From a virus (Duplodnaviria > Heunggongvirae > Uroviricota > Caudoviricetes): a stretch of DNA of 50,938 nucleotides. Below the pieces are notes generated by a model. It made no database searches, was not told where the DNA came from, and worked only from the letters and a program-made list of their open reading frames with translations. This document shows positions 1-50,938 of this stretch, piece after piece (the first letter of the stretch is position 1; every line of letters begins with the position of its first letter). The position numbers and the translations under genes were made by a program. Where the stretch lies: the IMG/VR virus record IMGVR_UViG_2636415959_000002; one strand, written 5' to 3'.

Positions 1-19
1 CTATTTGATAAATATTAAA

Positions 20-1315
20 TTAATTTTTCATTGCTTCGTTATGGGGCATGGTTGGGGCAAACTCGCTTAACTGTGTATTTAACAAAGCTACCTGTGCATT
101 ATTGTTTTCAGACATCCATTTTCCGTATACCTTAAATACCATTTGCGCATCTGCATGGCCCATCTGGTTTGCTATAAATGCCGGGTTAGCACCAGCTGTC
201 AGCGACCAGCAGGCATAAGTATGTCTCGACTGATATGATTTTCGATGGCGGAGTCCGGCACGTTTTATCGCTGCGTCCCACATCTGCCTTATTGAGTCAA
301 CGGTAAAATGGTCACCATAATTTTTTACTCTCGCTGACACTTCAGGTTGAAAAACAAAGGTGCATTTTTGTTTTTCTGTTCTGCCATACTCTCTGAGGTG
401 AACATCAATGATATGCTCTTTGCTCAGTCTCGTTAATGTCATCTGACTCCGGAGAGCGTCGATTGCTGGCTTAATAAGATGAATGACCCGATTGGTTCCC
501 GCCTGTGTTTTTGGTACCGTGAAACGGTCTTTTGCTAAATTTCTCCTGATCATCATTGTTCCATTTTTCAGATCTATGTCCTCCCATCCAAGTGCACACA
601 GCTCACCAGGGCGAACGCCAGTATAAACAGAAACACACCATAAATTTTTTGCTTGCTGATTTCTGCACGCATCGATAAGACGGATAAATTCCTCCCGCGA
701 AAGAGGATCCGGAATGGTTCTTGATTCCTTTAATGGCGAGATCCCCTTAAACGGGTTATCTGCCAGGTAACCGTTATCAACACCAAACTGGAACACGGCG
801 TTAAGATTTGTCATGTAATTATTTACAGTTACAGCCGATCTCCCTGGTTGTGTAACAATATAGTTACTTTTGGGGATCTGGTATCCAGTCAGTAGCTCTT
901 TACGAACCTCCAGTAATTTTTCTTTATTAATCGATGAGGCAAGATTTTTTTCACCGATTATGCTCAGGATATTTTTGATGACGGCACGGTATGTGTTGAG
1001 TGATGTTTTTGCGACTTCAGTTTCTTTCAGTGCCAGAAATTTTTCAGCCAGTTCTTTTATGGTTAAATCTTGTCGGGCCTCACCAAATTTTTCCAGATTG
1101 CGTGAGGAGGGAAACTGTTTTGCATAGTCGAAAACACCAGTTTTTATTGCGTAACAAACAGAGGCGCGTAACTCACCTGCAACGCGCCTGTTTTTTGCTG
1201 TGTCAGGAACCCCCAGGTTTTCCCTGACTCTTACGCCTTTATAAACAAACCAGATACGTAATTTCCCTCCATGGTTTTCCACGCCTGTCGGATATTTCAT
1301 TTCAACTTCTCTCAT
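20..1315 (-). CDS. int: Tyrosine-type phage integrase
   Basis: 431-aa ORF; C-terminal region has the R...H..R...Y-type catalytic residues (HRKSYQSRHTYACW ... MGHADAQMVFKVYGKWM); sits beside an excisionase at the prophage edge. Likely true start at internal Met (MKYPTG, about 1300). Confidence 0.85.
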   Translation of the reverse strand: MREVEMKYPTGVENHGGKLRIWFVYKGVRVRENLGVPDTAKNRRVAGELRASVCYAIKTGVFDYAKQFPSSRNLEKFGEARQDLTIKELAEKFLALKETEVAKTSLNTYRAVIKNILSIIGEKNLASSINKEKLLEVRKELLTGYQIPKSNYIVTQPGRSAVTVNNYMTNLNAVFQFGVDNGYLADNPFKGISPLKESRTIPDPLSREEFIRLIDACRNQQAKNLWCVSVYTGVRPGELCALGWEDIDLKNGTMMIRRNLAKDRFTVPKTQAGTNRVIHLIKPAIDALRSQMTLTRLSKEHIIDVHLREYGRTEKQKCTFVFQPEVSARVKNYGDHFTVDSIRQMWDAAIKRAGLRHRKSYQSRHTYACWSLTAGANPAFIANQMGHADAQMVFKVYGKWMSENNNAQVALLNTQLSEFAPTMPHNEAMKN

Positions 1316-1334
1316 TAGTTAGTGTGGCTTTTAG

Positions 1335-1586
1335 TCAAGTAAGATGACGTCTTGGTCTTGCTGATGCCTGGCGCTCAATCCAGCGATCAATTTCTTCCAG
1401 GTTGTAAAAGCATGGACTGTTATCCCATGGCATACCGTCATGAGCGACATGCTTATATTCCCTTCCTTCCATAAACGATTTTTCCCGGGCCTTTTTTAAC
1501 GTACCTTTTTTTATTCCTTTCAGCGCAATTAACTGCTCTTCGGATACCCATTTGCCGGGAGAGACAATCATGATTACTTCGCTCAT
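1335..1586 (-). CDS. xis: Excisionase-like small DNA-binding protein
   Basis: 83-aa basic ORF immediately upstream of the integrase on the same strand; position and size typical of Xis. Family assignment from context only. Confidence 0.55.
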   Translation of the reverse strand: MSEVIMIVSPGKWVSEEQLIALKGIKKGTLKKAREKSFMEGREYKHVAHDGMPWDNSPCFYNLEEIDRWIERQASARPRRHLT

Positions 1587-1658
1587 CGATTTCTTTATCT
1601 CTTACATCAGACGAGCGCCGGTTGCAGAATACCAGTCACAACCGGCGACAGTTGAACA

Positions 1659-4130
1659 TTAAGAATCAGCCTGACTCGGGATCAGTTTTTGCCAGATAGC
1701 TGAAACGTATTTTGCCTGGTAACGGGCGTCATCAAGTGCATTATGGCGCTCACCTTCGAATGGAATAGCCGTTCTGGCATCGAAGTCTATGGCTTTCCCC
1801 AGCTCAACGATTGTGCGTACATCGCGATCGTTGTAGTAACGCCACGGGCAGGGGATTCCCTGCCGTTCGTATGAACGGCGCAAAATCGTGTTGTCGAAGT
1901 TGGCTCCATTTCCCCAGACATGAACAAAAAATTCACCGGAGTTTTCGTCGATAAATTCCCGCAATTGTAACAGTGCATCATCTAACGGGATTTCATCGGT
2001 CATAATGGCAGATTGCGCTTCGCGTGATTGCTTAAGCCACCATTTAATGGTGTCCCGATCAATGACTCCGCCAGCAGTTTCCAGATCGATAGTCTTACTA
2101 AATTCCGGTCCCATATCTCCGGTTTGCGGATCGAAAAATATTGCACCTATTGAGATGATCGGGGCATCAGGATTTTTTCCCATGGTTTCAAGGTCGATCA
2201 TTAGATGGTCACACGTCCTGCTGGTGGATGTGATTTCGTGATGACCGTTCACCTTAATTGAGTGATCTGCCGTCTCGCCAGTTTCATTATCGCTATTGTG
2301 ATGCTGATTGCCGCCAGTGTTCTCCTTGTGCTGATGCGCAGTGCCTTCCATTTCCTCCGGATCATTTTCCTGAACTTCAGGCTGATTCTCTCCATCGAAT
2401 ATTTCCTGGTATGTTGCGTCACCCATCACCGCACCACAATCAGGGCAGTTGCCGCCACCGCTATGACCGCAGGCGGTGCAGATCTTTTCCGGTTCCTGTT
2501 GCACTACTGGTTCAGGTTGTTTTGTTTCTGGCTCGTTTTGTTGCGTATTTGGGCTGTTTTGTTCCGCTTTCTGGTCGTTCTGTTCCGTTTCTTGCTGGTT
2601 CTGGTTCACAGAATCGCGGGTCTGGATCCCCTTAACCCATTTCGGATCATTCGGGTCGCTAATCCCTTCAACAAATTCACCACGTGATACTGCAAGCAGT
2701 TCATCGGCGTCAGGCTGGCTGATATTGGCTGCCTGCATAATTTTGTTTACTTCGTCAGCGGTAACTTTTACTGACCCTGGTTGTGCGGTCGTGTCAGATG
2801 CACCAGTATTTTGTTGTGAACCTGAGTATGTACCGTTTTTGCGGGCGAAATATTCTTCTTTCGTGATTTCAGTAGCCCCAGCAGACAGCGCCTTATCCAG
2901 ACCAGAAAGTTTGTTTGCGCGACCGTATTTTTCGCCATCCTTGTCGGTGAAGAGGAAGTAGAACGGCCCCTCACGTTCTACAGATGGTTCGACTTCCACT
3001 TTGCATTCGGTTTTTTCGTTGTCTGGAATTGCCGTTTCCACTGCATCAGTTTCTGGTACTGGCGACGAGAGAGTATCAGTTGCGCTCTGATTTGTTCCTT
3101 CATCTTCAAACACGCCCTTTGTAGTCAGGTATTCAGTAATGTATTTGTTCAGTGCCACAGGGTCTTTGTGAATGTCGATCGGACGTTCACGGACAAGGCC
3201 AAAAATAGTCTGGCGGTCGTAGCGAAGGGCATCAGGCTGTTTGCGCATTGATGCCGAGATACGCTTCCAGTCTTCGCGGTCGTTGTCGATAACTTCATTT
3301 TTTGCCCAGCGATGGATGCTGCCGTCAATGTTTCCGGCATCTACATCACCAGGCCAGAGAGCGTAGGCCAGTTCGTCATCCAGTGTTTTCCATGTCTGCT
3401 TGTATTCGCGATGAATGGCAGCAATGACCGGGCTGATTTTTCCTGTTGAATTTTCAGTGTACTGTTGATTGGCTCTGGCGCGGGCGAGATCAACAACAGA
3501 CGTGTATTTTCCGGTTTCCTTGCGTTCACCTTCGCGACGTTTTTTCCAGATGCGCATCTCTGCCTGAATTTCGGGCCATTTAGCACCAGGAATACATTTA
3601 TGCTTAACCCACCCAATGGCGTGCAACTTAAGCTCCGGATACATGGCGTTAACTTCTGGCATTTTCATCAACGCTTCAACGATATGTCCGTCGAATGTTG
3701 CCATGTCTTCCTGCAACAATTCCTGTGCGCTAATAACCATATCAACGGTGATGTTTTCACATGTGTCGAACTTAACCATGACAGCGTTCTGTACTTCAGG
3801 GGCCAGCTTGTCAAAAGTGACGTTCATCGGATCGGATTCAGTCTCAACCGGGACAAAAGAAGCAGACTCCTCATCCCAGCGGTTTTCCTGCATATATTCA
3901 GCATCCCATGAATCGAGGGCAGGGCGGGGTATGCCAGGTTTATCCTCGCAGACAATAAATTTATAAGCGCAGTCCTGAGCAGCCGGATAATGTTCCAGGA
4001 ACTGCCAGTGAAATTTTGCTCGAGCACGGCGTTCGTCGCCAGCTTCAATGGCTGTGGCTACAGCCACAGCGCCTTCTTCCCTTGTTGCCAGTTCGTCAGG
4101 AATAGCGGCGCAAATAAAGACTTTACTCAT
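1659..4130 (-). CDS. Prophage exonuclease with C-terminal DnaQ-like (DEDDh) 3'-5' exonuclease domain
   Basis: 823-aa ORF; C-terminal ~190 aa has Exo I (MIDLETMG), Exo II (HVWGNGANFD) and Exo III (HNALDDARYQ) motifs; long N-terminal region with a Cys4 ribbon (CTACGHSGGGNCPDCG) and a Gln/Glu-rich linker. Similar proteins are often labelled exodeoxyribonuclease VIII-like in prophages. Confidence 0.8.
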   Translation of the reverse strand: MSKVFICAAIPDELATREEGAVAVATAIEAGDERRARAKFHWQFLEHYPAAQDCAYKFIVCEDKPGIPRPALDSWDAEYMQENRWDEESASFVPVETESDPMNVTFDKLAPEVQNAVMVKFDTCENITVDMVISAQELLQEDMATFDGHIVEALMKMPEVNAMYPELKLHAIGWVKHKCIPGAKWPEIQAEMRIWKKRREGERKETGKYTSVVDLARARANQQYTENSTGKISPVIAAIHREYKQTWKTLDDELAYALWPGDVDAGNIDGSIHRWAKNEVIDNDREDWKRISASMRKQPDALRYDRQTIFGLVRERPIDIHKDPVALNKYITEYLTTKGVFEDEGTNQSATDTLSSPVPETDAVETAIPDNEKTECKVEVEPSVEREGPFYFLFTDKDGEKYGRANKLSGLDKALSAGATEITKEEYFARKNGTYSGSQQNTGASDTTAQPGSVKVTADEVNKIMQAANISQPDADELLAVSRGEFVEGISDPNDPKWVKGIQTRDSVNQNQQETEQNDQKAEQNSPNTQQNEPETKQPEPVVQQEPEKICTACGHSGGGNCPDCGAVMGDATYQEIFDGENQPEVQENDPEEMEGTAHQHKENTGGNQHHNSDNETGETADHSIKVNGHHEITSTSRTCDHLMIDLETMGKNPDAPIISIGAIFFDPQTGDMGPEFSKTIDLETAGGVIDRDTIKWWLKQSREAQSAIMTDEIPLDDALLQLREFIDENSGEFFVHVWGNGANFDNTILRRSYERQGIPCPWRYYNDRDVRTIVELGKAIDFDARTAIPFEGERHNALDDARYQAKYVSAIWQKLIPSQADS

Positions 4131-4223
4131 TTTGTTTTAACCTCATGACAGATTTAAGGATGAACAAATCCCTGCCATTGCTGGCATATAAGAATGAAAC
4201 CGGATATTTATTACGGAACTGTT

Positions 4224-4424
4224 TTAAAGACCTGCCGGGATTTCGATATTATCCTGGTGAATAACTTTATCGACCGGGTAACAGTTACCGGGAATTTTCT
4301 GTTCGGTTGCTGCAGTCACACACTCCTGCATTGTCCTGTGAACACTGACTGCAATATCAACTGGCTCTCCGGAAACAAGAAAAACTGTCAGAACAAGTGC
4401 AAATGCTGTATTCATTGCCAGCAT
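4224..4424 (-). CDS. Small protein with predicted N-terminal signal peptide or membrane anchor
   Basis: ORF 4224..4469; internal start MLAMNTAFALVLTVFLVSGEP gives a 66-aa protein with a hydrophobic leader and only a 13-nt overlap with the upstream ORF. Confidence 0.35.
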   Translation of the reverse strand: MLAMNTAFALVLTVFLVSGEPVDIAVSVHRTMQECVTAATEQKIPGNCYPVDKVIHQDNIEIPAGL

Positions 4425-4705
4425 CCTTTTTGTATCGGACGTAAACGGGCCAACATTGAAAGAATGCATATTTTATTTAATAGCTCCCGTTCGTGTTTTC
4501 TCTTGTTAATGGCATCTTCAGTAAATACAGGGTTACTGATAGTGACACCAATTTCAAAACAACCTTCAGACGTATTAACGTTTGGTAATAACGTTTTCAT
4601 TATCGCGTCCTCAACAATGAATTTTGTGATGCAGTGCCTGGTGCCTCCAGGTGACGTTAACCAGTTAACAATTAACGCCGGATACAGAGAATCCACCCAT
4701 AACAC
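4412..4705 (-). CDS. Hypothetical early-left operon protein
   Basis: 97-aa ORF on the same strand as the exonuclease and repressor-proximal genes; no recognisable motif; start uncertain. Confidence 0.3.
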   Translation of the reverse strand: MLWVDSLYPALIVNWLTSPGGTRHCITKFIVEDAIMKTLLPNVNTSEGCFEIGVTISNPVFTEDAINKRKHERELLNKICILSMLARLRPIQKGCWQ

Positions 4706-5086
4706 TGTTTTTGGTTTTAACTGTTCCGCGTGCGCTTAGCCGCATTCACCGCATCACAAAATTCACTTTAAAAACGGCGGCAGAGCAGTCACGGAGTAAA
4801 ACTGATACCGCCAAACGTCACCAGAAAATTGATAACAGAGGGCGTTGCAGCGGGGTTGTCACTTAAGCGTATGGTCAACCTGACAACTCGGTGTCCTCAA
4901 CGGGGAAGGAATAACCCCGCCATACTTACCGCCGCGCCATTTCGCGGGTTGCCACAACCGGAAGCGCACGGTCGAATTAAATTTAACGACACCGTACAGT
5001 GAGACGAACTTCGCCGTGCGCTTTCGTGTTGTGTGCCTGCTTTTAACCACGTCAGGCGAGGTGGTATCCTTAAAATCACCACAGTT

Positions 5087-5704
5087 TTAAGGATTCATTA
5101 AGCAATGTCGCAACCACCAATAAATCCGCTTAAGAACATGAAAATTGATTACTGGTATAAAGCGCTTACAGTTGTTGGCGCTGCGTTGTTTGTCTTTAAT
5201 GGAACGTCTTTTTTTGACAGATATCCCGTTGTTCCATTGGGTTTTTTGTCCTCCGGCATCTTTTTTATTGGTTTGGGGGAGTGGATTAATCACCCTCTCA
5301 AAGTGAGATTTATTGGTCCTGGAGTTTGGACTCGTGGATATAATCGTTCTTCGTGCGCACTCGGTATCATCTTCGACATACTTGGTTGTTTCCTGATTGT
5401 TACAGGAGTCGTCAAGTTCTTCTGATGTAAAACCGCAAATGGGGCACGTAACGGGAATTTTGAAAAGCGTTTCTCCGGGTTCCAGAACAAAATTTTCTGC
5501 GGTCTGATTTTGCTTCTCATATTTGTGCTCCGCGTCATTGTGAGAGCACATTCTTATTCTGAGTGCCTGTTTAAACTCACTGAAGCTGAGAGCTTCTTCG
5601 CCTTCGGCAAGACCTTCGAAGTATTCTTCGTAAGCCTTTTCCATGATTGTGTCGAAATCCATATCACTCACCTGAGTTTCTTTCCAGCCAGCGACGGGCA
5701 CCAT
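5087..5704 (-). CDS. Hypothetical acidic protein with CxxC motif (3' half may be non-coding)
   Basis: 205-aa ORF; N-terminal ~100 aa acidic with CPICGF; C-terminal half is low-complexity and exactly antisense to the plus-strand membrane ORF 5105..5425. Confidence 0.3.
   Translation of the reverse strand: MVPVAGWKETQVSDMDFDTIMEKAYEEYFEGLAEGEEALSFSEFKQALRIRMCSHNDAEHKYEKQNQTAENFVLEPGETLFKIPVTCPICGFTSEELDDSCNNQETTKYVEDDTECARRTIISTSPNSRTNKSHFERVINPLPQTNKKDAGGQKTQWNNGISVKKRRSIKDKQRSANNCKRFIPVINFHVLKRIYWWLRHCLMNP
5105..5425 (+). CDS. Small integral membrane protein (about 3 predicted TM segments)
   Basis: 106-aa ORF with three hydrophobic stretches (VVGAALFVFNGTSFF, LGFLSSGIFFIGLG, ALGIIFDILGCFLIVTGVV); AGGA upstream of the ATG; antisense to the 3' half of ORF 5087..5704, so only one of the two is likely real. 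Confidence 0.35.
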   Translation: MSQPPINPLKNMKIDYWYKALTVVGAALFVFNGTSFFDRYPVVPLGFLSSGIFFIGLGEWINHPLKVRFIGPGVWTRGYNRSSCALGIIFDILGCFLIVTGVVKFF

Positions 5705-5900
5705 TTTCGGTTTTAAACGTTTTGCTTTTGGTATACGTCATCGCGGTGAACGTACCGTCCTGGTTGGGGAACACGCCACATACCGGAGATTCGCTGTTGC
5801 CAAGATCGATAGTATCCATGCTGACCTCATTTCCCCTTAACGCCGGGGTAGCGGAACAAAAACCTGCTGCATAGTTATTAAAGTTGAACCCTGCCGTCAT
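5664..5900 (-). CDS. Hypothetical 78-aa protein, first gene of the leftward early operon
   Basis: ORF with GAGG about 9 nt upstream of the ATG; lies just downstream (leftward) of the operator-like repeats at about 6000-6045. Confidence 0.4.
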   Translation of the reverse strand: MTAGFNFNNYAAGFCSATPALRGNEVSMDTIDLGNSESPVCGVFPNQDGTFTAMTYTKSKTFKTENGARRWLERNSGE

Positions 5901-5994
5901 GTTCTTACGCCTCGGGCTGGCTACTTAACCCCTGACCACTGCCTGGTAACTCGAAGTATTGCCCTGCATTCTGTGGGGCGGGGTGGGTGGCAGG

Positions 5995-6045
5995 CATATA
6001 ATGTACTTTGCGTTCATTGTTGTAAAGTACTATTAGTACATTTTG
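5995..6045. promoter_or_regulatory. Operator-like repeats (OL-like) left of the repressor gene
   Basis: A/T-flanked GTAC motifs: aatgtacttt (~6001), aaagtactat and tagtacattt (~6024-6042) forming an imperfect palindrome; the same motif recurs in the repressor/cro intergenic region. Confidence 0.35.
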
Positions 6046-6116
6046 TGTGTAAAAAAATGAGATGGGATAAAGTGAAGCACAAACCCGGAGGAAGGCGCTA
6101 CCGGATTTATGCTGGT

Positions 6117-6536
6117 TTAAGAGGCTTTTTGTTTTTTCTTTCGTGCTAACTCTTCGTAAATTGCATTGTACTTCTGTTTTTTCTCTTCAAGAGTTTTTAA
6201 AAGTTCATCTGTCTCACTGTCAGGGAGCTCGTCCAGAAGGTCAATGATGATTTTTTGTCTTGGATTTAACTCCTGATAGAAACGTACCTGTCCACTTTCT
6301 TCTGTATCCTCTCCCAAAAGATAGGTTGGTGTTGTTCCTATTAGTGTTGCTAATTCCCTTAATTTCTCCCGGCGAGGAATTGTTTCGCCATTAAACCATT
6401 TGCTAACCGCTTTTGGTGTTAATTTCATTCGACGGGCAATTTCTGCCTGCCTTCCATGTTGTTCATAACCAGCGTTTTCACAGGCTAGCGCAAGCCTACT
6501 GGCGAACTCTTTACGCGCTTTATCTTCATGAACCAT
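6117..6536 (-). CDS. Prophage repressor, XRE-family HTH, non-LexA-like
   Basis: 139-aa ORF with N-terminal helix-turn-helix (QAEIARRMKLTPKAVSKWFNGETIP) and no S24 peptidase domain; divergent from a Cro-like gene. Confidence 0.75.
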   Translation of the reverse strand: MVHEDKARKEFASRLALACENAGYEQHGRQAEIARRMKLTPKAVSKWFNGETIPRREKLRELATLIGTTPTYLLGEDTEESGQVRFYQELNPRQKIIIDLLDELPDSETDELLKTLEEKKQKYNAIYEELARKKKQKAS

Positions 6537-6615
6537 AAGTTCAATGATATTCGCTCTTGAATGTACTGTCAGTTCTGTTATAGCATGTACTCAAAGTTCA
6601 CATTGTGAGGGTGAT
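6537..6615. promoter_or_regulatory. Divergent promoter/operator region (OR-like) between repressor and Cro-like gene
   Basis: 79-bp intergenic region with two copies of atgtact (~6561-6567 and ~6585-6591) matching the repeats at ~6000-6042. Confidence 0.5.
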
Positions 6616-6870
6616 ATGAACCAGAAAACACTTGAAGATGTAATCAAAACTGTTCGCGTTGCTGTTGTGGCCGACGTTTGTGGTGTCAGCCAAAGAGCAA
6701 TCTATAAATGGATGGATAACGGAAAATTGCCTCGCACAGAATATACCGGCGAAACAAATTACGCTGAAAAAATCGCTCTTGCATCAAACGGATTATTTTC
6801 TGCCGATGCAATTTTAACTATTGGCAGGAATAAAACTACTACGAAAAAGCTGATGGGAGTTGATTCATGA
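6616..6870 (+). CDS. Cro-like HTH DNA-binding protein (YdaS-like)
   Basis: 84 aa from internal start MNQKTLEDV with GAGGG RBS; HTH segment VADVCGVSQRAIYKWMDNGKLP; divergent from the repressor. Confidence 0.7.
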   Translation: MNQKTLEDVIKTVRVAVVADVCGVSQRAIYKWMDNGKLPRTEYTGETNYAEKIALASNGLFSADAILTIGRNKTTTKKLMGVDS

Positions 6871-7292
6871 AAATCAAGCATGAACACATCCGCATGGCGA
6901 TGAATGCCTGGGCGCATCCGGACGGCGAAAAAGTACCGGCTGCGAAAATTACCAAAGCGTATTTCGAGCTGGGAATGACGTTCCCGGAACTGTATGACGA
7001 CAGCCATCCGGAAGCCCTGGCTCGCAATACTCAGAAAATTTTCCGCTGGGTGGAGAAAGACACCCCTGATGCGGTTAAAAAAATTCAGGCGTTGTTACCA
7101 GCTATCGAAAAAGCAATGCCACCTCTGCTGGTGGCCCGAATGCGCAGTCATAGCTCAGCCTATTTTCGGGAACTAGTGGAGACGCGGGAACGACTGGTGA
7201 GAGACGCTGATGATTTTGTCGCAGTGGCGATCGCTGGTTTCAACCAGATGAATCGTGGTGGCCCTGCAGGAAATATTGTGGCTGTGCATTGA
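6867..7292 (+). CDS. ydaT: YdaT-like (CII-like) regulator of Rac-type prophages
   Basis: 141-aa ORF MKIKHEHIRMAMNAWAHPDGEKVPAAKITKAYFELGMTFPELYDD..., recalled as closely matching E. coli Rac YdaT; overlaps the stop of the Cro-like gene (operon coupling). Confidence 0.65.
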   Translation: MKIKHEHIRMAMNAWAHPDGEKVPAAKITKAYFELGMTFPELYDDSHPEALARNTQKIFRWVEKDTPDAVKKIQALLPAIEKAMPPLLVARMRSHSSAYFRELVETRERLVRDADDFVAVAIAGFNQMNRGGPAGNIVAVH

Positions 7293-7363
7293 CTCGCAAT
7301 ATTCATACCGGATCACTTCCGGCAATTTATGAGTAAAAAGATTCGGTATCAAAAGAGGTGAGT

Positions 7364-8434
7364 ATGGCTAACGCCTGGCTCAGATTATGGCATGACATGC
7401 CAAATGACCCTAAGTGGCGAACAATTGCCAGGGTGTCAGGGCAGCCAATTGCAACAGTGATGGCAGTGTATATCCACCTCTTGGTGAGCGCGTCACGAAA
7501 TGTCACGCGAGGTCACATTGATGTCACGACAGAAGATTTGGCAAGTGCGCTCGACGTGACAGAAGAGGTAATTGATTCAATTTTGCAGACGATGCAGGGG
7601 CGGGTACTTGATGGTGATTTAATCACTGGATGGGAAAAACGCCAGGTGCTTAAAGAGGACAATGGCAATATTTCGCAAACCGCAAAATCTCCTGCAGAGC
7701 GCAAGAGGGCGCAGCGAGAGAGGGAAAGAAAGCGGGAACAAAATGGCGATTGTCACGGCGCGTCACGAAATGTCACGCACATGTCACGACGAGTCACGAC
7801 AGATAAAGATACAGATAAAGATACAGATCAAGAAGATCAAAACACTATGGTCCATGGCGTAAAAAACGCCACGAACCAGGCAGGGGATGTTCAGACCGTC
7901 AATCTTGGTCAGCCAGCAGGCACGACACCGGAAGCCGATTCAGCGTATGCGCTGAAAGCCGATTCGGGCGCTGTGCAGCAGGTGATGACCGCAAGGCCGG
8001 AGCAATCACACCAACTGCAGCAGCCCGAAGCCGATTCCGCCATTCAGCGGGAAGCCGATCGGGTAGTCCCGGAAAACACCGGGCAGTCTGTGGGACGAGT
8101 GGATTATCCGGATGTGTTCGAACAGGTCTGGCGGGAGTACCCGTTGCGTGCCGGAGCAAACCCGAAGAAATCCGCTTTCAGTGCCTGGAAGGCCAGATTA
8201 CGCGAGGGGGTGCCACCAGAGGCCATGCTGGATGGCGTGAGGCGTTACGCAAGATACTTGGCGGCTACCGGGAAAACGGGAACGGAATTTGTTCAGCGAG
8301 CGACGACGTTTTTTGGACCGGACCGGAATTTTGAGAACCCCTGGTTGCTCCCGGTAAGCGGCACGAACAACCAGCGTTGTGTGAATCATATTTCTGAACC
8401 GGATAACGAAATTCCGCCGGGCTTCAGGGGGTAA
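7364..8434 (+). CDS. ydaU: Replication initiation protein, YdaU/DUF1376-like
   Basis: 356 aa from ATG with AAGAGG RBS; N-terminus MANAWLRLWHDMPNDPKWRTIARVSGQPI typical of the YdaU family; iteron arrays lie inside the coding sequence. Confidence 0.65.
   Translation: MANAWLRLWHDMPNDPKWRTIARVSGQPIATVMAVYIHLLVSASRNVTRGHIDVTTEDLASALDVTEEVIDSILQTMQGRVLDGDLITGWEKRQVLKEDNGNISQTAKSPAERKRAQRERERKREQNGDCHGASRNVTHMSRRVTTDKDTDKDTDQEDQNTMVHGVKNATNQAGDVQTVNLGQPAGTTPEADSAYALKADSGAVQQVMTARPEQSHQLQQPEADSAIQREADRVVPENTGQSVGRVDYPDVFEQVWREYPLRAGANPKKSAFSAWKARLREGVPPEAMLDGVRRYARYLAATGKTGTEFVQRATTFFGPDRNFENPWLLPVSGTNNQRCVNHISEPDNEIPPGFRG
7490..7560 (+). repeat. Iteron cluster 1: GTCACG/GTCACA hexamers at about 10-bp phasing
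   Basis: gtcacg at ~7492, 7502, 7523, gtcaca at ~7512, and an inverted copy cgtgac at ~7555. Confidence 0.5.
7750..7832 (+). repeat. Iteron cluster 2 (five GTCACG at 10-11 bp spacing) followed by a duplicated 12-mer, putative replication origin
   Basis: gtcacg at ~7752, 7762, 7772, 7783, 7793; then agataaagatac x2 (~7801-7824) and an A-rich tail; the 19-mer cgtcacgaaatgtcacgc is shared with cluster 1. Confidence 0.5.
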
Positions 8435-8474
8435 GTGTTAATTTCTGGTCATGAGGTAATTTTCAGGAGGGCTT

Positions 8475-8897
8475 GTGGCAAAAGTTTTTACACAAGAAGA
8501 GCGGGAAAAAATTAAAGGGCAGGTTGTTGAACTCGTACGCCAGAGTGGGCGCGAGACGTTAAGACAACTGGAAACTAAAACTGGGGCAACAAAATATCTG
8601 ATGAACGTTCTGGCCAGAGAGCTGGTTGCCAGTGGCGATGTATACAACTCTGGTTACGGGTTATTCCCGTCTGAACAGGCGCGTAAGGACTGGCAAAATG
8701 CCCGTAAAAAGCTCTCAAGGGCAAAGCTGAAGAAACCATCTGCGGTTGATCCGGACCTTATCTGGTCATTACCTGATGGAGAAATACGTCGTTACGACAG
8801 GCGTCATAATATGATTTGTACTGAGTGTCGTAAAAGCGAAGTTATGCAGCGCATATTGTCGTTTTATCAGGGGGATGTTCGGTATTTATTGAAGTGA
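8475..8897 (+). CDS. Hypothetical protein (GTG start)
   Basis: 140-aa ORF with AGGAGG shortly upstream of GTG; basic; CxxC near the C-terminus; no family recognised. Confidence 0.45.
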   Translation: MAKVFTQEEREKIKGQVVELVRQSGRETLRQLETKTGATKYLMNVLARELVASGDVYNSGYGLFPSEQARKDWQNARKKLSRAKLKKPSAVDPDLIWSLPDGEIRRYDRRHNMICTECRKSEVMQRILSFYQGDVRYLLK

Positions 8898-9159
8898 CGA
8901 GATTAAAGTGCATTAGTTCAGATGCAAATTGACATTTTGTGGCACAGGGTAGAGCTAGCGTGGTTGTCCGCTTTGTGCCAACAGCGGACATTATGGAAGG
9001 TCAGAGTTAAAGATTAAAATGGGATGCTGTGTGTTTTCTCCAGGTTTTGCTCTATACCTTTCGGGATACTCCACCGACAGAATACGAAAATCAACATTAT
9101 CAACGGCTCGAAGTGTCTAGATTATCCATGGCAATTCATGGGAAATCCCATCCAACGGC

Positions 9160-10551
9160 TTATGCTTCATGTTGCTTTTTGAGATCGCTTCTAGCATAGC
9201 TCCACTCAATAATGTTGTCGGGTCGTTGCTGATCGAAAAGGATACGGGATTCAATACCATTACCTAAAAAGCTGGTATTCCCATCTACGTAAGAAGCTAT
9301 CCCTTGTGAACCAACACGAAGAATATTTTCTAATGGCTGCTTTGTTCTTGCTGCATCGCTAAGGAGATATAAACCCGGGTACGTTTTGTTAGCACGGTGA
9401 AAAAAAAGTTCATTGTCAAAACACATGACGATGATTATTTGTCCCGACATGAGATCGGAGAGCATTTCAGTTGGCAGATGCAAACTCATAAATGGTCGAG
9501 ACAAAGGGTCAAAGAATGAATCATTTATATTCACAACAGGGCTTTTTATACCGAGACTATCCATCCATCCATTGAAGGCAACAAAGCCCATTTCAGAATC
9601 ACGGTACATACCTAAGAACAAACATTCATCAATAGTATCAATTGCCCAATTTTTTCCTCCGCGAATAATCTCCCACATTTTAACTAAGCGGTGGGTATAA
9701 AATTCAGACGGATGATCTATCTCATTGATTTTAACTTTAGACTGATGAAAGTTGTCAAAGCCCTCGCCAGTATTAATCGCCTCCAGAACATTCATGCCAC
9801 GAATGATTTGCCTTTTTATGCGATTAAATTGCTTAACATCATTATCAGGCATATTGTTAATGAAGTTTTCTTCAAAGTGCGGACATTCTGAGATAACAGA
9901 AAATTCAGCAGCTTCATAAAGCTCATTATTCTTTTCACCTGTTTTAACTTCCACGAGCTGGAAGCCATCCAGTAGATTAAAGGTGACTAAATCTCCCACA
10001 TGAACAAATGTGCTCATGTCAGAGACAATCGCTACGGAGTGTTTGTCCTGGTTGATAAGATCGGCTGCGACCATAGAATCAATTATGTTATCTTCTGATA
10101 GATTGTCATTGCTTGCATTAATAGGTAAACGCCGCAAACTAGAGTGTTCTTCATCAAGAATGCTCCAAATTATTGAGTCAATACAACGGCGAAGAATAAG
10201 AATTTCAAATTTTTTTAAACTTATTTCATCAATACACTTTTCTTTATTTTCTTTATCCTTGTTTCGATGGTGCTCTTTTTTTTCAGTTTCCAATCTTTTT
10301 ATATCTCTCAGCCGAATAATAATCTCAAAAGATATGATTTTTTGTGAGTCTTTCCAATTTTTGAGACAGGTTTCATACTCTGCAAGAAAATCCTCATCAT
10401 TGGAAGGTAGTTCTTGAATTGGATTCCCTCCCCTTATCATTTTGGCAAGTGCATGCATTAAAGATACATAATGAGGCGATAAAATTGTCCAAAACTTCCT
10501 AAACGGTTTGTACTTTTCAAGAAAAGTTGACTCATCAGTATAATTCATCAT
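9160..10551 (-). CDS. Uncharacterised 463-aa protein, downstream partner of the AbiH-like gene; possible PD-(D/E)xK nuclease-like core
   Basis: ORF 9160..10557; likely ATG at 10551 (MMNYTDEST) with GAGG upstream; AT-rich codon usage; segment FVHVGDLVTFNLLDGFQLVEVKTGEKN fits D-x13-E-x-K; no Walker motif or other signature recognised. Confidence 0.6.
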   Translation of the reverse strand: MMNYTDESTFLEKYKPFRKFWTILSPHYVSLMHALAKMIRGGNPIQELPSNDEDFLAEYETCLKNWKDSQKIISFEIIIRLRDIKRLETEKKEHHRNKDKENKEKCIDEISLKKFEILILRRCIDSIIWSILDEEHSSLRRLPINASNDNLSEDNIIDSMVAADLINQDKHSVAIVSDMSTFVHVGDLVTFNLLDGFQLVEVKTGEKNNELYEAAEFSVISECPHFEENFINNMPDNDVKQFNRIKRQIIRGMNVLEAINTGEGFDNFHQSKVKINEIDHPSEFYTHRLVKMWEIIRGGKNWAIDTIDECLFLGMYRDSEMGFVAFNGWMDSLGIKSPVVNINDSFFDPLSRPFMSLHLPTEMLSDLMSGQIIIVMCFDNELFFHRANKTYPGLYLLSDAARTKQPLENILRVGSQGIASYVDGNTSFLGNGIESRILFDQQRPDNIIEWSYARSDLKKQHEA

Positions 10552-10640
10552 AACCAAACCTCATTCCTCTTATCTATTTTCCTCAAGGTATAAAATACCA
10601 GCCTTTTTTACATAATTATAGTTATAATATGAAGTCTCAT

Positions 10641-11510
10641 TCAGATATCTTCATACTGTACGTAAGAAATATTTGAGCCTCTGATACCATAATCTTCTAA
10701 ACTGCCTGATTTTTTCTCACCTCTATATAAAGCAACTATCCATCGAGCATTTTCTTGGATGCTTTTATTTATTTCAGTAAAGTATTCACCGTCAACTTCG
10801 GCGAGCGAGTGGCCTAAAACGATGACCTCGTCCACATTTTTAAGCGATGAGAAAAAAACGTTTTCTTCTTTAATTATGTCTTCGCTGGGCTTGAATGTAT
10901 TACCGAAGTATTCGTTTATTCTGTCGTATGCCTCTGCTATTCTTGTATCTTGATCCGGTCCTATATATGGATTTAGTGACTTTTCCACCCTAAAACTATG
11001 ACCAAGTATGAGATCGTCATCGTAACTACAATTGCCGTGAATATGTATGATTTGCTCGTCTGGAACGGCATAGATCTGCTGCAAGGTATTTGTATAATTA
11101 AATGAAAAATAGATGCTTTCTCTTGGTATGGGCGGGATGTATTGCTTAGGATTGTAAGCATCGGCTATGTTAATCCCTTTAACCCAATCAGCGAATTGCT
11201 CCTTCAAACGAGCTGACAGCATTTGTGTGATTTTATTTACTTCATATTGGTAATCGTGATGATAAGCATCGCTCCAATCATCGGTATTGTATGAAGCCAA
11301 AAATATCTCACTGTTTTGAAGGATAAGCTCATAATCAATTTCACCTAAAGCATTTTCTAACTCATTCCACTCGTCCCCAGCAGGAATGTATTCTTCTATC
11401 GCGTCATATAGATCTTGGTCATTTTTTTCTACATACGACTTAAAGTGCTTGTATCCTGTTGGTAAGCCATGACGCATGTCAAATCCATTTCCTATTATGT
11501 AAAGCCTCAT
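10641..11510 (-). CDS. AbiH-family (abortive infection) protein
   Basis: 289 aa from internal ATG (MRLYIIGNGFDMRHGLPTGYKHF) with AAGGGA RBS; the IIGNGFD-x-HGL-x-T-Y motif is the N-terminal signature I recall for the AbiH family; AT-rich. Confidence 0.7.
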   Translation of the reverse strand: MRLYIIGNGFDMRHGLPTGYKHFKSYVEKNDQDLYDAIEEYIPAGDEWNELENALGEIDYELILQNSEIFLASYNTDDWSDAYHHDYQYEVNKITQMLSARLKEQFADWVKGINIADAYNPKQYIPPIPRESIYFSFNYTNTLQQIYAVPDEQIIHIHGNCSYDDDLILGHSFRVEKSLNPYIGPDQDTRIAEAYDRINEYFGNTFKPSEDIIKEENVFFSSLKNVDEVIVLGHSLAEVDGEYFTEINKSIQENARWIVALYRGEKKSGSLEDYGIRGSNISYVQYEDI

Positions 11511-11968
11511 TGTTTTTCCCTTAGTCGAATTGTATAAAAATACTAACATGGCCTGCTCCACGTTGACTACTATCCCCTCCTTTGAGTAATGCCTTCATCA
11601 GATGTAACAACATTTGCGAGCTTCCACAGTTCGCTCAAAGCGGACTAGAAGGTTAGCTTGCGTCGGACTTGGCGTATTTAAAGAAGTGCTGGTGGAGACT
11701 GGTTGTTGTGTTCCATTTCTACAGAACAAAATCACAGAAACTATACCCAATAGTTATATTGAATCAATGATGAGACAGCCTCATATTTATCAGGACTGGT
11801 GTACGTCCAATACAGGAGGTTGTCGTGCTGGTTCTCAAATGTGCGCTAGCTATTGCGGCTGTAATGGCAATTTATTGTCTTGCTGTTGTTCTTACGGATC
11901 GCCTTTCTGATTGATTTTATATTGGCGAGGTGACGTGAGTTAAGTAGAATTGCTGCGGGTGCTTGAGG

Positions 11969-12004
11969 CTATCTGCCTCAGGCATGAACACCAAAGGCAG
12001 ATAG
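11969..12004 (+). promoter_or_regulatory. Perfect 10-bp inverted repeat in the hokD 5' leader (probable mRNA fold)
   Basis: ctatctgcct ... aggcagatag separated by a 16-nt loop, about 120 nt upstream of the hokD ATG. Confidence 0.3.
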
Positions 12005-12125
12005 AGAAAAGCCCCAGTTAACATTACGCGTCCTGCAAGACGCTTAACATTAATCTGAGGCCAATTTCATGCTAGACACATGTAGGTTAGCCTCTTACGT
12101 GCCGAAAGGCAAGGAGAAGCAGGCT

Positions 12126-12281
12126 ATGAAGCAGCAAAAGGCGATGTTAATCGCCCTGATCGTCATCTGTTTAACCGTCATAGTGACGGCACTGGTAACG
12201 AGGAAAGACCTCTGCGAGGTACGAATCCGAACCGGCCAGACGGAGGTCGCTGTCTTCACAGCTTACGAACCTGAGGAGTAA
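12126..12281 (+). CDS. hokD: Hok-family type I toxin (HokD/RelF-like), 51 aa
   Basis: MKQQKAMLIALIVICLTVIVTALVTRKDLCEVRIRTGQTEVAVFTAYEPEE: single TM helix plus conserved Hok C-terminal motif; AGGAG RBS; in-frame upstream extension (ORF from 12069) is reminiscent of mok. Confidence 0.85.
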   Translation: MKQQKAMLIALIVICLTVIVTALVTRKDLCEVRIRTGQTEVAVFTAYEPEE

Positions 12282-12288
12282 GAGACCA

Positions 12289-12374
12289 GGCGAGGGAGAA
12301 ATCCCTCGCCACCTCTGATGTGTCAGGCATCCTCAATGCACCCGCACTTAACCCGCTTCGGCGGGTTTATTTTA
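12289..12374 (+). terminator. Two 3' hairpins after hokD, the second followed by a T-run (rho-independent terminator)
   Basis: ggcgaggga-gaaa-tccctcgcc (~12289-12310) and acccgc-ttcg-gcgggt followed by ttatttta (~12351-12374). Confidence 0.45.
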
Positions 12375-12628
12375 TCTGTAAATATTTTTATAAAAATAAT
12401 GCCCACACACAGCATAAAACAAAAAGTATCACAGATAAAAAAGGAGCGTAATGTGCAGATTTGTTGTTTTCCATATTTACTCACTTTAACATAATCAATA
12501 TTGATATGGTTGTTGTTTTGGTGGTTTCAAACGAGATGTTATGGTGATCTGGTAAAATTGCATAACATTAAAATTTAATTTATCTAATCGCTTTTAATAA
12601 TAAGCGTTGTGTTTATCCCAACAATCTG

Positions 12629-13018
12629 TTGTTTGACTTTTATTCCATTAATGTAGGGGCTTTACACTGGAACCAGTTTATTTATACTTTATACGCCAGC
12701 CTGAACAACTGGCACCTGCTGCGCCAGCAGAGACAACCGATGGCGCACGATACCAAATTACACAATTCTGATGATTCTGCCGTCTTTGCCAGCAGGTGCG
12801 GACGGCGTTTTCATGCATTCAAATCGGACTGGTTCCAGCATCCACCATGCACTGAAGAGCAGGCTGAATGGATAATTCAGTGTTACCGCAGGCGCGGATA
12901 CGAGGTTAAAAAAGCCCTTAGCCTCGACTACCGTCACTGGATAATCTCAGTCAGATTGCCTTACTCCGAACGCCCACCGCGTCCGTCCCGTACATTCCAG
13001 CAACGCCTCTGGAGGTAA
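12629..13018 (+). CDS. Hypothetical protein (position corresponds to rem of Qin-type prophages)
   Basis: 129-aa ORF ending 2 nt before the ydfU-like start; true start may be an internal Met; no motif recognised. Confidence 0.4.
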   Translation: MFDFYSINVGALHWNQFIYTLYASLNNWHLLRQQRQPMAHDTKLHNSDDSAVFASRCGRRFHAFKSDWFQHPPCTEEQAEWIIQCYRRRGYEVKKALSLDYRHWIISVRLPYSERPPRPSRTFQQRLWR

Positions 13019-13019
13019 C

Positions 13020-14069
13020 GTGCGGGTATTACTTCGACCTGTTCTGGTACCGGAACTCGGGCTGGTGGTCGTTAAGCCGGGCCGTGAATCCATGCCGGTA
13101 TTCCACAATACCCGGGTACTGGTGGAGCCGGAACCGAAAAGCATGCGTAATCTGCCGTCCGGGGTCGTTCCTGCCGTTCGCCAGCCGCTGGTGGAAGACA
13201 AAACATTGCTGCCGTTTTTCAGTAACACACGGGTAATTCGTGCTGCTGGTGGTGCTGGTGCATTGTCTGACTGGCTGTTGCGCCATATTAAATCCTGCCA
13301 GTGGCCACACGGCGATTATCATCACAGCGAAACCGTTATTCACCGATATGGTACCGGCGCAATGGTGTTGTGCTGGCACTGCGACAACCAGCTGCGTGAC
13401 CAGACATCCGAATCACTCGAGCAACTTGCTCATCAAAACCTGTCAGCATGGATGATTGACGTCATCGGTCACGCAATAAGCGGTACGCAGGAGCGTGAAT
13501 TATCTCTGGCTGAATTATCCTGGTGGGCGGTCCGCAATCAGCTGGCGGACGCGCTACCGGAAGCGGTATTACGTCGCTCGCTGGGATTACCAGCGGAAAA
13601 AATCTGCTCGGTGTACCGCGAAAGCGACATCGTACCGGGAGAGCAGACCGCCACCAGCATATTGAAACAGCGCACAAAAAATCTTGCACCGTTGCCTCAC
13701 GCCCACCAGCAACAAAACCCATCACAGGAAAAGACGGTGGTAAGCATCACCGTTGATCCAGAGTCTCCGGAATCTTTCATGAAGCTGCCTAAACGTCACC
13801 GGTGGGTTAAGGAGAAATACACACGCTGGGTTAAGACACAGCCGTGTGCTTGCTGCGGTATGCCAGCCGACGATCCGCATCATCTGATTGGTCACGGGCA
13901 GGGCGGAATGGGAACAAAAGCACATGATCTCTTTGTGTTGCCTTTGTGCAGAAAGCATCACAACGAGCTGCATACGGATACAGTGGCATTTGAAGAGAAG
14001 TATGGCTCCCAACTGGAGCTGATATTTCGTTTTATCGATCGCGCGCTGGCAATTGGCGTACTGGCGTAA
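13020..14069 (+). CDS. ydfU: DUF968/YdfU-like protein with Cys/His-rich C-terminal motif
   Basis: 349-aa ORF (GTG start after GGAGG); C-terminal CACCGMPADDPHHLIGHGQGG...CRKHHNELH; size and position match YdfU of Qin-type prophages (recalled). Confidence 0.65.
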   Translation: MRVLLRPVLVPELGLVVVKPGRESMPVFHNTRVLVEPEPKSMRNLPSGVVPAVRQPLVEDKTLLPFFSNTRVIRAAGGAGALSDWLLRHIKSCQWPHGDYHHSETVIHRYGTGAMVLCWHCDNQLRDQTSESLEQLAHQNLSAWMIDVIGHAISGTQERELSLAELSWWAVRNQLADALPEAVLRRSLGLPAEKICSVYRESDIVPGEQTATSILKQRTKNLAPLPHAHQQQNPSQEKTVVSITVDPESPESFMKLPKRHRWVKEKYTRWVKTQPCACCGMPADDPHHLIGHGQGGMGTKAHDLFVLPLCRKHHNELHTDTVAFEEKYGSQLELIFRFIDRALAIGVLA

Positions 14070-14082
14070 GTGGAGAACGAGC

Positions 14083-14835
14083 ATGAACCTTGAAGCCTTA
14101 CCAAAATATTACTCCCCAAAATCTCCAAAATTGAGCGATGACGCTCCAGCGACAGGCACCGGTTGTTTAACAATTACGGATGTAATGGCAGCGCAGGGGA
14201 TGGTGCAGTCGAAAGCACCACTTGGGTTGGCCTTATTTCTGGCAAAAGTTGGTGTTCAGGACCCTCAGTTTGCGATTGAAGGCCTGCTAAATTACGCGAT
14301 GGCACTGGATAACCCGACATTGAACAAATTGAGTGAAGAAATCCGGTTACAGATTATTCCTTACCTCGTGAGTTTTGCCTTTGCTGATTACTCCAGGTCT
14401 GCGGCAAGTAAGGCTCGCTGTGAGCATTGTTCAGGTACGGGATTTTATAATGTATTGCGCGAAGTGGTGAAACACTACAGACGCGGGGAATCTGTAATCA
14501 AGGAAGAATGGGTGAAGGAACTATGTCAGCATTGCCATGGTAAGGGCGAAGCCAGCACAGCGTGCAGAGGGTGTAAGGGTAAAGGGATTGTTCTGGATGA
14601 AAAAAGAACCCGGTTTCATGGCGTACCGGTATATAAGATTTGTGGGCGTTGTAATGGAAACCGGTTTAGTCGTTTACCGACCACGCTGGCACGACGTCAT
14701 GTCCAGAAGCTGGTACCAGACCTGACCGATTATCAGTGGTATAAGGGGTATGCGGACGTCATTGGTAAACTGGTAACAAAGTGCTGGCAGGAAGAAGCAT
14801 ACGCGGAAGCGCAATTGAGGAAGGTGACGAGATAA
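14083..14835 (+). CDS. quuQ: Late-gene antitermination protein Q (phage 21/82-type zinc-finger Q)
   Basis: 250 aa from ATG with GGAG RBS; multiple CxxC pairs (CEHCSGTGFYN, CQHCHGKGE, CRGCKGKG, CGRCNG); located upstream of the lysis cassette. Confidence 0.75.
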   Translation: MNLEALPKYYSPKSPKLSDDAPATGTGCLTITDVMAAQGMVQSKAPLGLALFLAKVGVQDPQFAIEGLLNYAMALDNPTLNKLSEEIRLQIIPYLVSFAFADYSRSAASKARCEHCSGTGFYNVLREVVKHYRRGESVIKEEWVKELCQHCHGKGEASTACRGCKGKGIVLDEKRTRFHGVPVYKICGRCNGNRFSRLPTTLARRHVQKLVPDLTDYQWYKGYADVIGKLVTKCWQEEAYAEAQLRKVTR

Positions 14836-14943
14836 ATGATTTTTGCTGAAGATGGCGACATGATGTTTGCATTTTTCAAAAAATATGGATAAAATTTTTT
14901 CAACGATGGGCTTTGTATACCCGACGTTAAGAAAAAGTAGAAA

Positions 14944-14966
14944 ACCCGCTGATGAGCGGGTTTTGT
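14944..14966 (+). terminator. Rho-independent terminator about 110 bp downstream of Q (tR'-like)
   Basis: cccgc-tgatga-gcggg stem-loop followed by ttttgtgcttt. Confidence 0.45.
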
Positions 14967-15256
14967 GCTTTAAATGGGGCAATGGTAATGTTGAATCTCA
15001 TCCCGGGACTCATGTCTGTTAACTTATTATTTAGCTGGTGACTTGGTTATTTGCCTGATGTTTAAAATGTTTTCTTCCAGTACAATGTCCCTAAACACAA
15101 TGAGTCTGCTTATTATATTATTAGCAGAGCTATTACGGCCAAAGTACAGCATAAGCTTTTAAAGCCAATCAACCAGTCATCAAGACAGACGGGGTTATTC
15201 ATAAAAACTCTCCATGTGTGATCCGATGGGGCCTGAAATTAAAGCTTTAATATAGC

Positions 15257-15469
15257 TCATGAAAGGTAAACATTGGCAGCTGAAGGGCCACGCAGACCAT
15301 TTATCCGGCAAAATTCCACGCGTAATCCGGTGGTAATTTCTTCTGCATCGCGGAGATTGAGCGCTGAAACATGGAGCTGGACATCGATACGACCATCGGA
15401 TGGGGTGATAAGACCCTTGCCGCTTTTGCCGTCAAAGGTTTTGACAATTCCTGTCATTTTACGGGACAA
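15257..15469 (-). CDS. cspF: Cold-shock-domain protein paralogue (CspF/CspH-like)
   Basis: 70 aa, [27 protein letters not shown]...; CSD fold with a degenerate RNP motif as in CspF/CspH. Confidence 0.8.
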
Positions 15470-15769
15470 AAAAATTCCTTAATACTGATAACTTGGCGCA
15501 CTATACACACGTTCCTGAAGAAAGCTATAGTTTTTTGATGGGGTTGAAGATGGCTGGATGTCTAAAATAAACATTGCTTCATATGTTCAACTATGCGTTA
15601 ATGATTGCGTCGGTTTGAAGAACAGACGATATACGAAGTAGTTTACTAAAGCAGTTCTCATTTCAGGTGTTATTCACTTATTCCTTCTTTGAGTCTCTCC
15701 AATTAAGTACGAAGTCGTTTCTGTTATGCAAACCATTTATGCCGAAAGGCTCAAGTTAAGGAATGTAGA

Positions 15770-15985
15770 ATGTCAAATAAAATGACTGGTTTAGTAAAAT
15801 GGTTTAACGCTGATAAAGGTTTCGGCTTTATTTCTCCTGTTGATGGTAGTAAAGATGTGTTTGTGCATTTTTCTGCGATTCAGAATGATAATTATCGAAC
15901 CTTATTTGAAGGTCAAAAGGTTACCTTCTCTATAGAGAGTGGTGCTAAAGGTCCTGCAGCAGCAAATGTCATCATTACTGATTAA
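15770..15985 (+). CDS. cspB: Cold-shock protein CspB-like
   Basis: 71 aa, [38 protein letters not shown]... with canonical RNP1/RNP2 motifs. Confidence 0.85.
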
Positions 15986-16266
15986 AATTCATCGCTCGTC
16001 TGTATACGATAACGAAGAAGGCTGATGCCTGAGTAGAGATACGGACAGAGTAGTGAATATTGGATTTCTTTAATAAAAATTAAGGAGGTCCAATACATGA
16101 AACAATGGCCAGCATATTTGGCAAAATCTTAATCAGGAAAAGTATGCTAACCATTGTGGTGAAGTGCAGGTTTGCTGCATGAATAGTTTTACAGCAGAAG
16201 CTAACTGCTGGCATGGCAAAACAAAGTGCGTAAGTGGATGACTCCCACAAAAAGCACCACAATCTC

Positions 16267-16290
16267 AAACCCGCTCAGGCGGGTTTTTTA
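16267..16290. terminator. GC hairpin with flanking T-run, possible bidirectional terminator
   Basis: aaacccgc-tcag-gcgggttt followed by tttta. Confidence 0.4.
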
Positions 16291-16348
16291 TTATCTGCTT
16301 TAAATATATTATTAAAATATAAAAAATACTTGTTACTAATAAAATCAA

Positions 16349-16519
16349 TCAGGCTACAGCTTTAAGATTTGTCTGGAATACTTTGTTGCAATGAGGGCAG
16401 ATCAAAAGGGCACCTTTTTGTACTCTTGAAAAACTGTGTTCTGACTCTTGGGTGCAGTTTGGGCAGGAACATTTAACGAGATAATTACGGCGTGATTTTG
16501 AGTCTTTACGTTCTGACAT
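16349..16519 (-). CDS. Small zinc-ribbon protein (two CxxC pairs)
   Basis: ORF 16349..16570; likely start MSERKDSKSRRNYLVKCSCPNCTQ...CPHCNK; function unknown. Confidence 0.35.
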   Translation of the reverse strand: MSERKDSKSRRNYLVKCSCPNCTQESEHSFSRVQKGALLICPHCNKVFQTNLKAVA

Positions 16520-16738
16520 AGGCTTTTCCTGTATAAATGGCCGTATACAGTACACTAAATATGAAAACATTTCTCGTATTATTATTTTATATATGACTTT
16601 CTTTCAAAATAATTACTCACATTTTTAATGTGTATGTTTCTTTAGCGCCGTTGAGAACAGCGTGTGCTGTCAAAACTACCCCGTAGACTCCGATCTTTTC
16701 AAACATATTGCACCATCCGTGTACATCGGGGTGAGGAT

Positions 16739-16954
16739 ATGAAATCAATGGATAAGTTAACAACAGGTGTTGCCTATGGCACATCGGCGGGTAATGCTGG
16801 TTTCTGGGCATTGCAGTTACTCGATAAAGTAACTCCGTCACAGTGGGCTGCAATCGGTGTGCTGGGTAGCCTGGTTTTTGGCCTGCTGACGTATCTGACA
16901 AATCTTTATTTCAAGATTAAAGAAGACAGGCGTAAGGCTGCGAGAGGAGAATAA
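16739..16954 (+). CDS. essQ: Class II holin, S21-type pinholin with dual-start motif
   Basis: 71 aa [26 protein letters not shown]...[36 protein letters not shown]; Met1 and Met4 as in phage 21 S (antiholin/holin dual start). Confidence 0.85.
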
Positions 16955-17265
16955 TCCAATGACTCAAGGCTATGAACTGGTTGTGAAAGGAGTCCGTAAT
17001 TTTGAGAATAAAGTTACGGTAACTGTAGCCTTACAGGACAAAGAACGCTTTGACGGTGAAATTTTTGGCCTGGATGTCGCCATGGACCGTGTTGAAGGAG
17101 CTACGCTGGAGTTTTATGAGGCAGCAGCCAGAATGAGCGTCCGGCAAGTCTTCCTGGAAGTAGCAGAAAAATTGTCAGAAAAGTTGAGTCTTATCTGCAG
17201 CATCAGTACTCCTTTAAGATTGAAAATCCTGCCAATAAGCACGAGCGTCCTCATCATAAATATCT

Positions 17266-18293
<1,028 letters not shown>

Positions 18294-18655
18294 GGTAATA
18301 TTAAATCGGAACATTTACATCGCGGAATGTAAAATTTAAATAAAAAGGACTCTTCCATGAGCCAAAATTCCTGAAATCTTAAGGGTAAGATAAAAGGTCT
18401 TAATCAGAATGACACGTTTTATTAATAAATAAAGCTATTCTTTCATTGCTGTGTTTTTCTTTACAAAAGTAATCCTTGCTATGGGTGGTTAATCATGCGT
18501 TAATGGTGTTCTGGTTTGTTACAAATTTATCTGAAGCAGTCATTGTTATAATTTTATTATTTGTACCTCTTGAGATTTCCTTGTTGGTTTTTCTCTCTGA
18601 TATTTTTTTTCGGACCATTCTGCCCAAGGGCTAATTTCTTCAAAAGGTAATAATT

Positions 18656-18868
18656 ATGTCTAACAAAATGACTGGTTTAGTAAAATGGTTTAACCCTGAA
18701 AAAGGTTTTGGTTTCATCACGCCGAAAGATGGCAGCAAAGATGTGTTTGTCCATTTCTCAGCAATTCAGAGCAACGATTTCAAAACATTAACTGAGAATC
18801 AGGAAGTTGAATTTGGTATTGAGAACGGACCTAAAGGTCCTGCCGCTGTTCATGTAGTGGCGCTTTGA
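18656..18868 (+). CDS. cspI: Cold-shock protein CspI-like
   Basis: 70 aa [42 protein letters not shown]...; long AT-rich 5' leader typical of csp genes. Confidence 0.85.
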
Positions 18869-19213
18869 GGTAGACAATATTACAAACCATATTCACTTTA
18901 GATGCCCGTGTTGTCATGGTTCCCAGTATAGAACATCATCTTTTGATGTTTCTGACATGAATCCTTTCGGGGCAAAATGTATCTTTTGTAAATCAATGAT
19001 GATTACATTTGATAATATTTCACAATACTTAAATGCCAGCCGTCTGTCGTTGGATTTAAAAAAGTGAAAATGAAGGCTCCTTCGGGAGCTTTTTGGCTTG
19101 GTGTCTATTCGATGGATACTCACATACTACGGTAACATCATGAAAAAAATCATAGTTTTTTTAACTCTGAACCAGCAGTGGTAGTGCCAGCGATGACTGG
19201 AGTTAACACCATC

Positions 19214-19369
19214 ATGCGTGAATATCCAAATGGCGAAAAAACACACCTTACTGTAATGGCCGCAGGGTTTCCATCTCTGACCGGAGATCATAAAGTCATT
19301 TATGTAGCCGCGGATCGACATGTTACTTCAGAAGAAATTCTGGAAGCAGCAATAAGGCTCTTGAGTTGA
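19214..19369 (+). CDS. Small 51-aa protein (YnfN-like)
   Basis: Internal start MREYPNGEKTHLTVMAAGFPSLTGDHK... within ORF 19178..19369; size and location between cspI and gnsB match ynfN of Qin-type prophages (recalled). Confidence 0.4.
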   Translation: MREYPNGEKTHLTVMAAGFPSLTGDHKVIYVAADRHVTSEEILEAAIRLLS

Positions 19370-19540
19370 TTTGATGCTATTGCATTGATAATTCAGGAAA
19401 ATTCTCTTTGTCTGTTTGTGTAAAATTTAGACTATCGTATGTTGATTATTGCGATGTTTCATCTTATCTTTTACACGTTTGCACCATATAATCGACTTAC
19501 TGTGTAACTGGAAAGTCATAACAGACTAAAAGAGGAAATG

Positions 19541-19714
19541 ATGAATATTGAAAACTTAAAAACAAAAGCAGAAGCAGATATTTCTGAATATATAACAAAA
19601 AAAATTATTGAACTTAAGAAAAAGACCGGGAAAGAAGTTACCAGTATTCAGTTTACCGCACGGGAAAAAATGACGGGTCTTGAAAGCTATGATGTCAAGA
19701 TTAATTTAATCTGA
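19541..19714 (+). CDS. gnsB: GnsA/GnsB-family small protein (57 aa)
   Basis: Not in the ORF track (<60 aa): MNIENLKTKAEADISEYITKKIIELKKKTGKEVTSIQFTAREKMTGLESYDVKINLI with AGAGGA RBS. Confidence 0.7.
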   Translation: MNIENLKTKAEADISEYITKKIIELKKKTGKEVTSIQFTAREKMTGLESYDVKINLI

Positions 19715-19865
19715 TGTATTCAATAATAAAATTTATCCATAAACCTCGTTTTTACGGGGTTTTGTTATATTTGAATGGTTCCGAATATCTAAATCACAAT
19801 TGTTGATGGTTTTTATTAAACCAATGCAGTCCGGCTCAGGAGTGAGAGAAGCCGGACGTTATGGT

Positions 19866-20291
19866 TTAGCGTGGTAAGATCTGTGTAGTTTTCTGGATGC
19901 TTTCAGTAAATAGTAATGAATTATCAAAGGTATAGTAATATCTTTTTTGTTCGTGGATATTTGTAACCCACCGAAAAACTCCTGCTTTAGCAAGGTTTCT
20001 TCTGTATTCCTGAAATGTGATCTCTCTGGATTTCAGCTTATTAGAGGTCGTTTCTATAAGATGCCTATCCTTTGAAAATTTGACAGACACAATGTTTTTT
20101 AGGCCCTTTAATAACACTGTATTATCATTTTTTAATACAATATGAACATTCTCTGTGGCTAAATAGTAAATGTAATGTGAGACATTGTGACGTTTTAGCT
20201 CAGAATAAAACCATTGATAGTTTAAATCGTTTCGAACTTTATCAAATATTTGTTTAAAAATGACTACCTGATCCATAGATAAACCTTCCAT
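19866..20291 (-). CDS. ydfO: YdfO-like protein (DUF1398 family)
   Basis: 141-aa ORF; recalled as matching YdfO of Qin-type prophages. Confidence 0.55.
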
Positions 20292-20333
20292 GTGATATGA
20301 GGGGGCGTAGTCTGCACGATTATCTAAATTGCT

Positions 20334-20567
20334 TCAATCTGGTCTGACCTGTTTTCTGAGCAATTCAGTAATGTCACTCTTTTCTTTGTTTGCTTCAGAA
20401 GAAACTCTTTTTTCTGAGCACAGTCTCCGGCGGCAGGCTTCAATGACCCAGGCTGAGAAATTCCCGGACCCTTTTTGCTCAAGAGCGATGTTAATTTGTT
20501 CAATCATTTGGTTAGGAAAGCGGATGTTGCGGGTTGTTGTTCTGCGGGTTCTGTTCTTCGTTGACAT
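20334..20567 (-). CDS. Small ribbon-helix-helix-like protein (YnfO-like)
   Basis: 77 aa; basic N-terminus then RNIRFPNQMIEQINIALEQKGSGNFSAWVIEACRR, typical RHH/Arc-like topology. Confidence 0.5.
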   Translation of the reverse strand: MSTKNRTRRTTTRNIRFPNQMIEQINIALEQKGSGNFSAWVIEACRRRLCSEKRVSSEANKEKSDITELLRKQVRPD

Positions 20568-20699
20568 GAGGTTGTCCCGTATTCAGTGTCGCTGATTTGT
20601 ATTGTCTGAAGTTGTTTTTACGTTAAGTTGATGCAGATCAATTAATACGATATCTGCGTCATAATTGATTATTTGACGTGGTTTGATGGCGTAGATGCA

Positions 20700-20955
20700 C
20701 GTTGTGACATGCAGATGATAATTATTATCATTTTGCGGGTCCTTTCCGGCGATCCGACAGGTTACGGGGCGGCGACCTCGCGGGTTTTCGCTATTTATGA
20801 AAATTTTCCGGTTTAAGGCGTTTCCGTTCTTCTTCGTTGTAACTTAATGTTTTTATTTAAAATACCCCCTGAAAAGAAAGGAAACGACAGGTGCTGAAAA
20901 CGAGCTTTTGGGCCTCTGTCGTTTCCTTTCTCTGTTTTTGGCCGTGGAATGAACA
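20700..20955 (+). other. cos: Lambda-type cos site (cosQ-cosN-cosB) upstream of Nu1
   Basis: Lambda right-end sequence ...cgacaggttacg followed by the 12-nt cohesive-end sequence gggcggcgacct (~20767-20778) and a cosB-like region with IHF/terminase-binding repeats up to the Nu1 start. Confidence 0.75.
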
Positions 20956-21475
20956 ATGGAAGTCAACAAAAAGCAGCTGGCTGACATTTTCGGTGCGAGT
21001 ATCCGTACCATTCAGAACTGGCAGGAACAGGGAATGCCCGTTCTGCGAGGCGGTGGCAAGGGTAATGAGGTGCTTTATGACTCTGCCGCCGTTATAAGAT
21101 GGTATGCCGAAAGGGATGCTGAAATTGAGAACGAAAAGCTGCGCCGGGAAGTTGAAGAACTGCGGCAGGCCAGCGAGGCAGATCTCCAGCCAGGGACTAT
21201 TGAGTACGAACGCCATCGACTTACGCGTGCGTAGGCCGACGCACAGGAACTGAAGAATGCCAGAGACTCCGCTGAAGTGGTGGAAACCGCATTCTGTACT
21301 TTCGTGCTGTCGCGGATCGCAGGTGAAATTGCCAGTATTCTCGACGGGATCCCCCTGTCGGTGCAGCGGCGTTTTCCGGAACTGGAAAACCGACATGTTG
21401 ATTTCCTGAAACGGGATATCATCAAAGCCATGAACAAAGCAGCCGCGCTGGATGAACTGATACCGGGGTTGCTGA

Positions 21476-21501
<26 letters not shown>
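20956..21501 (+). pseudogene. nu1: Terminase small subunit Nu1 interrupted by an in-frame amber (TAG) codon
   Basis: ORFs 20956..21234 and 21277..21501 are in the same frame and together reconstitute a 181-codon lambda Nu1-like protein (MEVNKKQLADIFGASIRTIQNWQEQGMP ... LSEYIEQSG); single TAG at 21232-21234. Confidence 0.85.
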
Positions 21502-25182
<3,681 letters not shown>

Positions 25183-25202
<20 letters not shown>

Positions 25203-26502
25203 TCTCCCGCATATTGCCAGCATGGCTTTTAATGAGCCGCTGATGCTTGAACCCGCCTATGCGCGGGTTTTCTTTTGTGCGCTTGCAGGCCAGCTTGGGA
25301 TCAGTCGCCTGACGGATGCAGTATCCGGCGACAGCCTGACTGCCGGAGAGGCACCCGCGGCGCTGGCGTTATCCGGTGATGATGACGGACCACGACAGGC
25401 CCGCAGTTATCAGGTCATGAACGGCATCGCCGTGCTGCCGGTGTCCGGTACGCTGGTCAGCCGGACGCGGGCGCTGCAGCCGTATTCGGGAATGACCGGT
25501 TACAACGGCATTATCGCTCGTCTGCAACAGGCTGCCAGCGATCCGATGGTGGACGGCATTCTGCTCGATATGGACACACCGGGCGGGATGGTGGCGGGAG
25601 CATTTGACTGTGCTGACATCATCGCCCGTGTGCGTGACATAAAGCCGGTATGGGCGCTGGCCAACGACATGAACTGCAGTGCAGGTCAGCTGCTTGCCAG
25701 CGCCGCCTCCCGGCGTCTGGTCACGCAGACCGCCCGGACAGGCTCCATCGGCGTCATGATGGCTCACAGTAATTACGGCGCTGCGCTGGAGAAACAGGGC
25801 GTGGAAATCACGCTGATTTACAGCGGCAGCCATAAGGTGGATGGCAACCCCTACAGCCATCTACCGGGTGATGTCCGGGAGACACTGCAGTCCCGGATGG
25901 ATGCAACCCGCCGGATGTTTGCGCAGAAGGTGTCGGCATATACCGGCCTGTCCGTGCAGGCTGTGCTGGATACCGAGGCTGCAGTGTACAGCGGTCAGGA
26001 GGCCATTGATGCCGGACTGGCTGATGAACTTGTCAACAGCACCGATGCGATCACCGTTATGCGTGATGCACTGGATGCACGTAAATCCCGTCTCTCAGGA
26101 GGGCGAATGACCAAAGAGACTCAATCAACAACTGTTTCAGCCACTGCTTCGCAGGCTGACGTTACTGACGTGGTGCAAGCGACGGAGGGCGAAAACGCCA
26201 GCGCGGCGCAGCCGGACGTGAACGCGCAGATCACCGCTGCGGTTGCGGCAGAAAACAGCCGCATTATGGGGATCCTCAACTGTGAGGAAGCTCACGGACG
26301 CGAAGAACAGGCACGTGTGCTGGCCGAAACCCCCGGTATGACCGTGGAAACGGCCCGCCGCATTCTGGCCGCAGCACCACAGAGTGCACAGGCGCGCAGT
26401 GACACTGCGCTGGATCGTCTGATGCAGGGGGCACCGGCACCGCTGGCTGCAGGTAACCCGGCATCTGATGCCGTTAACGATTTGCTGAACACACCAGTGT
26501 AA
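25183..26502 (+). CDS. C: Head maturation protease/scaffold (lambda gpC with nested Nu3)
   Basis: GTG start after AGGAGGAG (VTAELRNLPHIASMAF...); S49-type protease region; ORF track extends upstream to 25048 in the same frame. Confidence 0.9.
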
Positions 26503-26511
26503 GGGATGTTT

Positions 26512-26844
26512 ATGACGAGCAAAGAAACCTTTACCCATTACCAGCCGCTGGGCAACAGTGACCCGGCTCATACCGCAACCGCGCCCGGAGGATTGAGTGC
26601 GAAAGCGCCTGCAATGACCCCGCTGATGCTGGACACCTCCACCCGTAAGCTGGTTGCGTGGGATGGCACCACCGACGGTGCTGCCGTTGGCATTCTGGCG
26701 GTTGCTGCTGACCAGACCAGCACCACACTGATGTTCTACAAGTCCGGCACGTTCCGTTATGAGGATGTGCTCTGGCCGGAGGCTGCCAGCGACGAGACGA
26801 AAAAACGGACCGCGTTTGCCGGAACGGCAATCAGCATCGTTTAA
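26512..26844 (+). CDS. D: Head decoration protein D
   Basis: [27 protein letters not shown]..., lambda gpD-like, 110 aa. Confidence 0.9.
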
Positions 26845-26899
26845 CCTTACCCTTCATCACTAAAGGCCGCCTGTGCGGCTTTTTTTATGGGATTTTTTT

Positions 26900-27925
26900 A
26901 TGTCGATGTACACAACCGCCCAGCTGCTGGCGGCAAATGAGAAGAAGTTTAAGTTTGATCCGCTGTTTCTGCGTCTCTTTTTCCGTGAGAGCTATCCCTT
27001 CACCACGGAGAAAGTCTATCTCTCACAAATTCCGGGACTGGTAAACATGGCGCTGTACGTTTCGCCGATTGTTTCCGGTGAGGTTATCCGCTCCCGTGGC
27101 GGCTCCACCTCTGAATTTACACCGGGATATGTCAAGCCGAAGCATGAGGTGAATCCGCAGATGACCCTGCGTCGCCTGCCGGATGAAGATCCGCAGAATC
27201 TGGCGGACCCGGCTTACCGCCGCCGTCGCATCATCATGCAGAACATGCGAGACGAAGAGCTGGCCATTGCTCAGGTCGAAGAGATGCAGGCAGTTTCTGC
27301 TGTGCTTAAGGGCAAATACACCATGACCGGTGAAGCCTTCGATCCGGTTGAGGTGGATATGGGCCGCAGTGCGGCGAACAACATCACACAGTCCGGTGGT
27401 ACGGAGTGGAGCAAGCGTGACAAGTCCACGTATGACCCGACCGACGATATCGAAGCCTATGCGCTGAACGCCAGCGGAGTGGTGAATATCATCGTGTTTG
27501 ATCCGAAAGGCTGGGTGCTGTTCCGTTCCTTCAAAGCCGTCAGGGAGAAGCTGGATACCCGTCGCGGCTCTAATTCCGAGCTGGAGACAGCGGTAAAAGA
27601 CCTGGGCGAAGCGGTGTCCTATAAGGGGATGTATGGCGATACGGCGATCGTCGTGTATTCCGGACAGTACGTGGAAAACGACGTCAAAAAGAACTTCCTG
27701 CCGGACAACACGATGGTGCTGGGGAACACTCAGGCACGCGGTCTGCGCACCTATGGCTGCATTCAGGATGCGGACGCACAGCGCGAAGGTATTAACGCCT
27801 CTGCCCGCTACCCGAAAAACTGGGTGACCACCGGCGATCCGGCGCGTGAGTTCACCATGATTCAGTCAGCACCGCTGATGCTGCTGGCTGATCCTGATGC
27901 GTTCGTGTCCGTACAACTGGCGTAA
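26900..27925 (+). CDS. E: Major capsid protein E
   Basis: MSMYTTAQLLAANEKKFKFDPLFLRLFF..., lambda gpE-like, 341 aa (start taken from the ORF-track frame). Confidence 0.95.
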   Translation: MSMYTTAQLLAANEKKFKFDPLFLRLFFRESYPFTTEKVYLSQIPGLVNMALYVSPIVSGEVIRSRGGSTSEFTPGYVKPKHEVNPQMTLRRLPDEDPQNLADPAYRRRRIIMQNMRDEELAIAQVEEMQAVSAVLKGKYTMTGEAFDPVEVDMGRSAANNITQSGGTEWSKRDKSTYDPTDDIEAYALNASGVVNIIVFDPKGWVLFRSFKAVREKLDTRRGSNSELETAVKDLGEAVSYKGMYGDTAIVVYSGQYVENDVKKNFLPDNTMVLGNTQARGLRTYGCIQDADAQREGINASARYPKNWVTTGDPAREFTMIQSAPLMLLADPDAFVSVQLA

Positions 27926-27966
27926 TCATGGCCCTTCGGGGCCATTTTCTCTCTGTGGAGGAGTCC

Positions 27967-28362
27967 ATGACGAAAGATGAACTGATTGCCCGTCTTCAGG
28001 TGCTGGGTGAGCAACTGAACCGTGATGTCAGCCTGACGGGGACGAAAGAAGAACTGGTGCTCCGTGTGGCAGAGCTGGAAGAGGAGCTTGATGACACGGA
28101 TGACGCTGCCGGTCAGGACACATCTGTCAGCCCGGAAAATGCGCTGACCGGACATGAAAATGAGGTGGTATCAGCGCAGCCGGATACCGTGATTGATACG
28201 GCTGCTCTGGTCACGGTCGTGGCACTGGTGACGCTGCATACTGATGCACTTCACGCCACGCGGGATGAGCCTGTGGCATTTGTGCTGCCGGGAACGGCGT
28301 TTCGTGTCTCTGCCGGTGTGGCAGCCGAAATGACAGAACATGGCCTGGCCAGAATGCAATAA
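27967..28362 (+). CDS. FI: DNA-packaging protein FI
   Basis: MTKDELIARLQVLGEQLNRDVSLTGTKEEL..., lambda gpFI-like; GGAGG RBS. Confidence 0.85.
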   Translation: MTKDELIARLQVLGEQLNRDVSLTGTKEELVLRVAELEEELDDTDDAAGQDTSVSPENALTGHENEVVSAQPDTVIDTAALVTVVALVTLHTDALHATRDEPVAFVLPGTAFRVSAGVAAEMTEHGLARMQ

Positions 28363-28373
28363 CGGGAGGCGCT

Positions 28374-28727
28374 GTGGCTGATTCCGATAACCTGTTCGAT
28401 GCTGCCATTGCCCGCGCCGATGAAACGATACGCGGGTACATGGGAACGTCAGCCACCATGACATCCGGTGAGCTGTCCGGTGCTGTGATACGTGGTGTTT
28501 TTGATGACCCTGAAAATATCAGCTATGCCGGACAGGGGGTGCGCGTTGAAGGCTCCAGCCCGTCCCTGTTTGTCCGGACTGATGATGTGCGGCAGCTGCG
28601 GCGTGGAGACACACTGACCATCGGCGAGGAAAACTTCTGGGTGGACCGGATTTCGCCGGATGATGGCGGAAGCTGTCATCTCTGGCTTGGGCGTGGCGTG
28701 CCGCCTGCCGTTAACCGTCGCCGCTGA
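28374..28727 (+). CDS. FII: Head completion protein FII
   Basis: 117 aa MADSDNLFDAAIARADETIRGYMG..., lambda gpFII-like. Confidence 0.9.
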   Translation: MADSDNLFDAAIARADETIRGYMGTSATMTSGELSGAVIRGVFDDPENISYAGQGVRVEGSSPSLFVRTDDVRQLRRGDTLTIGEENFWVDRISPDDGGSCHLWLGRGVPPAVNRRR

Positions 28728-28738
28728 AAGGGGGATGT

Positions 28739-29317
28739 ATGGCCATAAAAGGTCTTGAGCAGGCCGTTGAAAACCTCAGCCGTATCAGCAAAACGGCGGT
28801 GCCTGGTGCCGCCGCAATGGCCATTAACCGCGTTGCGTCATCCGCGATATCGCAGTCTGCGTCACAGGTTGCCCGTGAGACAAAGGTACGCCGGAAACTG
28901 GTAAAGGAAAGGGCCAGGCTGAAAAGGGCCACGGTCAAAAATCCGCAGGCCAGAATCAGGGTTAACCGGGGGGATTTGCCCGTAATCAAGCTGGGTAACG
29001 CGCGGGTTGTCCTTTCCCGCCGCAGACGTCGTAAAAAGGGGCAGCGTTCATCCCTGAAAGGTGGCGGCAGCGTGCTTGTGGTGGGAAACCGTCGTATTCC
29101 CGGCGCGTTTATTCAGCAACTGAAAAATGGCCGGTGGCATGTCATGCAGCGTGTGGCCGGGAAAAACCGTTACCCCATTGATGTGGTGAAAATCCCGATG
29201 GCGGTGCCGCTTACCACGGCGTTTAAACAGAATATTGAACGGATACGGCGTGAACGTCTTCCGAAAGAGCTGGGCTATGCGCTGCAGCATCAACTGAGAA
29301 TGGTAATAAAGCGATGA
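28739..29317 (+). CDS. Z: Tail completion protein Z
   Basis: 192 aa, lambda gpZ-like. Confidence 0.9.
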   Translation: MAIKGLEQAVENLSRISKTAVPGAAAMAINRVASSAISQSASQVARETKVRRKLVKERARLKRATVKNPQARIRVNRGDLPVIKLGNARVVLSRRRRRKKGQRSSLKGGGSVLVVGNRRIPGAFIQQLKNGRWHVMQRVAGKNRYPIDVVKIPMAVPLTTAFKQNIERIRRERLPKELGYALQHQLRMVIKR

Positions 29318-29709
29318 AACATACTGAACTCCGTGCAGCCGTACTGGATGCACTGGAGAAGCATGACACCGGGGCGACGCTTTTTGATGGTCGCCCCGCT
29401 GTTTTTGATGAGGCGGATTTTCCGGCAATTGCCGTTTATCTCACCGGCGCTGAATACACGGGCGAAGAGCTGGACAGTGATACCTGGCAGGCGGAGCTGC
29501 ATATTGAAGTTTTCCTGCCTGCTCAGGTGCCGGATTCAGAGCTGGATGCGTGGATGGAGTCCCGGATTTATCCGGTGATGAGTGATATCCCGGCACTGTC
29601 AGATTTGATCACCAGTATGGTGACCAGCGGCTATGACTACCGGCGCGACGATGATGCGGGCCTGTGGAGTTCAGCCGATCTGACTTATGTCATTACCTAT
29701 GAAATGTGA
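29314..29709 (+). CDS. U: Tail terminator protein U
   Basis: 131 aa, lambda gpU-like. Confidence 0.9.
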
Positions 29710-29716
29710 GGACGCT

Positions 29717-30457
29717 ATGCCTGTACCAAATCCTGTAATGCCGGTGAAAGGGGCCGGGACCACCCTGTGGGTTTATAAGGGGAGTGGTGACCCTTATGCG
29801 AATCCGCTTTCAGACGTTGACTGGTCGCGTCTGGCAAAAGTTAAAGACCTGACGCCCGGCGAACTGACCGCTGAGTCTTATGACGACAGCTATCTCGATG
29901 ATGAAGATGCAGACTGGACTGCGACCGGGCAGGGGCAGAAATCTGCCGGAGATACCAGCTTCACGCTGGCGTGGATGCCCGGAGAGCAGGGGCAGCAGGC
30001 GCTGCTGGCGTGGTTTAATGAAGGCGATACCCGTGCCTATAAAATCCGCTTCCCGAACGGCACGGTCGATGTGTTCCGTGGCTGGGTCAGCAGTATCGGT
30101 AAGGCGGTGACGGCGAAGGAAGTGATTACCCGCACGGTGAAGGTCACCAATGTGGGACGTCCGTCGATGGCAGAAGATCGCAGCACGGTGACGGCGACAA
30201 CCGGCATGACGGTGACACCCGCCAGTGCTTCCGTAGTGAAAGGGCAGAGCACCACGCTGACCGTGGCATTCCAGCCGGATGGCGCAACCGACAAGAGCTT
30301 CCGTGCGGTGTCTGCGGATAAAACAAAAGCCACCGTGTCGGTCAGTGGTATGACCATCACCGTGAAAGGTGTTGCTGCAGGCAAGGTCAACATTCCGGTC
30401 GTATCCGGTAATGGTGAGTTTGCTGCGGTTGCAGAAATCAACGTCACCGCCAGTTAA
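29717..30457 (+). CDS. V: Major tail tube protein V
   Basis: 246 aa from [22 protein letters not shown]..., lambda gpV-like with C-terminal Ig-like domain. Confidence 0.95.
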
Positions 30458-30472
30458 TCCGGAGAGTCAGCG

Positions 30473-30895
30473 ATGTTCCTGAAAACCGAATCATTTGAAC
30501 ATAACGGTGTGACCGTCACGCTTTCTGAACTGTCAGCCCTGCAGCGTATTGAGCATCTCGCCCTGATGAAACGGCAGGCAGAACAGGCGGAGTCAGACAG
30601 CAACCGGAAGTTTACTGTGGAAGACGCCATCAGAACCGGCGCGTTTCTGGTGGCGATGTCCCTGTGGCATAACCATCCGAAGAAGACAAAGCTGCCTTCC
30701 ATGAATTAAGCCGTTAAACAGATTGAGCAGGAAGTGCTTACCACCTGGCCCACAGAGGCAATTTCTCATGCTGAAAACGTGGTGTACCGGCTGTCCGGTA
30801 TGTATGAGTTTGTGGTGAATGATGCTCCTGAACAGGCAGAGGACGCCGGGCCTGCAGAGCCTGTTTCTGCGGGAAAGTGTTCGACGGTGAGCTGA
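30473..30895 (+). pseudogene. G: Tail assembly chaperone G interrupted by an in-frame ochre (TAA) codon
   Basis: ORF stops at TAA 30707-30709 after ...KKTKLPSMN; the same frame continues AVKQIEQEVLTTWPTEAISHAENVVYRLSGMYEFVV...SAGKCSTVS to TGA at 30893-30895, restoring a 140-codon gpG; the G-T slippery heptamer G GGA AAG (~30871-30877) is intact. Confidence 0.8.
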
Positions 30896-31311
30896 GTTTT
30901 GCCCTGAAACTGGCGCGTGAGATGGGGCGACCCGACTGGCGCGCCATGCTTGCCGGGATGTCATCCACGGAGTATGCCGACTGGCACCGCTTTTACAGTA
31001 CCCATTATTTTCATGATGTTCTGCTGGATATGCACTTTTCCGGGCTGACGTACACCGTGCTCAGCCTGTTTTTCAGCGATCCGGAGATGCATCCGCTGGA
31101 TTTCAGTCTGCTGAACCGGCGCGAGGCTGACGAAGAGCCTGAAGATGATGTGCTGATGCAGAAAGCGGCAGGGCTTGCCGGAGGCGTCCGCTTTGGTCCG
31201 GACGGGAATGAAGTTATCCCCGCTTCCCCGGATGTGGCGGACATGACGGAGGATGACGTAATGCTGATGACAGTATCAGAAGGGATCGCAGGAGGAGTCC
31301 GGTATGGCTGA
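30877..31311 (+). CDS. T: Tail assembly protein T reading frame (expressed as a G-T fusion by -1 frameshift)
   Basis: -1 frame relative to G starting at the slippery site; lambda gpT-like (…FDGELSFALKLAREMGRPDWRAMLAGM...). Confidence 0.75.
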   Translation: MFDGELSFALKLAREMGRPDWRAMLAGMSSTEYADWHRFYSTHYFHDVLLDMHFSGLTYTVLSLFFSDPEMHPLDFSLLNRREADEEPEDDVLMQKAAGLAGGVRFGPDGNEVIPASPDVADMTEDDVMLMTVSEGIAGGVRYG

Positions 31312-33883
31312 ACCGGTAGGCGATCTGGTCGTTGATTTGAGTCTGGATGCGGCCAGATTTGACGAGCAGATGGCCAGAGTCAGGCGTCATTTTTCCGGTA
31401 CGGAAAGTGATGCGAAAAAAACAGCGGCAGTCGTTGAACAGTCGATGAACCGGCAGGCGCTGGCTGCACAGAAAGCGGGAATTTCCGTCGGGCAGTATAA
31501 AGCCGCCATGCGTATGCTGCCTGCGCAGTTCACTGACGTGGCCACGCAGCTTGCCGGCGGGCAAAGTCCGTGGCTGATCCTGCTGCAACAGGGGGGTCAG
31601 GTGAAGGACTCCTTCGGCGGGATGATCCCCATGTTCCGGGGGCTTGCCGGTGCGATCACCCTGCCGATGGTGGGGGCTACCTCGCTGGCGGTGGCGACCG
31701 GAGCGCTGGCGTATGCCTGGTATCAGGGCAACTCAACCCTGTCCGATTTCAACAAAACGCTGGTCCTTTCCGGCAATCAGGCGGGACTGACGGCAGATCG
31801 TATGCTGGTCCTGTCCAGAGCCGGGCAGGCGGCAGGGCTGACGTTTAACCAGACCAGCGAGTCACTCAGCGCACTGGTTAAGGCGGGGGTAAGCGGTGAG
31901 GCTCAGATTGCGTCCATCAGCCAGAGTGTGGCGCGTTTCTCCTCTGCATCCGGCGTGGAGGTGGACAAGGTCGCTGAAGCCTTCGGGAAGCTGACCACAG
32001 ACCCGACGTCGGGGCTGACGGCGATGGCACGCCAGTTCCATAACGTGACGGCGGAGCAGATTGCGTATGTTGCTCAGTTGCAGCGTTCCGGCGATGAAGC
32101 CGGGGCATTGCAGGCGGCGAACGAGGCCGCAACGAAAGGGTTTGATGACCAGACCCGCCGCCTGAAAGAGAACATGGGCACGCTGGAGACCTGGGCAGAC
32201 AGGACAGCACGGGCATTCAAATCCATGTGGGATTCGGTGCTGGATATTGGTCGCCCGGACACTGCCCAGGGAATGCTGGAGAAAGCAGAAAAGGCTTTTG
32301 ATGAGGCGGACAAAAAATGGCAGTGGTATCAGAGCCGGAGCCACCGGCGCGGTAAAACCTCAGCATTTCTTGCCAATCTCCGGGGAGCATGGGAGGACAG
32401 AGCGAATGCGCAACTTGGGCTTTCAGCCGCCACGTTGCAGGCCGATCTTGAAAAGGCCAGAGAGATGGCAGCAAAGGACTGGGCCGAGTCTGAGGCATCA
32501 CGGCTGAAATATACCGAAGAGGCGCAGAAGGCTTACGAACGCCTGCAGACGCCGCTGGAGAAATATACCGCCCGTCAGGAAGAACTGAACAAGGCACTGA
32601 AGGACGGGAAAATTCTGCAGGCAGATTACAACACGCTGATGGCGGCGGCGAAAAAGGACTATGAAGCGACGCTGAAAAAGCCGAAACAGTCCGGCGTGAA
32701 GGTGTCTGCGGGCGATCGTCAGGAAGACAGTGCTCATGCTGCCCTGCTGACGCTTCAGGCAGAACTCCGGACGCTGGAGAAGCATGCCGGAGCAAATGAG
32801 AAAATCAGCCAGCAGCGCCGGGATTTGTGGAAGGCGGAGAGTCAGTTCGCGGTACTGGAGGAGGCGGCGCAACGTCGCCAGCTGTCTGCACAGGAGAAAT
32901 CCCTGCTGGCGCATAAAGATGAGACGCTGGAGTACAAACGCCAGCTGGCTGCACTTGGCGACAAGGTTACGTATCAGGAGCGCCTGAACGCGCTGGCGCA
33001 GCAGGCGGATAAATTCGCACAGCAGCAACGGGCAAAACGGGCCGCTATTGATGCGAAAAGCCGGGGGCTGACTGACCGGCAGGCAGAACGGGAAGCCACG
33101 GAACAGCGCCTGAAGGAACAGTATGGCGATAATCCTCTGGCGCTGAATAACGTCATGTCAGAGCAGAAAAAGACCTGGGCGGCTGAAGACCTGCTTCGCG
33201 GGAACTGGATGGCAGGCCTCAGGTCCGGCTGGAGCGAGTGGAAAGAGAGTGCCACGGACAGTATGTCGCAGGTTAAAAGTGCAGCCACGCAGACCTTTGA
33301 TGGTATTGCGCAGAATATGGCGGCGATGCTGACCGGCAGTGAACAGAACTGGCGCAGCTTCACCCGCTCCGTGCTGTCCATGATGACAGAAATTCTGCTT
33401 AAGCAGGCAATGGTGGGGATTGTCGGGAGTATCGGCAGCGCCATTGGCGGGGCTGTTGGTGGCGGCGCATCCGCGTCAGGCGGTACAGCCATTCAGGCCG
33501 CTGCGGCGAAATTCCATTTTGCGACCGGGGGATTTACGGGAACCGGCGGCAAATATGAGCCAGCGGGGATTGTTCACCGTGGTGAATTTGTCTTCACGAA
33601 GGAGGCAACCAGCCGGATTGGTGTCGGCAACCTGTACCGCCTGATGCGGGGCTATGCGGAAGGTGGTTATGTGGGCGGTGCCGGAAGTCCGGCGCAGATG
33701 CGGCGGGCTGAAGGCATTAATTTTAATCAGAACAATCACGTGGTGATTCAGAACGACGGTACGAATGGTCTGCCAGGTCCACAGATGATGAAGGCGGTGT
33801 ATGACATGGCCCGCAAGGGTGCCCGTGATGAAATCCAGGCACAGATGCGCGATGGTGGTCTGTTCTCCGGAGGTGGACGATGA
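31304..33883 (+). CDS. H: Tail tape-measure protein H
   Basis: 859 aa, lambda gpH-like; coiled-coil-rich centre and Gly-rich C-terminus. Confidence 0.95.
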   Translation: MAEPVGDLVVDLSLDAARFDEQMARVRRHFSGTESDAKKTAAVVEQSMNRQALAAQKAGISVGQYKAAMRMLPAQFTDVATQLAGGQSPWLILLQQGGQVKDSFGGMIPMFRGLAGAITLPMVGATSLAVATGALAYAWYQGNSTLSDFNKTLVLSGNQAGLTADRMLVLSRAGQAAGLTFNQTSESLSALVKAGVSGEAQIASISQSVARFSSASGVEVDKVAEAFGKLTTDPTSGLTAMARQFHNVTAEQIAYVAQLQRSGDEAGALQAANEAATKGFDDQTRRLKENMGTLETWADRTARAFKSMWDSVLDIGRPDTAQGMLEKAEKAFDEADKKWQWYQSRSHRRGKTSAFLANLRGAWEDRANAQLGLSAATLQADLEKAREMAAKDWAESEASRLKYTEEAQKAYERLQTPLEKYTARQEELNKALKDGKILQADYNTLMAAAKKDYEATLKKPKQSGVKVSAGDRQEDSAHAALLTLQAELRTLEKHAGANEKISQQRRDLWKAESQFAVLEEAAQRRQLSAQEKSLLAHKDETLEYKRQLAALGDKVTYQERLNALAQQADKFAQQQRAKRAAIDAKSRGLTDRQAEREATEQRLKEQYGDNPLALNNVMSEQKKTWAAEDLLRGNWMAGLRSGWSEWKESATDSMSQVKSAATQTFDGIAQNMAAMLTGSEQNWRSFTRSVLSMMTEILLKQAMVGIVGSIGSAIGGAVGGGASASGGTAIQAAAAKFHFATGGFTGTGGKYEPAGIVHRGEFVFTKEATSRIGVGNLYRLMRGYAEGGYVGGAGSPAQMRRAEGINFNQNNHVVIQNDGTNGLPGPQMMKAVYDMARKGARDEIQAQMRDGGLFSGGGR

Positions 33884-34209
33884 AAACCTTCCGCTGGAAA
33901 GTGAAACCCGGTATGGATGTGGCTTCGGCCCCTTCTGTAAGAAAGGTGCGCTTTGGTGATGGCTATTCCCAGCGAGCGCCTGCCGGGCTGAATGCCAACC
34001 TGAAAACGTACAGCGTGACGCTTTCTGTCCCCCGTGAGGAGGCCACGGTACTGGAGTCGTTTCTGGAAGAGCACGGGGGCTGGAAAGCCTTTCTGTGGAC
34101 GCCGCCTTATGAGTGGCGGCAGATAAAGGTGACCTGCGCAAAATGGTCGTCGCGGGTCAGTATGCTGCGTGTTGAGTTCAGCGCAGAGTTTGAACAGGTG
34201 GTGAACTGA
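33880..34209 (+). CDS. M: Tail tip protein M
   Basis: 109 aa, lambda gpM-like. Confidence 0.9.
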   Translation: MKTFRWKVKPGMDVASAPSVRKVRFGDGYSQRAPAGLNANLKTYSVTLSVPREEATVLESFLEEHGGWKAFLWTPPYEWRQIKVTCAKWSSRVSMLRVEFSAEFEQVVN

Positions 34210-34907
34210 TGCAGGATATCCGGCAGGAAACACTGAATGAATGCACCCGTGCGGAGCAGTCGGGCAGCGTGGTGCTCTGGGAAATCGACCTGACAGAGGT
34301 CGGTGGAGAACGTTATTTTTTCTGTAATGAGCAGAACGAAAAAGGTGAGCCGGTCACCTGGCAGGGGCGACAGTATCAGCCGTATCCCATTCAGGGGAGT
34401 GGTTTGGAACTGAATGGCAAAGGCACCAGTACGCGCCCCACGCTGACGGTTTCTAACCTGTACGGTATGGTCACCGAGATGGCGGAAGATCTGCAGAGTC
34501 TGGTCGGCGGAACGGTGGTCCGGCGTAAGGTTTACGCCCGTTTTCTGGATGCGGTGAACTTCGTCAACGGAAACAGCGACGCCGATCCGGAGCAGGAGGT
34601 GATCAGCCGCTGGCGCATCGAGCAGTGCAGCGAACTGAGCGCGGTCAGTGCTTCCTTTGTGCTCTCCACACCGACGGAAACGGATGGTGCCGTTTTTCCG
34701 GGCCGCATCATGCTGGCTAATACCTGCACCTGGACCTATCGCGGTGATGAGTGCGGTTATCACGGTCCGGCTGTCGCGGATGAATATGACCAGCCGACGT
34801 CCGATATCACGAAGGATAAATGCAGCAAATGCCTGAGCGGTTGTAAGTTTCGCAATAACGTCGGCAACTTTGGCGGCTTCCTTTCCATTAACAAACTTTC
34901 GCAGTAA
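34209..34907 (+). CDS. L: Tail tip protein L
   Basis: 232 aa, lambda gpL-like with C-terminal Cys cluster. Confidence 0.9.
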   Translation: MQDIRQETLNECTRAEQSGSVVLWEIDLTEVGGERYFFCNEQNEKGEPVTWQGRQYQPYPIQGSGLELNGKGTSTRPTLTVSNLYGMVTEMAEDLQSLVGGTVVRRKVYARFLDAVNFVNGNSDADPEQEVISRWRIEQCSELSAVSASFVLSTPTETDGAVFPGRIMLANTCTWTYRGDECGYHGPAVADEYDQPTSDITKDKCSKCLSGCKFRNNVGNFGGFLSINKLSQ

Positions 34908-34912
34908 ATCCC

Positions 34913-35656
34913 ATGACAGAGACAGAATCAGCGATTCTGGCGCACGCCCGGCGATGTGCGCCAGCGGAGTCGTGCGGCTTCGTGGTAAGCACGCCGGAAG
35001 GGGAAAGATATTTTCCCTGCGTGAATATCTCCGGTGAGCCGGAGGCGTATTTCCGGATGGCTCCGGAGGACTGGCTGCGGGCAGAAATGCAGGGTGAGAT
35101 TGTGGCGCTGGTCCACAGTCACCCCGGTGCTCTGCCCTGGCTGAGTGAGGCCGACCGGCGGCTGCAGGTGCAGAGTGATTTGCCGTGGTGGCTGGTCTGC
35201 CGGGGGGCGATTCACAAGTTCCGCTGTGTGCCACATCTTACCGGGCGGCGCTTTGAGCACGGGGTGACGGACTGTTACACGCTGTTCCGGGATGCTTACC
35301 ATCTGGCGGGAATTGAGATGCCTGATTTTCATCGTGAGGATGACTGGTGGCGTCACGGTCAGAATCTCTATCTGGATAATCTGGAGGCCACAGGGCTGTA
35401 TCAGGTGCCGTTGTCAGCGGCGCAGCCGGGCGATGTGCTGCTGTGCTGTTTTGGTTCATCGGTGCCGAATCATGCCGCCATTTACTGCGGCGACGGCGAG
35501 CTGTTGCACCATATTCCTGAACAACTGAGCAAACGAGAGAGGTACACCGACAAATGGCAGCGACGCACACACTCCCTCTGGCGTCACCGGGCATGGCACG
35601 CATCTGCCTTTACGGGGATTTACAACGATTTGGCCGCCGCATCGACCTTCGTGTGA
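34913..35656 (+). CDS. K: Tail tip assembly protein K (NlpC/P60-JAB-like)
   Basis: 247-aa ORF, lambda gpK-like; overlaps the start of I. Confidence 0.85.
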   Translation: MTETESAILAHARRCAPAESCGFVVSTPEGERYFPCVNISGEPEAYFRMAPEDWLRAEMQGEIVALVHSHPGALPWLSEADRRLQVQSDLPWWLVCRGAIHKFRCVPHLTGRRFEHGVTDCYTLFRDAYHLAGIEMPDFHREDDWWRHGQNLYLDNLEATGLYQVPLSAAQPGDVLLCCFGSSVPNHAAIYCGDGELLHHIPEQLSKRERYTDKWQRRTHSLWRHRAWHASAFTGIYNDLAAASTFV

Positions 35657-36195
35657 AAACGGGGGCCGAAGCCATCCGGGCGCTGGCCACGCAGCTTCCG
35701 TCGTTTCGCCAGAAACTGAATGAGGGCTGGTATCAGGTGCGCATTGCCGGGCGTGATGCAGGCGAAAATGAATTATCAGCCCGTCTTAATGAACCGCTGG
35801 CAAATGGTGCTGTGATCCATATCGTGCCGCGTCTGGCAGGAGCCAAAAGTGGCGGTGTGTTTCAGGCTGTGCTGGGGGCGGCTGTTATGGCGGTTGCTAT
35901 ATGGATGCCGGGGGTAGGAATTATGGCGAGTAATCTGCTGTTTTCTCTCGGTGCCAGTATGGTGCTCGGTGGTGTGGCGCAGATGCTGGCACCGAAAGCC
36001 AGAACTCCCCGCACACAGACAACGGATAACGGCAAACAGAACACCTATTTTTCTTCACTGGATAATATGGTTGCCCAGGGCAATGTCCTGCCCGTTCTGT
36101 ACGGTGAAATGCGTGTGGGGTCGCGGGTGGTATCTCAGGAGATCAGCACAGCAGATGAAGGGGATGGTGGTCAGGTTGTGGTGATTGGTCGCTGA
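35554..36195 (+). CDS. I: Tail tip assembly protein I
   Basis: 213-aa ORF, lambda gpI-like with C-terminal hydrophobic segment. Confidence 0.85.
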   Translation: MAATHTLPLASPGMARICLYGDLQRFGRRIDLRVKTGAEAIRALATQLPSFRQKLNEGWYQVRIAGRDAGENELSARLNEPLANGAVIHIVPRLAGAKSGGVFQAVLGAAVMAVAIWMPGVGIMASNLLFSLGASMVLGGVAQMLAPKARTPRTQTTDNGKQNTYFSSLDNMVAQGNVLPVLYGEMRVGSRVVSQEISTADEGDGGQVVVIGR

Positions 36196-36255
36196 TGCAA
36201 AATGTTTTATGTGAAACCGCCTGCGGGCGGTTTTGTCGTTTATGGAGCGTGAGGA

Positions 36256-39200
36256 ATGGGTAAAGGAAGCAGTAAGGGGCATACTCCGCGCGAAGCGAAG
36301 GACAACCTGAAGACCACGCAGTTGCTGAGTGTGATCGATGCCATCAGCGAAGGGCCGATTGAAGGTCCGGTGGAGGGATTAAAAAGCGTGCTGCTGAACA
36401 GTACGCCGGTGCTGGACAGTGAGGGGAATACCAATATCTCCGGCGTCACGGTGGTGTTCCGGGCCGGTGAGCAGGAGCAGACTCCGCCGGAGGGATTTGA
36501 ATCCTCCGGCTCCGAGACGGTGTTGGGTACGGAAGTGAAATACGACACGCCGATCACCCGCGCCATCACGTCGGCAAACATCGACCGACTGCGCTTTACC
36601 TTCGGTGTGCAGGCACTGGTGGAAACCACCTCAAAGGGGGACCGGAATCCGTCGGAAGTTCGCCTGCTGGTTCAGATACAGCGTAATGGTGGCTGGGTGA
36701 CGGAAAAAGACATCACCATTAAGGGCAAAACCACCTCGCAGTATCTGGCCTCGGTGGTGGTGGATAACCTGCCGCCGCGCCCGTTTAATATCCGGATGCG
36801 CAGAATGACGCCGGACAGTACCACAGACCAGCTGCAGAACAAAACGCTCTGGTCGTCATACACCGAAATCATCGATGTGAAACAGTGCTACCCGAACACG
36901 GCACTGGTCGGCGTACAGGTGGATTCGGAGCAGTTCGGCAGCCAGCAGGTGAGCCGTAATTATCATCTGCGCGGGCGTATTCTGCAGGTGCCGTCGAATT
37001 ATAACCCGCAGACGCGGCAATACAGCGGTATCTGGGACGGAACGTTTAAACCGGCATACAGCAACAACATGGCCTGGTGTCTGTGGGATATGCTGACCCA
37101 CCCGCGCTACGGCATGGGGAAACGTCTTGGTGCGGCAGATGTGGATAAATGGGCGCTGTATGTCATCGGCCAGTACTGCGACCAGTCGGTGCCGGACGGC
37201 TTTGGCAGCACGGAGCCGCGCATCACCTGTAATGCCTGGCTGACCACACAGCGCAAGGCGTGGGATGTGCTCAGTGATTTCTGCTCGGCGATGCGCTGTA
37301 TGCCGGTATGGAACGGGCAGACGCTGACGTTCGTGCAGGACCGACCGTCGGATAAGGTGTGGACCTATAACCGCAGTAATGTGGTGATGCCGGATGATGG
37401 CGCGCCGTTCCGCTACAGCTTCAGCGCCCTGAAGGACCGCCATAATGCCGTTGAGGTGAACTGGATTGACCCGGATAACGGCTGGGAGACGGCGACAGAG
37501 CTTGTGGAGGACACGCAGGCCATTGCCCGTTACGGTCGTAATGTCACGAAGATGGATGCCTTTGGCTGTACCAGCCGGGGGCAGGCACACCGAGCCGGGC
37601 TGTGGCTGATTAAAACGGAGCTGCTGGAAACGCAGACCGTGGATTTCAGCGTCGGCGCAGAAGGGCTTCGCCATGTACCGGGCGATGTTATTGAAATCTG
37701 TGATGATGACTATGCCGGTATCAGCACCGGTGGTCGTGTGCTGGCGGTGAACAGCCTGACCCGGACGCTGACGCTTGACCGTGAAATCACGCTGCCATCC
37801 TCCGGTACCACGCTGATAAGCCTGGTTGACGGAAGTGGCAATCCGGTCAGCGTGGAGGTTCAGTCCGTCACCGACGGCGTGAAGGTGAAAGTGAGCCGTG
37901 TTCCTGACGGTGTTGCTGAATACAGCGTATGGGGGCTGAAGCTGCCGAGGCTGCGCCAGCGACTGTTCCGCTGCGTGAGTATCCGTGAGAACGACGACGG
38001 CACGTATGCCATCACCGCCGTGCAGCATGTGCCGGAAAAAGAGGTCATCGTGGATAACGGGGCGCACTTTGACGGCGAACAGAGTGGCACGGTGAACGGT
38101 GTCACGCCGCCAGCGGTGCAGCACCTGACCGCAGAAGTCACTGCAGACAGCGGGGAATACCAGGTGCTGGCCCGCTGGGACACGCCGAAGGTGGTGAAGG
38201 GCGTGAGCTTCCTGCTTCGCCTGACCGTGGCAGCGGATGACGGCAGTGAGCGGCTGGTCAGCACGGCCCGGACGACGGAAACCACTTACCGCTTCACACA
38301 ACTGGCTCTGGGGAACTACAGGCTGACAGTCCGGGCGGTAAATGCGTGGGGGCAGCAGGGCGATCCGGCGTCGGTATCGTTCCGGATTGCCGCACCGGCA
38401 GCGCCGTCGCGGATTGAGCTGACGCCGGGCTATTTTCAGATAACCGCCACGCCGCATCTTGCGGTTTATGATCCGACGGTACAGTTTGAGTTCTGGTTCT
38501 CGGAAAAGCGGATTGCGGATATCAGGCAGGTTGAAACCACAGCACGCTATCTTGGCAAGGCGCTGTACTGGATAGCCGCCAGTATCAATATCAGGCCGGG
38601 CCATAATTATTATTTTTACGTTCGCAGTGTGAACACCGTTGGCAAATCGGCATTCGTGGAGGCTGTTGGTCAGCCGAGTGATGACGCATCCGGCTATCTG
38701 GATTTTTTCAAAGGCGAGATAGGGAAAACCCATCTGGCTCAGGAGCTGTGGACGCAGATTGATAACGGTCAGCTTGCGCCTGACCTGGCTGAAATCAGGA
38801 CATCCATTACGGATGTCAGCAATGAAATCACACAGACCGTCAATAAGAAACTGGAAGACCAGAGTGCAGCGATCCAGCAGATACAGAAGGTTCAGGTTGA
38901 TACAAATAATAATCTGAACAGCATGTGGGCTGTGAAGCTGCAGCAGATGCAGGACGGACGCCTTTATATTGCGGGTATCGGTGCCGGTATTGAGAACACC
39001 CCCGACGGCATGCAGAGTCAGGTGCTGCTGGCGGCAGACAGGATTGCGATGATTAATCCTGCAAATGGCAACACAAAACCGATGTTTGTTGGTCAGGGTG
39101 ATCAGATATTCATGAATGAAGTGTTCCTGAAATATCTGACGGCTCCCACCATTACCAGCGGCGGTAATCCTCCTGCATTTTCCCTGACACCGGACGGAAA

Positions 39201-39735
39201 GCTGACCGCTAAAAATGCAGATATCAGTGGCAGTGTGAATGCGAACGCCGGGACGCTCAACAACGTTACGATAAATGAAAACTGTCAGATTAAAGGGAAA
39301 CTGTCAGCCAACCAGATTGAAGGCGATATTGTCAAAACAGTGGGTAAGGCTTTCCCGCGGGACTCCCGGGCACCGGAGCGGTGGCCATCAGGGACCATTA
39401 CCGTCAGGATTTATGACGATCAGCCGTTTGACCGGCAGATTGTTATTCCGGCGGTGGCATTCAGCGGTGCTAAACATGAGAGAGAGCATACTGATATTTA
39501 CTCCTCATGCCGCCTGATAGTGAAGAAAAATGGTGCTGAAATTTATAACCGTACCGCGCTGGATAATACGCTGATTTACAGTGGTGTTATTGATATGCCA
39601 GCTGGTCACGGCCACATGACGCTGGAGTTTTCGGTGTCAGCATGGCTGGTAAATGACTGGTATCCCACAGCAAGTATCAGCGATTTGCTGGTTGTGGTGA
39701 TGAAGAAAGCCACCGCAGGCATCAGTATCAGCTGA
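36256..39735 (+). CDS. J: Central tail fibre/host-specificity protein J
   Basis: 1159 aa, lambda gpJ-like (fibronectin-III-like repeats, C-terminal receptor-binding region). Confidence 0.95.
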
Positions 39736-39753
39736 ATTTTATAACCCATATAC

Positions 39754-39780
39754 GGGCGCCAGAAATGGCGCCTTTTTTAT
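39754..39780 (+). terminator. Rho-independent terminator after J
   Basis: gggcgcc-agaaat-ggcgcc followed by tttttt. Confidence 0.6.
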
Positions 39781-39802
39781 TGCAGAAAAGCGAGAGGTAA
39801 TT

Positions 39803-40402
39803 ATGCGTAAAGTTTGTGCAGCCATTTTGTCCACAGCCATCTGTCTGGCCGTATCCGGTGCGCCTGCATGGGCGTCTGAGCAGCAGGCCACACTGAGCGC
39901 AGGGTATCTTAATGCCCGTACGAACGCTCCCGGCAGCGATAATCTGAACGGGATTAACGTGAAATACCGTTATGAGTTTACGGACACGCTGGGGCTGATT
40001 ACGTCATTCAGTTATGCCAACGCTGAAGATGAGCAAAAAACGCATTACAGCGATACCCGCTGGCATGAAGATTCCGTGCGTAACCGCTGGTTCAGCGTAA
40101 TGGCGGGGCCGTCTGTGCGCGTGAATGAATGGTTCAGCGTGTATGCGATGGCGGGTGTGGCTTACAGCCGTGTGTCGACTTTCTTCGGGGATTATCTCCG
40201 CGTAACTGACAACAAGGGGAAAACGCACGATGTGCTGACCGGAAGTGATGACGGTCGCCACAGCAACACGTCTCTGGCGTGGGGGGCTGGCGTGCAGTTT
40301 AACCCGACCGAATCCGTGGCCATTGATATTGCTTATGAAGGCTCCGGCAGTGGTGACTGGCGCACTGACGGTTTCATCGTGGGTGTCGGTTATAAATTCT
40401 GA
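39803..40402 (+). CDS. lom: Lom-family outer-membrane beta-barrel protein
   Basis: 199 aa with signal peptide ([24 protein letters not shown]) and C-terminal ...[10 protein letters not shown], as in lambda Lom. Confidence 0.85.
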
Positions 40403-40429
40403 TTAGCCAGGTAACACAGTGTTATGACA

Positions 40430-40456
40430 GCCCGCCGGTTCAGGCGGGCTTTTTTG
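40430..40456 (+). terminator. Rho-independent terminator after lom
   Basis: gcccgcc-ggttcag-gcgggc followed by tttttt. Confidence 0.6.
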
Positions 40457-40460
40457 TGGG

Positions 40461-43400
40461 GTGAATATGGCAGTAAAGATTTCAGGTGTACTGAAAGACG
40501 GCACAGGAAAACCGGTACAGAACTGCACAATCCAGCTGAAAGCAAAACGTAACAGCACCACGGTGGTGGTGAACACGGTGGCCTCAGAAAATCCGGATGA
40601 AGCCGGGCGTTACAGCATGGACGTTGAGTACGGTCAGTACAGCGTTATTCTGTTGGTGGAAGGATTCCCGCCGTCACATGCCGGGACCATCACCGTGTAT
40701 GAAGACTCCCGACCCGGTACGCTGAATGATTTTCTCGGTGCCATGACGGAGGATGATGCCCGGCCAGAGGCACTGCGCCGTTTTGAGCTGATGGTGGAAG
40801 AGGTGGCGCGTAACGCGTCCGCGGTGGCACAGAACACGGCAGCCGCGAAGAAGTCAGCCGGCGATGCCGGCACATCAGCCCGTGAGGCGGCAACCCATGC
40901 GACTGATGCTGCAGGCTCAGCACGCGCAGCCAGCACGTCAGCCGGACAGGCCGCGTCGTCGGCTCAGTCAGCGTCTTCCAGCGCAGGAACGGCATCAACA
41001 AAGGCCAGTGAAGCATCGAAAAGTGCTGCTGCTGCAGAGTCCTCAAAAAGCGCGGCAGCTACCAGTGCCAGTGCCGCGAAAACGTCAGAAACGAATGCCG
41101 CAGCGTCACAACAATCAGCAGCCACTTCTGCATCCACCGCGACCACGAAAGCGTCAGAAGCTGCCACCTCAGCCCGGGATGCGGCGGCCTCAAAAGAGGC
41201 AGCGAAATCATCAGAAACGAACGCATCCTCGAGCGCCAGTAGCGCAACTTCCTCGGCAACGGCGGCAGGAAATTCCGCGAAGGCGGCAAAAACGTCCGAG
41301 ACGAACGCTAAGTCTTCTGAGACGGCAGCGGGACAGAGCGCCTCAGCTGCGGCAGGCTCAAAAACAGCGGCTGCATCATCTGCCAGCGCCGCGTCAACAA
41401 GTGCCGGGCAGGCCTCAGCCAGTGCCACCGCCGCCGGAAAATCGGCAGAAAGCGCCGCATCATCCGCTTCAACAGCCACAACGAAGGCTGGCGAAGCCAC
41501 TGAACAGGCCAGCGCAGCAGCGAGTTCTGCTTCCGCAGCGAAGACATCCGAAACGAACGCGAAAGCGTCGGAAACCAGCGCAGAATCCTCAAAAACGGCT
41601 GCCGCATCGTCAGCCAGTTCGGCGGCGTCATCGGCATCATCGGCGTCTGCTTCAAAAGATGAGGCGACCAGACAGGCGTCAGCAGCGAAGGGCAGCGCCA
41701 CGACAGCATCCACGAAGGCGACAGAGGCAGCTGGCAGTGCGACGGCGGCAGCACAGAGCAAAAGTACGGCGGAATCCGCGGCAACGCGCGCCGAGACAGC
41801 GGCAAAACGGGCAGAGGATATTGCATCCGCCGTGGCGCTTGAGGATGCGAGCACGACGAAAAAGGGGATAGTACAGCTCAGCAGTGCGACCAACAGTACG
41901 TCTGAAACGCTGGCGGCAACGCCAAAGGCAGTAAAATCAGCCTATGACAATGCAGAGAAACGTCTGCAGAAAGACCAGAACGGCGCTGATATACCCGATA
42001 AGGGACGCTTCCTGAACAACATTAACGCGGTCAGTAAAACAGACTTTGCTGATAAGCGTGGTATGCGTTATGTGCGGGTTAACGCTCCTGCAGGTGCAAC
42101 ATCTGGAAAATATTACCCTGTTGTTGTTATGCGTTCTGCTGGCTCAGTAAGCGAACTGGCATCAAGGGTCATTATCACCACGGCAACGCGAACCGCAGGC
42201 GATCCGATGAATAACTGCGAGTTTAACGGATTTGTTATGCCTGGTGGCTGGACTGACAGGGGGCGTTATGCTTATGGAATGTTCTGGCAATATCAAAACA
42301 ATGAACGAGCCATCCACTCAATAATGATGAGTAATAAGGGCGATGATTTGCGCTCTGTGTTCTATGTTGATGGCGCTGCTTTCCCTGTTTTTGCGTTTAT
42401 CGAAGATGGCCTGTCAATATCCGCACCTGGTGCTGATCTCGTTGTTAATGATACGACCTATAAGTTTGGGGCAACAAATCCAGCGACTGAATGTATCGCG
42501 GCGGACGTTATCCTTGATTTTAAGAGTGGGCGTGGTTTTTATGAGTCTCATTCGTTAATCGTTAACGATAATTTGTCGTGCAAAAAACTTTTTGCCACAG
42601 ACGAAATTGTAGCGCGTGGTGGTAATCAGATTCGAATGATAGGTGGGGAGTATGGTGCATTATGGCGTAATGATGGCGCTAAAACTTACCTGCTGCTTAC
42701 CAATCAAGGTGATGTTTATGGTGGCTGGAATACATTAAGACCGTTTGCTATTGATAACGCAACCGGCGAACTGGTTATTGGAACCAAACTGTCCGCAAGT
42801 CTGAACGGTAATGCATTAACAGCAACAAAGCTGCAAACGCCAAGACTGGTTTCTGGTGTTGAGTTTGATGGTTCCAGAGATATTACTTTAACCGCCGCGC
42901 ATGTGGCTGCTTTTGCCAGAAGGGCAACGGATACATATGCCGATGCGGATGGTGGCGTTCCCTGGAATGCCGAATCAGGTGCTTACAATGTCACCCGCTC
43001 TGGCGACAGCTATATTCTGGTTAACTTCTATACCGGAGTCGGAAGTTGCCGGACCTTGCAGATGAAGGCGCATTACAGAAATGTTGGTCTGTTCTACCGT
43101 TCTTCAAGAGACGGTTATGGTTTTGAGGAAGACTGGGCAGAAGTTTATACCTCGAAAAATCTTCCACCAGAAAGCTACCCAGTCGGCGCACCAATCCCGT
43201 GGCCATCAGATACCGTTCCGTCTGGTTATGCCCTGATGCAGGGGCAGACTTTTGACAAATCTGCTTACCCGAAACTTGCAGCCGCTTATCCGTCAGGCGT
43301 GATCCCTGATATGCGTGGCTGGACGATTAAGGGCAAACCTGCCAGTGGTCGGGCCGTATTGTCTCAGGAACAGGACGGCATTAAATCGCATACCCACAGC

Positions 43401-43817
43401 GCCAGCGCATCCAGTACGGATTTGGGGACGAAAACCACATCGTCGTTTGATTACGGCACTAAATCCACGAATAACACCGGGGCGCATACCCATAGTGTTA
43501 GCGGTACGGCTGCTTCAGCCGGTGCACATACCCATTCGATGACATTTGTTTCAGGTGGTTCCAGTGGTGCTCCGGGAAGTGGAGCATCTGATTATTCTAA
43601 ATACAGTGTTAACACTTCTTCTGCAGGCGCTCATACGCACTCTGTATCGGGTACTGCTGCAAGCGCAGGTGCACACGCACATACTGTGGGTATTGGTGCT
43701 CATACGCACTCCGTTGCGATTGGTTCACATGGACACACCATCACCGTTAACGCTGCTGGTAACGCGGAAAACACCGTCAAAAACATCGCATTTAACTATA
43801 TTGTGAGGCTTGCATAA
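40461..43817 (+). CDS. stf: Side tail fibre protein (Stf) with Ala/Ser-rich repeats and His-containing C-terminal repeats
   Basis: 1118 aa; conserved lambdoid Stf N-terminus ([26 protein letters not shown]...); long [11 protein letters not shown] repeat region; C-terminal GAHTHS-type repeats. Confidence 0.9.
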
Positions 43818-44334
43818 TGGCATTCAGAATGAGTGAACAACCACGGACCATAAAAATTTATAATCTGCTGGCCGGAACTAATGAATTTATTGGTGAAGGT
43901 GATGCATATATTCCGCCTCATACAGGTCTGCCAGCAAACAGTACCGATATTGCACCGCCAGATATTCCGGCTGGCTTCGTGGCTGTTTTCAACAGTGATG
44001 AGTCATCGTGGCATCTCGTTGAAGATCATCGGGGTAAAATGGTTTATGACGTGGCTTCCGGCGACGCGTTATTTATTTCTGAACTCGGTCCGTTACCGGA
44101 AAATGTTACCTGGTTATCGCCGGAAGGGGAGTTTCAGAAGTGGAACGGTACAGTCTGGGTGAAGGATACGGAAGCAGAAAAACTGTTCCGGATCCGGGAG
44201 GCGGAAGAAACAAAAAACAGCCTGATGCAGGTAGCCAGTGAGCATATAGCGGTAAGCGTCGTCTGAGTACCGTCTGGTCCCGAATCCAGGATCCTGTAAC
44301 TTAAGCACCCACTTATTTTGCAGGTGGACACCTC

Positions 44335-44718
44335 ATGCGCGCTAAAGAAAGACTTCCCCGGAAACACTATTCCCCTGAATTCAAAATGGAACTGGTCAGG
44401 CTGGCTCTTGAAGAAGAAGGCAGTATTGCCGCACTGGCCCGGAAACATGACGTCAATGATAACCTGCTCTTTAAATGGATAAGGCTCTGGCAGCGTGAAG
44501 GGCGGGTCTGTCGGCCCCGAAAAAACTCATCGTCGCTTCCTGCCCTGATACCCGTGCAGCTTCAGGCGGGCTCTTCTCTCCCAACCTTCGAACTACCATC
44601 CTGCTCTCCTCCCGCTACCTGCCACATAAAATGTCGGGGAGGAGAAATAACACTGACTCATCCCTCTGCTGAACTCATGAGCACTGTCCTGCGCGAACTG
44701 ATGCGGGGGCCGGTATGA
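44335..44718 (+). CDS. IS66 accessory protein (orf1/TnpA-like, HTH)
   Basis: 127 aa, MRAKERLPRKHYSPEFKMELVRLALEEEGSIAALARKHDVNDNLLFKWI... Confidence 0.8.
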   Translation: MRAKERLPRKHYSPEFKMELVRLALEEEGSIAALARKHDVNDNLLFKWIRLWQREGRVCRPRKNSSSLPALIPVQLQAGSSLPTFELPSCSPPATCHIKCRGGEITLTHPSAELMSTVLRELMRGPV

Positions 44719-45062
44719 TAAATCTTCCCGCAGGCACAAAAATCTGGCTGGTTGCCGGTATCACCGATATGCGCAACGGCTTCAATGGCCTCGCCGCAAA
44801 GGTGCAGACCGCGCTGAAAGATGACCCGATGTCCGGCCACGTCTTCATCTTCCGGGGACGCAGCGGCAGTCAGGTAAAACTGCTCTGGTCCACCGGCGAT
44901 GGTCTGTGCCTGCTGACAAAGCGACTGGAACGTGGTCGCTTCGCCTGGCCCTCAGCCCGCGATGGCAAAGTGTTCCTGACGCCGGCGCAACTGGCGATGC
45001 TGATGGAAGGTATCGACTGGCGACAGCCAAAGCGGTTACTGACATCCCTGACCATGTTGTAG
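44715..45062 (+). CDS. IS66 Orf2 (TnpB-like) protein
   Basis: 115 aa, MINLPAGTKIWLVAGITDMRNGFNGLAAKVQTALKDDPMSGHVFIFRGRSG..., hallmark IS66 Orf2 sequence. Confidence 0.85.
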   Translation: MINLPAGTKIWLVAGITDMRNGFNGLAAKVQTALKDDPMSGHVFIFRGRSGSQVKLLWSTGDGLCLLTKRLERGRFAWPSARDGKVFLTPAQLAMLMEGIDWRQPKRLLTSLTML

Positions 45063-45111
45063 CGCTCTTTATCCTGGTTGTCGCAGAATAAGCCTGGTAA
45101 AATACAGGCTT

Positions 45112-46647
45112 ATGAACGATACCTCTTCTGACGACATCCTTCTGCTGAAACAGCGCCTGGCCGAACAGGAAGCGTTGATCCACGCCCTGCAGGAAAAGCT
45201 GAGCAACCGGGAACGCGAAATAGACCATCTGCAGGCGCAACTGGATAAGCTGCGCCGGATGAACTTCGGCAGTCGTTCCGAAAAGGTATCCCGCCGTATC
45301 GCGCAAATGGAAGCTGACCTGAACCTGCTGCAGCAGGAAAGCGATACGCTGACCGGCCGGGTGGATGACCCGGCAGTGCAGCGCCCGCTGCGTCAGACCC
45401 GCACCCGCAAACCGTTCCCTGAGTCACTCCCACGGGATGAGAAGCGGCTGCTGCCGACTGAGCCGTGTTGCCCGGAGTGCGGTGGTTCGCTGAGTTACCT
45501 GGGTGAGGATGCCGCCGAACAGCTGGAGCTGATGCGCAGCGCCTTCCGGGTTATCCGGACAGTCCGTGAAAAGCATGCCTGCCGTCGGTGCGATCGCATC
45601 GTTCAGGCCCCGGCTCCTTCGCGCCCCATCGAACGGGGGATCGCCGGACCGGGGCTGCTGGCCCGAGTGCTGACCTCAAAGTATGCAGAGCACACACCGC
45701 TGTATCGCCAGTCGGAGATCTATGCCCGCCAGGGTGTAGTGTTGAGTCGTTCTGTACTGTCGGGCTGGGTGGATGCGTGTTGTCGTCTGCTGGCACCGCT
45801 GGATGAAGCCCTTCAGCACTATGTCCTGACCGACGGCAAACTCCATGCTGACGATACGCCTGTCCCGGTGCTGTTGCCGGGCAATAAGAAGACGAAGACC
45901 GGGCGCTTATGGACGTACGTTCGAGACGACCGCAACGCCGGATCAGCGCTGGCCCCCGCAGTGTGGTTCGCTTACAGCCCGGACAGAAAAGGTATCCACC
46001 CTCAGACCCATCTTGCAGGCTTCAGTGGCGTACTGCAGGCTGATGCCTACGCCGGGTTCAACGAGCTCTACCGCGACGGCCATATAAAGGAAGCCGCGTG
46101 CTGGGCCCATGCCCGCCGAAAAATCCACGATGTTCACGTCCGTACCCCGTCAGTCCTGACGGAGGAGGCGCTGAAACGGATCGGCGAGCTGTATGCCATC
46201 GAGTCGGAGATCAGAGGTAAAAGAGCAGAGGAACGGCAGGCAGTCCGGCACCAAAAAGTGCTGCCGCTGCTGGCGTCACTGGAGGGGTGGCTGCGGGAGA
46301 AACAGAAAACCCTCTCAAGGCACTCAGAACTGGCGAAGGCGTTCGGGTATGCGCTGAACCAGTGGCCGGCGCTGATCCGCTATGCAGAAGATGGCTGGGT
46401 GGAGGTGGATAATAACATTGCCGAAAACGCCCTACGACGGGTCAGTCTGGGGAGAAAAAACTGGCTGTTCTTCGGCTCGGATCATGGTGGTGAGCGCGGT
46501 GCGTCACTGTACAGTCTTATCGGGACGTGCAAATTAAACGGCGTGGATCCGGAACGCTATCTGCATTATGTACTTGATGTCATCGCCGACTGGCCTGTGA
46601 ACCGGGTGGGTGCTCTGCTCCCGTGGCGGGTTACTCTGCCTGCCTGA
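45112..46647 (+). CDS. IS66-family transposase (DDE)
   Basis: 511 aa with N-terminal leucine zipper, CxxC...CxxC zinc ribbon (CPECGG...CRRCD) and DDE core. Confidence 0.9.
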
Positions 46648-46934
46648 CCAGCTTCACTTCGTCAATACGGTTCTCACTGCACGCTTACATATAGCGCCAC
46701 TTCAGGATGCTGTAGATCTGGAAATCGCAACGGAGGAAGAAACCTCATTGCTGGAAGCCTGGAAAAAGTATCGGGTGTTGCTGAACCGTGTTGATACATC
46801 AACTGCACAGGATATTGAATGGCCAGCACTGCCGTAGGGTAAAACATATAAATTCTATAATTAGATGTATCTTTCCATTTACGGCAAGGAAGGGGGCTTG
46901 GAAGACGTAAAGCATCTCACACCGAGATTATTTT

Positions 46935-47525
46935 TTATATGTCAGGTGTCTGAAGTTTTGCTTTGGCTCTTAAAATGGTTTGCCGCGAGGTTTTGAATTC
47001 CCGGGCAATGGCACTTATACTTACACCTGACTTAATTCGTTCGAATACCACCTGTTTCTGTTCTTCATTTAACACAGGTGGTCGACCAAAACGTTTCCCT
47101 GCGCCGCGGGCTCTTACTATCCCGGAATGAGTGCGTTCAAGTAAAAGGTCTCGTTCAAATTCAGCGACTGCTGAAATTACGTGCATCATCATTTTTCCTG
47201 TTGGACTGGTCAGGTCAATGCCCCCCAATGCTAAGCAATGCACTCTGATACCTGTTTCGGTCAGTTGTTCCACTGTTTTCCTGATATCCATTGCATTACA
47301 ACCAAGGCGATCCAGTTTTGTCACAATCAATTGATCACCACATTTCAGGCGAGCAAGCAACCGGTTAAAACCAGGACGCTCACTGGTTGCTGCTGAGCTG
47401 CTAATGTGTTCTTCGATTATTTGCTGAGGTTTGATTTTAAAACCTGCACTTTCGATTTCCCGGCGTTGATTTTCGGTGGTCTGATCCAGCGTTGATATCC
47501 GACAGTAAGCAAAAATTCGAGACAT
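46935..47525 (-). CDS. pinQ: Serine DNA invertase (Pin/Gin/Hin family)
   Basis: 196 aa, [29 protein letters not shown]... with catalytic Ser in RIST and C-terminal HTH; matches PinR/PinQ as recalled. Confidence 0.9.
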
Positions 47526-47841
47526 AGTGAGACTCTATACGAAATTGGTGTTCATATCATAATGCATCTCAGAAAATAATTTTGATTATTTTTGTGCATA
47601 TTTGTATGTACACGTTCGAAAATAAACGAATGCGTATGCAACCCCGTAATTTTGGTGAGACCCAAAATCGATTTTGTGAAAAATGGCTTTAACTCGGTTT
47701 GTTTTTCGAGTTCCGGGCAGACTCAAGGAAGAAGAATAGTGTTGCGTGTTATTTTAACCAGATTTCAATTTGTTTGGTCGTGGAAAAGTGGAGCAAAATG
47801 TTGTTAAAGTGGAAAAATGATAAAAAAGTAAGTTTGTTATA

Positions 47842-48075
47842 TTACATTTTACCATTTAAATTTTGGTTGTCTTTAAGAACTGATATCGCTGTTTGTAATA
47901 ATTCTTTGTTATCCAGCCATGATTTTTTCTTTATGTTTCCTTCAATGTAATCAAGCAATGTTCTGGTATTGATAGGTCTTCCCTGTTTTGCTACTTCCAC
48001 TACAGCATCCCCTAGGATAATTCTTACTTCAGGAAGCTGCGCAGGGAACCACTTTAGGGTGTCTTTTGATTTCAT
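47842..48075 (-). CDS. ydfK: YdfK/YnaE-like small protein
   Basis: ORF 47842..48108; likely start MKSKDTLKWFPAQLPEVRIILGDAVVEVAKQ... (77 aa), recalled as YdfK/YnaE of Qin/Rac-type prophages. Confidence 0.6.
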   Translation of the reverse strand: MKSKDTLKWFPAQLPEVRIILGDAVVEVAKQGRPINTRTLLDYIEGNIKKKSWLDNKELLQTAISVLKDNQNLNGKM

Positions 48076-48859
48076 GAAGATATTCCTTAAAATATTATTG
48101 ATTTTCATTGCGATATTGTATGTCTGATTCAGGATATGTTGACTTATACATCGGTTTTGTCTGGGTTATTGGATATGCCAATCCCTAATTTTATTAGGGC
48201 ATGACTAAAAATGCTGAATATGATAAGGAGAGAAGTGATTATCAGTATGCTGTTCATATAGCCTCGAATTAGTAATGTGTTATATATGATATAGTTGACA
48301 ATTTTTATCTTGGGTGTTCTTAAAGTTCGTAGATAAACATTGTCGTTTCAGGTATACAGGAATGCTAACAGGTGGCGGCAAAAATCAGGCGGTTTATGGC
48401 GCAATCTGAAGTGGCAACTGCAAACTATCTTATGCAGAGACTCTACACGGATTGGGTTTAAAAGTATACATAGATAACAATTTTTATCTGAAGAAGAAAA
48501 ATATCAAGGTGATATAGCCTATATGCCTTTGATGCGGAGGAATGAATGTGATGGGAGTGATGTATCTGAATAGTTGAAAAACCGCAGACACGCCTTATGC
48601 AAGAACGTGCTGCGGTTGGCTGGTAAATTTTTCGATAGTGCGAGTATTGAATGATTTCCAGCCGTTATTGATTTTACGCGTAAATCCATGAAAAAACTAC
48701 TTATCTGTTGGGGAGTTTTTTGGGGCATATATGGGACAGAAATAGGCCCCAGATAGACACTGAGATCGAACTTAGGATGCTTTTAAAAAAATGCAACTAT
48801 CTGAAAAAACCTAGAAAACGCCAAGGAAACCACAGGATGGGAAAAAACACCTGTGAATT

Positions 48860-50143
48860 ATGGATTTCCAGTTATATTCGCTCGGCGCAGCGTTAGTGTT
48901 TCATGAAATATTTTTTCCTGAATCATCAACGGCAATGGCGTTAATTCTGGCAATGGGAACCTACGGTGCAGGTTATGTGGCGCGTATTGTCGGAGCATTT
49001 ATTTTCGGCAAAATGGGCGACAGAATAGGGCGTAAAAAAGTGCTCTTTATTACCATCACCATGATGGGGATCTGTACCACCTTAATTGGTGTGTTACCGA
49101 CCTATGCACAGATTGGTGTTTTTGCACCCATCTTGCTGGTGACGTTGCGTATTATTCAGGGGTTGGGTGCAGGTGCGGAAATTTCCGGTGCCGGTACGAT
49201 GCTGGCGGAATATGCGCCAAAAGGTAAGCGCGGAATTATCTCCTCATTTGTGGCTATGGGAACTAACTGCGGAACCTTGAGCGCAACGGCAATCTGGGCC
49301 TTTATGTTCTTCATTCTCAGTAAAGAGGAACTGCTGGCGTGGGGATGGCGTATACCGTTCCTGGCGAGCGTTGTCGTGATGGTCTTTGCTATCTGGTTGC
49401 GTATGAATCTGAAAGAAAGCCCGGTCTTTGAGAAGGTTAACGACAGTAACCAACCGACAGCAAAACCTGCACCTGCTGGTAGCATGTTCCAGAGCAAATC
49501 CTTCTGGCTGGCAACAGGGCTGCGTTTTGGTCAGGCGGGTAACTCCGGGTTAATTCAGACTTTCCTTGCAGGCTATTTAGTGCAGACGTTATTGTTTAAC
49601 AAAGCAATTCCAACAGATGCATTGATGATCAGTTCGATTCTCGGCTTTATGACCATTCCGTTCCTTGGTTGGTTATCCGATAAAATTGGTCGCCGGATCC
49701 CGTATATTATTATGAATACCTCCGCGATTGTGCTGGCATGGCCAATGCTTTCTATCATTGTAGATAAAAGCTATGCCCCGAGCACCATTATGGTTGCACT
49801 GATTGTGATTCATAACTGTGCGGTGCTGGGATTATTTGCTCTGGAAAACATTACCATGGCAGAAATGTTCGGCTGTAAAAACCGCTTTACCCGGATGGCT
49901 ATTTCTAAAGAAATTGGTGGTCTTATCGCTTCCGGTTTTGGTCCTATCCTGGCGGGTATTTTCTGCACCATGACGGAATCCTGGTATCCGATCGCCATTA
50001 TGATCATGGCATATTCAGTGATTGGTTTAATCTCTGCGCTGAAAATGCCAGAGGTGAAAGACCGTGATTTAAGTGCGCTGGAAGACGCTGCGGAAGATCA
50101 ACCGCGTGTTGTAAGAGCTGCGCAACCTTCCAGAAGTCTGTAA
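48860..50143 (+). CDS. ydfJ: MFS-family metabolite:H+ symporter, probably N-terminally truncated by the prophage junction (YdfJ-like)
   Basis: 427 aa, multiple TM helices; MFS motif GKMGDRIGRKK unusually close to the N-terminus, suggesting about one TM helix is missing; AT-rich prophage DNA immediately upstream. Confidence 0.75.
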   Translation: MDFQLYSLGAALVFHEIFFPESSTAMALILAMGTYGAGYVARIVGAFIFGKMGDRIGRKKVLFITITMMGICTTLIGVLPTYAQIGVFAPILLVTLRIIQGLGAGAEISGAGTMLAEYAPKGKRGIISSFVAMGTNCGTLSATAIWAFMFFILSKEELLAWGWRIPFLASVVVMVFAIWLRMNLKESPVFEKVNDSNQPTAKPAPAGSMFQSKSFWLATGLRFGQAGNSGLIQTFLAGYLVQTLLFNKAIPTDALMISSILGFMTIPFLGWLSDKIGRRIPYIIMNTSAIVLAWPMLSIIVDKSYAPSTIMVALIVIHNCAVLGLFALENITMAEMFGCKNRFTRMAISKEIGGLIASGFGPILAGIFCTMTESWYPIAIMIMAYSVIGLISALKMPEVKDRDLSALEDAAEDQPRVVRAAQPSRSL

Positions 50144-50146
50144 ACC

Positions 50147-50180
50147 CTTAATCCCTTCTCTTACCGGAGAGGGGATTTTT
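50147..50180 (+). terminator. Rho-independent terminator after the transporter gene
   Basis: atcccttctc-ttacc-ggagaggggat stem-loop followed by ttttatt. Confidence 0.5.
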
Positions 50181-50240
50181 ATTCAGGTGATGCTGCCAAC
50201 TTACTGATTTAGTGTATGATGGTGTTTTTGAGGTGCTCCA

Positions 50241-50516
50241 GTGGCTTCTGTTTCTATCAGCTGTCCCTCCTGTTCAGCTACTGACGGGGTGGTGCGTAAC
50301 GGCAAAAGCACCGCCGGACATCAGCGCTATCTCTGCTCTCACTGCCGTAAAACATGGCAACTGCAGTTCACTTACACCGCTTCTCAACCCGGTACGCACC
50401 AGAAAATCATTGATATGGCCATGAATGGCGTTGGATGCCGGGCAACTGCCCGCATTATGGGCGTTGGCCTCAACACGATTTTACGTCACTTAAAAAACTC
50501 AGGCCGCAGTCGGTAA
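50241..50516 (+). CDS. insA: IS1 InsA
   Basis: 91 aa [43 protein letters not shown]... Confidence 0.9.
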
Positions 50517-50938
50517 CCTCGCGCATACAGCCGGGCAGTGACGTCATCGTCTGCGCGGAAATGGACGAACAGTGGGGCTATGTCGGGGCTAAATCGCGCC
50601 AGCGCTGGCTGTTTTACGCGTATGACAGGCTCCGGAAGACGGTTGTTGCGCACGTATTCGGTGAACGCACGATGGCGACGCTGGGGCGTCTTATGAGCCT
50701 GCTGTCACCCTTTGACGTGGTGATATGGATGACGGATGGCTGGCCGCTGTATGAATCCCGCCTGAAGGGAAAGCTGCACGTAATCAGCAAGCGATATACG
50801 CAGCGAATTGAGCGGCATAACCTGAATCTGAGGCAGCACCTGGCACGGCTGGGACGGAAGTCGCTGTCGTTCTCAAAATCGGTGGAGCTGCATGACAAAG
50901 TCATCGGGCATTATCTGAACATAAAACACTATCAATAA
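50435..50938 (+). CDS. insB: IS1 InsB reading frame (expressed as InsAB' by -1 frameshift), complete to its stop
   Basis: ORF in the -1 frame relative to insA, containing the IS1 transposase catalytic region; ends ...IKHYQ* at 50938. Confidence 0.85.

Follow-up and report, generated by a model that had tools for sequence, protein, structure and literature searches.

The tail assembly chaperone gene G of a lambdoid prophage in E. coli G3/10 occupies 30473-30895 and is interrupted by a premature ochre codon, TAA at 30707-30709, at the Glu79 codon that reads GAA in phages lambda and 434. We hold with high confidence that this codon is a genuine inherited loss-of-function substitution (G>T, Glu79>ochre) and that it most likely arose as a neutral secondary hit in a prophage already unable to package DNA. 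The stretch analysed, hereafter the window, is 50,938 nucleotides long and represents the Qin-locus prophage on JPKI01000002.1 of assembly GCA_000768425.1, to which an exact match of the 78-aa G product assigned it. G3/10 (DSM 16443), a 1956 isolate whose genome was read by the Roche 454 method, belongs to the six strains that make up the probiotic Symbioflor 2 (PMC4358396). A literature search for prophage work or induction in G3/10 or Symbioflor 2 returned nothing relevant.

Near-identical annotated genomes supply, by transfer, the flanks and gene names that place the prophage at the Qin locus, with rspB on one side and a truncated ydfJ on the other. The transferred names are of Qin type: int, xis, exo, dicB, ydfU, ydfT, essD, rrrQ, rzpQ and cspB/F/I, together with ydfO, nohA, tfaQ, pinQ, ydfK and the truncated ydfJ. 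The early and lysis arm (20-20291), annotated by transfer from FDAARGOS_1058, holds int, xis, exo, dicB, cI-like and cro-like regulators, replication genes and an AbiH cassette, as well as ydfU, the Q-like ydfT, essD, rrrQ, rzpQ, the csp genes and ydfO. Its frames are largely intact, and all of the early, regulatory and lysis genes put through the frame check are open. FDAARGOS_1058 (Braunschweig) is 99.4% identical to the window over this arm and differs in its head-tail module. Gene order and Pfam families identify the remainder of a lambda-type morphogenesis operon at 21476-43817 on the plus strand, which besides Nu1 and G-T comprises A, W, B, C, D, E, FI, FII, Z, U, V, H, M, L, K, I, J, lom and stf. 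Of its 22 frames checked, 20 are uninterrupted, and nohA/Nu1 and G contain one internal stop each.

The prophage shares with the Qin cryptic prophage of E. coli K-12 its locus and the genes ydfJ, pinQ, tfaQ, nohA, rrrQ, rzpQ, ydfT, ydfU, dicB and csp. Unlike K-12 Qin, the prophage of G3/10 has kept almost its entire length (~48 kb), and its int, xis, immunity, replication and lysis genes are open; it is at an early stage of decay, by the routes of point mutation, IS insertion and deletion seen in defective lambdoid prophages generally. Three further features of the window were recorded in passing. Between the replication and antitermination modules, on the minus strand at 9160-11561, a hypothetical protein of 463-465 aa is encoded beside an AbiH-family abortive-infection protein, a two-gene cassette that is probably a prophage-borne defence island. 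The ydfR gene (DUF1327, 16959-17348) is frameshifted by an indel near 17178 and gives a 129-aa product overlapping rrrQ, where other strains have a 103-aa form; the same 129-aa form is called in four close relatives (L018-L020 and L022), so the frameshift appears real and lineage-wide. At the right end of the window, an IS1 copy (50186-50938) starts directly after ydfJ.

Within the operon, G lies in its lambda context, preceded by the major tail gene V (29717-30457) and followed, after T, by the tape-measure gene H (31304-33883). The G reading frame begins at ATG 30473 and reaches the TAA after 78 codons (30473-30709, plus strand), giving a 78-aa product that ends in ...HNHPKKTKLPSMN. Beyond the stop the frame stays open for 61 sense codons (30710-30892) as far as the normal TGA at 30893-30895, and this untranslated remainder (30710-30895, plus strand) is identical to the corresponding part of phage 434. 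The slippery heptamer for the -1 G-T frameshift, GGGAAAG at 30871-30877 on the plus strand, is intact and in the phase G GGA AAG, at nucleotide 399 of G as in lambda; it is the heptamer listed for lambda G/GT (PMC3296357). Downstream, the T frame (30877-31311, plus strand), which lies at -1 relative to G and encodes the C-terminal part of gpGT, is free of internal stops up to 31311, where its end overlaps the start of H as it does in lambda. When the -1 shift is modelled, a GT frame of 279 codons results in which the TAA is the sole interruption. Direct reading of the window thus bears out the preliminary description, which had reported an in-frame TAA after ...PSMN, 61 further codons to the expected stop and a preserved heptamer.

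Comparison with the two reference phages isolates the lesion to one base. The phage 434 G/GT region (839 nt) is 99.5% identical to the window, and within G the two differ only by the derived G>T at 30707 that turns GAA into TAA. The lambda gene is more distant, at ~97% nucleotide identity with 13 differences in 423 nt, and its codon 79 likewise specifies Glu. The Pfam family of the lambda tail assembly chaperone protein G (PF06894) covers both sides of the stop: the upstream half matches profile positions 1-78 (E 3.8e-37) and the downstream half positions 80-125 (E 1.5e-15). Because the halves occupy adjoining positions, they represent one domain severed by one codon rather than two genes or chance reading frames. 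With codon 79 repaired, G matches the whole profile, 1-125, with 199 bits (E 2.1e-59), and the T frame matches PF06223 (Phage_tail_T) with 54 bits (E 2e-14); both scores exceed the curated cut-offs. A PDB sequence search with the repaired protein found no relative on which the lost part could be placed. Like lambda G/G-T, the locus in the window sits between V and H, carries the slippery heptamer and has a T frame ending over the H start; unlike lambda, its G frame is broken at codon 79 between start and slip site, and neither product can be completed. G is here a member of the lambda-type G/GT family by descent, but a pseudogene.

The position of the stop defines what the gene could still produce. 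The TAA sits 164 nt 5' of GGGAAAG, and it therefore cuts short gpG and gpGT alike, as the preliminary description had concluded. In lambda, gpGT arises only from ribosomes that translate G and then shift at GGGAAAG, which yields gpG and gpGT at roughly 96:4 (PMC3296357); a statement in that source citing Levin et al. 1993 has both proteins required for normal phage production. In the window, ribosomes starting at 30473 run into the TAA at codon 79 and do not reach the heptamer. By analogy with lambda, this would leave a 78-residue N-terminal fragment as the only product, with full-length gpG (140 aa) and gpGT (279 aa) absent. The tape-measure protein gpH would then be unchaperoned and tail tubes would fail to assemble. 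Since both proteins are needed in lambda and neither can be completed here, we infer that the prophage would make no tails. Little polarity on H-J is expected from the stop, given that a separate ribosome-binding site for H is annotated in phage 434 and that late transcription is antiterminated.

Lambda nonsense (sus) mutants in tail gene G form heads and lack tails. The window resembles them in carrying a nonsense codon in G; it differs in that the codon is a natural ochre, fixed in a chromosomal prophage lineage and accompanied by an amber codon in Nu1 and an IS insertion. This company alters the expected phenotype. Tail-less heads had been anticipated in induced lysates, and we correct this to empty proheads and no tails, as the Nu1 amber should already prevent packaging.

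The stop is not peculiar to the G3/10 reference. The run SRR12376429 belongs to a set of six E. coli isolates taken from probiotic products (BioProject PRJNA650131, PMC8614787). Assembled de novo, it agrees with the window at every base over 20,237 nt, both stops included, and it is very probably a later re-sequencing of G3/10. The TAA is present in SRR15843227, which is identical to the window over ~10.56 kb, and in GCA_019937775.1, a strain distinct from G3/10, as is shown by the ancestral bases that it retains at 26947 and 27516. The known carriers of the G ochre thus number three to four assemblies. That the TAA is a sequencing or assembly error and the true base G, a possibility raised in the preliminary description and lent some colour by the 2014-15 Roche 454 origin of the reference (PMC4358396) and by a nearby G3/10-only single-base deletion in a T run at 19155 that resembles a typical 454 homopolymer error, is effectively refuted by the sequence data: the lesion is a substitution rather than a homopolymer indel, and the same T recurs in the assemblies of two later runs and in that of another strain. 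The deletion at 19155, which lies inside ynfN, is found in the G3/10 reference only and not in L018-L022, and may itself be a 454 homopolymer error.

The allele is rare. A 71-nt probe centred on the codon covered 3,539 places in 5,426 complete E. coli genomes, and the T allele was present at not one of them. An exact-pattern scan for the TAA allele also drew a blank in a collection holding one representative genome per species, a scope that makes that scan uninformative. The C and U proteins led to 14 unrelated loci in which both genes are complete, and in every one of these G has 140 aa and Nu1 181 aa. As lineage markers for a census of the lesions, C and U were considered and rejected; their alleles are common or not lineage-specific at the DNA level, in loci 145-262 substitutions from the window, which serve as intact comparators only. 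Seven short contigs matching the 78-aa product were likewise rejected as extra carriers, for these contigs run out just past codon 78, where their last one or two letters are the wild-type G or GA. More generally, an exact-sequence protein look-up also picks up incomplete products wherever a contig happens to break off at the queried stop (L010-L016, L024); such contigs have wild-type bases and mimic nonsense carriers, which calls for caution in any census of this type.

These counts bear on the notion that G homologues naturally end at this position and are followed by a separate downstream gene. The gene callers of the source record do give two products, of 78 aa and of 53 aa (from GTG 30734), yet a natural split has next to no probability against the absence of the stop from the complete genomes, the 140-aa G of every unrelated whole locus, the continuity of a single Pfam domain across the stop, Glu79 in lambda, in 434 and in the nearest relatives (L022 and L026), and an AGGA merely 1 nt upstream of the GTG. 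Reinitiation at this GTG was set aside on the same poor Shine-Dalgarno spacing, its product being one that would be without the N-terminal 87 residues.

A second nonsense codon interrupts the operon upstream of G. The nohA/Nu1 terminase small subunit gene (20956-21501, plus strand) contains an amber TAG at 21232-21234 in place of a CAG (Q93), detected by the frame check and by PF07471, which the two halves of the gene match at profile positions 1-92 and 94-164. The fragment gives weak HTH/MerR-type matches over residues 6-53, below the Pfam cut-offs. It would retain the N-terminal DNA-binding part and lose profile 94-164, and packaging should fail as a result. A probe equivalent to that used for G found the amber allele at none of 5,682 places in complete E. 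coli genomes. The identical TAG allele and context do occur in GCA_005385985.1, GCA_013850925.1, GCA_005384525.1 and two metagenome contigs. Counting only loci in which the TAG itself was seen, and not the '315 blocks' returned by a look-up with the 92-aa Nu1 fragment, at least five assemblies besides G3/10 carry it (L018, L019, L020, L022, which is GCA_005384525.1, and L023). In L023 the carrier is a prophage remnant beside the bio operon and uvrB, in which the first 507 nt of nohA equal the window before the sequences diverge. This distribution suggests that the Nu1 amber is an old allele or one that has moved between prophages through recombination; it is more widespread than the G ochre and probably older.

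A third lesion lies farther downstream. An IS66-family element (44252-46687) interrupts the tail-fibre assembly gene tfaQ (start 43817): collinearity with a relative (L002) is lost at 44251 and regained at 46688, and the intervening reading frames encode HTH_Tnp_1, TnpB_IS66 and a 511-aa transposase. The insertion is absent from L018-L020. The preliminary description had taken the G stop for the second single-codon nonsense lesion in an otherwise intact morphogenesis operon. The Nu1 Q93 amber and the 20 other open frames agree with that account; the IS66-family element in tfaQ adds a lesion that it had left out. With the Nu1 amber, the G ochre and the tfaQ insertion, the prophage bears lesions in virion-essential genes, as expected of a defective prophage.

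The nearest relatives indicate the order in which these lesions may have accumulated. Sister prophages had been suggested as a check on the stop, and the two closest, GCA_005384525.1 (L022) and SRR31115341 (L026), both carry GAA at codon 79. L022 has the Nu1 amber and an intact 140-aa G, and over 19.1 kb it is separated from the window by four substitutions (19373, 26947, 27516 and 30707) and one single-base indel in the T run at 19155. L026, whose G is also intact, shares the lineage-specific L protein (A19G, F66L). Three further assemblies (L018-L020) carry the Nu1 amber and show 0-1 substitutions plus the same single-base indel relative to the window over 10.5-11.7 kb. In these, a 20.9-kb deletion has removed the head and tail genes and joins window position 22642 (in A) to 43592 (in stf), fusing a truncated terminase gene A with the end of stf; the outcome presumably resembles the loss of the late operon in the K-12 Qin remnant.

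The most parsimonious order from these sequences has the Nu1 amber arise first, followed by independent secondary lesions in different descendants. That the amber came first and the G ochre second rests on L022 and on parsimony, and prophage recombination could blur it. Once the amber was present, DNA packaging should have been abolished and with it selection for virion production. Later descendants would then have gained separate lesions: the G ochre, the IS66-family insertion in tfaQ or the 20.9-kb deletion of the head-tail operon. On the branch leading to G3/10, the G ochre would have been followed by E A206V and one synonymous change, with the IS insertion falling somewhere along the same history. 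The G lesion is real, then, but the weight it had been given shifts: because the Nu1 amber probably predates it and is common to many assemblies, the ochre reads as a secondary hit in an already dead prophage. Private lesions also occur in other Qin-locus prophages, with an internal stop in gene I of strain C 236-04A (L006) and a frameshifted terminase in FDAARGOS_1058 (L017).

Since everything downstream of the stop is intact, from the rest of G through the slip site and T to H...J, one could suppose that a suppressor tRNA or programmed readthrough still supplies functional gpG and gpGT and keeps the prophage viable, and an ochre suppressor would read the Nu1 amber too. We consider this very improbable. 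The 50.9-kb window was searched for a suppressor tRNA and contains no tRNA genes at all. The sequence from G to J can still be intact because the mutation is young, as the four substitutions separating the window from L022 in 19.1 kb attest. The stop is not conserved among functional homologues and is limited to one small sub-lineage, and decay is what the IS insertion suggests, as do the deletions of 20.9 kb in sister lineages. TAA followed by G is an efficient terminator context in E. coli, and ochre suppressors are costly, TAA being the commonest stop codon.

How selection has acted on the operon can be gauged from its substitutions. Five Qin-type prophages with 99.4% identity differ from the window at 130 positions, among which 93 changes are synonymous and 35 missense. 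Most of the differences sit in three tracts, at ~25.1-26.3, 28.2-29.6 and 31.2-32.1 kb. The clustered differences, which mostly fall in these tracts, comprise 86 synonymous to 32 missense changes, a synonymous-dominated pattern that marks the tracts as mosaic segments imported by recombination from functional phages. The C, FI, FII and Z protein alleles of the window are those common in other lambdoid prophages. Isolated lineage-specific changes have a different composition, with five missense (L A19G, L F66L, J T768K, stf G873V and E A206V), one nonsense (G E79*) and one synonymous; the two L changes and J T768K are common to L026 and GCA_019937775.1 (L027). Between H and stf, a span of 12 kb, the window differs from all five close relatives at four positions (34264, 34406, 38558 and 43084), all of them missense. 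The neutral spectrum computed for the operon is 72% missense, 24% synonymous and 3.4% nonsense. The isolated changes come close to this spectrum, which fits relaxed selection after disablement.

Two nonsense changes among ~7-12 isolated lineage-specific events form a mild excess (P ~0.02-0.06, in a post hoc test on a tiny sample). This excess would be expected if inactivation had itself been selected, whether because it domesticated a dangerous prophage or because the 78-aa product gained a use, for example by interfering with the tail assembly of superinfecting lambdoid phages. The wide occurrence of the Nu1 amber, including its presence in the remnant at another chromosomal site (L023), points the same way. 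The lysis genes, however, are intact, so that loss of G or Nu1 spares no induced cell and a cell-level benefit is not obvious; late genes are silent in a lysogen; and the G ochre has remained limited to a handful of assemblies. We judge selection for inactivation or for a new function to be improbable. An elaboration of it strikes us as more improbable again: the Nu1 amber may spread between prophages by recombination, given its identical flanks in a full-length prophage, in the 20.9-kb deletion derivatives and in the bio/uvrB remnant, while the 78-residue fragment acts as a dominant-negative poison of tail assembly and hence as an anti-phage decoy. A superinfecting lambdoid phage would trans-activate the late operon, and the N-terminal half of the chaperone would then poison its tail assembly. 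Of the readings considered, a neutral secondary hit remains the most likely account of the G mutation on the sequence evidence.

Taken as such a hit, the ochre leaves the largest lambdoid prophage of G3/10 with three independent blocks to virion formation, in packaging, tail assembly and tail-fibre assembly. In a strain marketed as a probiotic (Symbioflor 2), the three blocks are mildly reassuring with regard to phage-mediated gene transfer. The G lesion itself is an ordinary pseudogenising step; the kind of mutation and its consequences are textbook, and it has little importance beyond strain bookkeeping. Together with its nested relatives, the prophage forms a natural time series of decay following the first knockout, with the amber alone, the amber with the ochre, both stops with the IS, and the amber with the 20.9-kb deletion, which illustrates an already well-described decay process rather than a new one.

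Follow-up and report, generated by a model that had tools for sequence, protein, structure and literature searches.

A complete IS66-family insertion sequence interrupts the tfaQ-type gene of a prophage at the Qin locus of Escherichia coli

The stretch of viral DNA analysed here (50,938 bp, hereafter the window) carries a complete IS66-family insertion sequence (IS) within the tail fibre assembly gene tfa. We consider it very likely, with a probability of about 0.96 for the whole account, that this IS entered the tfaQ-type gene of a full-length lambdoid prophage residing at the Qin locus through ordinary DDE transposition. The anatomy of the element, the identity of its surroundings to an empty site, its own identity to copies elsewhere, and the junction common to several datasets were all observed directly. 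In the proposed course of events, staggered cleavage at the target ATATAGCG followed by repair would have produced an 8-bp duplication. The inserted DNA would then stop Tfa after residue 145, with the addition of VSVV, and would detach the C-terminal 46 residues, and the interrupted allele has been inherited, being present in E. coli G3/10 and seven further public datasets. This is a textbook, biologically ordinary insertion of a common, known element. As a clean case in which an IS has turned a prophage structural gene into a pseudogene, it represents a well-understood step in prophage decay and has little scientific weight.

Table 1. Coordinates in the window of the interrupted tfa gene, the inserted element and associated features.
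Feature	Position	Strand	Basis
Integrase	20-1315		
tfa 5′ part, codons 1-145 (...SEHIA), including the left duplication copy	43817..44251	+	ORF list; Caudo_TAP
Chimeric ORF now encoded, 149 aa: Tfa 1-145 + VSVV + stop	43817..44266	+	ORF list
Target duplication ATATAGCG, left copy	44244..44251	.	Sequence inspection
Complete IS66-family IS	44252..46688	+	Ends, GC content, 100% identity over 1-2437 to E. coli copies
Left terminal inverted repeat, GTAAGCGTCGTCTGAGTACCGTCTGG	44252..44277	+	19/26 versus right end, first 8 perfect
tnpA, 127 aa, HTH accessory protein, WP_001201739.1	44335..44718	+	HTH_Tnp_1, 2.9e-13, 50 bits
tnpB, 115 aa, IS66 Orf2-type accessory protein, WP_000609174.1	44715..45062	+	TnpB_IS66, 1.7e-38, 131 bits
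tnpC, 511 aa, DDE transposase, WP_001000409.1	45112..46647	+	DDE_Tnp_IS66, 2.5e-105
Chimeric 75-aa ORF, GTG start in IS right end, running into the tfa 3′ fragment	46610..46837	+	ORF list
Right terminal inverted repeat, reverse complement GTAAGCGTGCAGTGAGAACCGTATTG	46663..46688	-	Pairs with left end
Target duplication ATATAGCG, right copy	46689..46696	.	Sequence inspection
tfa 3′ part, codons 146-191 + stop, orphaned conserved C-terminal segment	46697..46837	+	Rejoined gene

The element comprises 2,437 bp and is present once in the window, between the two copies of ATATAGCG. It starts with GTAAGCGT and finishes with ACGCTTAC, which are ends of the IS66 type, and its imperfect terminal inverted repeats open with 5′-GTAAGCG, as is found in the IS66 family. 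When the two ends were compared with each other as inverted repeats, 8 of the outermost 8, 17 of 22, and 19 of 26 positions were paired. The GC content of the element is 58.4%, versus 43.7% for its flanks. Three consecutive ORFs, all intact and all on the plus strand, are arranged in the order tnpA-tnpB-tnpC, and their matches to the Pfam families HTH_Tnp_1, TnpB_IS66 and DDE_Tnp_IS66 score far above the gathering cut-offs; the tnpA assignment is also backed by PGAP annotation on identical copies. The tnpA stop and the tnpB start overlap in an ATGA (context GGTATGATAA at positions 44713-44722), and a 49-bp spacer lies between tnpB and tnpC. Within TnpC, the DDE_Tnp_IS66 match (residues 175-461, 352 bits) covers profile positions 1-283 of 284 and is accompanied by matches to LZ_Tnp_IS66 (39-110), zf-IS66 (118-161) and DDE_Tnp_IS66_C (468-505). 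The Pfam domains, the ATGA overlap and the terminal sequences bear out the original prediction that this is an IS66-family element with three ORFs. An 8-bp target duplication had likewise been proposed, with re-inspection of the flanking repeats set beforehand as a refutation test, and the repeats proved to be identical. The sequence ATATAGCG occurs only twice in the window, both times flanking the element, where about 0.78 occurrences per strand are expected by chance. Duplication of 8 bp is a reported property of IS66 (PMC6778807).

The tfa frame reads through ...S E H I A, the last codon being GCG, and then passes into the left end of the IS, which supplies VSVV and the stop codon; the break thus falls at a codon boundary. 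Because the IS plus one repeat amounts to 2,445 bp (3 × 815), the 3′ part of tfa remains arithmetically in the same frame, and both the codon-boundary break and the return of the frame are as had been described. A small correction to the earlier account is that the native part of Tfa that is kept comprises 145 codons, with 46 residues lost. Deletion of the element and one repeat, such that positions 43817-44251 are joined to 46697-46837, yields a 576-bp tfa gene with a 191-aa ORF. In the rejoined protein, residues 72-191 match positions 1-130 of the 131-position Caudo_TAP profile (PF02413) with 148.9 bits, and the gene spans the whole profile of the chaperone family to which tfaQ, lambda Tfa and Mu TFA belong; the match is split here, and residues 72-145 of the 5′ part cover profile positions 1-84. 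The rejoined gene is identical at 576 of 576 bp to the intact, annotated tfaQ in ECONIH4 and in at least 14 other genomes, and its product is 100% identical to tfaQ WP_000885610.1. The two halves do join into a continuous Tfa, as anticipated, which was the other refutation test set beforehand. On comparison with ECONIH4, which has the empty site, the window aligns at 99.94% and 99.91% identity on the two sides of the element, and the two aligned blocks overlap by the duplicated target only.

Copies of the element are widespread. Many E. coli chromosomal copies are 100% identical over the 2,437 bp, and identity of at least 99% was recorded in 492 records. Identical copies are also carried on plasmids of seven genera (those named are Klebsiella, Citrobacter, Enterobacter, Serratia, Salmonella and Kosakonia), and the exact TnpC protein is encoded on at least 1000 contigs. 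Perfect 8-bp target duplications surround six of eight other identical copies checked. The targets of these six are unrelated and comprise csrD, silP, pcoS, a sulfatase gene, a DUF2776 gene and an IS30 copy; the remaining two copies do not have matching flanks, presumably as a result of later recombination. No consensus is apparent among the seven perfect duplications formed by these six and that of the window. Metabolic, resistance, CRISPR and plasmid genes are further sites at which identical copies are found. The occurrence of identical copies at many sites, with their own duplications and on both chromosomes and plasmids of several genera, suggests that the element is transposition-competent. 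In several Enterobacterales genera, this intact IS circulates at 100% identity on chromosomes and on resistance plasmids and, given such identity across genera, it is probably active and has probably spread recently.

The relationship of the element to named IS was assessed by proxy, using TnpC and PGAP-labelled copies of named IS in place of ISfinder reference sequences. By protein search, the closest named relatives are the E. coli elements ISEc8 and ISEc22, whose PGAP-labelled family copies are 87.3-87.9% identical in TnpC. These elements have in common with ours the tnpA-tnpB-tnpC layout, a length of about 2.4 kb, GTAAGCG termini and an 8-bp target duplication. Nucleotide identity to the commonest E. 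coli relatives is about 80-90%. By ISfinder practice, isoforms of one IS are about 95% or more identical in nucleotides and 98% or more in amino acids. ISKpn24 from Klebsiella, which is of a similar size class and has a plasmid-borne Enterobacterales distribution, has a TnpC that is about 86% identical and is a distinct element. Because the identity to ISEc8 and ISEc22 lies under the usual same-IS level, the element is, as judged from the PGAP-labelled copies, a separate and distinct member of the ISEc8/ISEc22/ISKpn24 clade. The protein-level search ruled out ISEc8, ISEc22, ISKpn24, ISKox1, ISEc23 and ISCro1 as its name. The PGAP name for its TnpC (Table 1) is the generic ‘IS66 family transposase’, and the UniRef and cluster names are generic too. 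The right end of the element agrees at 25 of 32 positions with an end of another IS66-family element, which is carried by ECONIH4.

ISSgsp1 is another named IS66-family element, and a context of rcnR-rcnA-pcoE-IS-pcoS-mcr-9 has been published (PMC9495039). We did not find this context around two plasmid copies that are 100% identical to the element, where an unrelated IS30/IS110 context was present instead. In the first 148 kb of pKPN-262, the plasmid cited for this element, pcoS and pcoE are uninterrupted, and two IS66-family elements with a 512-aa TnpC align at about 84% nucleotide identity over positions 480-2437 only. Since several IS66-family elements are carried by pKPN-262, this plasmid cannot confirm the ISSgsp1 name. 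The founding and best-studied members, IS66 and IS679, are distant in sequence and come from other hosts (an Agrobacterium Ti plasmid and the EPEC plasmid pB171, respectively). Both reportedly have a three-ORF organisation and GTAA-type ends. The 8-bp target duplication is a feature that they have in common with the element (PMC6778807).

An exact look-up of the 149-aa chimeric protein located the tfa::IS junction on eight public contigs or datasets at 99.7-100% identity, among them both isolate and metagenome datasets. One of the eight is the probiotic E. coli G3/10 (Symbioflor 2), a 1956 isolate with a contig that matches the window at every position. Searches of complete E. coli RefSeq genomes and of GTDB species representatives did not recover the junction. 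The insertion had been called recent, and the lack of decay agrees with this description in that the target duplication is perfect, the IS does not differ from many copies elsewhere (100% identity), and the flanks match those of empty-site relatives at 99.9% identity. However, an identical junction in eight datasets, including that from a 1956 strain, leaves ‘recent’ with a relative meaning only and points to a stably inherited lineage marker rather than a new or private event. For the G3/10 (Symbioflor 2) lineage of E. coli, the junction provides a molecular marker that is both stable and specific.

With regard to function, the split Tfa keeps about 60% of the Pfam domain, together with the variable N-terminal part, in one ORF. 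PMC9608196, citing North et al. 2019, ascribes trimerisation and assembly to the C-terminal domain of TFAs, which is conserved. In this chaperone family, the segment corresponding to the 46 residues split off here forms the helical trimerisation/assembly domain. Fibre binding by the Tfa C-terminus was considered and rejected, as binding to the fibre is attributed in the literature to the N-terminal domain, which is variable (PMC9608196). The domain loss suggests that Tfa function has been lost and, with the trimerisation/assembly segment split off, the side tail fibres (Stf) should no longer assemble. Side tail fibres are not required for plaque formation by lambda-type phages, and lambda PaPa lacks Stf. 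For this reason, the tfa lesion would be non-lethal even in an intact prophage. The 75-aa chimeric ORF at the right end of the IS was called as a gene with a Caudo_TAP match in the G3/10 contig, and it is probably meaningless.

The prophage lies at the Qin locus, in the interval from rspB to ydfJ; one of its ends carries int, and the opposite end carries tfaQ-pinQ-ydfK-ynfT-ydfJ′. Over the span from int (window 1-2784) to ydfJ′, the window can be aligned with the annotated prophage of strain 14EC017, and it also aligns with ECONIH4. The head and tail genes of the prophage are otherwise intact and carry two nonsense mutations: an amber codon in nohA (small terminase; Q93*, CAG to TAG at 21232) and an ochre codon in G (tail chaperone; E79*, GAA to TAA at 30707). 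Both were verified, and the tfa insertion accordingly takes the place that had been claimed for it as the third lesion in the virion genes. Given the nohA and G mutations, the insertion is most likely a neutral event in a decaying or already disabled prophage, although it could have been the first inactivating hit among the three. The three lesions support the view that no infectious, fully assembled virions can be released by this 50-kb prophage, a point that bears on the safety assessment of a probiotic strain.

Other explanations for the arrangement were weighed against simple transposition. IS elements are multi-copy, short-read contigs break inside this IS, and the right junction is present in one public contig only, all of which would be compatible with an assembly artefact in which a repeated element was misplaced in tfa without a real insertion. 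Nevertheless, the G3/10 contig, a 1.38-Mb product of a 454 assembly for which PCR and fosmid walking were used in finishing, spans the whole IS, and the left tfa-to-IS join is identical in seven further, independent datasets from different projects. Moreover, a perfect duplication and an exact empty-site match would not come from mis-assembly, and we regard an artefact as barely conceivable. A rearrangement, in which tfa parts that originated in different places or prophages were brought together by recombination between two copies of the IS, merits equally little credence. The two copies with non-matching flanks indicate that such events occur, and E. coli has several tfa paralogues (at a median of three places per genome). 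However, the 8-bp sequences on both flanks of the element are identical, the halves rebuild a single intact allele at 100%, and both flanks are collinear, at 99.9% identity, with one reference locus, stf-tfa-pinQ-ydfK-ydfJ.

If transposition into tfaQ is accepted, the insertion might still have been selected, either as an adaptive silencing of fibre assembly or through IS signals acting on the 75-aa ORF or in antisense into pinQ. This seems very unlikely. The IS genes are all co-directional with tfa and converge on pinQ, a chimeric ORF with the Tfa C-terminal segment exists, and the insertion is stably retained in a repeatedly sampled lineage, but a neutral marker in a clonal lineage is equally expected to persist, the two other independent inactivating mutations fit relaxed selection, and the element inserts into many unrelated genes. 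Only marginally better is the prospect that the location is non-random, reflecting a preference of IS66-family elements for tail fibre assembly genes. This idea draws on ECONIH4, in which a different IS66-family element (TnpC of 530 aa) splits a different tfa and is flanked by a perfect 8-bp duplication, GATTAACT. We rejected an IS66 hot spot in tfa because the two cases differ in position (codon 145 in the window and about codon 50 in ECONIH4, which are non-homologous) and their duplications are unrelated. Identical copies of the element occupy varied genes with no consensus among their targets, and E. coli prophages contain many tfa genes, which are dispensable, such that neutral insertions pile up in them. 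A slender chance, slightly above that for either idea by itself, is left for a non-random location in the window and ECONIH4 or for selective retention of tfa::IS in the G3/10 lineage. Selective retention, if true, would exemplify prophage domestication in which, for example, fibre assembly is blocked and cargo such as an AbiH-type defence gene is kept.

We also looked for Pin/Gin-type crossover inverted repeats around tfa as a test for an invertible segment. Weak pairs only were present (14-29 nt, 71-94% complementarity), and none convincingly brackets the gene. Compared with Qin of E. coli K-12, the prophage occupies the same locus and does not differ in its right-end genes (tfaQ, pinQ, ydfK, ynfT and ydfJ′), and the Qin cargo genes cspB/F/I, relBE, hokD, essD and rrrQ are also found in the near-identical reference prophage. 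Unlike Qin, the prophage in the window is full-length (about 50 kb) with complete lambda-like head and tail genes, and what disables it are point lesions and an IS rather than large deletions. The gene order stf-tfa-pin is common to the window, Qin, Rac and e14.

The tfa gene of the prophage, which encodes a tail-fibre-assembly chaperone, is disrupted by a simple insertion of an IS66-family element with an 8-bp target-site duplication (TSD). Direct reading of nucleotides 43600–47400, together with a script, located the two identical ATATAGCG copies and confirmed exactly the 2437-bp element and the 44244–46696 span of the original prediction. The sequence ATATAGCG occurs only twice in the 50,938-bp window, wherein a given 8-mer is expected ~0.78 times per strand, and the probability that chance alone would place a copy at both ends of a segment bounded by inverted repeats is ~1.5e-5. 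The element begins with GTAAGCGT and ends with ACGCTTAC, and, compared as inverted repeats, the two termini agree at 8/8, 17/22, and 19/26 positions. Its GC content is 58.4% versus 43.7% for the 2-kb flanks, and the window carries no further copy, full or partial. The assignment to the IS66 type with three ORFs was borne out by Pfam domains, and all three reading frames are unbroken, with the TGA of tnpA overlapped by the ATG of tnpB (ATGA). TnpC carries LZ_Tnp_IS66, zf-IS66, DDE_Tnp_IS66 (352 bits, full profile), and DDE_Tnp_IS66_C domains. The protein accessions listed in the table derive from PGAP annotation of identical copies of the element, and for each of the three proteins at least 1000 contigs are on record.

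Coordinates of the tfa insertion and of other prophage features in the window
Feature	Coordinates	Strand	Remarks
Integrase	20-1315		
Early region	about 2785-12100		not common to reference prophage
465-aa ORF	9160-10557	-	no Pfam match
AbiH-family gene	10641-11561	-	abortive infection; Pfam AbiH, 233 bits
ydfR	16959-17269		lysis cassette; function unknown
nohA	20956-21501		small terminase
G	30473-30895		tail assembly chaperone
stf	40461-43817		directly upstream of tfa; 1,118-aa side tail fibre (Stf)
Truncated tfa ORF	43817-44266		Tfa residues 1-145, then VSVV and stop from IS end
Left TSD copy	44244-44251		ATATAGCG
IS66-family element	44252-46688		2,437 bp
tnpA	44335-44718	+	127 aa; HTH_Tnp_1; exact match WP_001201739.1
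tnpB	44715-45062	+	115 aa; TnpB_IS66; exact match WP_000609174.1
tnpC	45112-46647	+	511 aa; exact match WP_001000409.1
Chimeric ORF (predicted)	46610-46837		75 aa; starts inside IS, runs into tfa 3' fragment; probably not meaningful
Right TSD copy	46689-46696		ATATAGCG
pinQ	46935-47525	-	196 aa
IS1 copy	50186-50938		runs past window end

When the element and one ATATAGCG copy are deleted, 43817–44251 joins 46697–46837 to give a 576-bp, 191-codon ORF. The two halves indeed form a continuous Tfa, as had been proposed, because the rejoined gene matches, at 100% identity from end to end, intact genes that bear the annotation 'tfaQ: tail fiber assembly protein' in ECONIH4, ECONIH5, ABWA45, STEC17-190, the CX and 0H series, and other genomes. 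The empty site of E. coli ECONIH4 aligns with the window in two blocks, the left one (8,365 bp, 99.94%) ending at 44251 and the right one (3,498 bp, 99.91%) beginning at 46688. On the ECONIH4 side, these blocks share the duplicated target and one further base that matches by coincidence, which is the trace left by simple transposition after a staggered cut of 8 bp and not that of a rearrangement. The ambiguous C at 46688 could be assigned because 100%-identical copies elsewhere all end in ACGCTTAC. Note that the break does fall at a codon boundary and the 3' end does return in frame, but both are arithmetic coincidences because element plus TSD amount to 2,445 bp, or 3 × 815.

The insertion cuts off the conserved C-terminal 46 residues of Tfa. 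Against the Caudo_TAP profile, the truncated protein matches only positions 1–84 of 131 (54 bits); once the halves are rejoined, the match extends over positions 1–130 (148.9 bits). TFA chaperones are modular: fibre binding falls to a variable N-terminal domain, and trimerisation and assembly are driven by a conserved helical domain at the C-terminus (PMC9608196, summarising North et al. 2019). Because the element severs this assembly domain, we infer from the sequence that chaperone function would be lost and that the Stf fibre would not be assembled.

The annotation sources consulted gave no specific IS name for the element. ISSgsp1 is an IS66-family element of Enterobacterales plasmids (PMC9495039), and no tie between that name and the window sequence was found. 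Relatives of TnpC were judged from PGAP labels on tblastn matches to plasmids, sampled down the ranking. Copies labelled ISEc8 (87.7–87.9% identity), ISEc22 (87.3–87.8%), and ISKpn24 (~86%) were closest, followed by ISKox1 (65%), ISEc23 (63%), and ISCro1 (60%). These identities point to a separate element, and thus to a distinct member of the ISEc8/ISEc22/ISKpn24 clade.

Megablast placed copies with at least 99% identity in 492 complete-genome records of E. coli and in 332 plasmid records, and 100%-identical plasmid copies occur in Klebsiella, Citrobacter, Enterobacter, Serratia, Salmonella, and Kosakonia, which suggests very recent spread across genera. We extracted the flanks of eight E. coli copies, each 100% identical to the element. 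Perfect 8-bp duplications (TAACATAG, CCTTAATA, CATTTATC, ATGCAGGA, CGTAGTGC, and AACCATTG) bound six of them, in unrelated targets: an IS30 copy, csrD (NZ_CP061754.1), a sulfatase gene, the silver ATPase gene silP (NZ_CP081762.1), a DUF2776 gene, and the copper sensor gene pcoS (NZ_CP073719.1). The other two, one in a CRISPR array (NZ_CP059283.1) and one between unrelated genes, lack matching flanks, presumably through secondary recombination. An 8-bp TSD is thus routine for this element, as reported for IS66 itself (PMC6778807), and flank comparison revealed no obvious target consensus. Given the TSDs at other sites and the recent spread, the element is probably active.

The junction itself is absent from complete RefSeq E. 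coli genomes and GTDB species representatives. However, a search for exact matches to the 149-aa chimeric protein, which is specific to the junction, recovered eight contigs from different sources: JPKI01000002.1 (GCA_000768425.1, 1.38 Mb), five isolate read sets (SRR12376429, SRR31797526, ERR4406778, SRR15843227, and SRR31115341), and two human-associated ENA metagenome assemblies (ERZ28569034 and ERZ28658925). All are 99.7–100% identical to the window, and JPKI01000002.1 shows no mismatch over 12,450 bp. The short-read contigs end 13–38 bp inside the element, as would be predicted for repeated sequence. The JPKI00000000 assembly belongs to E. coli G3/10 (DSM 16443), one of the constituents of the Symbioflor 2 probiotic; this strain was isolated from a healthy donor, has been in storage since 1956, and was sequenced on the 454 platform, with PCR and fosmids used for finishing (PMC4358396). 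The window thus derives from G3/10 itself or from a very near relative. The insertion is therefore a stably inherited lineage marker, neither a private nor a laboratory event. The view that it is recent holds in the evolutionary sense, since element, TSD, and flanks show no divergence, but its age is probably at least decades. Because the junction appears in metagenome assemblies, it could serve to track the G3/10-type lineage.

These independent sightings, one in a finished contig, exclude an assembly artefact, and the matching TSD copies and collinear flanks likewise exclude an IS-mediated rearrangement. A second case in ECONIH4 (NZ_CP026399.1, 597592–600546) might suggest that IS66-family elements favour tfa genes: there, a different family member (TnpC of 530 aa) splits another tail-fibre-assembly gene, that of a Mu-like prophage, at about codon 50 with a perfect 8-bp TSD, GATTAACT. 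Yet positions and target sequences differ between the two cases, and other copies of our element sit in many unrelated genes, which makes such a preference very unlikely. That the insertion is functional or was selected is likewise very unlikely: nothing supports it, and the co-occurring nonsense mutations in nohA and G point to relaxed selection. The feature is real and the initial interpretation is supported: an already known and widely distributed element has, by an ordinary, familiar type of event, disrupted a dispensable gene in a decaying prophage. What value remains lies in marking the strain lineage and in adding to the evidence for a defective prophage in this probiotic strain.

The window holds a full-length lambdoid prophage at the Qin locus. 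After the integrase come the lysis genes, nohA, terL, portal, protease, D, E, FI, FII, Z, U, V, G, T, H, M, L, K, I, J, lom, stf, and tfa, followed by pinQ, ydfK, ynfT, and ydfJ'. Lesions were called against the near-identical prophage of E. coli 14EC017, wherein all these genes are annotated intact. Only nohA and G depart from full-length, in-frame head and tail genes, so it was correct to count tfa as a third lesion among the virion genes. The nohA gene carries an amber Q93* (CAG to TAG at 21232) and is otherwise identical to its intact homologue. An ochre E79* (GAA to TAA at 30707) cuts G at codon 79 of 140 and should abolish it. In lambda, the slip site of the G–T frameshift is close to the 3' end of G; if the same holds here, the G–T fusion would probably be abolished as well.

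In ydfR, a 1-nt deletion near 17184 puts the final ~28 codons out of frame when compared with the allele of 14EC017. The intact pinQ encodes a Gin/Pin-type serine invertase and lies convergent to tfa, 97 bp downstream. No convincing pair of crossover-site inverted repeats was found around stf or tfa, so PinQ seems to have no invertible fibre segment to act on here. The IS1 copy, which shares 99.5% identity with IS1A of 14EC017, starts 43 bp beyond the ydfJ' stop in the ydfJ–ydfI intergenic region, exactly where collinearity with ECONIH4 ends. In the early region, the AbiH-family gene and the adjoining 465-aa ORF are possibly a two-gene defence cargo.
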